DNA of 63,723 nucleotides, the filler included, from Nemertoderma westbladi (taxonomy: Eukaryota > Animalia > Xenacoelomorpha): assembly GCA_032718475.1 (NCBI GenBank). It is 4 parts of 4 records of this genome, joined end to end, with 100 filler letters (N's around TTAATTAATTAA, not from the genome) between each part and the next. Parts side by side here need not be neighbours in the genome. Positions count along the whole stretch, not along the records: positions 1 to 24,036 come from JAUCBJ010008005.1; 3 more parts are not named here. The stretch is one strand, 5' to 3'. The notes under the pieces are model-generated. The model saw nothing but the letters and a program-made list of their open reading frames with translations, had not been told where the DNA came from and did not search any database. Shown here one piece after another: positions 1 to 63,723 of the stretch. Numbering within the stretch: position 1 is the stretch's first letter; every line of letters begins with the position of its first letter. A program made the position numbers and the translations under genes.

Positions 1-597
1 TGCAAAATTATAGGGTGTAAAAATGCCGACAACCGACAACCATTGTTAAAACAAATTAATCGGATCGGGTTACAGTGGAAGGTTATTCTAACCAAAACAA
101 TAAACAAGAGTCGCGAACTCAGGATACATTTTCATACTTCCCATTGTTAGCAGTGGTTGTCGGCGTTTACACACAATTATATCAATGAACAATTATATAT
201 ATACCGGTAATAAAAAATTACCAAAAAATATTTGTGTAAACAATACCAATAATACCTATAAAAAAAAACCAATACATATATCCCGCGGGGTTGATAAGCA
301 CATAATTGTGTTTCTTATTTAACTTTAGTAGTTATATCTAGGTAAGAGGTTGAACTAAGAAGTAAATTGAGATTAATTGGCATTTATTACAATAAATTAT
401 TACAAAACAAAAACATTACAGTACTATAAATTTAATTTAAATTTGTTGAAAATTACAAAACGTAAATTACGTAAATTGCAAAAATTATTACTATATATTA
501 ATTTATTGCATTAGTGGCCGAGGATAATATTTAATTCGTAAAGTTGTCCCAGCAATAAAATTCGTAGGCGCAGTCAATAATTTGTACGTGTCGTGTA

Positions 598-1022
598 GTC
601 GATGCAGTGGTTAAACTCATTTCCACGATCAATAATTCGTACGCGGCGTCGTCGCAGCGGTTAAACTCATTTCCACGATCAATAATTCGTATGCGGCGTC
701 GTCGCAGTGGTTAAACTCATTGCCACGATCAATAATTCAAACGCGGCGTCGTCGCAGCGGTTAAACTCATTGTCGCGGAGGATAGTTTGTACGCGGTGTC
801 GTCGCAGTGGTTAAACTCATTTTCACGGAGGATAATTCGTACGCGGCATCGACGCAGCGGTTAAACTCATTTCCACGGAGGATAATTCGTACGCGGCGTC
901 GATGCAGCGGTTAAACTCATTGACACGGAGGATAATTCGTACGCTGAGTTGACGCAGTGGTTAAACTCATTGCCATGCTCGATAATTCGTATGCAGAGTC
1001 GATGCACCAGTTAAACTCATCG
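598..1022. repeat. 50-bp tandem minisatellite, ~8.5 diverged copies
   Basis: Unit like GTCGTCGCAGCGGTTAAACTCATTTCCACGATCAATAATTCGTACGCGGC; GGTTAAACTCAT recurs every 50 nt. Confidence 0.9.
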
Positions 1023-2898
1023 TCACAGCTATGAAACATCATCAGTGAGTTGGGGCATCATCCAGAGAATATTCCTAGCCTTCAAACTTCATCCCAAAGT
1101 GAAGCAAACTCGAGTTATCGTCGTTCAAAGAATTAGTCAATCAGGCGCCGTATCTGATGACCACGGTATGGGGGTGACTTGGGACCTCAACGCGAGATTC
1201 AGAACACCATCCAAAACATATTCGCATAAAATCTTATCACTAATTGTCAAGGCCTAGGTAAGTTTTCAGCGTTTGAATATTTGAGCCAATCAGGTGCCAG
1301 ATACAGTGACCACGGTACGCGCGTGACCTGAGACCCCAATGGAAGGTTCAGAGTACTGGCCAAAACATTTTCGCATCAAATTGTACCGTAAAATGTTACT
1401 GCATATCAGCAAAGTCACCTACCGGTATTTGATCAGCAAAAGATCAGGTCTGACTGTGTGATTTGGGTCTGATCATATTTTCCTTTGCATGCATAAGAAG
1501 CCCTTCAATGGTCACTATCCGCTACATTGATCTAATCCATATCGTCAGATAGCCCGTGTTGCTGTTATAAGATTTATTTTGATTTGGTGCGATTTGGGTA
1601 ATTTTAGTTTTTTTGGGGTAAACTATGGTATTAATAACTTCCAGTAAAATCCCAACGTTAAGAACATTGCTAGAAACGTCAATCATCTATAGCCTACAAA
1701 CTAAGGGTAACTGTCAGCCAGTTACTGTACATGGGCAGATGGGTATACTAAGTACAGGAGTTGGAGTACCCGGTACTTGGATATTCCTGTATTGACAATA
1801 CTCAACTATATGAAGATAGGGTACGTTTTGACTAAAATACGGCATCTGATGTAACGTTTTGACTAGGCCTATCTGCCAAAAGAACCTCCACTATATATGA
1901 CCATACATGTAGGCCTACCATACCTGCACCGGTGCTCACTACAGACTGTGGAGATAGCTACCGGCAAGAGGTGTTTGGTATATAGTTTTAGTCAGTAATG
2001 GCATACAGCAACTACTGACTTTATGATTTCATCAAGTTCATCAAACCAGGCTGACGACTCAGCCGTTTAATTAATTGCAGCGGGATTGGATAATTTATTA
2101 ATTAATTTGGGGAACTTTACTAATTAGTAAAATCGTTAATTAGTTTGATTCAAAAGATTTTAGAGTAATTATCATTTGTAAAATAGTAAACCGCTTTGAT
2201 ACACCTTGTGAATAAGGATTTGGGGGCGGGGGGGACAAAGCCCCCCCGCCAATTAGGTAATTAAGTAATTAGTTAATTACTAATTAACGGTAGGAGATAC
2301 GGCATCGGCGCCAGAGACTTTTTTGTGTAGAATAAAATTCCAAACAACTTTGTGATGTTACGTTTTTTCATAGCTCTTAGTGTTTTCGAGTTACGACGCT
2401 AATTAGTTTTCGGCTAATTAGTACTAATTAACAGTAATAGGAGGGCCATAGCGATGACTGAACTTTTTTTAGATCTTACCGAGATGAACAAAAAAAAACA
2501 CCGTTGCTAGGGGAAAAACCAAATACTTTTCGAGAAAAATCAATTAGAAATCTTTAATCGCTAATTACTAATTAATTAATTAACAGATTTTTTCCATATG
2601 GAGTATTAATTTCAAAGCCAGCTGCCATTTTATTAGCCCCTGAGTTTTTGATTATTGATAGTAACAATGTGTTGGCAAGCTGTATTTTTCGAGGTGTTTG
2701 TTATTATACATTTATTATAGGAAGGGATCTAGGGGTCTTAACCTCGAATGATAAGTTTATTTTACCGAAAATAACTTATCTTTTATTGGCGCAATTGTAG
2801 GACTAATCCCATCACATGCGTACTTTTTAACCGGGTAGTGTACAAATTTAGGAATCGCGTAATTTTTCTTGAAATTAATACTCCATATCTCAAGAACC

Positions 2899-2960
2899 GG
2901 TGGCCTAGTGGTTGTAGTCTCGGCTTCCACCTCGAGGTCCCAGGTTCGAATCCGACACCA
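2899..2960 (+). ncRNA. tRNA-derived Pol III promoter cassette (SINE-like head, Gly-TCC-like loop); not a functional tRNA
   Basis: A box TGGCCTAGTGG (2901-2911), B box GGTTCGAATCC (2943-2953), anticodon-like arm CTCGG-CTTCCAC-C(T)CGAG; no proper acceptor stem. Confidence 0.75.
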
Positions 2961-2999
2961 CGCTGATGAGACCCAGTAAGGTCGAAACGCGTACGTGGT
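2957..2999 (+). ncRNA. Minimal type I hammerhead ribozyme
   Basis: Stem I ACCACG(2957-62)/CGTGGT(2994-99); core CTGATGA (2963-69); stem II GACC/GGTC with loop CAGTAA; GAAA (2984-87); minimal stem III inside palindrome ACGCGT; GUA triplet, predicted cut after A2993. Confidence 0.85.
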
Positions 3000-3589
3000 T
3001 TGGAGAGATATGAGATATTAATTTCAAGAAAAATTACGCGATTCCTAAATTTGTACACTACCCGGTTATAAAGTACGCATGTGATGGGATTAGTCCTACA
3101 ATTGCGCCAATAAAAGATAAGTTATTTTCGGTAAAATAAACTTATCATTCGAGGTTAAGACCCCTAGATCCCTTCCTATAATAAATGTATAATAACAAAC
3201 ACCTCGAAAAATACAGCTTGCCAACATATTATTTTTCAATAGTGTTACTGTGTTAAACAGGTTAACGTTATTTTTAATTTTGTTGTAAATGTTGTCAGAA
3301 TGCTGGAATGTTATGCAGGGCCGATCATTAAGTATGTCTATGCATGCTGTCAATTTTAATATGTTTCGTAATTTTAATATGCTTTGTATTCGTTTTACAG
3401 TAGACACTATTACTATAATTTGGCGTCCAATAAAAAACGTCAACTTCAACTTCACGCTGTGTCGTGTTGAAAATTTGTTGGCATTAATTATTACAGGACC
3501 AACAGGTGAGATTTTTTAAAAACTTTAAGAAACCCAGTTCATCAGTCTCCAACATGTCTAAACATTAAATGTCCTCCAATTTTTGTTGC

Positions 3590-4160
3590 TTTTAATCCGT
3601 TCAAGCTGAAACTTGGCAGATATGTACTAGACCATTAGCTGTGGCATTCAAAGGGGGCTAAACAGTCTATAGTTCTCTTGTCTTCCACTAGAGAGCGAAA
3701 TGCCTGAAAGTGAAATTATTGACACATTCCGTTATTTATGATCCATACAAGCTGAAAGTTGTCAGATATGTGCTAGAACACATCCTGTATCTTTGTGGTC
3801 TCTGTAATCGGTCAGTCTGAGTTTTCCAGTATGTCGCTACAACTCGCTAGAGCGCGAAATTTATGAATGTATTAACCTTCAAATTCCATTGATCTTAATC
3901 TGTTTAAAGCTGAATCTTGGCAAATATGTACCAGACCACATGGTTCGTCTGTGTGAAGAATTTGATCGGTTCTCAGTTCTCCAGTTTGCCTCTAGAGGTT
4001 GAAATGTCTGAAAGTGAAAACTTTCTCTCATTAGGTTATTTTTTATCCATTCAAGCTGATACTTGGCAGACATGCTAGACCGTAGACCATACATAGGTAG
4101 CATCTTTGTTGGGATGGTATTCTCTCGGCAGTTCTTCAGTCTACCGCTAGTAGGCTGAAA
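3590..4160 (+). repeat. Degenerate ~145-155-bp tandem repeat, same family as 62820-63540
   Basis: Recurring CAAGCTGAAACTTGGCAGATATG...C(A/G)CTAGAGNGCGAAAT...CTGAAAGTGA blocks. Confidence 0.65.
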
Positions 4161-4246
4161 TTAAACATTTTAGATATGTGTGAAATTAAAACGTCAGCCC
4201 TTTCTTATTATTGTTTATAATCATTTTCCTGGTACCTGACACATAG

Positions 4247-4515
4247 GTCACACCTTGGTGTAGTGGTTGCATAGAATTCACATCACTAGTAGGTCGTGGG
4301 TACAATCCACGCATGGGCCAGGGCAGTTTTCGTTTCGGTACGAATACTTAAAAGGGACCAACCAGGGCGCATCTCTGCCTTGCATCCTTAAATGAGTACT
4401 GAAGTTTACTCTGAGGAGTATATTTTTGGGGGACCGCACTGGAAACACGTCGCGAGACTTTGTGCGTAATCCCTGGCCTAATAGTCGAAGAAAATGTAGG
4501 CCTGCTTTTTTACTT
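4247..4515 (+). mobile_element. Degenerate tRNA-derived SINE
   Basis: A box TGGTGTAGTGGTT, degenerate B box GGGTACAATCC, central GCCTTGCATCCT-TAAATGAGTAC similar to the SINE core at 10410-10460, T-rich end. Confidence 0.5.
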
Positions 4516-5235
4516 TTACATTTAGATATATTCTAGACCTCTTATTACATTTATATATATTCTAGACCTCAGACTGTGTTTTTGTGAAGTCTTAAATCTA
4601 TTGCAATTACTCAGTCAACCTCTATGTGATATTGTGACAAGGTGACATGTTTACATTTTGCAAATATTTCTTTCGAGTTGACACTTAACATAAGTTCATA
4701 TCACGTGCTGCGCGAAGGCCCCTCTTCGTGTTTTACAAGATTTACTTGAATGTACGTATGTACTAACTATACTGTAGTTATTTAAAAAGCCAGTAGGCCT
4801 ACATGCGCAAAGTAGACCTACAGTATCATACCTTTTTATAAAACAATGATGAATATTGCCCCTACGGCTACGGTTATTTTGATATTATTCACATTCCTAT
4901 TTTATCAATAACACGCAGTTGAATTATTTTATTTATTAATTACCGAAACTTCAACACGCGATTTTTAAGTATAACACAACTACAGTAAATGTCATTATTT
5001 GTCGTATTTGTATTTAAAAAGAACATACAATATAGGAGGCACCTTAGTGTTAGAAACTAAATCGTCCTTTATCGTCTGCTCGTTGATTACACTGGAGGGG
5101 CAATTCAACTTTCAGCCATCCATCGAACAGTATAATATTTATTATGATTATTTCATAATAATTTTTTATCATTATATTGCATAATGTATATACGTAATCG
5201 TAATGTCCGAGTTCGCTCGACTTAGTAGTAGTAGT

Positions 5236-5420
5236 ATTTCATAATAAATAATATCATCATTTCATAATAATTATTATGATTATTTCATAATAATAATTAT
5301 CATTATATTTTATAATAATTATCATTATATTTCATAATAAATTATTATCATCATTTCATAATAATTATTATCATCATTTCATAATAATTATTATCATTAT
5401 TTCATAATAATGATATATAA
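5236..5420. repeat. AT-rich low-complexity tandem repeat (ATTTCATAATAATTATTATC-like)
   Basis: Visible ~25-28-bp repeated units. Confidence 0.8.
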
Positions 5421-5765
5421 TAAAAATATCCTTGAAAAAAAAAATAAACAAAACTCGCAGAGAATTTCCAAACCCCTGGTACCGGGAGCATAGAACACGT
5501 ACAGTAGTATAAAAACACTTAAAACCTGCTTCCTGAATACGGGCAAATACGTCCCACATACGGTAGCCTACGGTAGGCTACGGGAACTCTTTCAAATACG
5601 TACACATACGGCAAAAAGACAAACCCTTTATTTCAACAATGGATTTTTAATTAATGTCGCCTGGGGGTGGTGATACTGCATTTGATATTTGATAATATAT
5701 ATAAACTGGTTATATGTATGATGCAGCAAATATTTTGCCAAAATTATTGGCGCTTTATATTGCCA

Positions 5766-6056
5766 TGTGGGGCGAGCCACGAAGTGAGTGAGCCTTAGCG
5801 TAGTGGTACCATTAATCAACCTGTGGGGCGAGCCACGAAGTGAGTGAGCCTTAGCGTAGTGGTACCATTAATCAACCTGTGGGGCGAGCCACGAAGTGAG
5901 TGAGCCTTAGCGTAGGGGTACCATTAATCAACCTGTCGTTCTGTCGCTTTTTTTGCAGTGTTCAATTTTGAACGTTAATAACTCGATCATTCCTCGATGA
6001 AATGTAACCAAACTTGGTACACAAATAGTCTGTCAAAAGTTTAGAAATTTTCCAAG
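5766..6056 (+). mobile_element. 5' end of a Helentron/DINE-like non-autonomous element with a triplicated 56-bp head
   Basis: Three exact-like copies of TGTGGGGCGAGCCACGAAGTGAGTGAGCCTTAGCGTAG...; the following sequence matches 31357-31532; reverse complement TGGCTCGCCCCA followed by CTAG at 9806-9822 may be the 3' end. Confidence 0.5.
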
Positions 6057-7689
6057 TTGAATTTGCTTGGGGACTTCGTGCAGCACCAGTGTAACTGTCT
6101 TACAGTTATAATAAATTTATTTATCCAAAATTATAACGCTTGACATCAGCAGGTTGCTAGGAGACTAAATCATCTGGGTTTCTGGCAAATTACGAAATTA
6201 CAGTAATGCCATTGTGGCCTGTCTGCCTGTCTGCCTGTACCGGTACTATACTCAATGTCAATCCCTGAATCAGGAATCCTGTAATCAGACAATACAGCAA
6301 TACTGCAATACCATACAGCCATACTGTATTTGGTGTTTTACGGTACTGGCTGACTGGTACCGCGGTACCGGTTCAGTCATTATAGATCAAGTATACTTGT
6401 ACTACAGGACAGGCCTAATTCTGTAGGCCCTAATTAATTAGCCATGCAGTGCGGATGCGGGCTGTTGGACTGCGGTCTTTAATTAGATTAGAGGGTCCGT
6501 TGGCGCCATCCGCCGTACCGCCCTACTACCTGACTACTGTCAGACTGTAGAAGTATAACCGGACTGATAGCAACTGCTGAACTGCCAACTACAGACTGAC
6601 AGAACTACCGGTACGGTCTGAACTACGGCAGCACTATACCGCATTTCTACGTTCCTGTCAGCGACAAAAGAAAATGAATTTCTTCGTTTACGGTTTCTGC
6701 TCTTGTTAACGGTTAAATATGTTAATTAAAGACTATGTATTGGTACGACCGACGGCGCCGGCAACTGGTATAATCAGATGTGATGTACATACAGACATAT
6801 CAATCTGCCAATACAACAATAGCAATAGGTTTACCCCTACCAACCATCCATCGACTCGGCAACTGCAACAATGGAAGTTATGCGGACTAACCAGCTGACC
6901 GGCATTCTAAGTTCAGGTACCCACTTCCAGAGTCTACCCAGCTGCCCAGAAAAGTGTTGGAATTGAAATCAAACAACTCACCACCAAGGCCGCCTCTGTC
7001 TGTATATACAGTATTTTCAATACAAAATTAAAATAGGCAAAATATTTTCACATTTATGGGTGTTTGGTGGTCTTTTTTGGTGTCAAATGTGGTGCTGCAC
7101 CAAAATTAAAAAATTTCAAAATTTTTTGTGAAAATTACAAAAGTTGCCATAACTTGAGAACAAAATACCTTATCGAAAAACTGATTTCAGATTCGGAATT
7201 ACCATAAAATTTTACATCGGAAAACACATTTAAAAAAATATTATAAAAAAAGACTGGGGGTGACCCCCCCCCCCCCCCCCCTTAATTCGTCTGGGGTGTA
7301 GACTGAAATGCTACCGATAAGCCAATGCTGGTGGTTATATATTGCTCTAAGGTTATGCGATGGGTGTTGGGTGGGTGTGGTTAAACTATATGGAGATTAA
7401 ACTCGACCGCTTTGTGTGGTGCAATACTGTAACTTAAACGCAGCTAATATTATAATTTCCATGCTTTGCAGTTACTTTCACTTTCACTAAGTAGGCCTAT
7501 ATATACGATTCTGTCATTGTTAGTTGGTTCCGTTCCGTAGGTATTCTAATATTTTATATCACAACGCTTTTAATAATAACAAACTTCCCGTAATGTAGTA
7601 GTTTGCATTAAATCGTTTCTGAGGACAACGGCCCTCTTTACCGAATTGTTGCTTTAAAATTTAAAACAATTTCAATATCCCTTCAAATA

Positions 7690-8382
7690 CAGGGTGGTCA
7701 AAAAAAGCTGTACCGATGTAAAGTGCTATAAAAACTTTAATTTTTATCAAAACACATCGAAATTTTGTAGTCGGACATTTCAATAGTTTTGAACACTAAA
7801 TATCAGTCCATAGAGCATTTCACCTAATGTCCGTCTGTCTGTTTGTCTGTCTGTCCGTTTCAATGTATCTTAAGAACGGCTGGACCGATTGCCAAAAATA
7901 TCATTGTTTATTTTCAGTTTCATCATATGTCCATAGGCCATATGACTCAGGGTTTAGACAGAACCCATACGAATAGCCGGTTTTCAACTGAAAACCAGCC
8001 CGATCCGAGGTACTGCCTCGCACATTTTCAACACCATCAATAATTGAGTTTTGATTGAACGAGTTTTGAAGTAAATTTCCACAGTCAAATGCTTTCTGGT
8101 AAGGAGGTGTCGGAGACATTGTGAAAAGGGACAACTGAACAGATCGGAAATCTAAAGCATGGAACAAATAACGCCTGTAGTCTCCTTCTTTTTTATCACT
8201 TGTGACCTCATGGTGATTCATACAAAAAATTTTGGTTCTTAAGATAACTTAAAGCGGACAAACAAACAATTTAGTGTTCAAAAATATTCAAATGTCCGAC
8301 TATAAAATTTCGATGTGTTTTGCTAAAAATTAAAGTTTTTATAGCACTTTACATGGGTACAGCTTTTTTTGACCACCCTCTG
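7690..8382. mobile_element. Tc1/mariner-type MITE, ~112-bp TIRs, TA TSD
   Basis: TA|CAGGGTGGTCAAAAAAAGCTGTACC... and ...GGTACAGCTTTTTTTGACCACCCTCTG|TA. Confidence 0.85.
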
Positions 8383-10290
8383 TACTCGGCCTATGTTACA
8401 CAGAGGGATTTTACTTTTAATTTAATATATTTTTTTTCTTTAGTATTTATTGGTACTTATGTCGCGTTTCTGGTATGACTTACCTTCTGGTTAGGTTTTT
8501 GATTGGATTAAATAAATACAAATTTGTTAATGTTTATTGTGAATAAAAACAATTATATTTTCTACTGAATTTTTCATAAATTATGATTTTGTCCTTGCTT
8601 GGCTGAAGATTAAAAAAATCCAATAAATAAAAATATATCAATTGAATATGATAATATATATGAAGAAATAGTGTTATGAAAGAAACGCGGCATTTACGTC
8701 ATGGGTTGGGTGGTCCGTGTTATCAGCAGAAATAATATCGCTGTATTACGGGGAGACAGGGGAGGGGGCCCCCCCCCTCCCCATGGGGGGGGGGGGGGGG
8801 GGGGGGGCTTGCCACAAATCCCTTCTTAACGAAATAATAACTCATCTAAATGTTAAATTAATAGACAAGCGGTTATAGGTGTTAGTTATTGTTATTGATG
8901 TCAGTTATTGGTTATTCTAACCAAAACAATAAACTAAATTCAATAGAACAGTTTAAAGTTTTATTTTTGGGAGGAATCAGCTGATATCCGAAAGCCACCC
9001 CCCCCCCCCTCCCTATCAGATATGGGACGTGGGATAATTGCTGCACATCATTTTATATGACTCCTGGGTTGTTATGGTGTATTAACTTTATATGACCCCT
9101 GGGTTATTTATTATGTTGTATTTATTACTTTATATGACACCTGGGTTGTTATGGTGTATTTATTTTAGATTTAGAAACGAATGATATATTTTTTTATCAA
9201 ATTCCTCAACTAGACTTGACAAGGAATTTTGAATTTCGACTAACTACAGTTAGTTTAAACTTTCAGAGTAATTGTTAGGTTGAGTTATATGTAGAGTTGA
9301 GTATATGTAGAGAGTATATGTTGAGTTATCTATAATTATAATATATTGTATTTATTTCTGAAATTTTGGTATTTCTCAGGGTGGCCATATAAAACTAAAT
9401 ATTGAACTTAAACAAAGCAATTACCGTATTTCCCGCAGTTGAGTATTAAACGACAGCCTGAAGGAAATACGAACACTTTATTTAATTCGAATTACCTTTT
9501 ATTTTAAGATTTTTTACCCGCTTTTGTGACATATTTTCACTGACACGGCCCTACCCTTACTTCTGCACCAGTAACGACTACTACACATAGGCCCACAGCA
9601 AAAAGTAAAGTGATTGTGAAATTGAAACACAGAAGAAAACCCATCACATCCCACCATTGATATACTCTTACTGCATAATATTGCACTTTAATTTATAAAT
9701 TATTATTCGGGTGACCTTGTAGCGGACTACCATGGACAAGGGCACACAAAATATACTGATAGACCCTTGGCTCAATATAACTCACTAGTTGGCTCGCCCA
9801 CGGAATGGCTCGCCCCAACTAGAGAATATACTTTCAGTATACAGTGCAATACTGTAGCACTTAGGCCTACTGCATTAGGCTGTCAGGCTTCTGATTGTCT
9901 GAACATCATATTGCTGTATTGACAATATAATACGGATATAAAACCTATTCTTATATTTTGTTATAATATTATAAAGTGGGACGCTAAAGAGACGACTCTC
10001 AGCGTACCTACAACCTTTTAGGTCTATAACAATTTGCCCCCACTTTCCCTGTAGTCAGAGTGGCCACCCCACCTCCTGTGCTGGATATCTATTTCTATTC
10101 GAGGGTTTATAAATGCAGAGTTTTCATAAAATATTTATTTCAGTGCATTTGTTGGTTAAGGCTATTATTATTATTAAATTATTAAATTATTACATCACAG
10201 AATATTTCGTAAATATTTGTTTTGTTACTAATATCACAACGTCCGGCCTAGCATTATAGAAAGCAATACAAAACAATAACAATGTATACA

Positions 10291-10528
10291 AGCAAAAAAA
10301 AGCAAACAGTCGGCCGAAGCCGGAGGCAACCCAAAGGCTCCTCTTTCGATAGCTGCTACCCGAGGGTAGGGGTGGGCGCTACTCCTATCCCAAGATTTGC
10401 TCCCAGTTATTTAACTGGTACTCATTTTATCGACCCCAGTGGATGAAAGGCTGAGTGGACCCTGGCGGGGCTGAACCTACAACCAATAGATTGCAGGCCC
10501 GGCGCTCAACCAAATGAGCTACCCCGCC
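10291..10528 (-). mobile_element. tRNA-derived SINE with conserved central core (Meta/Sauria-like motif) and 7-bp TSD
   Basis: Minus strand: A box TAGCTCATTTGG, B box GGTTCAGCCCC, core CACTCAGCCTTTCATCC...GGGGTCGATAAAATGAGTACCAG, T8 terminator; flanked by GTATACA at 10284-10290 and 10529-10535. Confidence 0.8.
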
Positions 10529-10620
10529 GTATACAGGTATTGTTAAATTGTATTACTCAGTGTTGTAATTGATTATAGTTAGTATTATCTTTGTTGATTT
10601 CTTTAAGGCCTTCGACCAGA

Positions 10621-11476
10621 AATCTCAGGACATCATAACCTACACACAGGGCGAACATTACTACATATATCTTTAGCCGAAAGAAATTTAATTAAATATT
10701 ATTATTATTATTATTAACACTCGATAGCAGTAAAAATATGATCGAGGAGAAAACAACCAGGTTACAAACAACAAGGACGGTTGTAAAACAAAACTAAATA
10801 CACATAATAACAGAGTAAACAGATCAATGGCAATAAGGGCGCGTTGGCAAATATACGTCATAATTATGTAAACAATAACACTCGATAAAAAAATTATAAA
10901 AAAATCGGACAAACATACTTCTGTACGTATTGTGACAGGGACTACAATAGACGTTAAGTGAAATAAAACCCATCGCATAAAAGCAAAAAATAAATTAAAA
11001 ATAAGTCATAAAATCTCTTTAATCGCAAAAACATTAATATAAAAAAAAATAAATCATAAAATCAGGGCACCAAATATGCAAATAATAATCAATAATTACT
11101 TGAACCTATTGAAGCAGCAAAATGAAATAAGATTTAATTCCTTGACCATTCTTGCAAATATAAATATATTTTCGGCATTGACCACTCTGGATGGAAGCCA
11201 GTCGAGTTTGCCGATGGAATAATTTACGGTTATGACCCCTTAGACCTGCACGAGGAGGACCATAGCTAAAAAAAATTTAAAAAAGGTAAGTCAGTTATTT
11301 TATTATTAATATGTTGACTAGTAATTCAGGGATCGAAAAAACTCTTTCAGACGCGCTTGAATGCCGAAATAGTTTTGATGGAGGCTATGACATCCCCGCA
11401 TCCGAAAGGAGAACCGGTACTACTGTATTCTACAACTACAGTACCAGTACAACAGTACTATGGTACAGACAGCACT
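10621..11476 (-). pseudogene. Truncated, disrupted paralog of the 5' (F-box) end of the neighbouring F-box gene
   Basis: 11308-11476 aligns by eye with 12736-12897 and 10621-10690 with 12652-12737, with indels; the two halves are separated by a ~620-bp insertion. Confidence 0.75.
10691..11260 (-). mobile_element. 5'-truncated CR1-like LINE 3' end inserted in the F-box pseudogene
   Basis: Minus strand encodes LRGHNRKLF and WLPSRVVNAENIFIF (CR1 ORF2 C-terminal motifs), then an AT-rich 3' UTR and (AAT)n tail near 10698-10716. Confidence 0.55.
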
Positions 11477-11567
11477 GGGCCGGTACAAAAGAATAATGAC
11501 AGAAGATAAGAAATAGATACAAGAAATATGGCCGATCTGCATAATTATTATTCTTTGAGCTTTAATA

Positions 11568-12824
11568 TTATATCAAACACAATCTAACAAATACAGTTGA
11601 ACGGGTCTTATATATATTGTGATATAAGTTATGTAGTTGGCTCGCGGTTATATCGCTTTCTTTTGCTTTGGGGTCCAATCGAAATACTTCATCACAGAAG
11701 ACATTTACCAATGTGGAGCCTGGAAACATCTTGGGTATTATTAACGAGATTTTTTTGCCGTAGGGGCTGCAGGTGAAGATCCATTCGAAACTGAAAGCGA
11801 ATATAATATCGTCCACACAGTTCGGAGGTGGAGGTGCCAGACCCCCTAAATGAGACTCTATATTCGCCGCTTCCATATCGTGAGATATGGGAAATATGAC
11901 ATCACTAACTGACACCCGGTCGCCGTAAAACGCAACGCAAGAGAAGGTAGGAGCTTTGTCTAAATTTCCAGCACCATACCAATCTAGTTCACCACCTGCG
12001 ATCAACGGATTCTGAAATCCAAACACTATATAAAGCAAATTACTTAAATCAGTTATATTTATGGTTGTTATTATTTCCTGGCTGGAGACGATAATAACAT
12101 ATTTGACATTATGAATTCGACCTAAAAGTCCCGCCTTCTGCAAAAACTCACCAACATTTCGAACTCCATCCCTGAAGTTCTTGAGGTCGCTGTTATATAT
12201 GTCGAACTGAATTATATTACCGTCGTAGTTTTTAGAGAATGAGAGGCAAGAAATTAAGTTTTGTTGTTTGGTTTGACCGCCAGCTGATGTTACCGGCATT
12301 ATATCACCATTCAACTTCACGGACGATGGAAAACATTTGCTGTAATCTCTTCGTAAACTATGAACGAGCTTCCATGATGAGGGAAGTAAAACCCCTGGAT
12401 TCAGACTATTAATGTTTAAAGATATAAAAGCAAATTTGGGCATCGTATATAAGTTATGGGCCCATTTCTGCAACTGTTTCTCAGTACGTGCCACTGCCAA
12501 TTCCTGTAATTCAGTACGTGCCACTTCCAATTCCTGTAATTTGAGGAGCGAAAAGTCAGCGGAAAATTCCAGCGCCTTCTGGTACACGATTCGTTCGCTC
12601 TCAGTCAGGGCTTGATTACCGCTAAGGAATAAATCCAATCGTCGTGGTCTCAATCTCAGGACATAATCTCCGGCTTTCGCCCATAACCTACACACAGGGC
12701 GAACATTACATATGTCTACAGCCGAAAGAAATTTAAATATGTGTTCTAGTAATTCAGGGAGTGAGAAAACTCTTTCAGACGCGCCTGGATGGCGAAATCG
12801 TTTTGATGGAGGCGGTGACGACAT
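11568..12824 (-). CDS. F-box protein with C-terminal FIST-like domain (divergent FBXO22-like), single exon
   Basis: ATG at 12824; F-box LPELLEHIFKFLSAVDICNVRPVCRLW; C-terminal VAFYGDRV...KMFPGSTLVNVF...STVFVRL resembles the FBXO22 FIST-C region. Confidence 0.8.
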   Translation of the reverse strand: MSSPPPSKRFRHPGASERVFSLPELLEHIFKFLSAVDICNVRPVCRLWAKAGDYVLRLRPRRLDLFLSGNQALTESERIVYQKALEFSADFSLLKLQELEVARTELQELAVARTEKQLQKWAHNLYTMPKFAFISLNINSLNPGVLLPSSWKLVHSLRRDYSKCFPSSVKLNGDIMPVTSAGGQTKQQNLISCLSFSKNYDGNIIQFDIYNSDLKNFRDGVRNVGEFLQKAGLLGRIHNVKYVIIVSSQEIITTINITDLSNLLYIVFGFQNPLIAGGELDWYGAGNLDKAPTFSCVAFYGDRVSVSDVIFPISHDMEAANIESHLGGLAPPPPNCVDDIIFAFSFEWIFTCSPYGKKISLIIPKMFPGSTLVNVFCDEVFRLDPKAKESDITASQLHNLYHNIYKTRSTVFVRLCLI

Positions 12825-14212
12825 CAGCACATCCACAGAGTACCGGTACTACAACAGTACTACACCAGACAACTTTACTGTACTATGGACAGACAGCATT
12901 TATGACAACAGTATTTATGAATCAGTCGATAAGACAGTCAGACAGTAGGGCTACCGGTGTCACAGGCGAAAATGTCCCCCCCCCCCCCCCCCCCCCCCGC
13001 CCAGGTTGCAGAGTATGGCAAGTGCACGCACCAGTGCACGCCTCAAAAATTTGTTGTGCACGCCTGAATGACCAGTACACGCCTTAAAAATTTGTTGTGC
13101 ACGCCTGAAAAATTTATTGGCCTACAAAAATGCACGCGTAAAATATTGTCTCGTCTGACTCTGACTGCAGACTGGACTGTAGAGCAAGAATGCCAGAATG
13201 CCCGATATAACTATAAGGCAGTATAAGGTGTCCATGCCTGTTGCTCTCCCACATGGACCTGCCCACATCCTTTGCCTGTACTGTATGCTCATTCAGTCAT
13301 TAAGTCATTACTGCATTATTACTGTATATTTTTTGCCAGTAGTTATTCTTATAAGCCAGTATGGCGATTGATTAGGCCTTAATTTCATCAATTCAAGTAC
13401 AAAAACCTCGAGCGTAGCGATAAGAAAATTTTTTGTACATAAACAGAAACACATCAGCAGACTGGCAGGCAGGAGCTGGGGAAATATCTTCTCTGTGCTG
13501 GGGGGTAAGAGCGCGTAAGAAAAGGGGGAAGAGGGGGAAAGAAAAGGGGTATGGATCTATAAATAGCATCCAATGGGACGCCTCTATTTTACGACCGTTC
13601 TATACTGTAAACATACAGCTGTCTACCTTATTGAGAAGTGGTAATACTACTTAGTTGCTAAACTTACCCCCCCCCCCCCCCCCTCCACCTATCATTACAC
13701 ACCTACTGTACTTAACCATACATACCCATTCCTATATACCTACTTACACGTACCCTCCCACCCACCTAAGCACGTCGACTTAACTGCACCCACCCACCGA
13801 CCTAAGCACAACTACTTAACTGTACCCACCCTCAAGCACGTCTACTTAACCGCACCCACTGTTAGCGCTACAATTCAATTTTGCAAATAATGAGCCTAAA
13901 CTTACGACCAGCTGTATATACAAGAAACGGGCGCTAGTAACCGTTACTTGTACTCGTAGAATAATTTATTGTTGCATATAAAACTGGCGTTACTATAAAC
14001 AGATTTGAAACCCCGTATAAATAGTTCCTTTAAGTTGTGTGTCTGGACTGCTTACGTCTTTATGTCTAACTGAAAACTGTATTCATTCGAGACTTATGGA
14101 AGTCGGATTTATGAAACTGACAATCCGAGATACCGATGTCACAGGAATTAATTTTGTGCACGTATTAAAATATGTTAGTTTGCTATTAATATTAGGCGTC
14201 ATATGACAATAC

Positions 14213-14732
14213 TGTAACACACACCCCAATGCGATGAGTTGCAATACCGTACAGTCTATAGACCACCAACCTCAATGTTATTGTGCTACCAACGTTAATC
14301 AACAACGGAATGACTTGAATCCATTCTCTTTATCTTTATCGATAACATAATAATAACATAAATCGCAATAATTCAACTGATATAACAAATTAATTAATAG
14401 ACAAACAATAAATCGACATAATACGAATCAATATCACAAATTGACATCGGCAATATCACGAATTGACGTGAATATTCCGACCCACAAATCTACTAACAGC
14501 TAGTGAGCTATTAACTAATAAATCTTCAATAGTTAGGCTAACCAACTGATATAATGCTATACTATATATACTATATAGGCTGGGGCTGGTAAGCTGAATG
14601 CAAATGGGTATTAGCCAATCAGAGCTATTCTGCATGGCCCTTGCCGTATAACATAATAATTCCCTGGCAGAAGTAAATTAACAATATGGGGCGAGCCTGC
14701 AAGGTAAATGCCATACACTAGTGGCATTAACA
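14213..14732 (-). mobile_element. Putative LTR (520 bp) of an LTR retroelement remnant extending to ~16422
   Basis: Minus strand: purine tract GGGAACGG directly before TGTTAA (14732), ends ...GTGTTACA (14213), CCAAT (14615-19) and TATA run (14561-77) in U3-like order; at 16412 TGTGTTACA is followed by PBS-like GTAGCGAGTTGCGG. Confidence 0.45.
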
Positions 14733-14799
14733 CCGTTCCCGAGAGTTGAGGCTAAGTACATACTACAACTTGTAAAACAAGTTCTGCTTAATAAACAAA

Positions 14800-16100
14800 G
14801 TTTACAAATTTAACAAGTTCTTGTTAAATAAACAGAATTTACAATTCGGAAGACTCAATTCTCTTAATCTCCGCAGCAGGCTCAATCTACCTTGTTTAAC
14901 CTTCCTTCTTGACCTTTCCGACTTTAATCTGCTAACTTCGCCCTTGGTAATCATATCGAGGATGTTTGGGTAATGGGTAAGTGACTCCACCAAGGTGTCA
15001 TCTGGGAATGGGCGCAGTTCTAGAACGTCAGCAACAAGAACCTTACCAGCATATGCGCGGATAGAGGTGTTCAGCTGTTCGTTACCCGTCTGAAGTTATC
15101 GGTGCTGTCTCGCAGTAGACCGCTTCAGTAATTTCCCATACCCAATATTGGTATCTCGTCTCGGTTTTATCGGAGGTAAGTCCAACACATGTATTAATAC
15201 GGCTGCGTCGGGACTGCGAATGGTTTAGTTGTTGTCATGAACTGCTTAGGTTCATTGGAAATTAGATACATGGTCCCGATGTCGATTTGTTTTAACCTTG
15301 CGGCACTCCGTCTCCCTCAACTCGGGATGATTTCTCGAAGAAGGAATCGCCGTCTTTGGGACCTTGTTGAATTACTTTGACGATACTGTAGGACTCATTA
15401 TCATCAGGAATTGTACCATGGAGGTAATTTCGTTCGAAACAGGTGTCCATACGGTCAATGACCCTATGTTATAACTCTATGTCGGGCGACCAAACTCTTT
15501 GTTGTTCGTACAGAGTCTACTGTGTCCTATACTCGCCACCAGACTGGCAGTCAGCTCAATTTCTATGGTTTGGTTGAGCTGTTCCAACAACGCTAGAATC
15601 TCGATACATGATGTCATTCGACTCATATATGCAGTAGTCGAAAGGATCGAGAATTTCTGATTGACTTCAGATATACTGGAGACAACTGTTCCACGGATGA
15701 TGTCTCGAGTCAGTTAGAGTCTATTCATTAGATCGTGACAGTCGCCACATACACAATGGGCAGCGGTTGACGTGGAGGGGAATACTCGCTGATCTCGGGG
15801 AACTCACTTGACTGTACTCTCTAGTCAAAAGGGTCCAAATATGATAAAGGATTCGGTGATCAAGGATTGCGATTCTTGGTTCGCTCGTCAAAGAGAGTTC
15901 AAACATCTCGGTTTGTGTAAGGTAATTCGGGGAACTACAATAGTTGAACTCCCATCTGAGTTGCTCATCCATCATTTACGGCTCAGCATATCGAGATAGG
16001 GGTTGTTCGTTGGTGATCCAATTGAGAGACCATCCAATAATTCCTTCATAGCCCGAATATATCGCTCCCTTAATTCGTGATCATCTTCAATTAAATCCAT
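14800..16100 (-). pseudogene. Degenerate ORF-like internal region of the LTR remnant, product unknown
   Basis: ATG at 16100 (MDLIEDDHELRERYIRAMKELLDG...) followed by coding-like sequence broken by several stops, many TGA. Confidence 0.3.
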
Positions 16101-17965
16101 TCCGATATATATGATCCAAAGATATCAAGAGTTATAAGTGCTTGTCGAAATTGAGGTTAGCGGACGTCGCCACCTCTTCCCTTTCACCCGCAGTATGGTT
16201 TGAGTTTCTCGGGCAGTTTATTGTTTTGTTCCGCACCTTCGGATATAACTACCGATCCGGTGGCGGACAATAAACTTAAGCCGAGTCCCTCAAAACCATC
16301 CAGAGCTGCGGGCCGCTATTGATCATTGCCGGCAAGTCACAAAATATTGAGGCAAAAGCTTTAACTTTACTCGTGAGATATAAACTGTCAATAGATACCG
16401 CAACTCGCTACTGTAACACACATAGATTAGCTGAGATCAATTGTTTATTACACGGTGCGACACAAATACAAAGGTTCCGTTGATTTGGTGTTTTCCACGA
16501 TGCCGCTAATTAAATTTCATAGCTAGTTACTAATTGTATACATATTATTATCCCATTATTTGTTGTTTGACAAAAATGGAACAATAATTATGCTTTAACT
16601 TTCGAATTAATCAACTATAACTGCGGCATCTAGGAGAACGAGAATAGTTAGAGTAGTTCTCATGCATTCAAATAGAGGTAATGTCATATAACAGATTTAT
16701 ATCTTATTTATCATCTGCGACATCGGTTAAATAACGTGACATGAAATATTAATATATTTCTGTCTGATTGAAATAATTTATTTTGTTCCTTCTATTTGAA
16801 AATTTTGCAATTTAACATTTATATTAGATATAAAGACGTTAGCAATTGACGTTATTGCACACACAAATACATCTGGTTAATTCAGGGATGACTTGTGGCT
16901 TTAAATGGTCAAAATGACAACAGTATTTGACTGTTGTGAAGACTTCCCTCGTTGCACACAGGTTGAATATAAATATATCTATCCGTGAATTAATGTACAA
17001 GGAGGCCAAATTGGTTATTTTATTGGGCTGATTTTGCAATCCGTTCCCATAATTATTTAATATTTTATTTATAATACGACGTTAACAACTGATGCTTATT
17101 ATGATGTGCAAGTACATCGGATAGGTTCAACGATGCCTTGGGACATCCAAACATTCAGTTTGTCAAGGGTATAAACAATATATTTATTCATATTGTTATG
17201 TGGGGACTTCTCTTATTGTACACCGGCGAACATTAAGCCATTTATAACATAAGTTATTGTACAATAAGACCAAATGGGATATATAGATATATAGTATGTT
17301 TAGGCTAGCGGGCGTCGCTGCCTACCTCTCGTTGCCCCCGGACAGTGGGATTCTCAGCGCCGATGTACCGTCGTCGCGGTGTTTACGCCAACATGTAGCA
17401 ACAGCACGACAACGATAACCGGCACAAGTCACTCCACTATCCGTCCCAAAGGCTTGAATCCACTTTAGGTTCCTTCTATAGGAGAGTTGGGCTACTTTTA
17501 CAATTGCGACTAGCTACTGTAAACATACTTTAGCAGTAACATTCACCTATAAACGCACAAGGGGTTACACGGGGTGTTGAACAAAATTTTTACTCAGCAG
17601 TGGGAGTTTATTCCGTTCCCGTGATTTGTCATATTTTATTGACGTGCTATGGGACTTCTTTTACTGTACACTTTCAGAGAATAAGCCTATTATAGACTCG
17701 TAGATTAATGTACAATAAAGCCAAATTTATTTTGTGTCACTATTATGTAGCCTAAATATTTACATTATATTCTTACAGGTACAGCGTACATACATGATAT
17801 TCTTAGAGCGTACATACAGTATATTCTTACAGCGTAAATAAGCTAAACTTTAAGAATCTGCACTCTTTGAATTTTTAAAAAATTTTGCTATGTTAATCCG
17901 AATTTACAATAACCCGTTCCCACGATTTGATGGAATGTTATCATCACAATCGTATCCAATGTTTA

Positions 17966-20256
17966 TTAATTTGGATTAATGTGTTCAAAGGAATACAGTG
18001 TTGGTTTTTTACGACCATAATCGCCTGATTCCTCGCGGGCTATTTCCAGCAAACAGAGCCGTCCAATTGGTCTATTCAGTGTTTGAGGTACGAATTCTAA
18101 TTTCTTCTTATCCTTCTCCCTTTGTTTCTTCTTTCTCATTACGATGAGGTCGACTGATCTCACAAGTCCGTCAGCGGATGTATGGACAACTGTGACACGT
18201 CCAGTTTGCCATCGCTTCCTCGGGATATCGTCGTCGACTATTAGTACTACGTCATCAATTCGAAGGTTTTCCTGACGACTAAACCATTTGGTGCGCAGTT
18301 GGAGAGATGGTAAGTAGTGTTTCTCGAAGTGTATGGCGAATCTATTGGAAAGTAATTGCATCATCCGCCATGTTTGACGTAAGTATATATGGGAATCTTC
18401 CGAATTAGAAACAGGTACCATAACGATGGGTTTCTTCATCAGGAAGTGGGCAGGTGTCAGCGACTCCAATGACTTCGGATCAGACGAAGCAGGCATCAAT
18501 GGACGGTCGTTAATGTAAGCTGCTATTTCTTCCAGAAAGGTGCGAAGTAACTCATCTGTTAGGTATGCCCCGCATGGTATCACGTGGTGGAACGCTATTT
18601 TAACACTTCGGATCATCCGCTCCCAGCTACCTCCCCACCATGGTGCGTCAGCTGCGTTGAACGTCCAAGTTGCCGCGTTTACACGCAAGTAAGCTACAAT
18701 ACCTAGTCCAACCTTGCTCGCATCACTGAAGACATGTAACTGGTACTCATAATTAGGTAGTACATGGCCAAAGTAGGCCCGTGGTACCTTAAAGTCCTCA
18801 ATTTCTGGCAAAGTCTCCTCCCAAGCTTGCCAACGGGCCAACAACTTACCAGTCAACGGGTCATCCCAGGAATTGTTTTCTTCCCACATATCCCGAACTA
18901 TACACCTAGCCGTCAAGATAACTGGGCCAATGAAACCAATGGGATCAAAATAGGTGCTTAATATGCTAAGGCATATTCTCTTAGTACGTTTACTCTCACT
19001 TCTCACCTGTAGTTTGAATGACATTTCATCAGTTTCGGCGTTCCATCTTAAACCTAATGTCTTTGTTTCCGGTAAATCATCACGTGTCAAATCCAGATTT
19101 TTCGCACCACGGTCTTCGAATGGTATTGAGTCCAGGAACTCTCTGGAGTTGCTAGCGAACTTCGTGAGCTTGAATCCTCCTCGTTTAAGACATTCTACTG
19201 TACCTTTCGCTATGCTTATCGCCTCCTCAACGGTTGGAACAGACTTCAAGTTGTCATCCATATATATATCTTTCTTGATATTTTCTAGGACGGCGGGCGA
19301 GAAATCATGTTGGTTATCGTCCGCCGTGGTATGAACAATGAAGCATGAGTTAGATGGGCTGGAATTAATGCCAAACGCTTGTACCGTCATCCAATATTCC
19401 TTCAGAGGTTTTCTAAAGTCTCCGTCTGGCCACCAAAAAAACCGGAGGCTATCTCTGTCTACTTGTAGGGCCTTCACTTGTAAAAACATGCCTTCAATAT
19501 CTGAGGCGAAGGCGATCGAGTATTGGCGAAGGCGAATCAAGATTCCTAGAAGGGATTGCAACATGTTGGGACCAGTCATTAATTCTGAATTCAGAGACTG
19601 TCCTTTATATAGAGCTGAAGCATCAAAGACCACTCTCACAGTATCTGGCTTGTCGGGACGTTCCACATAGTGATGAGTTATATAGTATGTCCGATTTGAT
19701 TCTGGTGTCCTTGTTGGCACTTCTTCAGCATACCCTTTTGTGATGAACTTCTCCATCTGTTCCCTATACATGTGCCATGCGTTATGGTTTGCAGCCAATC
19801 GTCGCTTTAATTGTTCCACTCTCTTCTCTGCTAGAATTCTGTTGTTATGGAACTTGGGATCCCGAGAGCGCCAAAGTAAACCTATTTCATACTTACCTTC
19901 ATTCTTTAAGAATTTTGTGGTAGTCCGTTGTATGTCACGGGATCGCTCATCTTCAACAGATAAGGCTTTCTCATAAGAAGTTGGTCCCTCCCTTTCTTGT
20001 TTCATTATACTTACGAGTTGTTGCTCAGCATTATATTCAGCCTGAGCTCGCAAGATTTCACTTAATTTGTCATGTTCATCGTTAACAAAATTTCCTTGCA
20101 AAGAATTATAATTCTGCATTTGATAATTAATATACTGTTCGTCATCAATTAACTCTGTATCAGTCTCATCATTCTCTAGGTCTATGTTTTGGTCATTGTC
20201 AGTCGATAAGACATTTTCAAGTGATGAGTCATAGCTAAGAACTTCGTTTACCTTTA
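17966..20256 (-). mobile_element. BEL/Pao LTR retrotransposon pol remnant (RT, partial RNase H, integrase C-half, DUF5641-like tail)
   Basis: VRVVFDASA, SLNSELMTGP, YMDDNL, LHVFSDASKVGLG, APWWGGSWERMIRSVK, RTKW...DDVVLI...WQTGRV...DGLVRSV; frame stays open upstream to the LINE tail at 20257. Confidence 0.9.
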
Positions 20257-20835
20257 TAATAATAATAATAATAATAATATATATTTATTTATATAGCGCC
20301 AAATTTACATAATATACGTACTCTAAGGCGCTGACAACACATAGTACACAGTAATTAATAGTTCGTGACTGCAATAGCAATAGTTATGAAATAAAAAAAA
20401 AAAATCAACTAAAATAATGTAGTAATTAAAAACCAACAATAAAAACATCATAAAATATAGTAAAAACAAACAATAAAAACGATCATCGTAAATATTGTAG
20501 CATATAGTAAAAAACAAACAATAAAAAAACGATCAACGCAAGCATTCCAGTGCGGGTTAAATTAAAATGTAATTAATGGCAGAATAGAATATAATGGCAG
20601 TGATAATGAATTAAAATTAATAGTAAAAACAAACAATAAAAACAACTGTTATGGTGGACTTTTTAAGATTTAAAATATATTGATGTTAAAAACAATCGTG
20701 TATACATCCAGTACTTAAGTTAAAATTAAATTTAAAATTGAAAGTAATTAATTAAAAAATGTCAGTCGTCCATAAAAACAAATAAATAATGTTTAGTTTA
20801 GATTTAACTTCATATGCACAGCGTAATATAAGACA

Positions 20836-23800
20836 CTAGTTCACGTGGTATTCCAGATTGTACAGGTGAGTTTTTAGACGTTTCTTAAAAATGCCCACAT
20901 TCGATGATTCGCGTATGGCCGGAGGCAATGCGTTCCATACAGTTGGAGCAGCAATGGAGAACGATCGCCTACCATAATGTTCCGTATTGTAGCGAGGGGC
21001 CACGAGTAAACCCAGCCCGCTGGATCGCATCTCGCGGATGGGTAGGTACGGAGTTAGTAAGTCGCTTAGATACTTCGGGGCACAGTTATTTACGCATTTC
21101 CAAGTTAGCAAGGCAATTTTAAAGTCTATACGGCGAACTATAGGTAACCAGTGCAATGCTTTTAGGGTTGGAGTTATATGGTCCCTCTTCTTTACACCAC
21201 ATAGAAGTCGAGCCGCGGAGTTTTGAACGTACTGTAGTTTCTGAATGGATTTTTTTGGCAGACCGTAGTAGAGAGAATTATTGGCGTCAAGCTTTGATGT
21301 TACAAGTGCGTGTATAAGTATTTCCATGTTTTGTTTGTTGACGTATCGCTTTATCTTTGAAAGATTCCTTAAATGGAAGAATGCCTCACGAACGGTGATT
21401 CCTATTTGCTTGCACATTGTAAGCCGAGAGTCTAATTCGAACCCGATATTGCGAACGTTTGGGCTGCACGATATTATGTCGCTCCCAATGGTCAGTACTG
21501 GGGGGTCCTGCTGGATGCCGAACCTGGACTGCAATAACAGGACTTTAGTTTTATCGGAATTCATTTTTAAGTAGTTTTTATCCATCCACTCCAGCACATC
21601 CACGAGGCAACTCTCAGTTACTTTTACAGCGCTGTTTAATTCAATTGGCTTGAAAATCAAATATAATTGGGTATCATCCGCGTAGAAATGACAATGTAGA
21701 CCATGCCGCTTTATTACAGCTGATAGTGAACGCGTGTATACCGTAAACAGAATCGGACCCAATACCGAACCCTGTGGTAGTCCATAGCGGAGGTGCTTTG
21801 CGATGGAATATGTATTCCCAATACGCACCTGTTGCGAGCGCTCCGATAGATATGATACGAACCATTTAAGGGCGACGCCATCAATGCCAATATCGTGTTT
21901 AAGTATCTGCAATAGTTTGCTATGTTCAACCGTGTCGAATGCCGCGCTTAAATCAAGTGTGATAAACAAACACACCGAACCATCGTCAATTCCACGAAGT
22001 ACCGTATCAGCAACAGATAACAAAGCAGTTTCCGTACCGTGTAATGGGCGGTAGGCACTCTGGTAGGGTTCATGCAGACCGTTCAGATTCATGTGGTGCT
22101 TTAACTGCTCTACCACCACCTTCTCAGTTAATTTGGAAATGTACAGTAAGTTCGAAACCGGTCTAAAGTGATTGAGTATTTCCGGGTCTAATCGCAATTT
22201 CTTTAGTATTGGTGTGAGAATTGCTTCTTTGAAACGCGAAGCCACAGTTCCAGTTCGTAAAGATAAGTTAATTATCAATGTAATGACCATCAATAGTGGT
22301 TTTAAGGACATCTTTAGTATGCTGGTTGGAATCGGGTCACGTGGACTTGATTTTGACTTCGAGTCGCTTATCAGTTTTTCAACGCCGTCGCTCGTTACGT
22401 CACAAAATTTGTGAAGGACCGGTGCTGGAGGCGTCCCGGACGGCGCGGGAGGCACCCTGGACGGTGCGGGAGGCGTCCCGGACGGCGCCCCGGATGGTGC
22501 AGGAGGTACCCTGGTCGGAGCGAGAGGCGCCCTGGATGACGTGGGAGGCGTCCCTGACGGTCCTTGAGGCGTCCCGGACGGCGCGGGAGGCGTACCAGAT
22601 GGCCTGGGAGGCGACCCGCATGGCGTGGGTGTAGGCACCCCGGATGGCGCGGGCAGCACCCCAGACGGCGAGGGAGGCGTCCCGGATGGCGTGGGAGGCA
22701 TCCCGGATGGCCTGGGAGGCGACCCGCATGGCGTGGGTGGAGGCACCCCGGACGGCGCGGGCAGCACCCCAGACGGCGAGGGAGGCGTCCCAGGTGGCGT
22801 GGGAGGCGTCCCGGATGGCGTCCCGGATGACGTCCCATTGTGGTTTAGACCATCTCGAATAGATTTAATCTTATTATCGAAGTAGTTTACAAATCTGTTA
22901 GCTAATTCCAATTCAGAATTATGTCTCGGTAATATAACCTTATTTCCTCTGTGTAAAACTTTATTGACGACTTTAAATAGTGTTTTTAGGTCCTCTGAAT
23001 TGTTCTTGATTATCCCGCTATAATATTGTTCCTTAGCCGTTGAGATGGCCGCCGCTACCTTGTAACATTGGTTTCTGTATTCCAAGAGGTCAACATGCAG
23101 TTTCGTTGTCCGATATTTGCGCTCCAATCGGCGTCTAGTTCTCTTCTCATTGGCTATTGACTCGGTATACCATGGTGCCATTGGACGCTCAATTACTGTC
23201 TTCGTTACCAATGGTGCATGTCTATCCAGTAGTGATAATAGTGTTTTGTCATAGAGTTCTACCAGTTGGTCAACGTCATGCGGTAGTGGGTTTAAACATA
23301 ATGCTGATGTTTCGATATCTGAAATCAAGTTGCCCATGTTTATACGGCTCAGTTTCCTGTGCGAAATAATCTTTTTTACCGCAATAGGTTTTGGTAGTGA
23401 TATATCAAAACATATTAAGTAGTGATCCGAGATACCGATGTCACACACCCGTATATCCTTAATTATATCGATATCGTCTTTGTGCATCAACACCAAATCT
23501 AAAGTGTGTCCTTTGCGGTGTGTTGCCTCATGTAATAATTGTTCCATGCCAAAACAGTTCACAACATCTAAGAAACTTGCAGATTCCTTATTTGTTGAAT
23601 CATCCACCCAGAAGTTAAAATCTCCCATAATAATTAATTTCCCCGTTGCCACCATAAGTTGTTGCAGTATATCACTAAATTCCTCAAGGAACATCGATGT
23701 ATTTAGTTTGTTTACTGTTGAGGGATAAGTACGGTACAGAATTAACAGGCGGAAGTAGGCACCAAGCTGCGTTAGTGTCAATTCAATATATTCGAAAGAT

Positions 23801-24036
23801 CGATATGTAGCTCGTACGATCTTGAATGGTTCCATATCCAAACTGCCCTTGTAAGCGCAGCCAACTCCACCACCTGATGTCCATGTTCTGGGTTCGTGTG
23901 CGAATTTAAATCCAGCAGGGCACGTTTCCTCCACGACAGAGTCATCCTCATCCTTGCCTGTCAGCCATGTCTCCGTAAGAGCAAGTATGTCAATATTCAA
24001 GTCGACTATATAATCCTTAATTATTGCAGCCTTATT
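20836..24036 (-). CDS. LINE ORF2: APE endonuclease + reverse transcriptase (5' partial)
   Basis: DILALTETWL, MGDFN, HRKGHTLDLV, ISDHY (APE); FRPVSNL, LDLSAAFDTV, GLPQGSVLGPILF, YADDTQLY (RT); open frame over 1050 codons up to the gap. Confidence 0.92.
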   Translation of the reverse strand, partial: NKAAIIKDYIVDLNIDILALTETWLTGKDEDDSVVEETCPAGFKFAHEPRTWTSGGGVGCAYKGSLDMEPFKIVRATYRSFEYIELTLTQLGAYFRLLILYRTYPSTVNKLNTSMFLEEFSDILQQLMVATGKLIIMGDFNFWVDDSTNKESASFLDVVNCFGMEQLLHEATHRKGHTLDLVLMHKDDIDIIKDIRVCDIGISDHYLICFDISLPKPIAVKKIISHRKLSRINMGNLISDIETSALCLNPLPHDVDQLVELYDKTLLSLLDRHAPLVTKTVIERPMAPWYTESIANEKRTRRRLERKYRTTKLHVDLLEYRNQCYKVAAAISTAKEQYYSGIIKNNSEDLKTLFKVVNKVLHRGNKVILPRHNSELELANRFVNYFDNKIKSIRDGLNHNGTSSGTPSGTPPTPPGTPPSPSGVLPAPSGVPPPTPCGSPPRPSGMPPTPSGTPPSPSGVLPAPSGVPTPTPCGSPPRPSGTPPAPSGTPQGPSGTPPTSSRAPLAPTRVPPAPSGAPSGTPPAPSRVPPAPSGTPPAPVLHKFCDVTSDGVEKLISDSKSKSSPRDPIPTSILKMSLKPLLMVITLIINLSLRTGTVASRFKEAILTPILKKLRLDPEILNHFRPVSNLLYISKLTEKVVVEQLKHHMNLNGLHEPYQSAYRPLHGTETALLSVADTVLRGIDDGSVCLFITLDLSAAFDTVEHSKLLQILKHDIGIDGVALKWFVSYLSERSQQVRIGNTYSIAKHLRYGLPQGSVLGPILFTVYTRSLSAVIKRHGLHCHFYADDTQLYLIFKPIELNSAVKVTESCLVDVLEWMDKNYLKMNSDKTKVLLLQSRFGIQQDPPVLTIGSDIISCSPNVRNIGFELDSRLTMCKQIGITVREAFFHLRNLSKIKRYVNKQNMEILIHALVTSKLDANNSLYYGLPKKSIQKLQYVQNSAARLLCGVKKRDHITPTLKALHWLPIVRRIDFKIALLTWKCVNNCAPKYLSDLLTPYLPIREMRSSGLGLLVAPRYNTEHYGRRSFSIAAPTVWNALPPAIRESSNVGIFKKRLKTHLYNLEYHVN
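22425..22835. repeat. GC-rich ~21-bp minisatellite in frame within LINE ORF2 (PPAPSGT-like repeats)
   Basis: Unit GACGGCGCGGGAGGCGTCCCG with variants; translated as a Pro/Ser/Gly-rich tract. Confidence 0.9.
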
Positions 24037-24136
24037 NNNNNNNNNNNNNNNNNNNNNNNNNNNNNNNNNNNNNNNNNNNNTTAATTAATTAANNNNNNNN
24101 NNNNNNNNNNNNNNNNNNNNNNNNNNNNNNNNNNNN
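24037..24136. other. Assembly gap/spacer
   Basis: N44-TTAATTAATTAA-N44. Confidence 0.98.
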
Positions 24137-25495
24137 CTTTATATGCCTGAGGGATTCTTTACCAACAAAATCAGTCGGTTTATTCGGCTTTATGAAGAAA
24201 TCTAAACCGGCCTGGTAGGGATTTTTATCTAAATTCATTTCCAGCCCCCAAACCCGGAAACCTTTCTCTAACCGCAACACGTTGATGGCGTACTGCCCGA
24301 AGTCGGCTATTCCGAACTCGCTTCCGGCCTCCAGTATCGCCGCGTACAAGGGCCCCATACTGCTCGGCGGCACGTACAACTCCCAACCCAACTCCCCGGT
24401 GAAGGACAGCCGCAGGGCTCGAACCCTGACCCCGGCCAGCGTCACATCCCGACAACTCAGGAACTTAAACCCGGAGTTGGAGAGATCCTCCTCGGGGGGC
24501 GCCAACTTCCGGAGGACGTCCCGAGCGAACGGCCCCGCAACGGACAAACACTGCAGACTCTCGGTCGCGTTGTCTATAACGAGTCCGTCGCTAAGCGACC
24601 AGCGACGCGCGTGCTCCTCGATCCAGCGACGATCGTGGTTCTCCGACCCGGAACCGGTGATCAGGAAGAACCGGTCCTCGGCCAGTCGGGTCACCGTGAC
24701 CTCGGCGTAGACCCGGCCTCGGGGGGTCAGCATGTGGCAGATGTTAGCCGTGCCGACCTTGGGCAACGAGTTGGCGACCAACCGATCGAGAACCTCCGCT
24801 GAAGTCGGCCCGCTGATCTCCAACTTAGCGAACGGCGTTAAATCGGTAACGCCGACGCGTTCTAGAACCGTCCGGACTTCCCGACCCACCGGACCGTGCC
24901 AGTTGCACCGCCGGTAGCCCGGCGCGTACCCCGCGGTATCCCCCGGCAACGCGAACCAACTGGGCTGCTCCCACCCCGCGTGGAAGCCGAACTCGGCTCC
25001 TCTCGCCTTCGTGGCCTCGTAGACCCCGGAGACCCTGCGGGTAGGCCGACCCGCCCATCGCTCCTCCTTGGGCCAACCCACCGCGTTGTTCATCCCGTAG
25101 GACTCCCTCGCCTTCGCCGACGTGTACTCCCTATCGGTCCACTTCCCGTAGCGGTCCGGGTCCAACTCCAACAGATCGTACGGCGGCTCTCCGTTGAGTA
25201 TCCACTCCGCGAGGTACTTTCCGGCGCCCCCGCTGTGCACGATCCCGTAGGCGAACCCCACCGCGCACCAGTAGTTAGTGGCCCCCTGCACGGGCCCCAG
25301 CATGCTCAGCACGTCCGGCGTGTAGGTTATCGGGCCGCAGACAACCCGCTGTATGTCCGCGGACCGCAGCAACGGGACCAGGTTCATCGCCGCCTCCAGG
25401 TTCACCATAATCCTCTCGATATCCGATTCGTATAATTCCTTACCGAACCCCGGGGGGACGCCGTCCACCCAGCTGTCCTGAACTACCATCGCCTC
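24137..25495 (-). CDS. DMGDH: Dimethylglycine dehydrogenase, exon 2 (3' truncated by gap)
   Basis: Acceptor ttgtag|GAG GCG ATG; [72 protein letters not shown]. Confidence 0.93.
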
Positions 25496-26055
25496 CTACA
25501 ATAGATAATAGTAAATAATTATATAAAATAAATAATTAAAATGAAATATAAAGACTATAATAGGAATTATTATTAATAGCGGGGATTACAAAGTAAATAA
25601 TCTTATTGAATATCAACACTATGGACCGGTCGTAACCGGAAGTACAATATCGTCATAATGACGTGCAGTATTGCTTGTGTTGTATCGTGTCTCGGCTGTG
25701 TCATTCGTATGGTCTGGCTGAGTCTGGAATGGCTTTGTATTACAATGCATTTAGGCTCAACAAAAGTCGTAAATTCCTCAATATATGTTTCGTTGTATAT
25801 CGGCTAATGAATCATTATTATTAAAGAGAAGTGAACTAAAACTCACTTTGATGATTATAATTACTGTTTCAATATTCTTCAAAATTATATATTCAATTAT
25901 TTCAGTTCAGGAAAACTGACAGTTTCAGTTTGCAACACTAATAATAAATGTTCTGAAACAAATTCAGTTATAATTTGTAAAAAGTGATTTAACTAAAAAT
26001 TTATTATATTTAGTGTTCAATAAATTTGTATTGTTTTGTAACATAACGTGTGTAG

Positions 26056-26442
26056 TATGGCATACAAAAAAAAAATGTTTCTCAATGTATTTATTTTCTC
26101 AATGTTTTTTTTTCTCGATGTATTTAATTTCTCAATGTTTTTTTTCTCGATGTATTTAATTTCTCAATGTTTTTTTTCTCAATATCTGATTGGTCAAACC
26201 GTGTATTTATTTTCGCAATGTTTATTTTCTCTATATCTGATTGGCCAGCCTTGCCTTTTTTTGCTCAATATCTGATTGGCCTAGCCTACCGGTTCAATAG
26301 GCAGAGATTGCAGAAGAACCTATTGTACTGCTGTAGAGGCAGAAGCTGGAGGTGCGACCAATCAGATATTGAGAAAAAATCATTGAGAAAATAAATACAC
26401 TGAGAAAAAAACATTGAATATTAATACTAAATGTATGCCATA
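26056..26442. mobile_element. MITE in the DMGDH intron, TIR TATGGCATACA, 6-bp TSD GTGTAG
   Basis: GTGTAG|TATGGCATACA...TGTATGCCATA|GTGTAG; internal inverted subterminal repeats TTTCTCAATATCTGATTGG / CCAATCAGATATTGAGAAA. Confidence 0.75.
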
Positions 26443-26477
26443 GTGTAGTGTAGTGAGTATTAATTGAACGAACTAAC

Positions 26478-27410
26478 CTTACTCTCGTAGGGTCCAACCA
26501 GCAGACCATCGCGTTCCTTCCGTAAATAGTAGGAACCCTCCAAATCTCGGATCACAGGGAACTCCTTACCCAACTGCTTGATCTCCGGGATCGTCGATGT
26601 AATAACGTACTGATGGTGTATCGGAACCAACGGATGCTCCAACCCCGCCAGCCGTCCCACCTCCTGGCCCCAGAACCCAGCCGCGTTCACCACGCCCCTA
26701 GCGGAGCGCACCGAACCGCAGTCGGTCTCCACGTCCCAGGAACCGTCGACGCGCTCGTTCAACCCGGTCACTGCGACCGGAGCCGCGATCCGAGCTCCGT
26801 ACATCCGGGCCCCGGCGGCGAACGCCATCGTCAGCGAATACGGGTCGATATGGCCGTCCGATGGGGTGTACAACCCGCCCAGAATGCCCTCCATGTTCAT
26901 AAACGGGCACATTTTATGGACCTCGTCTGTTGTAATTAAACGCTGCGGGGTCTTCTGCCAACCAACTCGCGACATCTGGTATTTGGCTTCGTCTACGCGA
27001 GTCTCCGTGTTGAGAATGCGAATACTTCCAGGGTCGTGGAACCCGACTGCCTGCCCCGTCTCCTGTTCTAGAGTTCGAAACAAGTTGATACTGTAGTAGT
27101 GTAAGTTCTTTACGTTTATCCCGGGGTGGAAGTACGTTGTGAGTCCCGCTGCGTGCCAGGTTGATCCGGCTGTCAGCTCAGATCGCTCCACTAGCACCAC
27201 GTCTTTGAGGCCCTGTTTGGCTAGATGGTAGGCTATGCTAGCCCCTACCGCCCCGCCCCCTATGACTACGATTTCGGCAGACTCCGGGAGGTTTGGATGT
27301 CTGGTCTTGTGGTTCCATCGTCTAGGTATCAGTCCATTCCGACCACGAGCAGTTTCACTCCGACACGGATTCAGAGAAGATCTGAACGCTGACAATAACG
27401 CAGAACTCAT
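26478..27410 (-). CDS. DMGDH: Dimethylglycine dehydrogenase, exon 1 (transit-peptide-like N-terminus + FAD-binding domain)
   Basis: ATG 27410; [38 protein letters not shown]; donor AAG|gttagt joins in frame to exon 2 ([14 protein letters not shown]). Confidence 0.93.
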
Positions 27411-27605
27411 TGCATTTCCTGAGCAATCGGTCAAACTAAACTACAATACAGCAATAACTACCTCATATAATAAAGTAAACTACGTAGAACTACCGGCAGA
27501 CCGGTACAAAATAATTGGACTGTACCGGGGATCCGCTATTCTGTTATAACAACAGCTTGTCAGCTGGTAAACAGCATCCCGGAAGTAGGCCTTATCAATT
27601 TTGAT

Positions 27606-28561
27606 CAGGGATGGCAATTAGGTTTTAATATTAGGTTTTATTATTAGGTTTTAATAAAAAACCTAGTGTAAAAATTATTAGGTTTTATTAGGTTTTATTG
27701 GGTTTTATTCCAGTCTGCCACGAGAGTGCAATCCGTTGGCCTAATTATTGGGTATGGGGGAAAAACCTCACATTTCGTTGTGTGCTAGAGTGCTAGACTG
27801 CTAGACCTTCAAAGACGGTTCGATTAGACATTAGCAGATTATCCAGTCGGGGAGTTCTATTTACAACTGAGTTGAAATTTAAACATTATTTTTTAAAATT
27901 CAACTTTTGGAGAAGGGTTTAAAATTCAACTTTTTTTAAAATTCAACTTTTGGAGTTGGTTTGGAAATACTGATAAATATGGAATTGGGATCCATTACTG
28001 GTATTCCATTGTATAATATAATGACATAGGCCTATAGCGGTAATTTAATACAACTAACAGTCTAATAAATTCCTGTAGTATTTCAGCTAATTTGCAAATG
28101 TAATCACTTAAAATGTTTTTAAAAAATGTAATCCCGGCGGTGAAAGTTTTTATTCCATGGGTAATGAGGGTTGATTTTTCGAGTTACACCCATAAAAAGA
28201 ATAAAAACACCCTTCTGTAACGTCTTGGGGCTAACTGCAGTACGCAGTACTGTACGTGTACGATAGTTTTGCCATAGTTTGGTGAGATTATTATAAGTTA
28301 ATAAGTCATACTTGCAATGGCTTCACAGACTTGAGAATAGGCGCAATGAAACCGCAATGGTCGATTTAGTGGGTGTTACAACCTTCAAAACAGCAATCAA
28401 GTCATTGGTTCTCGAAAAATTTCTTAATTTTTGTATGAAAATTTAGGTTTTATTAGGTTTTTTTAGGTTTTATTAGGTTTTATTAGGTTTTATAAGGTTT
28501 TATTCAATTAAAGAAAAAACCTAATTTTGTTTTTTTAAAAATTAGGTTTTAACCATCCCTG
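27606..28561. mobile_element. hAT-type MITE, TIR CAGGGATGG, 8-bp TSD ATTTTGAT
   Basis: ATTTTGAT|CAGGGATGG...CCATCCCTG|ATTTTGAT; subterminal TTAGGTTTTA repeats at both ends. Confidence 0.9.
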
Positions 28562-28661
28562 ATTTTGATCAGCTGATATTTGTTTACAAACAATGAATTA
28601 TATTGTCAGTGCATACGTGATTCCCTGATATATCAAACAAATCAGGTAGTTGTGGCACAAA

Positions 28662-28886
28662 GGTACAGGAGTTAAAATGTACAGGAGTTAAAATGTACAG
28701 GAGTTAAAATGTACAGGAGTTAAAATGTACAGGAGTTAAAATGTACAGGAGTTAAAATGTACAGGAGTTAAAATGTACAGGAGTTAAAATGTACAGGAGT
28801 TAAAATGTACAGGAGTTAAAATGTACAGGAGTTAAAATGTACAGGAGTTAAAATGTACAGGAGTTAAAATGTAAAGGAGTTAAAAT
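28662..28886. repeat. 16-bp perfect minisatellite (GTACAGGAGTTAAAAT), ~14 copies
   Basis: Direct inspection. Confidence 0.95.
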
Positions 28887-30114
28887 TTAAATATGCATTG
28901 CTTACCCCATACCACTAGCCATTCTGTGATTTTATTTTTCTCAATTATGGTAAATTTCCTAAATGCAACGCTACATACATAATAATATACAATTAAATTG
29001 GTACACTTTTGCCTGGTGAGTGATGCGTTGTTTCTAATGGTTTCTGACAACATACTTGATTAATTTTATTTAATTTTGGGTGGTAGGTAGTATTTAATTG
29101 ACTCAGAAAGAACACGATTCGGGACAGAAAATACTCTATTTGGATAAAGTTTATATTTATTATTTTAGAATGGACTTTAATTGTAGCCTGTCTTAATTAA
29201 CACACTACTTTAGTTTTAGTTTAGTTTATGTAATACTCGACTTAATATGAAAATGCTAAATAATTGACCAGATACACGAAGTCATAGGCCTAATATTTTG
29301 GTTAGAAAGATTTATCTTTGTGTAATCGTTAGTATTTTAAATTAAGTATCCAGTACAAAGGAAATAACATTAATTCTAGTAAAATACATGGAACAAACCA
29401 ATTACATCAAGAGATTGTAATCTTGGTCAAACAAATAATTTTACTATTATACTTACCGTGGCATTTAATACACTTTCAACTTCAGCAACTAACAGCTGTT
29501 GCTACACAAAGAATTCACATCATTTGAGTAGCTAATTTATAATATATTGGATATGGATTCTAGGACATGCTTTACAGAAGTAACAAAAAAAACTAAGGAC
29601 TAAAGGAATTTCGAAAATGGAAATATTATATAATTACGTGGTAGAAAAGGGAGGGGCGGGTGGGATTCCAGTCGCGTCTATAGGGCACATATTATGAGTT
29701 AGGCCCGTTACCGGTACGGGCCAATCTCCACTTACTTTCATTTTACTAAACTTCTGCATACTGTAACGGTGCAACTAACAGTAGGCCTACTTAACTTAGG
29801 GATGGCCAAAATATTGGATCTATCCATTGTTGACCGAAACTTTCAAATTGTATGTTGATTGCTGAAAAATATCAATATTTTGATATTTTTTTGATGTTTT
29901 TTTGATGTTTTTGATAACAAAAATGTTCGTTAAATCCCAATGTTAAATCAAAATTAGTAAATGAAGCCCAATTCTCTACATATTTATTTTATTTCTATTT
30001 AATTATATTATTTTTTTTATATTTGCTATTCGAATACCGCCTATCCCAAATAATAATAATAATAAGCTTTAATAATAATATTTGAATGGGAGATTATTTT
30101 TGGCTCATTAAGCC

Positions 30115-30633
30115 AAGGAATGCCTGTTCACCAACATGGGTGATCTTCCACAGTAAACCCTTCCACTCTGTTTCCTAAAGGAATGCCTGTTCACAACAAT
30201 AGATGATCTTCCACAGTAAACCCCTCCACTCTGTTACCCAAAGGAATGCCTGTTCACCATCATGAGTGATCTTACACAGTAAACCCTTCCACTCTGTTAC
30301 CTAAAGGAATTTCTGTTCACCACCATGAGTGATCTTCCACAGTAAACCCTTCCACTCTGTTACCCAAAGGAATGCCTGTTCACCATCATGAGTGATCTTA
30401 CACAGTAAACCCTTCCACTCTGTTACCTAAAGGAATTTCTGTTCACCACCATGAGTGATCTTCCACAGTAAACCCTCCCACTCTGTTTCCCAAAAGAATG
30501 CCTGTTCACCACAATGGGTGATCTTCCACAGTAAACCCTTCCACTCTGTTACCTAAAGGAATGCCTGTTCACCACCATGAGTGATCTTCCACAGTAAACC
30601 CTTCCACTCTGTTACCTAAAGGAATGCATGTTC
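30115..30633. repeat. 63-bp tandem repeat, ~8 copies
   Basis: AAGGAATGCCTGTTCACCACCATGAGTGATCTTCCACAGTAAACCCTTCCACTCTGTTACCTA recurring every 63 nt. Confidence 0.93.
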
Positions 30634-31322
30634 AATGCTGTTTCCCAATTTAAATAATAATATTAAAATTACATAAAACGAGCCACCAGGAATGTGGGAC
30701 TTGTGAAGAATAACAGACTTTCTGCTGTTATAATTCACTTTGCAACGTATCCCCATTTGAAGAATACAAGGTTTTTACTAAAGCTACAGGTTTCAGAAGG
30801 GCTGATTCTAATCAAAACAATAAACGAATAAGTATCTTTAAGACAGGTTATAAGACAGGAATACGGCCTATAAAACACATAATAATGATAAATTTGGAAA
30901 AATACAAATTCTTCATAATAAAAAAATATAAAATTCCAATATAATTTCGACCGAAAAGTGAAAACCAGGTATTCTTAACATGGGCGAGGAATGTGATGGT
31001 CTGTAGAATGTATATAATTATTCCAGGAACTTCTAAAAACCCCAAACATACAAAAATAAAAAAAAAACGATTTCTTTGTGAAATATCGAAAATCTCGATT
31101 AATGATTACATAATAATTGCACGTTATGAAAGTAATTTAGCGTCCGCTTCACCCCACCGAAAAGCGTATTCCCAATCCTTTCACTACTAGGATTAACACC
31201 TGGGATTTGTTAATGAGCTACTGTATATTTTAGCTGGATGTTAAAATCATGTAAGGAATGGAGAGAGGGGTCGAACTAGTGTACGATTTTTTTACTCAGT
31301 TGGCAGGTAGAAAGTGTTCCAA

Positions 31323-32886
31323 ACGCTATAAGGAGCGGAGAAAGTGGGTAAAATCATGTGGGGCGAGCCACAAAAGTAAGCGAGCTTAGCATACGGATAC
31401 CACTAACTCAATCGGTGTGTCTGTCGTTCTGTTGTGTTCAATTTTAAACGTTAATAACTCAACCAAATCTTAATGAAATCTATCCAAACTTGGTACACAT
31501 GTAGTCTGGCAAAAGTTTAGAAATTTTCCAAGATAATAGCAGTTAATTAATTAAATTAAAATTAATTAAGTTGGTTAGGGTAAAAACAGCATTTTCAACA
31601 TGACTTTTAATGGAAATTAATTATTTTAGAGTATAAGATTTAAATGATTATACTTAAAAATTATATTCCCCATACCCCATTATATTATAGTTTTTAATTA
31701 ATAAGTGATTTGCATTAAGAAATGTGTTTTTAATTGATCTAAACGTAATTAAGTTATCAAAATGCCCTTTCGTCACTATAACTCCCTCATTCCTTGGCAT
31801 GCTTGCTATTGCCTATAGTTTGGGAACCAGTCCATTCATCTCACCACTATTTGGCAACGAGTAATTAAATCTATAGGACATAGTCAGACACTACTAGTGT
31901 AAGGTGCCATAGCCAGCTTGCTTATTATTTATCTCGCAAAATGATTGGCTGAGTATTTAATCCTGATTCTTTAGAATTAGCTAAATAATTTCCTTGAGGT
32001 GTTGACATGATGAATTAATATTTCAGTATCAACACTATCGGCATAAGGTAAGTTTTAATATTTTTTACAAATTGGGTCGCCTCTACGCCGAAAATTTCAT
32101 GTCTGCATGAAATTAAAATCTGCTTTTTAAACTTAATCCTCTGTGCGCCTTTGGGTTGGGGGTGGTTCAGTCCGGCAGTCGTGCAGATTAAGAGGGGGTT
32201 GAAGGAACTTTTCTCTCTTCTTTGATTTATTCTTATAGGCTGTTTGGTTAAATTTCTTACTTATTTATTTAAATTTCTTAAGTACCGATTTTAGGAGAGA
32301 ATTGCTCAATTTTAATCTGTATCTGATAACTGACCATCGTGCTGCGCGAAGGCCGCACGAACGTGTAAGGATTATCTGCCTATTAAACATGTCGTTGTCA
32401 GGTAACAAGACAAATATATACGAATAACAGTATATTATTTAAAATGGAAATAATGTTGCAATTTTTCCGATCGAACACTAATAATTAAGTAGTTTTTTTA
32501 TTCGTAGAATTTAATATTGAAATTCATTAATCTGAAATTCATAATTAAAAGCATTTCACAATTTGTAAACATAAAAGCTCCAATGAAATAAACTCTTAAT
32601 TTTTATAATGTCCTCTATTAGAATTTCTTCGATTTGCATTTATGTTTAGCGACAGTTGACACTCTCTGACACTTGAAGAAAGGAATGTACTCCTACAGTT
32701 TAGACCCTAGTAGTCAATGTTCAAATAGTTTTAGCTTTAATCATGCAACCATGTATAAACCATAACCCAATATTGTACTGCCTAGAATAATGTCACCTGA
32801 TAGTCTACGAATTTATCTAATACTGTTAGTTATGGTGAATTGATGCCTTACATGATTTCACCCACTTTTTCCACTCCTTATAGCGT
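31323..32886. mobile_element. Element bounded by ~37-bp inverted repeats, containing a copy of the 5766-family head
   Basis: ACGCTATAAGGAGCGGAGAAAGTGGGTAAAATCATGT vs ACATGATTTCACCCACTTTTTCCACTCCTTATAGCGT. Confidence 0.5.
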
Positions 32887-33108
32887 CTCTATTAAAAACG
32901 CCCGTAAATTTTGGTCATGGCAGTGCATTAAGGAACACAATTAAGGGAGCAATAAGGGACAAAATTTACTGTTTAACCTACAATTTTTTTAATTTACAAA
33001 ATTCCACCTATGGGGCAATTTATGGGGCAATAAGGAACCACATTAATTATAATTAATGATCATTGGATGTGTAGTAGTTGTAGAATTTGTGTAGGCCTCC
33101 CATGCATA

Positions 33109-34838
33109 CTGCCGTCTTAAGGCAAAATACCCTATCTCCAAAGTGTTTTGAGTAATTTAACGAAACGCGTTTTCTTCTACAAGTTTGTTATACAGCTGCC
33201 TGGATACCAGAATTTGAACTGCAAGTCACCCAAAAATACTAACTTAGAATTTCAAATGCGAGATGCACAACTTTTGTAATTTGGGAGCTTAAAAAATGCT
33301 GAACTGATTTTATAGGGTGTTTTGCCTCGAAAATGTTGGCGACAAATGAAACTGAAAGCTGATATAGGGTGTTTTGTCTATCAAGAGTTCGTATCAAATA
33401 GTTTAATATCTTCAAATAATAATACTGCAGGGTGGAAATTATACTTGGAATTTTGTAGTTAAGGGTTGGATTTTGGTAAATGCTGATAATTTCTGTAAAA
33501 TTGGTTGCCTGGTAACGTCATCATGGTTACCATTCCATGAATATAAAGTACTCGAAAACTAAAATCTGGGCAATCAATTATAGTTACATATTTGCCCGTA
33601 AATTTTTTTAGAAATATTCTAGCAAGCTACTGTATAACCATGTGACCAGTTTTCAAAAACCTTGTCCGCCAAAATCAAACTCAGTCTACTTTGCCTTCTA
33701 ATGCAGTCCTTCATTATTTACATGTTCAGTTCACCATCACACTTTAACTAACGAATTCCAAAAACCTATTATATTTCTTGGAATTATTTGCCAAAGTCGT
33801 TGAATCAATTCATTGACTCTGTCTATGGGAACTCCTTTGGGTTGTGCCAGTGGCCGTGGGATGCCCATAGTGGCATTGCGCTTCAATAAGTTGACTCCAC
33901 ACAGCCACATATCCTCCCCACACAGCCACATATCCTCCCCACACAGCCACATATCCTCCCCACACAGCCACCTATCTTCCCCACAGTCACATATCCTCCC
34001 CACACAGCCACATATCTTCCCCACACAGCCACATATCCTCCCCACACAGCCACATATCCTCCCCACAGTCACATATCCTCCCCACACAGCCACATATCTT
34101 CAACACAGTCACATATCCTCCCCACACAGCCACATATCCTCCCCACACAGCCACATATCCTCCCCACACAGCCACATATCTTCCCCACAGCCACATATCC
34201 TCCCCACACATCCACATATCCTCCCCACATAGCCACATATCTTCCCCACAGTCACATATCCTCCCCACAGCCACATATCACCCCCAACAGCCACATATCC
34301 TCCCCACACAGCCACATATATTCCCCACAGTCACTTATACTCCCCACACAGCCACATATCTTCCCAACACAGCCACATATCCTCCCCACACAGCCACATA
34401 TCTTCCCCACACAGCCACATATATTCCCCACAGTCACTTATCCTCCCCACACAGCCACATATCTTCCCCACACAGCCACATATCCTCCCCACACAGCCAC
34501 ATATCTTCCCCAGTCACATATCCTCCCCACACAGCCACATATCTTCCCCACACAGCCACATATCCTCCACACACAGCCACATATCCTCTCCACAGCCACT
34601 CCTCTACCTTTAAAATGTACGGTAAACTGAATACAAGTGTTTCGAAGGCAAAATACCCTATGTACCAGATTTTAGATGTAGGGTGTTTTGCCTTTAAACT
34701 TGCAAAAAATAACTTTCTTGCATATAAACCATGGTATTTCTTGGTTTCATCTGAAAGAGCGCCTTAAATTAGGCCGGTCTGTACAATAAAAAAAATTTCA
34801 AAAATTTTGAGATAGGGCATTCTGCCTTAAGACGGCAG
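33109..34838. mobile_element. Sola-like non-autonomous DNA transposon, ~30-bp TIR, 4-bp TSD CATA
   Basis: CATA|CTGCCGTCTTAAGGCAAAATACCCTATCTC...GAGATAGGGCATTCTGCCTTAAGACGGCAG|CATA; minus-strand remnant PKGVPIDRVNELIQRLWQIIPRNIIGFWNSL resembles a transposase C-terminus. Confidence 0.75.
33897..34600. repeat. ~22-bp C-rich minisatellite (CCACACAGCCACATATCCTCCC)
   Basis: About 30 units of 20-22 bp. Confidence 0.95.
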
Positions 34839-35580
34839 CATAGATAATCATAAAATTATAATATGCATACTGTGGCATGTGGGGTGGGACGGCCATACCT
34901 GAGCGGGAGTTTACTAAAAAAATATATTCTCTGTAAGAGCCTTGGTATATGCCATTTTTTGAAAATTATATAAATTACACAAATCATGGATTGTACCGAA
35001 CAGCCGTTCAGTACTTACACCAGGGGTGTCGCGAGGTGTTACAAAAACGATGTAGGACAATTCGCTAGCGGACAATTCAGTCCCATTTATTTAGTGTTTT
35101 GGGACAGACCGAATTGTCCGGGACCGAATTAAATTAAGACATAAATTTAATAGCTATTTATTCTTGGATTTATACATACTAATATGCTAAATACTGTAGT
35201 AAGTAGCTAAATATTTGTAATTCAAATTTCATAGTATTTTGTTTTTGGTCCGAATTATAGATTAAGAGAGATTCACAGTTTCCCTAATGCATAACATGCC
35301 GTTCCTTGATGAATGGAATCATTTTATAATTTTTTAAAAGCCGATAACTCAGTGGAAGAAGAAACAAAAACCGAAGATCAGTAAACCAGGGGTTGATTAT
35401 CATGACAACTTCCCAAGTTCAGACTATTTATCACTTCCGTAGAACCGCTACTTAATGACAATACGGATTGTAAGTTGAAAACGAATCTTTATATTTGTAT
35501 AAAAATTATTATATTGCTTCAATAAATAAGTACTGCCTCTGCCTCATAATATTATACGGTATACGCACTTTTTCAAACTA

Positions 35581-36792
35581 CTAAATAAATTCCACACCTT
35601 CGTATTTAATATTTCCGGCTATTTTAGTCTCAGTAACTAGAACGTTCCCGTCCACGTTAAATACCGTTATATATGTCGAAACATCGCCCGAGTTCTCCTC
35701 CGACTTCAAGGCGACGACGAGTTGTTCCTGCGAGTTCGGAACGAACTTAAACGAGGAGAAACCGCGGAAGAGGTTGAGCGGAGTGACTTCGGCCACATTG
35801 AGTCGGGTGAACGATTCGTCGGCGGTTATCATTATGTTACCGGCGCGTCGCTCGTCGTCCATCTCGTTGTATCGGAATCGCGACACTCTGCGGGGAAGAA
35901 AGATCCACCGGTCCCGCGGGGCCGACCAGCATACGGCCTCGTGGATGATGTATCCGGGGGCCGCGATCCCGGCGGCCGAGCGTAGCGAGTCGTAACGCGT
36001 CGACCAGTCCATGTGGACCACCTGCCCGGTCACCGAGATTGCCTTTACCCACTGCGGGTCGCGATTTAACGGCTCCCCTTCCGGGCTCGTCCATTCCTTA
36101 CCCAACCCGCCCACGTACAGAACACGATCCTTTACGGTCATCCACTCCGCTTTGAACCCCTTACTAACAGTCCCGTCACCGTCTGCGAGAATAACCCAAG
36201 GATAAACGCGATTCCCGACTACCTTATAAACAATTCCAGTTCGATCGTCCACCGTTAATAATTCCCCGTTAAACACGACGAGTTCCGATAACTCCATCCC
36301 TCGCCCGCCTAACGAATACTTCGACTCCAACCGCAACGGCTCTCGATCCCAGACAACCGCGACTGTCTTCAGATCATAGGAAACCTGCAGATCACCTTTC
36401 AGTAAATAACTAACCCATAAATTTGGTGCATCTTTTACTTTGGAATTCTGATCAAGGTCGGAAACTATCGCAATTCTGTAGGTATAGCCAAAAGAGTTCC
36501 GCAACGGTAAGGATAAAGGGTAGGTGTAGTTGTAATTCAATACCGGTGTAGAGATTGTGTTACTAGGAGAACTCGTAGATGGAATTAATATAAGTATGAG
36601 ACATATAAAAGAGAAAACGAATAATATAAATACAATTCTCGAATGTTTCGTTAGCAGACGAGTGATCCTTGTTGACATATCCGACCTGTGGTGTATCCCC
36701 AGAGGGGCACGCACTTTCGCATTCCAGTCTCGCATTTTGTCGTCAGCCAAATTGAAATTTTTATCGGAACACAACAAAGACGTATCTGTCAT
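35581..36792 (-). CDS. CANT1: Soluble calcium-activated nucleotidase 1 (apyrase), single exon
   Basis: N-terminal TM anchor, YNYTYPLS, IAIVSDLD, GRGMELSELVVFNG, VDDRTG, KGFKAEW, GYIIHEA, ALKSEE, C-terminal KYEGVEFI. Confidence 0.95.
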   Translation of the reverse strand: MTDTSLLCSDKNFNLADDKMRDWNAKVRAPLGIHHRSDMSTRITRLLTKHSRIVFILFVFSFICLILILIPSTSSPSNTISTPVLNYNYTYPLSLPLRNSFGYTYRIAIVSDLDQNSKVKDAPNLWVSYLLKGDLQVSYDLKTVAVVWDREPLRLESKYSLGGRGMELSELVVFNGELLTVDDRTGIVYKVVGNRVYPWVILADGDGTVSKGFKAEWMTVKDRVLYVGGLGKEWTSPEGEPLNRDPQWVKAISVTGQVVHMDWSTRYDSLRSAAGIAAPGYIIHEAVCWSAPRDRWIFLPRRVSRFRYNEMDDERRAGNIMITADESFTRLNVAEVTPLNLFRGFSSFKFVPNSQEQLVVALKSEENSGDVSTYITVFNVDGNVLVTETKIAGNIKYEGVEFI

Positions 36793-37077
36793 TATGGTTG
36801 CTGGGCTGGTAAACCCTCTCGGTCAAACTTTACACAAGCGAACTGATAGACTTGCAGTCTTTGTCAGTTCAGCAGTTAGTTGTGGTAAAAAAGAACAAAC
36901 TCAACATTTTCACACTTCTGCACTTATGTAACTGGTTCTGGTCTGGTAGTGGTAGGCCTACTACAGTACCGGTACTACAGTATACAGTATAAGCATAAGG
37001 GTACCGGTACATGATGGTAGGGTACGTTACGTACTAAAAGGTAGAACGATCTATAACGGGCTATAACGATCTATAAC

Positions 37078-37618
37078 CAGTCGGGCACTTTGTCAATATT
37101 GACATGTGTCAATATTGACAGGTAAAGCTAATTTCTCCAGGATGGGCCATGTCAAAATTGACATGGACATGTCAATATTGACATTTTTTGACCTGACGTG
37201 TTCAAATATTTCCAGACGTGTTTTTTAAATATAAAAATCGAAATTATAAGTAAATTAGAAACTTTTGACCGTGCGGAAATTTTTTTCACCGTGCCGTTTA
37301 GTTAATATAAATACTTAAAGTTTTTCTCATGTTAAAATTGACATACATGTCAAAATTGACATGTAATGATGATAACAGAAGTGTGGGGTTAGGCCACGCC
37401 ACTGTATATAACTAGGTATAATTTATACCTGACAAAGACTGATAGATACATCTGTACATACTATTACTCGATTATGCTTAGGCCTAATGTTTTTATAATA
37501 TATCTTAGGCTACACTTACAGTCTTATCCACTTAACTCTGTGTAACAGCTTTTAATAATTTGGTAACAATAAATTTAGCATCTCTGGTTCCTTGCCTGCT
37601 TGCTGCCTTGAGACAGGG

Positions 37619-37650
<32 letters not shown>

Positions 37651-39733
37651 TGGAAATGTCGGCATACCTTATCAACCGTTTCAAAAGTCCTTTCCAGTAT
37701 TTCCCATGCTGCATGCACGAAGGCCTCTGAATTGTTTCAACAATTCGTGTTTGCATGGTTGGAAAATTGCGACGATCGCAAAGGCTTCAGAACAGTTTCA
37801 AAACCTTTTACAGTTTCAAAGCATTTCACATGCTGCGCAAAGGCCTGGATAATTTCGCAGCTATTTCAGTATTTATCAAGCTGCACAAAGACCTCTGAAC
37901 AATTTAAACAGCTCATTTCAGCATTTATCATGCTTTACGAATTCCTTTTAACAGTTTCAACAGCTCTTTTCAGCCTTTCTCATGCTGCATGAACTCATGA
38001 AGGTCTCTGAACAGTTCTAACAGCTATTTTCAACATTTCTCATGTTGCACGAAGCCCTCGGGTCGGAACAATTTCAACTGTTCTTTTCAGCATTTATCAT
38101 GCTGCATGAAGGATTCTGAACAGTTTTATGAGCTCTTCTCAGTATTTCTCATGCTGCACGAGGGCTTTTAACAGTTTCAACAGCTCTTTTCAGCATTTCT
38201 CATGCTGCACGAAGGCCTCTAAACAGATTCGACAGCTATTTTCGGCATTCTCATACTGCACGAAGTCCTCTGAACAACTTCAAATGTTATTTTCAACATT
38301 TATCATGCTGCCTTGAGGACTCTGAACAGTTTTATCAGCTCATTTCAGTATTTATCATGCTGCATGAAGGCCTTTTAGCAGTTTCAACAGCCCTTTTCAG
38401 CATTTATCATGCTGCACGAAGGCATCTGAACAGTTTCAACAGCTATTTTCGGCATTCTCATATTGCACAAAGCCCTCTGAACAACTTCAAATGTTATTTT
38501 CAGCATTTATCATGCTGCATGAAGGACTCTGAACAGTTTTATCAGCTCTTTTCAGTATTTCTCATGCTGCATGAAGGCCTTTTAGCAGTTTCAACAGCCC
38601 TTTTCAGCATTTATCATGCTGCACGAAGGCATCTGAACAGTTTCAACAGCTATTTTCGGCATTCTCATATTGCACAAAGCCCTCTGCTCTGAACAACTTC
38701 AAATGTTATTTTCAGCATTTATCATGCTGCATGAATGACTTTGAACAGTTTTATAACTTTCAACAGCAATTTTCAGCATTTCTCATGTTGCACGAAGCCA
38801 TCCGAACAATTTCAACTGTTATTTTCAGCATTTATCATGCTGCATGAAAAACTCTGAACAGTTTTATCAACTCTTTTCAGTATTTCACATTCTGTGCGAA
38901 GGCCTGAAAGTTTCAAAACTTCAGAACTTGTTTTCAGTCCTTCTCAAGCTGCTCGAAGACCTCTGACAGTCTGATGTTCTGAACAGTTTCAACAGCTCTT
39001 TTCAGCATTTATCATGCTGCATGAAGCTCTGAATAGTTTCATTTCAACATCTCTTTTCAGCGTTTATCATGCTGCACAAAGGTCTCTGAGCAGCTTTGTG
39101 AGATCTTTTATGTATTTTTCAAACTGTGCGAAGGCCCTGGACTGGGCTGTTTATCAGTTCTTTTCAGTTTTTCTCATGATGCATGAAGACCCTCTGAACA
39201 ATTTCAACTGCACTTTTCAGCATTTATCATGCTGCACAAAGGACTCTGAACAGTTTTAGTAGCTCTTTTTTAGTATTTAACATGCTGCGCGAAGGCCTGA
39301 ATAGTTTCAAAAGCTCTTTTCAGTATTTAAAATGCAGCAAGAATGTCTCTAACTAAAGCGTTTTGACAGCTCGTTTCAGTATTTGTGAAGCTACTTGAAT
39401 GCCTCTAAATAGATTTGGTGGGGGTGAAATGAACATAAGAACCCAGCGTTCATGTCAATATTGACATTAGATGTCAATATTGACATGCAATAAAACATAC
39501 CATTAAAATTATTACAAACAACAATATACATTGGTTGGATTCAACAATATTTTAATTAAAATAGATATTCTCTTTACAAAAAAACATTTTCTACTTTTCA
39601 AATCACAATATTTAAAAAATGTATGATCAAAACATGTCAATATTGACATCATGTCAATTTTGACATGGAACATGTCAATATTGACAACATGTCAATATTG
39701 ACAACATGTCAATATTGACAAAGTGCCCGACTG
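37078..39733. mobile_element. Nested TIR element, TIR CAGTCGGGCACTTTGTCAATATTGACA, 5-bp TSD ATAAC
   Basis: ATAAC|CAGTCGGGCAC...GTGCCCGACTG|ATAAC; palindromic TGTCAATATTGACA subterminal repeats. Confidence 0.85.
37690..39410. repeat. ~52-bp satellite with ~207-bp (4-mer) higher-order repeat
   Basis: Unit TCTGAACAGTTTCAACAGCTCTTTTCAGCATTTATCATGCTGCACGAAGGCC; 38323-38529 closely repeats at 38530-38745. Confidence 0.88.
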
Positions 39734-40417
39734 ATAACGGGCTATAACTTCCCCATAACAAGCTATAACCACCTACTGACCTATCACCTATAACGAGCTA
39801 TAATCTGAAAATTTACAATAAAAAAAACCTATTTTAGAATGGATTTATTATCCTAGTCAGTAATTTAATTACGCAATTTGGTTTTTTAGTCCATAATGCT
39901 TTTCATCTTTGTGGTATCACGAAATCAGTCATTACTCCATTAGTTAGCATGCCACTACTGCATTATCTGACTTTCAGACAGTGCAGCAGAGGAGAGGTCT
40001 CTCATCTCTCTTCCATCGTGCTATCCGCTGTCAGCTTCTGGTCGATATAAAATACAGGAATGTGAGCAATATAGGCCAATAAAAAAAACTTACCAGTATC
40101 AATTATGAATTAGGCATAGGCAGATAGGCCTACCCTAATTTTTAACCTGCGGGATTTTTCAGACCACCGTGTTAATCCAAAAGTTAAACACACCCAAGGA
40201 GCGTTTTTTTTAATGTAAATTTTCATATTATAGCTCGTTATACTGTTATAGGTGGTTATAGCCTGTTTATAGGAAATTATAGCCCGTTATAGATCGTTAT
40301 AGCCCGTTATAGATCGTTCTACCTTTTAGTACTGTAGTACGTAACGTACCTGATGGTAGGCCTAGATTGCGGAACTATGTCACTATGTCAGTATGTGGTT
40401 GTGTGAATTGTGAATAT

Positions 40418-40682
40418 CGGAAACTTAAGGTGTGACTATTTAGAGAACCATTGTCCTATATTGGAGTCCATGTTGGGCTCTAACTGCTGAGGATACCAAA
40501 TCTCTGGATGTCACTCACACAATAAAGCCGGGCCGTGTTCACTGTGTTAAGTACAACTCACACATATCGCCAACCAGACACTACTGTATAATATTGGAGG
40601 TGTTCCATTTGCCCCCCCAAGCTTGAGATTTGAACAGTGCCTCTCCGCGCTTCGCAGCACATTGCTTTTGCGGAAGACCACC
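40418..40682 (+). mobile_element. Degenerate RTE LINE fragment
   Basis: Matches the reverse complement of 44110-44378 (CGGAAACTTAAGGT...GGGCTCTAACTGCTGAGGA...) with many indels. Confidence 0.7.
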
Positions 40683-41034
40683 CTCCCTGTGCACAAATAA
40701 AACTGTAGTACTGTAGTACGGTACGCATATTTCCAACTGGGGTGTCGTTTCAGCCTATGGAAGTATTTCTGGGGTTCTAATTGGATGTCCCTTCAATAAG
40801 CTCACCTCATTGGCTAACACTCTCCCATAGCCAAAAGGTGTGTCGGTTCAGCCTAATTGCCAATTACAGAATTAAGGGATGTCGCTTGGGGAAACTGTTT
40901 GAGTGAGTACCGGTACTGCTGTACTGACAGATAGAAATATTCAAAGCTAAAGCTCCTGACAGCCTGCTGAGCCCATCAGTATCTGCCTATGCCTGTAGGC
41001 TAGGTGCTAGGTCAATAATTGGTAATAGGTCAGT

Positions 41035-41277
41035 GTATCGCCGTGAGGACCAGCCAGTGCATAATCTTGTACTTTGGCAGCCTCATGGAGTGAATAAGCA
41101 TGGTGGACAGCCCATGACTTTCTTGAGACGCATCTTAAAGGACACTGGCCTTAAAGATGGGGATGATCTAGCAAATGTCATGGGTGATAGGGAGTTGTGG
41201 CGGCGCAATTTTGTTGACAAGCCGGCACAGCATTCTTAAAAATGCAGCTGCAATGCAGCATGCCGATCCTAGTAGTA
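41035..41277 (+). mobile_element. 5'-truncated RTE LINE with (TAG)n tail and 13-bp TSD
   Basis: GTAATAGGTCAGT at 41022-41034 and 41278-41290; encodes RREDQPVHNLVLWQP...DRELWR. Confidence 0.88.
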
Positions 41278-41366
41278 GTAATAGGTCAGTACTATGGAAA
41301 CAGGTAAATACAGTAGGTAGGCCTAGGGTAAGCGGATTGTGAGCTTCAATGCGTGGTCAGTTATAC

Positions 41367-43549
41367 CCCTGCAAACAATGTATTGTTAAAAAGCTGTTAT
41401 TAAAATGTTATTTAATGACATAGATAACATTATTTCAAATTGTTAGATTAATGATAAAAAAACTGTAAATTGGCCAAGAAATATGACGTTATATACTAAC
41501 GTTATTATTTCGTTTTTAATAACATTAAAATAACAAAGCCAGGATGGTTACATATATCATTACTTTTATGTTATTCCTTATCATTATTATTGTATTTTTA
41601 TTGACATTAAAATAACAACGGCATAATGTTTATTTAGATCGTTACTTTTATGTTATTTCTTAACATAAAAATATTGTTTGCTAAAAACGTAACATTATAC
41701 GTGCATTTAAGCCCTTCTCTCATGTTTTATGGTTGGTTCGCTTGCTCAAACTAATAATCCCCCTCCATTGCCGTTCTTTATATCGTTCTTTATAATTTCC
41801 AAACCCTTTATTGAATAATTAATTAATACAGTAATTTCCCTACGCATGTTGATATGGTAATGGCAGGCTACAATCTCTAACACAGTTTGATTGAATACAA
41901 TTTTGTTGTAGGCAATTGTATGCAAATTAATAACAATTAAAACGTATAACATGAATTGAATTTTTTGTATAATGACCAGTCAGGAACAAATAATGAAATA
42001 AACAGCAAAATCAAAGTAAAATATCCCAGAATAAGTAAACAACAAATATATGGCTGTATGGCCCATTACTTAAATGGTTTTGATATTTCGGTTAAAGTTA
42101 ATCACAGACCTAAAAAAGAATATGTTTATGACGTAATAATAAGTGACAACAACGTAATGAATTGCATCAATTAAAATACTTTGAGTTAATATTATTCACT
42201 AGATTTATAGATCTGATTTGTAGTCTATATAAAATAATGTACATGTAGTGTAGTGGGTTTAATAAATAATACCTCACAACAATGTTAAATTATTAAAAGG
42301 GGCAGGTTACAGTTGGCTACAGAGGCACATTATTATATCCTACGGGTAAACAAAAAAAAACAGGTTACAGATTTATTTCTGGGAGAGTAATCAGTACTTA
42401 TTTGAATCGATATCTCCCTGGAGAGGGATGATTTTGATTGCATCGCAAATCCTCCCTATCTGAACAAATCATATTTAAAAAATTAAATGTTAATTATAAT
42501 TATAGCTGAGTGAGCTTCATTTATTAAACTGTAAAAATAAATCAATAGGCCTAGGCCCTACAAAAGTACAATCTAAAAACTGAAACAATAAATAGTTTGT
42601 AATAACAGTTAATGTGAAGTTTTCAAATCGAAATCGAATCGAAAGTTTTGTAGTAATGCTGTCCCTGTGCCCTGCCCCTTCAACTGAAAACTGGGACCTC
42701 CCAATAATAAGAATTCCAATCTTTAGTCCTCGGCTGTTGAAATCCACCATCAGCAGATCAGTACAGACAAATAAGTCAATCCTCCACCTGTCAGTGCTGG
42801 TTTAAGGGGACTTCCTGCTCCTGGTCCTGGCAGACTTGAATTCTGTAATTGGTAGGTCTAATGCAGTAATGTATGAATCCAGAGGGTAAAGGCGAACTCG
42901 CATTCAGGTAGATATGTTTTATTTATGAGTTCAGGTTAAATAAATCACAAAACCAAAACTATAAAACCAAAAATATAAGCTACTGTACAGAGCAGTAGGC
43001 CTGCAGTAACTATACTACAGTAATATAGAGATAGGCCTTGCAGTACAGCAGTATAACAATACATATACAGAATAAACATTGAATACAGGCAGGCCAGAAT
43101 GAGTATTGTACAACATACCTGATACCATACCAGCATACTGTATACCATTTACATGTGGAAAATTCCTCCATTACCGCGAATTTTAAAATTAGCCAATCAT
43201 CAATCTCAGATTAGATAATAGAAGTGACAGCGTCTATCGCATAATGTTTATTTTATGTGACAAAATAACATTGTTCTGATATGTAACAAACCATGTTCTT
43301 AAAATGTTAGGACTAAACACTTATAAAACATTTTTGACTAATGTTTATGTTCTCACATTAAAATTACGTTTTTTTAACATCAACAGTTATCATTTATTTA
43401 ATGTCTGACAAAGACATTATAGAGTAATGTTAAAATAACATATATTGAACATCTAAATATTCTATCAAACAAGGAATAACATTTATCAACATTTATAACA
43501 AATTAATGATGTTTTTCTGACATTCCTTGAAAGTAAATTGTTTGCAGGG
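41367..43549. mobile_element. EnSpm/CACTA-like non-autonomous element, TIR CCCTGCAAACAAT, 2-bp TSD AC
   Basis: AC|CCCTGCAAACAAT...ATTGTTTGCAGGG|AC; many AACATT/AATGTT subterminal motifs. Confidence 0.7.
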
Positions 43550-43881
43550 ACAGTAGGTACTGTAGACCCTTTCTGCCTTTGACCTTAAGACTGATAGAGG
43601 CTGAGAGCTCTAGCAGGATAGTCCTATTGTTTTTAAATAAGACGACGTCTGGTTGTCACTGCTGCACTGTCCGTACTCACTGACATTGACAACTGTATGA
43701 TAGGCCAAATAACTGAATAAGCAAGTTGACTACTGTATGTACCAATCAGTAACATTTAGAACAATTAGTAACATTTAGAAAGTAACATTAAAAATTATTG
43801 TAATCTTTTGTAAACGAATAATGTTAATTGTTTTTATCCCTCCAAAAAACCTTATTCCCAAGGTTTTGAACCGACTGACAA

Positions 43882-44664
43882 CTACTACTACTAGGATCGG
43901 CATGCTGCATTGCAGCTGCATTTTTAAGAATGCTGTGCCGGCTTGTCAACAAAATTGCACCGCCACAACTCCTATCACCCATGACATTTGCTAGATTCAT
44001 CCGCATCTTTAAGGCCAGTGTCCTTTAAGATGCGTCTCAAGAAAGTCATGGCTGTCACCATGCTTATTCACTCCATGAGGCTGCCAAAGTACAAGATTAT
44101 GCACTGGCTGGTCCTCACGGCGAAAGCAATGTCCTGCAAAGCGGAGGCGATTTTGTTCTAGTGTCAAGCTTGGGGGAACCAATGAGACACCTCCAATGTT
44201 ATATAGTGTCTGGTTGGAGATGTGTGCATTGTACTTGACACAATGTACCCGGCGTAGCATTCTTGTGAATGTGCCATCCAGAGATTTGGTGTCCTCAGCA
44301 GTTAGAGCCCAGCATGGACTCCCGTAGAGGAGCACTGGAACTACTGCTGCTCTAAATAATCGGACCTTAAGTTTCCGATTAATTCTAGGTGACTTCCAAA
44401 TCCTGGAAAGCCTATTCAAGGCTGCCCATGCCTTTCCCTTACGTATTCGAAGGTCCTCACCTTGACTTCCGGATCCATGATCCCAGGTAACAGAAGTCGT
44501 TCCACATGCTCAAGCATACCATCCTTTGAGCTTATGCTCTTCCGATCAGAGACTTGCTGAGGACTTTCAAAGTTAACTGTCAGAATTTTGGTCTTTCTGG
44601 GAGTTAATAAAAAGACCAACACTAGAAGCAGCATGTTCTAATGAGCTGAGGAGCCGCTGGGTTC
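43882..44664 (-). mobile_element. RTE LINE 3' part (frameshifted ORF C-terminus), 5' side lost at gap
   Basis: LSRIWKS...KLKVRLFRAAVVPVLLYGS...RMLRRV...RLRFAGHCFR; (TAG)n tail. Confidence 0.88.
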
Positions 44665-44764
44665 NNNNNNNNNNNNNNNNNNNNNNNNNNNNNNNNNNNN
44701 NNNNNNNNTTAATTAATTAANNNNNNNNNNNNNNNNNNNNNNNNNNNNNNNNNNNNNNNNNNNN
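44665..44764. other. Assembly gap/spacer
   Basis: N44-TTAATTAATTAA-N44. Confidence 0.98.
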
Positions 44765-45332
44765 CCGAAGGTAAGAGAGAAAGGTTACCAATAACGATTG
44801 TGACTTATGTTAAAGTGGTTTGAAGTGAATCTAATGTTATTTGATAGACCCTACATGAGTCAGCCTGTGTTCCTTTTATATGTGACAAAAAATCAGTGAA
44901 GATTGGCAGATTAGTGTGCAGTATTGTGCAGCATAGTGTATGAGTGAGTCTGTTAAAGAAGCAATTCCTAAAGAATGCGCCATATATGTGGATTATAATT
45001 AAGCCATATCGTTGCGAGTAGTTTAAGTCATAACTCTGTTTATGTAGATAAAGCGCCACGTCCTAAAGGAACTGTTAATATTACCGAAGGTGAATAATAT
45101 TGTCAGAGATTATATAATACTATCAGTCGAATAATACATTAGGCTTACATAGCAATACAAATTAAACCGTCGAACCCAATCTCCCGGGAATATCCAGCGG
45201 GTGAATGGTCGCGCACGGATTGGTTTCGACTAGTGTAGTGAATCAAATACTTGTCATAGACTAAAAAGCAGATTTATTATCTAGAAGACATTCTAATTTG
45301 GCGGGTTAAACTGCCAAAGGTCTGAAAGCGCG

Positions 45333-45613
45333 AACACAATGTGTAATGTAATCGAATAGGAACAATGTGTAATGTAATCGAATAGGAACAATGTGTAATG
45401 TAATCGAATAGGAACAATGTGTAATGTAATCGAATAGAAACAATGTGTAATGTAATCGAATAGGAACAATGTGTAATGTAATCGAATAGGAACAATGAGT
45501 AATGTAATCGAATAGGAACAATGTGTAATGTAATCGAATAGGAACAATGTGTAATGTAATCGAATAGGAACAATGTGTAATGTAATCGAATAGGAACAAT
45601 GTGTAATGTAATC
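45333..45613. repeat. 26-bp minisatellite (GAACAATGTGTAATGTAATCGAATAG), ~11 copies
   Basis: Direct inspection. Confidence 0.95.
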
Positions 45614-46588
45614 AAATAATTTGCAATATTCCTCGTCAGACGCTATCCCCTCATAACTAATTATTAAATTATAACAAATTATAATATAAGCCAATTTATA
45701 ATGCAAATGTCAGATATTTTTATGATTTATGTTTTGCAGACTTATTACACTGTAACTGTATCGACTGAACAAAAGTCGATGAAGGAACTGAACTGAAAGA
45801 ACTGACGAACTGAAAGTACCGACTGTACAATATACAATATATACATAAAAAAAAACACTGTTTGTAGGAAATGTATCTTCTCCTACAATTATAAACGAAA
45901 TAACGCGAAGTTTTGCAGAAAGCATGTCTAATAGATTTTCCCTATGGGGTGTCGAGTCGACAGAATTTTGATGGAGTGAATTCTACGCTTATGAGCGGTT
46001 ATTCTAGAATTAATTTAACTGTTGCTAGGCAACCAACAGGTCCCTCGCAACCAAAACCTTGCATACACAACTAGATCCGATAATGAACCTATCATCAAAG
46101 TTTCATCCAATTCCATCAACATTAAGTGCAAGAAGTTGTGTGTACAAACAAACAAACAAACAAACATAAACGTGTGAGAAATAAGGACACCCAACTTGGA
46201 ACCGTTCAATGAGAGAAGGATTTCACTTTCAGACATTTCGACCTTTGCGGCAAACTGTATCGATGTGAATGTGTATGGAATATCGTCAGAAGAAGCCAGT
46301 TTTCTAGTAGGCCTACCCTACATCCTGTACGTGGTACAGGTATATACCAATATTCAGCTTGTGTACCGGTACGTCCAATGCGTCCTTTAATAGGATTAAA
46401 GGACTATTTTAAAAACAATAAATAATAATAAAGAAAACTTCAGTTCCTTATACGCCGTATACATTATAGAATTGTTTATTTATAATTACCACATTCCGTA
46501 TTATCCTTATCCATTTTAATTAGGCCTACCGCCCGGTAAAACAAACTCTATCGTGCGACTGTTCGCTGTTGTATGTTCTTATAACGAA

Positions 46589-47731
46589 ATGAAAATTAGC
46601 TTATTAAAGCGGATCCGGATACTCTATATATTTACTTCGCTTATATTAATAATTTTATTAATTTCATGGCTGACCACATTCCAATGGTGGGAAAAGTTGA
46701 GTAACACCGTATTGGCACCGGTACCCGAGCAGCAGCGTCACACTTCAACAGAGATATACTTCTTAAAGGTTCATAAATGCGGTAGTGAGACAGTGAGTAC
46801 CGTGCTGACATGGTTCGCACTACGCAATCATCTGTCCATCGGAGTTCCCAGGGCTCCAGAAACCCGAATGGGTTGGCCATTCAGTTTCGTTCCGCGGCAC
46901 ATGATGAAACTAGCGGATGGTGTCGACCCAAACAGCAACCCGGTCGATGTCATTTACGTTCACACTGTTTACAACGCGACAACCGTTGACACAGTAATGA
47001 CACCAGGATACAAGAAAGTCGCAATAATCAGAGAACCCAGCAGCCACATAGAATCCTATATGGACCATTTATGCGAATACGTTTCCACATGTCTAGCCAT
47101 CAAAAAACGAGGTGGCGACCCTTTGGATGAGTACCTCGTTAATCCAGACGGATTCTATATAATGGGAAATAAACTATTTCCTCTAAGAAACCCTATTATG
47201 TTCGATTTTGGGTTCCAATTTGCGAAAGAGGCTGATATTTCTTTAATGTATGAAGCTTTACTCTCGATAAACCGAGATTTTGATTTAGTGATGATAATGG
47301 ATCGATTCGACGAATCAATGATTCTATTAAAGAGGTTGATGGGTTGGACTGTAAACGACATCATTTATATGCACATAAATAACCGAAATAAAACGAATTC
47401 CCGGACATTGACTGCTAACCAAACCGATCAACTAAAAACTATAAATAAGGCAGATTTCATGCTTTATGATTTTTTTCGTGATAATTTCAACGGTCTAATA
47501 AAAGCCTATGGGGTGGATAATATGGAGGCGGATGTGGCGGAGTTTCGTAAACTTAGGGAACAAGTTGTTGGTGGTTGTACTCCAAGAGGTTTGGAGGATG
47601 AGTTTAATCGCAATGACCTTAGTGATAGATGTAAAGTACTTCAACAATGGAATCCCACATTAATTCGGTTTATACAACAAGGGAAGTACAATAATTCGGG
47701 TAGGGCCCATGTATTGAAAGCGAATCATTGA
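46589..47731 (+). CDS. Galactose-3-O-sulfotransferase family protein (type II Golgi membrane), single exon
   Basis: ATG 46589; TM ILYIFTSLILIILLISWL; FLKVHKCGSETV (5' PAPS loop), IIREP, DFDLVMIMDRFDESMILLKRLMGW, NKADFMLYDFF. Confidence 0.88.
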   Translation: MKISLLKRIRILYIFTSLILIILLISWLTTFQWWEKLSNTVLAPVPEQQRHTSTEIYFLKVHKCGSETVSTVLTWFALRNHLSIGVPRAPETRMGWPFSFVPRHMMKLADGVDPNSNPVDVIYVHTVYNATTVDTVMTPGYKKVAIIREPSSHIESYMDHLCEYVSTCLAIKKRGGDPLDEYLVNPDGFYIMGNKLFPLRNPIMFDFGFQFAKEADISLMYEALLSINRDFDLVMIMDRFDESMILLKRLMGWTVNDIIYMHINNRNKTNSRTLTANQTDQLKTINKADFMLYDFFRDNFNGLIKAYGVDNMEADVAEFRKLREQVVGGCTPRGLEDEFNRNDLSDRCKVLQQWNPTLIRFIQQGKYNNSGRAHVLKANH

Positions 47732-48789
47732 CCAGGGGGTATTTATTTTATTGTTACATGTCTATAGGGTTGGGTTTCCTAAGTGTAATTTCTTATCATG
47801 ATTCCTTGTGAAAATAATATAATTGAAATTAAATGTATATATAATAAGATTAAAATGTTAATTACACAACTAAGATTTCTCAGCGTGAAAAACTTAGCAC
47901 ACCGCTCTCACACAGCCGCTAACACCTCGTGTGGAAGTCCGCCTTTCCTCGAATTCCTTACCCTATGGCATTGTTGTTAGTTATAATCTAATATTAGGGC
48001 GGCCTTTCTAGTGAGTGTTTTCGAAGGTTTTTTTAACTGATTAGCTTAGTTTCTATGGTACTACCTTGTGTTTCGTTGGAAGATATAGTTTCTTTCATTC
48101 CAAAAATGATATCTAATTTTACTCGGGTATTTTAACTCTCGATATTTTCCAGTAACCGACTATATTCGAGGATGTAGCCATTGATGAATCAACAACTTGA
48201 ATTTAAATTTAGCTCTTAAATTTATTATAATTATTGTATTGAATGAATTTTTATTTACTGAAATTAATTATAATTAAAAGTCATAGCTAGGTACAATAAA
48301 TCGTAAAAAAAAAATCATAACCTGAAAACAATAATACTTGTTTTTAAATTTTTTAAATGTTTTAATTGATGTTTTAATTAATTGAGGGTTGTAGATTTGT
48401 TTAATTATAATCAAATAAAATTACGGCCATTTTGTCGAAATGTCTACTTTTGGACTCTTTCTATAAATATTATACCTTTTAACCTACTCAACCTATTTTC
48501 GTTCTGTTTGCAGAATAATGTAGATCAACATTCCACGCAAAGACTGAATTTTGAATTTTATTTCATGTGTCTCATGTGTCTCCATCGATATTGCACCAGA
48601 TACACCATAGTTATTCTTCAACCTTATTTTGATTTGTACATATTGTGATTTTGGTACCAGACGAAAGCTGGCCATGCAAGGATTCCAAATATGTAAAAAT
48701 ATTTGAATTTGGTTTGGAAATAGCTGAGATATGGGCATTCGAATTTTGCATGTTTTGCTTCTGCTGGAGGCCATTTATTCTATTTAATA

Positions 48790-48963
48790 CTACTAGGATC
48801 GGCATGCTGCATTGCAGCTGCATTTTTAAGAATGCTGTGCCGGCTTATCGTCAAAATTGCGCCGCCACAACTCCCTACCACCCATGACATTTGCTAGATC
48901 ATCCGCATCTTCAAGGCCAGTGTCCTTTAAGATGCGTCTCAACCTCAAGGAAGTCATGGGCTG
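48790..48963 (-). mobile_element. Short 5'-truncated RTE copy with 12-bp TSD TTCTATTTAATA
   Basis: TSD at 48778-48789 and 48964-48975; the empty site is visible in the related repeat at ~52157. Confidence 0.85.
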
Positions 48964-49418
48964 TTCTATTTAATAAATACACAATGTTCTAGAATATTTT
49001 GATTATGTTTATGATTATGTTATTTTTCATATGAATAAATTGAACCAAAATGGTCCAAAAAAGTGACCCATATACTTAACGGAGGCGAACTCCTAAAGAT
49101 TTAGATCACCACATCCATTTCTCTGATAGTTTTGCCATGTATGGGTTGTATCTGCTATGTAAACATTTATGTGGCCAGGTTGAAAAAACTGCCATGTCCC
49201 ATAACGTGACGGCCTGTCCCAGACTTGATATTGTGTTGAGGGCAGAAGTTAATCATGGTCAAAACAATTAATACTGACATTTAATTAATGGCTGGGGACA
49301 TACCAGTCACAGATAAACTGTAACCTGCTCCTTCCCCTTAATTGCCAACAGACCAAATTAATTTATTACCAAATTAACTATTTGTTGAAAGGGTTTTGAG
49401 ATTGGGGCAGTAGTTGAG

Positions 49419-50253
49419 AGTGGGATGGAAGTTGGGAATGGAACAGGAGTTGGCAGTGGGATGGAAGTTGGGAATGGAACAGGAGTTGGCAGTGGGATGG
49501 AAGTTGGGAATGGAACAGGAGTTGGCAGTGGGATGGAAGTTGGGAATGGAACAGGAGTTGGCAGTGGGATGGAAGTTGGGAATGGAACAGGAGTTGGCAG
49601 TGGGAAGGAAGTTGGGAATGGAACAGGAGTTGGCAGTGGGATGGAAGTTGGGAATGGAACAGGAGTTGGCAGTGGGATGGAAGTTGGGAATGGAACAGGA
49701 GTTGGCAGTGGGATGGAAGTTGGGAATGGAACAGGAGTTGGCAGTGGGATGGAAGTTGGGAATGGAACAGGAGTTGGCAGTGGGATGGAAGTTGGGAATG
49801 GAACAGGAGTTGGCAGTGGGAAGGAAGTTGGGAATGGAACAGGAGTTGGCAGTGGGATGGAAGTTGGGAATGGAACAGGAGTTGGCAGTGGGATGGAAGT
49901 TGGGAATGGAACAGGAGTTGGCAGTGGGATGGAAGTTGGGAATGGAACAGGAGTTGGCAGTGGGATGGAAGTTGGGAATGGAACAGGAGTTGGCAGTGGG
50001 ATGGAAGTTGGGAATGGAACAGGAGTTGGCGGTGGGATGGAAGTTGGGAATGGAACAGGAGTTGGCAGTGGGATGGAAGTTGGGAATGGAACAGGAGTTG
50101 GCGGTGGGATGGAAGTTGGGAATGGAACAGGAGTTGGCAGTGGGATGTAAGTTGGGAATGGAACAGGAGTTGGCAGTGGGATGTAAGTTGGGAATGGAAC
50201 AGGAGTTGGCAGTGGGATGGAAGTTGGGAATGGAACAGGAGTTGGCAGTGGGA
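49419..50253. repeat. 36-bp G-rich minisatellite, ~23 copies
   Basis: GTGGGATGGAAGTTGGGAATGGAACAGGAGTTGGCA. Confidence 0.97.
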
Positions 50254-51772
50254 AGGACGATAAACTGGAATTAAATTCTAGTACGGAGGAGTTGTTTGAA
50301 GAATTTTATGATTTGTTTTTAATTGGAAAATAAATAAAATGTCAAAATATTTATAACAATCGTTTCCATGTAAATTCCTTCCTATCCCATATCAATATGT
50401 TCCATACATGACATCAAAAATCTGTATTTTTACATTTTCAAATAAATTTTTTGATATAAAATAACGATTTTCAGTTCACCATATACAACAGTTTTGTGTA
50501 TCACATTGTTATTAACAGGAAAAAAATATTGGAAGCCCCACTTTTCACGGAAAAGTTTCCCACAAATAGAAACTTTATGTTGTCACTGGATTAAAAATGT
50601 CTTATCCGTGACATAATTTTTATTTTTTTTTCTCCCTAGAAAACTTTGCACTTCGATCTGATATCTCTTGCCGAACACCTCAATACCAGCATTAAACGAC
50701 TGTTACTTCAAATTTTTAAGAATATGGACATAAAGTACGAAAAAAATGTTTATAAATTTCCCATATGTGACAAAAAATTTTTCTCAATTTTTGCATTCCG
50801 GAACGTTTCTCTCAATAACGGCCAAGACATTTTTGGGACACTTTCTGGTTTCATATGCAGAAATTGTCGCTGTTTCTAACCATCAATATGGCAAATTCTC
50901 AAAGTTCATTTCAAAATTTAAAAATCAGGTACGGGACATTGGTCAATATGGTTGGCATTGACCCATATGTAATAAAATTTATGAAATTCCACCAAAAATA
51001 TTTTACTTTACTTTTTTCGACGGGAAAAAAAGTAAAATCAATGCAATCCTATGGGTTACTTTTTTTCCCTACGGAAAAAAGGTGAAACTTTTCTCCCGAT
51101 TTTGGGGTAGGCCTATATTCGAGCGAAAAAGTAACAATTTAATGATAAAATATTTATAATGTTTTCCTTATTTGGCAGTGTTTTTGTTATTACGTTTTAA
51201 TTCGGGCGGTGTGATAATTTTGGTTTTATTTAAGTTTTGGATGAATTTTCAAATTTGCCATAAATAAAGTGGATTCCACTTTATACACGAAAATTTAATT
51301 TTTCTTTTAAAATTCGGAATCAGCCATAACATTTGAAATTAGCATCCGCATAAAAAGAATAACCGCGGGAAAAAAAACTGTGGGTGACCCCCCCCCCCCC
51401 CCCCCCCCCCCAAGATTATTACTGTATATTATTGTTATACTGTAGTTTAATACTTTATAATATACTCAGTAAGTTAAAATGATTAATAACAGATGTGTGC
51501 TACATACCGTTCTACTTCTATTACCGATTAATAACAAAAGCACCAAAATATTAGTATCTCAAAGGAACATTATTATAAACTTATTATTATATTATATTGC
51601 ATTACATACAGTATGTAGCCCTAACTATATATTAATACGTCATATAACGCAATTTATACTCTAAACAAGTGCGATAAATATATATAAATTATTATTATTT
51701 TATCTACTTATTTTGCTACATGTTTGGAATTCTATAAAAATTTGCGGAGGTTCGGTTCTTTTTACAAAAGTA

Positions 51773-52678
51773 CACCATGTCCCAGAATATAGTGTCGTAA
51801 TTCAGTGACACCCCCCCCCCCCCCCCCCCCCCCTCTAATTTTTCTACAAATCTTAATGAGATTGCATGAAATTTGAAACAGAGATAGTTTCACCTCCCGA
51901 CCACTGACTGGGTGAGCCAGAATTTTTATTTTTGCTTTCAATCTTTAGCTACAAGCGTTTAAAAAAAGTGTCTCCAGCGATATTACACCAGTTACACCGC
52001 AGTTATTATTCTACCTTATAGTTGTTTGTTGGTACCAATGGAAAGCTGGTCCTGCAAGGATTCCAAATATGTAACTCAATTTGAATTTCGTTGAAAAATA
52101 GCTGAGATATGAGGGTTCAAATGTTGCATGGTTTTGCACCTTCGCGAGGCTATTTTATTCTATTTAATAAATAAACCATATTCTAGAACATTTTTTAAAT
52201 GTATGAATAGCTACGTAATAGTATGATTAAAGATGTAATGCATTGTTGCCCAGCTACGTATTTGGATAAACAAAATATTCCAGAATATGATGCATTTATT
52301 AAATATAATAAAATAGCCTCGCATAGGTGCATAACCATGCAACATTTGAACGCCAATATCTCCGCTATTGTTCAACGAAATTCAAATTGTGTTACATGGA
52401 ATCCTTGTACGGTCAGCTTTCTATCAGTACCAACAAATCACTATAAGGTTGAAGAATAACTGCGGTGTAACTGGTGTAATATCGCTGGAGACACTTTTTT
52501 TAAACGCTTGTAGCTAAAGATTGAAAGCAAAAATAAAAATTCTGGCTCACCCAGTCAGTGGTCGGGAGGTGAAACTATCTCTGTTTCAAATTTCATGCAA
52601 TCTCATTACGATTTGTAAAAAAATTAGGGGGGGGGGGGGGCGTCACTGAGTTACGACACTATATTCTGGGACATGGTG
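51773..52678. mobile_element. Tc1/mariner-type palindromic MITE, TA TSD
   Basis: TA|CACCATGTCCCAGAATATAGTGTCGTAA...TTACGACACTATATTCTGGGACATGGTG|TA; arms ~400 bp; related partial copy at 48590-48790. Confidence 0.88.
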
Positions 52679-53372
52679 TATGTGGATAGAATTATTATTG
52701 AGCCAAATTACATACTTTATGAACCATAACTACTACAAATTATATAAGTTAGCGATTAATTTTAATGATTGTGTAGTGATATGACATCAAATCAAAATAC
52801 AAAAAATGAGATTAATTTATTTCTAAAATGACGCAATAAAGAGATATGTCTAATAAAATGAATAATCCTTCAATTTTAATTTTATTTATATTATTATTAT
52901 TATATTATTATATATTTTAGTTTGTGATAGAATTATAAATTTAATTTAATTATAGTAGAATTTATAATATACGTAAAAGAAACAACAACGTTCACAAATG
53001 CAAATAGATTTTTAAGCACATGACAGTTAATTTCATAAAAGCACCATAACAATGATAAAAACCTTGTACAAATAAACCGAATCTTGTATGTAGCCTCCCT
53101 ATATACATCGAAAGCGACTGGAAAATATTTTTGTAACAAATAAAACCATAAACCATAGCGGATTGTTCAGCGTTTCTTTTATAAAAAAGCACATTAACAC
53201 ACAAATACTATATGTAGTGTAAAAAGGCTATGTTATATAAAAGTTAGTAAAACTAAAAGCTATAAAATTCACATAAATACTCTCATGCACTTAGGTGATG
53301 TTCAGATATTTGTGAAGTGAAGTGATTGGCTGTTTAAATTAACATGTTTGGCCTCTTCTGACGTTGCAGGAG

Positions 53373-54128
53373 ATGATTGGTTGGTTACTAAAGACTAGGT
53401 GGCGGCGGGCTCTCCTGTTTGATGTGTGGGATCTGATTGGTTGGTTACTAAAGACTTGGTGGCGGCGGGCTCTCCTGTTTGATGTGTGGGATCTGATTGG
53501 TTGGTTACTAAACACTTGGTGGCGGCGGGCTCTCCTGTTTGATGTGTGGGATCTGATTGGTTGGTTACTAAAGACTAGGTGGCGGCGGGCTCTCCTGTTT
53601 GATGTGTGGGATCTGATTGGTTGGATACTAAAGACTTGGTGGCGGCGGGCTCTCCTGTTTGATGTGTGGGATCTGATTGGTTGGTTACTAAAGACTTGGT
53701 GGCGGCGGGCTCTCCTGTTTGATGTGTGGGATCTGATTGGTTGGATACTAAACACTTGGTGGCGGCGGGCTCTCCTGTTTGATGTGTGGGATCTGATTGG
53801 TTGGTTACTAAAGACTTGGTGGCGGCGGGCTCTCCTGTTTGATGTGTGGGATCTGATTGGTTGGTTACTAAAGACATGGTGGCGGCGGGCTCTCCTGTTT
53901 GATGTGTGGGATCTAATTGGTTGGATACTAAACACTTGGTGGCGGCGGGCTCTCCTGTTTGATGTGTGGGATCTGATTGGTTGGTTACTAAACACTTGGT
54001 GGCGGCGGGCTCTCCTGTTTGATGTGTGGGATCTGATTGGTTGGTTACTAAACACTTGGTGGCGGCGGGCTCTCCTGTTTGATGTTTGGGATCTGATTGG
54101 TTGGTTACTGAAGACTTGGTGGCGGCGG
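53373..54128. repeat. 60-bp tandem repeat, ~12.5 highly homogeneous copies
   Basis: TGATTGGTTGGTTACTAAAGACTTGGTGGCGGCGGGCTCTCCTGTTTGATGTGTGGGATC. Confidence 0.97.
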
Positions 54129-54227
54129 ATTCGTCTGCAGGACGTTTTGACGTATCCCATTGTTTGGCGGAAACGGAAGCGGCGAGTTCCAATTGCTAAA
54201 AAGTTAATAAAACATTTCCTATAAATC

Positions 54228-56845
54228 CTCGTCCGCACACATTGCAGTGACAGACTCCTTGCCGTATTGTAGTAACAGACTCCTCGCCGCACGCATTGCA
54301 GTAACAGACTCCTTGCCGTACATACACATTGCAGTAACAGATTCCTCGTCCGCACACATTGCAGTAACAGACTCCTCGTCCGTACACATTGCAGTAACAG
54401 ACTCCTTGCCGCACACATTGCAGTAACAGACTCCTTGCCGTCCGCACACATTGCAGTAACAGACTCCTTGCCGCACACATTGCAGTAACAGACTCCTTGC
54501 CGCACGCACACATTGCAGTAACAGACTCCTTGCCGCACCCATTGCAGTAACAGACTCATTGCCACACATTGCAGTAACAGACTCCTCGTCCGTACACATT
54601 GCAGTAACAGACTCCTTGCCGCACACATTGCAGTAACAGACTCCTTGCCGTCCGCACACATTGAAGTAACAGACTCCTTGCCTCACACATTGCAGTAACA
54701 GACTCCTCGTCCGTAGACATTGCAGTAACAGACTCCTTGCCATCCGCACACATTGCAGTAACAGACTCCTTGCCGCACACATTGCAGTAACAGACTCCTT
54801 GCCGCACGCACACATTGCAGTAACAGACTCATTGCCACACATTGCAGTCACAGACTCCTCGTCCGTACACATTGCAGTAACAGACTCCTTGCCGCACACA
54901 TTGCAGTAACAGACTCCTTGCCGTCCGCACACATTGCAGTAACAGACTCCTCGTCCGTACACATTGCAGTAACAGACTCCTTGCCGCACACATTGCAGTA
55001 ACAGACTCCTTGCCGCACACATTGCAGTAACAGACTCCTTGTCGTCCGCACACATTGCAGTAACAGACTCCTCGTCCGTACACATTGCAGTAACAGACTC
55101 CTTGCCGCACACATTGCAGTAACAGACTCCTTGCCGTCCGCACACATTGCAGAAACAGACTCCTTGCCGCACACATTGCAGTAACAGACTCCTTGCCGCA
55201 CGCACACATTGCAGTAACAGACTCATTGCCACACATTGCAGTAACAGACTCCTCGTCCGTACACATTGCAGTAACAGACTCCTCGTCCGTACACATTGTA
55301 GTAACAGATTCCTTGCCGTCCGCACACATTGCAGAAACAGACTCCTTGCCGCACACATTGCAGTAACAGGCAGTAACAGACTCCTTGCCGCACACATTGC
55401 AGAAACAGACTCCTTGCCGCACACATTGCAGTAACAGACTCCTTGCCGCACGCACACATTGCAGTAACAGACTCATTGCCACACATTGCAGTAACAGACT
55501 CCTCGTCCGTACACATTGCAGTAACAGATTCCTCGCCCGCACACATTGCAGTAACAGACTCATTGCTGCATACATTGCAGTAACAGACTCCTCGTCCGTA
55601 CAAATTGCAGTAACAGACTCCTTGCCGCACACATTGCAGTAACAGACTCCTTGCCGCACACATTGCAGTAACAGACTCCTCGTCCGTACAAATTGCAGTA
55701 ACAGACTCATTGCCGCACACATTGCAGTAACAGACTCCTTGCCGTCCGCACACATTGCAGTAACAGACTCCTCGTCCGTACACATTGCAGTAACAGACTC
55801 CTTGCCGCACACATTGCAGTAACAGACTCCTTGCCGCACACATTGCAGTAACAGACTCCTTGTCGTCCGCACACATTGCAGTAACAGACTCCTCGTCCGT
55901 ACACATTGCAGTAACAGACTCCTTGCCGCACACATTGCAGTAACAGACTCCTTGCCGTCCGCACACATTGCAGAAACAGACTCCTTGCCGCACACATTGC
56001 AGTAACAGACTCCTTGCCGCACGCACACATTGCAGTAACAGACTCATTGCCACACATTGCAGTAACAGACTCCTCGTCCGTACACATTGCAGTAACAGAC
56101 TCCTCGTCCGTACACATTGTAGTAACAGATTCCTTGCCGTCCGCACACATTGCAGAAACAGACTCCTTGCCGCACACATTGCAGTAACAGGCAGTAACAG
56201 ACTCCTTGCCGCACACATTGCAGAAACAGACTCCTTGCCGCACACATTGCAGTAACAGACTCATTGCCACACATTGCAGTAACAGACTCCTCGTCCGTAC
56301 ACATTGCAGTAACAGATTCCTCGTCCGCACACATTGCAGTAACAGACTCATTGCTGCATACATTGCAGTAACAGACTCCTCGTCCGTACAAATTGCAGTA
56401 ACAGACTCCTTGCCGCACACATTGCAGTAACAGACTCCTTGCCGCACACATTGCAGTAACAGACTCCTCGTCCGTACAAATTGCAGTAACAGACTCATTG
56501 CCGCACACATTGCAGTAACAGACTCCTTGCCGTCCGCACACATTGCAGGAACAGACTCCTCGTCCGTACACATTGCAGTAACAGACTCCTTGCCGCACAC
56601 ATTGCAGTAACAGACTCATTGCCACACATTGCAGTAACACACTCCTTGCCGCACACATTGCAGTAACAGACTCCTTGCCGCACACATTGCAGTAACAGAC
56701 TCATTGCCACACATTGCAGTAACAGACTCCTTGCCGCACACATTGCAGTAACAGACTCATTGCCGCACAAATTGCAGTAACAGACTCCTCGTCCGTACAA
56801 ATTGCAGTAACAGACTCATTGCCTCACGCATTGCAGATCAGACTC
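54228..56845. repeat. Variant-unit minisatellite (27-33 bp) with constant CACATTGCAGTAACAGACTC core
   Basis: Core followed by CTTGCCG, CTCGTCCGT, ATTGCC or CTTGCCGTCCG variants; ~821-bp higher-order duplication (55147 vs 55968). Confidence 0.95.
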
Positions 56846-57116
56846 CCTGTGTAACAATTATATTATTGTGTAACAACTTAGGACATCATTTTATATCATC
56901 GCTATATCATCATACTTTATTATGTATATATTCGTTTTTTTCAAAGGTTTAAAACAAACTTATAAATTTGAGATTGAAATTATAGTTGTTAAAAAGACCT
57001 ACGGGTGGGGTGAGGTGGGGGGGGGGGGGGGGGGGGCGGTTGGGTGCGGTTGGTGCAACAAATAATTAGGGCACATACCGACTGCACCAAACAACTTCAC
57101 CAAAATGCCGAATACC

Positions 57117-57216
57117 NNNNNNNNNNNNNNNNNNNNNNNNNNNNNNNNNNNNNNNNNNNNTTAATTAATTAANNNNNNNNNNNNNNNNNNNNNNNNNNNN
57201 NNNNNNNNNNNNNNNN
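57117..57216. other. Assembly gap/spacer
   Basis: N44-TTAATTAATTAA-N44. Confidence 0.98.
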
Positions 57217-58330
57217 GGGGTGGTCAATATGACCCCCCCGTGGTTTTTTTATTATAATTCTGAAACAAACGCAGTTGAGTATCTGAAATTTTATGACTTT
57301 TCCTAAAAATCTATTGTCTTCCTAGTAGTGAAAACCGTTTTCAAAAATATTGGGTAGTTTTCGAGTTATAGCACCATTTTTTAACCCTACTTTTGGCACT
57401 TTTTTTGAGGCGTTTTTTGAAAATTTCATTTCATTAAATATGAATTGTAACATCTCTATTTTTGATTTACACCGGTTTTTTGGTGTTAGCAATTGGATGG
57501 AATTCATATAAATTGATTTAGAAATTTCAAACTTGTTATTTTCGGCGGGTGCCAAATTTTGGTGCCAGCACCAAATTTTGAAATATGTCAATTTTGTAAA
57601 TAGATTGTTTGAAACTTGTTTTTTGCGCAATTGGGGTTTTTTTGGGTTCTGGTTTCGATGAAATATATACGAGTTGCACCAAGCGTATCAAACTTGTATT
57701 TTTCGTTGCTGTGTGCAAATTTTGGTGCTAGCACGAAATTTTGAAAATCCATTCAATAGATAAAATTGCTTGTAACAATTTATTTCTTGCGTTATAGAGG
57801 TTTATGGGTGTTCTGAAATCAATGGAATATATAATTATCAAACTAGACATATCAAACTTGTATTTTTCGGAAGTGGGTGCAAAATGTGGTGCTAGCACCA
57901 CAATTTGAAATCCATCAAATACATCAATTGATTGTGTCACCTTGTTTCTTGCGTTATACGGGTTTGTGAGGGTTCTGAATTCAATGGAATCAGTAAAAAT
58001 TTCATACGAGTTTTCAAACTTGTAATTTTCGCCGGTGGTTGAAAATTTTTGTGCCAGCACCAAATTTTGGAAAATATACAAATTGATCAGAAGATAGTAT
58101 TATCTTGTTTCTTGCGTTATACGGGTTTATGAGCGTCCTGAATCCGATGGAATCAATAAAAACAGCACTGGACATCGCAAACTTGTACTTTTTGGTGATG
58201 GGTACGAAATTTGGTGCTAGCACCAACATTTGCCAAATTACGCAGAAAAATACAAGTTGCAATGATCTTGCATATTAGAAATGTATTCCATTAGAATCAG
58301 CGCCCAATAAAACCTAAAAAAATGAATTTA
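57217..58330. repeat. DNA-transposon-like end with internal ~163-bp degenerate tandem repeat
   Basis: Palindrome TGGTGCTAGCACCA or variants at ~57560, 57723, 57887, 58050, 58211; GGTCAATATGACC hairpin at the contig start. Confidence 0.6.
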
Positions 58331-58479
58331 TAGCATCGTATAATTGAATTAAAAATTCAAACTGAAAAGTGGCTGGTACTGACATTGGTGGGCTCGCTGG
58401 AGCAGGTACCAACACTGGCAGGGTAGCTGGGGTGGATACTGACGCAGGCAGGGTTGCTAGGGCTTTAACTTAGACGTTA

Positions 58480-59180
58480 GATAACTTTGATAAGACATAA
58501 TGTTATATGAGTGTTCCAGGATAACTTTTGATCAATTTGAATTCCTAGGTACTTAACCGACGCTGACATAGTTAAAGATTTTTAGTGTTAATTTTTATAG
58601 AGTTTTGAAATTGGGATCTTTCTAGTTTGTTTGACGCTACCATAAATTCGTTTTTTTTTGTATTTATTGATAATCTATTGGAAATTAGCCAGTCTTGTAT
58701 ATTTTTAAGTTCTGTGTTTATGGTCGTCACTAAGGAAGTCGCGTCATTGTTTCTACAAAGAAAACTTGAGTCGTCCGCGAAAAGTTCTGTATATAATTTA
58801 GAAGCATTTGGTATGTCGTTAATATATAGTAAAAAGAAAATGTAACCTAAGATTGAACCCTGTGCTATCCCGCATGTGATTTTTTGAAAGGTTGAAATTG
58901 AATTATCAATTTTGGTAAATTGGAGTCGATTTTGGAAATAATTTTTGAAAAGTTTTATTTGGAATCCGCGAATTCCGTAGTGTTCAAGCTTTTTTACAAG
59001 GATCGAGTGGTTTACTGTGTCATATGCCTCTTTTATATCCATATATATTATACATCCATTTAACCGGGTGTCTAATATATCACCAATTTTTTCCGTCATT
59101 GCCAAAATAGCTTGAAATGGGGATCTTTTTTCCGGAATCCGTATTGGTGAGTGTATAGGAGGACAAATTTTTGCAGGTAA
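58480..59180 (-). mobile_element. Degenerate LINE reverse transcriptase fragment (CR1/L2 group)
   Basis: YMDIKEAYDTVNH, KLEHYGIRG, CGIAQGSILG, LYINDI, LFADDS, WLISNRLSINTKK. Confidence 0.85.
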
Positions 59181-59769
59181 TTAGCTAACATATTAGATTT
59201 CTTCGCAGCTACAGACTGAGACAGAGCTGCACCTGCACTTATTAATATCTCAGCCTAGCGGAATCATAGAGGAGTACAGGAGGCTTATTTGGGCAAATTA
59301 ATTTTATTATTGTTTGTTTATTTCTGCAAACACTAAATTAAATAATATTTAAATTAAATAATATTATTTTATTGATATCTTTTTAGTTTTTGGCTTGTTG
59401 GTCTTGGTAGTTAGCTAGCTGAATTATCAAATTTGTTCGCGGTATTTCAACTTTTCCTAACGCGAGTTGAATATTTTTTGGATTTATTTAAAATGATTAT
59501 TCCGATATCACTACTGGGTGCGGGAACATGGGTTTTGGGCACATTAAATGGACTGGGGGCGATTTATGGGCGAATATTGGGGCGACTTACGGGGTACGGG
59601 ACTCATTTCATGTATATAAGGGCCAGGGGTGGGAGGCAAAGTTAAGCAGTATTCAGGTTTCCCTGATTACTATTAGGCCTAGCCAACTTCCTGCTGCCCG
59701 TAGAGGTGGATTTGGTAACTCGCTAGGTCTAAAGGACGAGGACTGCCCTTAGCGGTCCCTGGCCAACAG

Positions 59770-60540
59770 CAGTTATTACGAGCCTGAAAAGGACATCGGA
59801 AAGTCTGCTGCTTGTGTCAGGGATTTGCGACGGGACACGACGACAGACCCCTAGCCAAGCCGTACTGGTTCCTGATGACCGATCCCTTCGGGGTTTGGGA
59901 AGGGTGGTACGGACACGCGAACGGGTCGACCGACTAACAGAGGAAGAGTTCAACAAGGACTGCTTCCTGGAGTGGGTTCCACGACCGGCGTTAGTACGAG
60001 CCTGAATAAGGACTCGGAAAACCACCAACTGTTGGGGCTCAAAATGGGCTGACAGACCCCTTGCCAAGCCGTACTGGTTCCTGACTGATCCCTTCGGGGT
60101 GAGGAAAGGGTGGGACGGAACGCAACGGGGTCGAAAGACAAAGGACTGGACTCTACTGGCCTACCGACTGTTCGGAGCAGTTTCTCGGCTGCCGAAGCGA
60201 CTACGAGCCTGAATAAGGACTCGGAAAGCCTAGGTGGTTGGGTCTCTGCGATGAACCGACGGACCCCTAGCCAAGCCGTACTGGTTCCCGATGACCGATC
60301 CCTTTGGGGTTCGGGAGGGGTGGGACGGACACGCGAATGGGTCCACCGACATGACAGACCCCTAGCCAAGCCGTACTGGTTCCCGATGACCGATCCCTTC
60401 GGGGTTCGGGAGGGGTGGTACGGATACGCGACAGGGTCTACCGACTGGACCGACCCTTAGCCAAGCCGTACTGGTTCCTGATGACCGATCCCTTCTGGGT
60501 TCGGGAAGGGTGGGACGTACACGCAACAGGGTCGACCGAC
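59770..60540. repeat. GC-rich structured repeat array (core recurring at 207, 207, 95, 95 bp spacing)
   Basis: CCAAGCCGTACTGGTTCC(C/T)GATGACCGATCCCTTCGGGG at ~59856, 60064, 60271, 60366, 60461. Confidence 0.8.
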
Positions 60541-61787
60541 ACCGACACTACGGCACCGAGACTAGGACCGAGGGAAAATCGGGGAACATTAGTTAGGCTA
60601 AAATCTGAGCGAACAGTGGGTAATTAAATAATATACTGTAGGGATTTATATTGTCATGTTATATTATTGTGAATATTTGGTGTATATTGGTTTGGGGAAG
60701 CCCAACTTATTCTCAATCAAGGTTCAACTGTAGGGAAGTTACATTAAAGAGTATATCCAACCAATGAAACTTTTCCTCAACCGCAATCTTGCATTTAAGA
60801 ACGTATTCCTTCTCAACAACCAATATCCGGTGACTGGCCGGGATTCTGTGGTCTGAAAAGTTCCGCCTCCAGCATCGGCGTTTTCCCCCATGGTGTCGGG
60901 AATAACGGCAACAAAATTATTTAACAGAGAGAAAGCTGCCCCAATATTAAATTATAAAAACAACATTTCCATTGGGTAAGGAAGTGGAGGAAAGCCTGAG
61001 TTTTAATTTAGTTAATATTACACGATCAATTTTCACTCGTCATGAACCCAACATGCATGTAACCTTTTGTTAAATTTGTTGGCTATTCGTTTGCGGCTGT
61101 TTGGGCAGGGTGTTGTACACTTTTCACACTGAAACATTTTGGTTGTGAAATCAAAGATATTTGATTTATATTTTATTATGAGAGGAATTGAACATACAAC
61201 GTAGTTACTGTATGTAACGAAATAATTGTTTTGGTGTTTAACTTGGAAGCCTCCCCAAATATTTGATATATAATTATATTTAAATTATTTCCGTGGTCAT
61301 GGCAGCATGGTCATTCACCCGTCTTTAGTTAGAATTTTGTTTGCCTGAAAGACAGTTTAGAGTTCTAAATTACGAATATTATGGATATTATCTCTTATCT
61401 GCCTGGATTAATAATATAGGATAGGATAAATGGAAGCAAGGTGTGACAGTAACAAATATATCCCCAACACCCGAGCATGTCTTAAGAGTATGATATCTCA
61501 AAGAGGGAAGTTTGGATTGATGTAGTTCACCAAACTTCTCCCGAATGCACACTGTCACATAACATAATTCTATAAGCAATATAATCGTAATCTTAAAGCA
61601 ATATAAGCTCTTAAAGTCAGCCACCTATTAAGGGGGGGGGGGGGGGGGGGGGGGGGTTGTATCACCCATAAATTGAACTTCACATTTTGGTGTCCCTGTT
61701 GGGTTTTGAAGAAACAACAATAATAAGAAAAACATGAGGAATGACAATAAGTACTGTATATTATAATATATTGTTTAATTACTGTAA

Positions 61788-62390
61788 TCTAATATATATA
61801 AATCTGCTCAGTTTGTATGTAAATTTGTATGTATGTATGTATGTCCATCGATACACGTCGTCAGATTTCGCTGTCACTACTTGCTTTGTGGCTCATTCCA
61901 TGCGTATTAACACGATGCAGACAGCTTTTACTGTCTCCGGGATTAATTTTATACGTTTGTTTGCGCGAATGCGTATTTTGTGTTCGTTCGGGCGAAATTT
62001 ATCGAATTATTTCGGTTCTTCTATCGGTAATTAATTATTTAGAGGGCTAACATTTATCCCACCTGGTATAAAATTAACATGGGTAGATTCGCCGTGTCCC
62101 ATTCTCACAAAGTTTTTAATTTATTCGAGTGTTTAATATAAATATGTATGATTATTTATTGATTAAAAATCAAATAGTGTATAAATATGTCATATTCGCC
62201 AAGCACGATCGAAATTTATCCCACCTGGTATAAAATTAACATGGGTAGATTCGCTGTGTCCCATTCTCACAAAGTTTTTATTTTATTCGAGTGTTTAATA
62301 TAAATATGTATGATTATTTATTGATTAAAAATCAAATAGTGTATAAATATGTCATATTCGCCAAGCACGATCGAATTGGCCTATTGTTAG
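61788..62390 (+). mobile_element. Non-autonomous Helitron-like element with internal 162-bp tandem duplication
   Basis: A|TCTAATATATATAAA start, (GTAT)n microsatellite, duplication 62052-62213/62214-62375, GCCAA...TTGGC hairpin then TTAG|T. Confidence 0.55.
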
Positions 62391-62662
62391 TGAATAGGGA
62401 AGGATTTTTATCTGTATCATAGCAACGTTAAGGTAATTATTGAACTCGCAGCTAGCTGGCTGGGCACAGATAAGGAGCAAGCCAGGCTGGAGTGTTGATT
62501 GGGGTGGGTTGTCTGTTGGGAACTGTCCAAGAGTAATTCTGCTTTCTCAATCAAAGGCTGCATGGAAGGAGAGGTTTATAACATTATTAGCTATTTTATT
62601 GTTTTACTGTAGTAAAGCGATTATTTTTCTGTAGGCCTTCTTACTGTATTATTATTATTTTA

Positions 62663-63684
62663 TCTAATCGAATATACCGGTATATAAAAATCAATTGTCT
62701 GTGTATCTGTTTGTCATCGGCTATACAATCAAACCCATCTCGATGAAATCTCGCTTACTATAGCTTGTTAGAAAGGTCTCACCCTAACTCGTTGCAACGT
62801 AATATTCAGAGCCATCTGAAGTTCCACCATCTGCCGCTAGAGGGTGAATTGTCTTAATTGAAAATCTTCTCTAACTTTGTTATTTACAATCCGTTTAAGA
62901 TAAAACTTTGCAGTTGTCTAATTTAGCAAAGGCTGCATTTTTACAGAGACACAGATAAATCTGCATTTCTCAGTCTGCCGCTAGAGGGCGAAATCACTGA
63001 AAGTGACCACCTTCTCCAACTTTGTTATTTACAATCCGTTTAGACTGGAACTTGGTAGGCATATATTACAGCATAGGCTATATCTTTACGGAGTCTTAGA
63101 GTCGTATACAGTTCCCCCGTCTGCCGCTAGATGGCGAATTGTCTGATAGTGAAAACCTGATCTCATTTGGTTGTTTTTAATTCTTTTCAGCTGAAACTTG
63201 GTAGGTATCTACTACAGCATAGGCTTAATCTTTACGGAGTCGCTGAGTCGTCTATAATTCCCCAGTCTTCAGCTAGAGGGCGAAATGTCTGAAAGTGAAC
63301 ATTTTCTCGAAATTTTGTTATTTACATGTTTACTGATTAAGCTGTACTGTTTAAGCTGAAACTTGACAAGCATAGGCATCTTACTTCACCTTCACCATAA
63401 ACTCCATCTTTACAGAACTGCAGCGCCATGCTGCATTTCACCAGTCGCAGTCTGCAGGTAGAGGGTAAAATGTCCGAAAGTGATCATTCTCTCGAAATTA
63501 TGTTATTTACAATAACCTGAAGCTAAAGTTGAAACAGTTATCTCCTATGGGGCGGTGTTTTATTTTATGATGGTGTCTGTTTCGATGTAGTTCTCCAATC
63601 TGCGAAACATTTCTCCACACATATTCATATATCCTCTGCACGTGCACTAGAAAGCTGTGACACGAAGGGCCACAGGCTCTCTAG
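62663..63684 (+). mobile_element. Non-autonomous Helitron-like element carrying ~145-bp tandem repeats
   Basis: A|TCTAAT...TATATAAAAAT...GTCTGTGTATCTGTTTGTC start; 3' hairpin CTGTGAC-ACGAAGG-GCCACAG then CTAG|T. Confidence 0.7.
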
Positions 63685-63723
63685 TTCTCTAGATAAATAT
63701 AATAATATTGCATGACAAAAATG

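Follow-up and report, generated by a model that had tools for sequence, protein, structure and literature searches.

The locus analysed here raises the question of whether a long inverted repeat that carries a tRNA-like promoter and a hammerhead ribozyme in its loop represents a foldback family in its own right or a particular insertion of a repeat that is organized differently elsewhere. The window (the whole 63,723-nt stretch of Nemertoderma westbladi DNA) was examined for inverted repeats, and the repeat in question was located at 2663-2891 and 3005-3233 (229 nt, 97% identity) with a 113-nt spacer. Within a strict core of the arms (2670-2880 against 3016-3226), 210 out of 211 positions are identical and the single mismatch lies at 2827. 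The near-identical arms of the original prediction are thus upheld by the core but their boundaries are not, as the left side of the element extends to 2596, beyond the previously noted 2670, and the innermost 23 bp are a native stem of the repeat unit.

The spacer contains a tRNA-like head (2894-2953, plus strand) directly 5′ of a type I hammerhead on the same strand (2951-3004). The head carries what are taken here, by their familiar consensus, to be an A box (2901-2911) and a B box (2943-2953). The boxes lie 31 nt apart and are the sole such pair in the window, and none was obtained in 200 block-shuffled windows. ARAGORN called no tRNA at the head and Rfam returned no match on 2888-2968; the head has no intact T stem or acceptor stem and is not a whole tRNA, only the promoter part being kept. 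The hammerhead is composed of a core (2963-2969), stem II (2970-2973/2980-2983), a GAAA motif (2984-2987), and a stem I of 6 bp, a bulged C, and 5 bp more (2951-2962/2994-3004), with a predicted cut after A2993. It is the only motif in the window with both stems and has no counterpart in 200 shuffles. The two boxes and the complete hammerhead core that had been predicted for the spacer were accordingly found, and the predicted overlap between stem I and the tRNA-like part was observed as well, since stem I starts within the B box. Two core-like motifs at 4411 (plus strand) and 36746 (minus strand) were rejected as hammerheads because they lack stem II. The stretch around the first of these (4255-4500) is a separate SINE-like sequence with a weak A/B-box head.

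Stem III consists of one A-U pair and a palindromic CGCG, and two copies are predicted to pair via stem III (-42.7 vs. 2 x -17.2 kcal/mol), in agreement with the described fusion of a tRNA-like head and a dimer-type hammerhead. With a Pol III start at 2894, a position presumed from the customary tRNA numbering, the 5′ product would span 2894-2993 and measure 100 nt, matching the predicted product of ~100 nt. The motif has the canonical type I features defined in the available text of PMC4209133 (helix I of 6 bp, helix II of 4 bp, and a short palindromic helix III), although it remains below the Rfam gathering score. The Rfam check that had been proposed returned Hammerhead_HH9 with 26.6 bits (an E-value of 1e-4 for a 301-bp query and of 0.022 for the whole window) vs. 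a gathering score of 52, and no match reached the gathering level. A further Rfam match, to MIR828, was discarded because it merely reflects the hairpin. The pattern of a B box followed by a hammerhead core had no match in viral contigs and one match in metagenome contigs (L001, 1436-1565), which was rejected as a relative: a bacterial-looking tRNA is followed there by a terminator hairpin without stem II.

The structure of the family was read from the contigs of four out of nine public runs (X1, X2, X4, and X5) that match 2000-3004 (4378 contigs in X1 and 1617 in X4). The summed depth over the arm and the spacer is 10^5 to 10^6, a value that was not taken as copy number, and individual long contigs have a depth of 10-50. 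The family is an abundant, high-copy, and young repeat, and a Pfam search detected no protein domain in its unit, consistent with the earlier claim of a non-autonomous mobile element. A 441-nt contig in X2 (record 14) carries the same 30 nt at both ends and closes to a 411-nt ring that runs from 2869 to 3004, through the reverse complement of 2616-2891, and back to 2869, with one letter different from the locus over 2869-3004. The ring joint recurs in one X1 contig, and a loose end with the same tandem junction is present in one X4 contig. The circular contig is a single one, from a run of uncertain kind (guessed to be RNA, also containing flank DNA, with no run recorded as RNA), and a ring in an assembly graph is compatible with either tandem DNA or circular RNA. 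Based on the 411-nt ring and the tandem joints, the native unit has one arm: the family unit is a tandem or circular succession of head, hammerhead, and body. Arm and spacer are contiguous in records 14 and 27. The arm-to-spacer depth is about 1.2 in X1 and about 1.7 in X4 and X5 (bin means), a ratio that does not separate the models.

In a modelled monomer (GC 0.40), 2869-2891 pairs with 3005-3027 with a probability of 0.8-1.0 outside a 4-nt shift region; the resulting 23-bp stem lengthens stem I and the head becomes a side branch. The predicted fold has an energy of -99.5 kcal/mol (z = -3.7, 0/100 shuffles as good), whereas the 113-nt spacer by itself folds no better than shuffles (z = -1.4). 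T runs are unevenly distributed in the unit, one in the sense strand vs. seven, which is a weak signal (the asymmetry has P = 0.03 and the low count P = 0.55).

A comparison of the locus with this unit resolves the inverted repeat into two truncated copies. The left one is an inverted 5′-truncated copy on the minus strand (2596-2868) that comprises the body (2670-2868), a linker at 2616-2669 that the right arm lacks, and, at 2596-2615, the initial 20 nt of the pre-head stem of the following unit, the latter being identical to the reverse complement of 2869-2888 (20/20). It exceeds the right arm by 74 nt of family sequence. Since 2596-2615 match the pre-head stem and since contigs with loose ends at 2596 run on into the tRNA head (13 contigs in X1 and four in X4), the left arm corresponds to part of a unit on the minus strand and continues into the next unit. 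The right copy lies on the plus strand and continues from the hammerhead through the post-ribozyme strand of the 23-bp stem (3005-3027, assigned by the fold model) into a non-coding body (3028-3226) with the sole sense T4 of the unit at 3125-3128; a 139-codon frame that overlaps this body has no Pfam match. The pre-head strand of the stem (2869-2891, plus strand, assigned by record 14 and the modelled pairing) and the post-ribozyme strand differ at three positions in a three-way comparison. By this comparison, 2869-2891/3005-3027 is a stem native to each unit and lies outside the duplication, and the true inversion junction is placed within the 12 bp (2869-2880) that the pre-head stem shares with the post-ribozyme stem in reverse complement, an interval in which contigs of both native readings terminate.

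The termini of the element are asymmetric (2596 vs. 3226) and no target-site duplication was found at its ends, the longest shared word being a 6-mer. On the right, a ragged end (3227-3244, plus strand) loosely resembles the next 19 nt of the family, which end at terminus 2651 in left-arm coordinates (13 matches, a score that 1% of random 18-mers and 4.7% of AT-rich ones reach); the likeness could represent a decayed end or a target picked by similarity. The left side of the element is adjoined by a second high-copy repeat (2050-2595) that is AT-rich with short palindromes. Contigs of this repeat run past ~2593 into sequence that differs from this locus, and in one X4 contig the repeat is joined to another retrozyme copy (2592>2872).

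The frequency of the inversion junction within the family was assessed over 2845-2898, where eight out of 148 contigs in X1 and eight out of 29 in X4 were listed. The longest eight of the 148 X1 pieces all end at 2891 with three to six other letters according to the table of pieces, although a summary line counts some of them as whole, and none of the five X5 contigs (0/5) bridges 2869-2880, all of them being native readings. Overall, no contig among those listed in X1, X4, and X5 bridges the junction. The depth on the left (74326.1) and on the right (120715) of the junction in X4 adds up to the peak (195041.2) and leaves nothing for bridging contigs, while in X1 8-19k of 267k left-side depth are unaccounted for, which gives room for a few percent of junctions. 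Because contigs drop rare variants, these results indicate that the junction is rare and not that it is absent.

Head-to-head joints, in which arm and spacer are connected on the same strand at other positions, are present in other copies of the family. Four were identified among the 15 listed out of 61 rows (2678>2918, 2732>2953, 2763>2951, and 2807>2943) and a further one (2799>2907) was read from its intervening letters; three additional rows without a stated strand were left out of the count. The short sides of these joints measure 23-38 nt, each of them weak alone, and 2763>2951 holds a small hairpin. The anatomy of the locus and the other joints among the rows shown share the features of Penelope-type insertions, that is, inverted, 5′-truncated, head-to-head copies with variable breakpoints.

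Sm-alpha and Penelope, both named in the original prediction, resemble this family, the former by its layout and the latter by its insertion pattern. In Sm-alpha of Schistosoma, a hammerhead follows a tRNA-derived Pol III promoter and the repeats comprise two or more units, and single copies of Sm-alpha or Sj-alpha cannot propagate (available text of PMC6765202 and PMC2770079). The present family has the same order of promoter motif and hammerhead in tandem units, a likeness of layout, but differs in its host animal, its palindromic one-pair stem III, the 23-bp stem that clamps head and ribozyme, and its head-to-head insertions. Metazoan non-LTR retrozymes combine a type I hammerhead with a 150-450-bp tandem unit, no protein, and a GC content of 40% (PMC7229834, as far as its text is available); they were proposed to be non-autonomous derivatives of Penelope-like elements (PLEs; bioRxiv 10.64898/2026.07.22.740005) and animal retrozymes have been called SINE-like (PMC7761336). 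The hammerhead type, the 411-nt tandem unit (of the family and not of this copy), the GC content, and the lack of a protein agree with this group, and stem III has the form found in axolotl HHR_Amex1, whose monomer shows poor cleavage (PMC7229834). An active retrozyme copy contains two or more ribozymes in tandem (bioRxiv 10.64898/2026.07.22.740005), whereas the window contains one hammerhead, a difference confined to this copy. The tRNA-like internal promoter and the inverted insertions seen here go unmentioned for retrozymes in the available text of PMC7229834 and bioRxiv 10.64898/2026.07.22.740005. Furthermore, retrozymes show expression in the form of both linear and circular RNA, whereas this family is known from contigs and predicted cleavage.

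Insertions of PLEs often carry an inverted 5′-truncated copy at their 5′ end, and their two fixed 3′ ends, 30-40 bp apart, form a tail (PMC8557442). Most PLE inversions are head-to-head with palindromes at the junction, some lack a target-site duplication, and self-priming was proposed for their origin (PMC3846280); opposite-strand hammerhead pairs arise from truncated PLEs (PMC4209133). In purified form, a PLE protein nicks and extends the two strands and initiates at two sites within the RNA; a dimeric state is predicted for it (PMC11167929). As represented in these partly available sources, endonuclease-positive PLE insertions share with this locus the 5′-truncated inverted head-to-head copy, the palindrome or overlap at the junction, the AT-rich flanks, the occasional absence of a target-site duplication, and a hammerhead in the terminal repeat. 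The locus differs in the lack of an ORF, A and B boxes in place of a Pol II promoter, canonical 6-bp and 4-bp helices vs. the minimal PLE motif, and an end offset of at least 55 nt vs. 30-40. A literature search, mostly of freely readable main texts, returned no tRNA-headed retrozyme with head-to-head insertions, and the family may already be catalogued in Repbase or Dfam. The locus represents a known kind of element, a tRNA-headed retrozyme in a Penelope-type inverted insertion with its breakpoint in the unit's own stem, and not a new foldback class.

The explanation that is judged probable, with good but incomplete confidence, is that two truncated copies of the 411-bp repeat were fused head-to-head, likely by the enzyme of a Penelope-like element acting on non-LTR retrozyme RNA. 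It is based on the one-arm tandem or circular unit, the position of the junction, its rarity, and the other head-to-head joints, and is favored by a common family terminus at 2651, where the flanks are unlike each other (in 24 X4 contigs and four X5 contigs). The locus is a tRNA-headed non-LTR retrozyme, likely mobilised by a Penelope-like element, and the present copy probably represents an inverted insertion that is a dead end; the prediction is that it cannot release a monomer, having one ribozyme only. In the proposed mechanism, Pol III would initiate in one unit and read through into the next, two hammerheads would pair via their CGCG loops and cut to free a 411-nt monomer, and the monomer may then be ligated into a circle. 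Both target strands would prime cDNA on the retrozyme RNA: one cDNA would pass the ribozyme and the head and reach the pre-head stem, the second would halt within the post-ribozyme stem, and annealing of the two complementary ends at the native stem would give a head-to-head copy. The template would be circular or an uncut multimer, since the forward half contains an uncut ribozyme site and reaches 13 nt or more upstream of the position where Pol III is predicted to start. Snap-back of a single cDNA is disfavored by the 74 nt that the right arm lacks, unless the right arm was trimmed later.

Several observations count against this explanation. An autonomous partner was not seen: no PLE ORF was recognised within the window and its reverse transcriptases resemble LINE and BEL/Pao. 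The 2596 end lies 55 nt past the common end at 2651 vs. 30-40 bp for PLE tails, and one common end was seen. The conserved T4 at 3125-3128 could halt Pol III before the full unit, and the locus has no target-site duplication. PLE insertion in vitro did not require ribozyme cleavage (PMC11167929, available text).

The alternative that survives best, although it is unlikely, retains the same tandem family but has it moved by a LINE or spread as a satellite, with the inversion arising later through DNA repair or replication template switching at the native 12-23-bp inverted repeat. The exact position of the junction in a pre-existing inverted repeat, the absence of a target-site duplication, the ragged right end, and the LINE reverse transcriptases in the window are all compatible with it. 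However, several other head-to-head joints lie away from the native stem, the flanks are unmirrored, and the left arm was not copied from the right one because it is longer by family sequence.

It is improbable that the locus belongs to a separate foldback subfamily whose loop holds the promoter-ribozyme cassette as a fixed part and which moves as a unit or yields a self-opening hairpin RNA. In favor of this reading, the arms are nearly identical, the whole locus folds into one long hairpin (-421 kcal/mol), and the X1 depth would allow such junctions at the level given above, rare variants being dropped from contigs. Against this stand the lack of a bridging contig among those listed in three runs, the asymmetric ends without target-site duplication, and G2899, which is private to this copy and almost absent from the family (family letter T). 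Neither symmetric fixed termini with a target-site duplication nor a two-arm form across many copies (X1 leaves a few percent) was found. The cassette-in-loop foldback of the original prediction was abandoned as an architecture of the family, as the unit is one-armed and the junction is absent from the five X5 contigs and, by depth, from X4. Marginally less probable again is an assembly or library chimera of two repeat copies, which a high-copy repeat in a gapped scaffold and a junction without support in the listed contigs would suggest; a fold-back artefact would mirror the flank, which is unmirrored, the two arms are unequal in length and have a mismatch at 2827, and natural head-to-head joints are present in the runs. 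The insertion of a free tRNA-hammerhead SINE at the centre of a MITE, which the original prediction had held as its alternative, is very improbable even with MITE-like long inverted repeats in the window, because one and the same unit holds arm and spacer in continuity (records 14 and 27), no target-site duplication surrounds the spacer, and the left arm continues into a second head.

The 'new foldback element' reading is thereby removed, leaving a repeat of the Sm-alpha type that is young and very abundant and whose copies bear the marks of Penelope insertion. Under the preferred explanation of a retrozyme copied by a Penelope-like enzyme, the locus bears on which enzyme moves animal retrozymes, hitherto argued from co-occurrence and sequence kinship, and on how Penelope inversions arise, for which the family offers a ready data set of junctions. 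It yields the specific prediction of a circular or uncut template. A more far-reaching reading is tentatively put forward as a possibility, namely that the family parasitizes Penelope-like elements as a SINE equivalent driven by Pol III and that the locus is a fossil of twin-primed circular-RNA copying, in which the 23-bp stem doubled as the cDNA annealing site and, as modelled, would clamp promoter and ribozyme into one RNA domain. If this were true, twin-priming with stem-annealing would account for the formation of Penelope inversions and such foldbacks would be a recurrent source of family-silencing hairpin RNA.

Other features were recorded along the window. Four other long inverted repeats have no hammerhead inside, and MITE-like long inverted repeats without a hammerhead include 51771-52680 and 7691-8379. 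Pfam matches indicate an F-box protein (11568-12848), a BEL/Pao-type fragment (17966-20284), a LINE endonuclease and reverse transcriptase (20836-24036), FAD oxidoreductase and aminomethyltransferase domains (24137-27440), an apyrase (35581-36822), a galactose-3-O-sulfotransferase (46520-47731), and a reverse transcriptase fragment (58572-59180), close to which lies a GC-rich, imperfectly repeated block (59729-60627). The gap spacers at 24037-24136, 44665-44764, and 57117-57216 are identical and consist of 44 N, a 12-bp AT palindrome, and 44 N. A dispersed family of diverged repeats of ~150 bp occupies 3573-4079, 46208-46257, and 62832-63508.

Follow-up and report, generated by a model that had tools for sequence, protein, structure and literature searches.

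Does a hammerhead ribozyme whose third helix is self-complementary cleave on its own, with a second transcript, or with a second copy in the same RNA? The question is raised by a locus of Nemertoderma westbladi (GenBank assembly GCA_032718475.1) that lies in a window, by which we mean the whole stretch of DNA analysed, of 63,723 nucleotides, filler included, joined from parts of four records. Positions 2984-2994 read GAAACGCGTAC, with the palindrome ACGCGT at 2987-2992. A sequence-only reading of the window had called ACGCGT a self-complementary stem III and had proposed that the ribozyme is activated by dimerisation in trans, as a concentration-dependent switch. The self-complementary stem was confirmed, and it sits inside a complete type I hammerhead.

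The hammerhead occupies 2957-2999 of the plus strand. Judged by sequence and fold it is a canonical type I ribozyme, for which self-cleavage is predicted, with the cut after 2993. Stem I (6 bp, ACCACG/CGTGGT) pairs 2957-2962 with 2994-2999, the core CTGATGA (2963-2969) is followed directly by stem II (GACC/GGTC, 4 bp, with a 6-nt loop), and GAAA (2984-2987) leads into CGCG and then TA at 2992-2993. The type I features are all present, namely CUGANGA, GAAA, the UH core, stems I and II, and an open stem I. The Rfam model HH9 matches 2947-3014 (E = 2.4e-4, 26.6 bits) under its gathering score of 52, and a search of the whole window with Rfam returned no matches at gathering score. No other core in the window has a paired stem II. 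Among 300 Markov-simulated windows, such a motif appeared in one and its palindromic version in none. The minimal hammerhead of Penelope-like elements is described, in the accessible part of the source, as having a long helix II, an extra base between positions 9 and 10.1, and no helix III insert (PMC4209133). The window ribozyme has a stem II of 4 bp and no extra base after CTGATGA.

How would helix III form in a single molecule? The sequence-only reading had drawn it as two base pairs closed by a 2-nt loop. Such a loop is sterically implausible given the minimum loop size, so helix III of the monomer is better read as one base pair and a palindromic CGCG tetraloop. In the predicted monomer ensemble stems I and II are formed (P 0.71-1.0; stem I 0.71-0.98), and the A15.1-U16.1 pair has P 0.0. 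When two strands are folded together, the minimum free energy structure is a symmetric double hammerhead (-31.7 kcal/mol) in which the stem I strands are swapped and the two plus-strand copies of 2987-2992 form a shared 6-bp helix III. The intermolecular palindrome pairs have P 0.91-0.99 in this predicted homodimer. Moreover, the native CGCG ranks first of 256 four-base loops for dimer stability (-6.4 kcal/mol against a median of -2.0), and only three of the 256 lie at -5 kcal/mol or lower. Since the core fixes A15.1 and U16.1, chance would give a palindromic 4-nt loop in 16 of 256 cases and the best-ranked dimer loop in one of 256. The folding model is one without tertiary contacts or magnesium, and its dimer energies are estimates. 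Competing pairings appear in longer contexts, where the palindrome-pair probability falls to 0.13 when the dimer is that of 2894-3004 or 2869-3028 and to 0.0 when it is that of 2894-3128. The fold of 2894-3128 also shows stem I at a probability down to about 0.5. Tail positions 3035-3040 are a perfect 6-nt complement of the cut-site region (2988-2993); they could mask the cut site in cis, and the match may be due to chance.

The predicted geometry, a helix III of 1-2 bp with palindromic loop pairing in a double hammerhead, fits the dimer-dependent class of the newt ribozyme and the axolotl HHR_Amex1. HHR_Amex1, which has the same helix III geometry, is reported to cut 6% in 1 h as a monomer and far more as a tandem dimer, as far as the available text of that report goes (PMC7229834). 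A palindromic helix III of 1-2 bp is described as usual in metazoan type I hammerheads by a source that also cites the logic that multimers are cut and monomeric circles spared (PMC4209133, available sections), and palindromic stems III have been noted in many repeat ribozymes (PMC3088659, likewise in part). Because the palindrome is a known default in animal type I hammerheads, its presence here is largely explained. Cleavage likely depends on a dimer formed through the palindrome, a known behaviour, and here folding and the axolotl geometry support what the sequence-only reading had claimed. The precedents it named fit in part. The newt ribozyme is described as pairing two tandem copies within the same RNA molecule (PMC6155905, accessible text), and the Penelope-type precedents are minimal hammerheads, whereas the window ribozyme is canonical.

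It is unlikely that the monomer cuts by itself, either slowly or with the aid of a protein, with contacts between loop 1 and loop 2 stabilising a helix III of 1 bp and the palindrome merely accelerating the reaction. The canonical 6-bp stem I with its distal extension and the 6-nt loop 2 speak for such a route, as do the residual cutting of the axolotl monomer (PMC7229834) and the Poseidon ribozyme, which the accessible part of its report presents as protein-assisted (PMC11167929). However, the monomer model leaves helix III unpopulated, and the top rank among 256 loops for dimer stability would be unexpected were dimers unimportant. Most invertebrate retrozyme ribozymes are said to cut as monomers in the available text of PMC7761336, whereas the window ribozyme is predicted to be dimer-dependent.

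The ribozyme belongs to a unit whose order is lead, head, ribozyme, tail, A-rich linker and next lead. The unit is 411 nt long by a contig loop from run X4 and 412 nt by arithmetic on the window, has a GC content of 0.40, and lies within the size and composition limits of retrozymes (non-coding, 150-450 bp, GC < 50%, a type I hammerhead). The lead of the plus-strand copy (2869-2891) forms, in the fold, the left arm of a 23-nt inverted repeat internal to the unit; with its partner at 3005-3028 it encloses the head and ribozyme domain. The fold of 2869-3233 has a z of -4.1. Within the head, on the plus strand, are exact consensus matches to a Pol III A box (2901-2911) and, at tRNA-like spacing, to a B box (2944-2952). 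They form the only such pair in the window, and pairs of this kind occurred in six of 200 simulated windows. Although both boxes are present, ARAGORN and Rfam called no tRNA in the head, and the position of the tRNA 3' arm is taken by the ribozyme. From the boxes we infer that the unit is transcribed by Pol III. Downstream lies an AT-rich non-coding tail (3005-3225, plus strand, GC 0.335) that ends about 20 nt before the usual 3' end of the element; at 3225 contig depth drops and a separate flank contig begins. Pfam gave no match for a 139-aa frame across this tail. A scan for T runs placed the first T4 after the promoter at 3125-3128 on the plus strand. The sense strand of the unit has no other T4 3' of the promoter, and this one may act as a leaky Pol III terminator.

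A promoter-type head followed by a hammerhead is the layout of Sm-alpha and Sj-alpha of Schistosoma, which the accessible sections of two reports describe as a tRNA-derived Pol III-type head preceding a type I hammerhead, multi-copy and often tandem (PMC2770079, PMC6765202). The likeness is one of layout, and it extends to copy multiplicity and to a cut after which the released unit carries the promoter at its 3' end. Unlike the schistosome elements as described there, the window element has a helix III of 1 bp with a palindromic loop and a Penelope-type inverted copy. The best reading of the element is as an Sm-alpha-like SINE/non-LTR retrozyme. It also resembles the metazoan non-LTR retrozymes of coral, mussel and axolotl, and newt satellite 2, in its canonical type I hammerhead, its non-coding unit of 150-450 bp with GC < 50%, and its head-to-tail junction (PMC7229834, in part). 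However, the available text of PMC7761336 describes retrozymes without promoters, and that of PMC6765202 describes newt satellite 2 as transcribed by Pol II, whereas this unit carries exact A and B boxes of the Pol III type.

Two copies make up the locus: one on the plus strand (2869-3225) and, before it, a partial one in inverted orientation (2868-2596). The sequence-only reading had counted one copy locally, which is true of the ribozyme but not of the element, since the second copy lies directly upstream. On the minus strand at 2596-2868, this 5'-truncated copy comprises the tail, the tail-to-head junction and the lead of the next unit, and it pairs with 3005-3233; the resulting inverted repeat of 229 nt, 97% identical, flanks the head and ribozyme. 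Its last 55 nt (2596-2650, minus strand) extend past 2651, the commonest 3' end of the element, where 21-24 contigs per run exit into unlike flanks. This extension holds the A-rich linker and the start of the next unit, with 2596-2615 the reverse complement of 2869-2888, and it appears to resemble a Penelope 'tail'. The inversion junction probably falls within a 12-nt microhomology (2869-2880) of the unit's own internal inverted repeat, and mismatches between the arms at 3013-3015 locate the switch.

Penelope-like elements are described, in the part of the source at hand, as carrying an inverted 5'-truncated copy at their 5' end together with a tail of 30-40 bp at one of the two ends (PMC8557442). 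The window element shares the inverted 5'-truncated copy beside the 5' end, the one-sided extension, the lack of a clear target-site duplication and the palindromic helix III (PMC8557442, PMC4209133, both in part). By this analogy, the 229-bp inverted repeat reads as a Penelope-type insertion signature. Unlike the Penelope-like elements of those descriptions, the window element has no ORF, its ribozyme is canonical rather than minimal, and its extension is about 55 nt rather than 30-40. At the locus no target-site duplication was found, the best match being a 6-nt T-rich word. A Penelope origin has been argued for animal retrozymes, according to the accessible text of a recent preprint (bioRxiv 10.64898/2026.07.22.740005). 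No autonomous partner was identified, and the window holds no other match to the 3' end or pseudo-LTR of the element.

Could the inverted repeat instead form the 229-bp ends of a MITE or foldback DNA transposon that captured a tRNA-ribozyme piece at its centre? Such length and identity, centred on the hammerhead motif, speak for this idea. However, upstream of 2869 other copies have the lead rather than an inverted tail (10 contigs, X1), inversion points vary between copies, and the target-site duplication is lacking; we rejected a transposon of this kind as extremely unlikely. The inverted tail is joined to a head truncated at 2909-2954 in five of 15 displayed joints in one table and in three of 12 in a second, with 62 and 33 further joints beyond those displayed, as in the pattern described for Penelope-like elements (PMC8557442); most of the inversion joints have sides of 23-52 nt, often less than 30 nt. 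Twin-priming and snap-back models of the inversion may fit the contig and locus data equally.

The surroundings of the element are themselves repetitive. The stretch 3225-3245 on the right resembles the usual 3' end of the element, which suggests priming or joining by microhomology, and the right flank is itself a lower-copy repeat. The left flank (2100-2595) is another multi-copy AT-rich repeat with many TAATTA words. A diverged tandem repeat of about 146-158 bp at 3585-4074 adjoins the element, and a similar-looking array occurs at 62822-63326, at the far end of the window.

Other copies were seen in contigs of the public runs X1, X2, X3, X4 and X6, five of the seven runs containing the stretch; X1 and X2 come from one sample. 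X1, X2 and X3 each gave 1,537-4,095 contigs, and since about 400-430 of them per run leave into other sequence, the family is multi-copy. As a rough estimate it would comprise several hundred copies, summed depth being no measure of copy number. Contigs extend past 2596 into the tRNA-like head, as tail-to-head joints in X1, X2 and X4 and as loose ends in X1 (13 contigs) and X3 (4). Relative to the ribozyme core, summed contig depth is 22-23% at the junction (2644) and 25-33% at 2650 (X1, X3). The window's own minus strand spans the tail-to-head junction at 2891-2596, and in contigs of other copies what precedes 2869 matches the stretch from 2616 onward in reverse complement. One 441-nt contig of X4 has ends that overlap by 30 nt and closes into a loop of 411 nt. 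That run bears another organism label and its RNA nature is guessed, and terminal redundancy of at least 30 nt of any kind also yields a closed contig loop; the loop shows the junction, not circular RNA. The tail-to-head junction is real, and it is the junction that the contigs demonstrate, not arrays with two ribozymes. Since contigs join tail to head, the family is likely to be able to pair two ribozymes in one RNA.

We therefore come to the partner. The probable answer, in our judgement, is that the palindrome is helix III of the hammerhead in a repeat of about 411 nt, and that it restricts cutting to double hammerheads, which would arise when read-through transcription puts two successive units on the same RNA. 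Pol III would transcribe the unit from its internal A and B boxes. The monomer would fail to close helix III, and two copies would swap stem I strands and share the predicted 6-bp helix. A single ribozyme would leave its RNA mostly uncut, be it a unit-length circle or a transcript of this locus; RNAs with two would be cut to unit length and could be circularised. New copies would be inserted by a Penelope-like reverse transcriptase, as inverted repeats and partial tandems. On this view, what the palindrome registers is the number of ribozymes on one RNA, not their concentration. The window locus keeps both boxes and could give a single-ribozyme RNA, predicted to be mostly uncut.

The predicted energies allow pairing within one RNA to be compared with pairing between two. 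For two separate RNAs, the predicted Kd is 0.17 µM at 10 °C, 0.2-0.5 µM at 10-15 °C, 1.5 µM at 20 °C and 31 µM at 37 °C. A crude unstructured-chain model puts the effective concentration in cis at about 30 µM (3e-5 M), which equals the Kd at 37 °C and exceeds it 20-160-fold at 10-20 °C. By this model, cis pairing should win where one RNA holds two units. In trans, the predicted dimer fraction at 10-15 °C is 3-10% at 10 nM and 22-41% at 100 nM, and at 20-37 °C it is about 1% or less at 10 nM. Cellular RNA is assumed to amount to 5-10 g/L. Plant retrozyme RNA is given as 0.1-1 ng per µg total RNA in the available text of PMC7761336, and a hand estimate that combines these levels with the assumed RNA concentration comes to about 4-75 nM. 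At 4-75 nM the dimer share would be below 1% at 37 °C and could reach roughly a third at 10 °C. Pairing in trans needs RNA near the Kd.

Several observations stand against pairing within one RNA. This locus has a single ribozyme, and the T4 at 3125-3128 could stop most transcripts before the next unit. Competing pairings arise in the longer contexts, the head is not called as a tRNA, and eight of nine Xenopus retrozyme dimers are reported as uncleaved in vitro in the accessible part of the preprint (bioRxiv 10.64898/2026.07.22.740005). Some of these points favour cleavage between RNAs: transcripts would be mostly monomeric, ending at the T4, and cleavage between two of them would rise with family-wide Pol III output and remove the promoter head, giving negative feedback. 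We consider this unlikely. On its side are the one ribozyme at this locus, the T4, which if an efficient terminator would leave most transcripts with one ribozyme, and a CGCG that is the strongest possible dimer loop and is common to all copies as part of the palindrome. The fall of the predicted Kd at 10-15 °C would also help, and cleavage in either cis or trans has been reported for Sm-alpha (PMC6765202, available text). However, with a Kd of 1.5-31 µM at 20-37 °C no more than about 1% of RNA at 10 nM would be dimeric, the monomer has already formed stem I (P 0.71-0.98) and must exchange it, and tail-to-head junctions are common. A bimolecular step would, moreover, give a graded response and not a switch. 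The tail-to-head contigs, the micromolar Kd and this graded step all speak against the concentration switch in trans that the sequence-only reading had made the main mode. Read as a whole, an element driven by Pol III and mobilised by Penelope, whose single-ribozyme, T4-ended transcripts cut one another as a temperature- and dosage-sensitive, protein-free brake on its own spread, is equally a doubtful proposition.

Is the palindrome kept by selection? The family is young. Across X1-X4, 12 of 428 positions vary at >=1% of summed depth; none of them lies in 2917-3012, and ACGCGT has no variant at that level. Position 2992 is changed in one X6 contig (401 of 6,171) and in one X1 contig (92 of 521,193), and in the X6 contig the catalytic core is also altered, as rows of equal depth indicate. 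Palindromicity is thus conserved in other copies, the check that the sequence-only reading had proposed, and the outcome that would have refuted that reading, a non-palindromic stem III in most copies, did not occur; but because the whole family is near-uniform this invariance is weak evidence of selection. The window copy has two peculiarities: at 2899 it differs from almost all others, and at 3069, in its right arm, it has a rare variant. These are changes in or near this copy alone.

Near-uniformity also bears on whether cleavage matters at all. The ribozyme could be a passenger from a Penelope pseudo-LTR, dispensable in its activity and still intact through recent amplification, which we hold to be very unlikely. 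The family varies little anywhere along its length, Poseidon insertion in vitro is described as needing no ribozyme cleavage (PMC11167929, accessible text), and the inactive Xenopus dimers point the same way. Against this, the core is intact, the stems are canonical and the palindrome is optimal for dimers; the lack of variable positions in 2917-3012 is a weak hint in the same direction.

A pattern scan for a B box with a hammerhead core returned four viral and 49 metagenome loci, of which 51 of 53 are without hammerhead stems, and none of the 53 belongs to the tRNA-headed hammerhead family. The other two (L035 and L038) are one locus in two records. They hold an unrelated minimal hammerhead at 1501-1570 that has the same ACGCGT helix III, with an extra base before a 6-bp stem II and a 5-bp stem I. 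The part of the metagenome contig around it is eukaryote-like, and L035 folds back on itself nearby.

The rest of the window is repeat-rich, with LINE and Pao fragments alongside host enzymes. Within 17966-24084 and 58572-59180 lie part of a Pao/BEL retrotransposon, a LINE frame of 1082 aa with endonuclease and reverse transcriptase, and one more fragment of a reverse transcriptase. Host genes occupy long uninterrupted frames at 24089-27440, 35581-36822, 46520-47731 and 11568-12848, which suggests intron-poor genes; their products are an FAD-dependent dehydrogenase with a folate-binding domain, an apyrase, a galactose-3-O-sulfotransferase and an F-box protein. The apyrase matches animal proteins at 47-57% identity.

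A literature search that took in few subscription papers, and in which some supplements were unreadable, found no description, outside schistosomes, of an element that combines a tRNA-type head, a dimer-type ribozyme and Penelope-type inversions. One young family of N. westbladi appears to bring together an internal Pol III promoter that is intact, a ribozyme with a likely need for a partner, and the scars of Penelope-type insertion. The element makes a useful test case, and it bears on two open points, how animal retrozymes are transcribed and how they are mobilised. Finally, trans cleavage, if it occurs in vivo, would provide a natural example of an RNA that limits the copy number of its own family.
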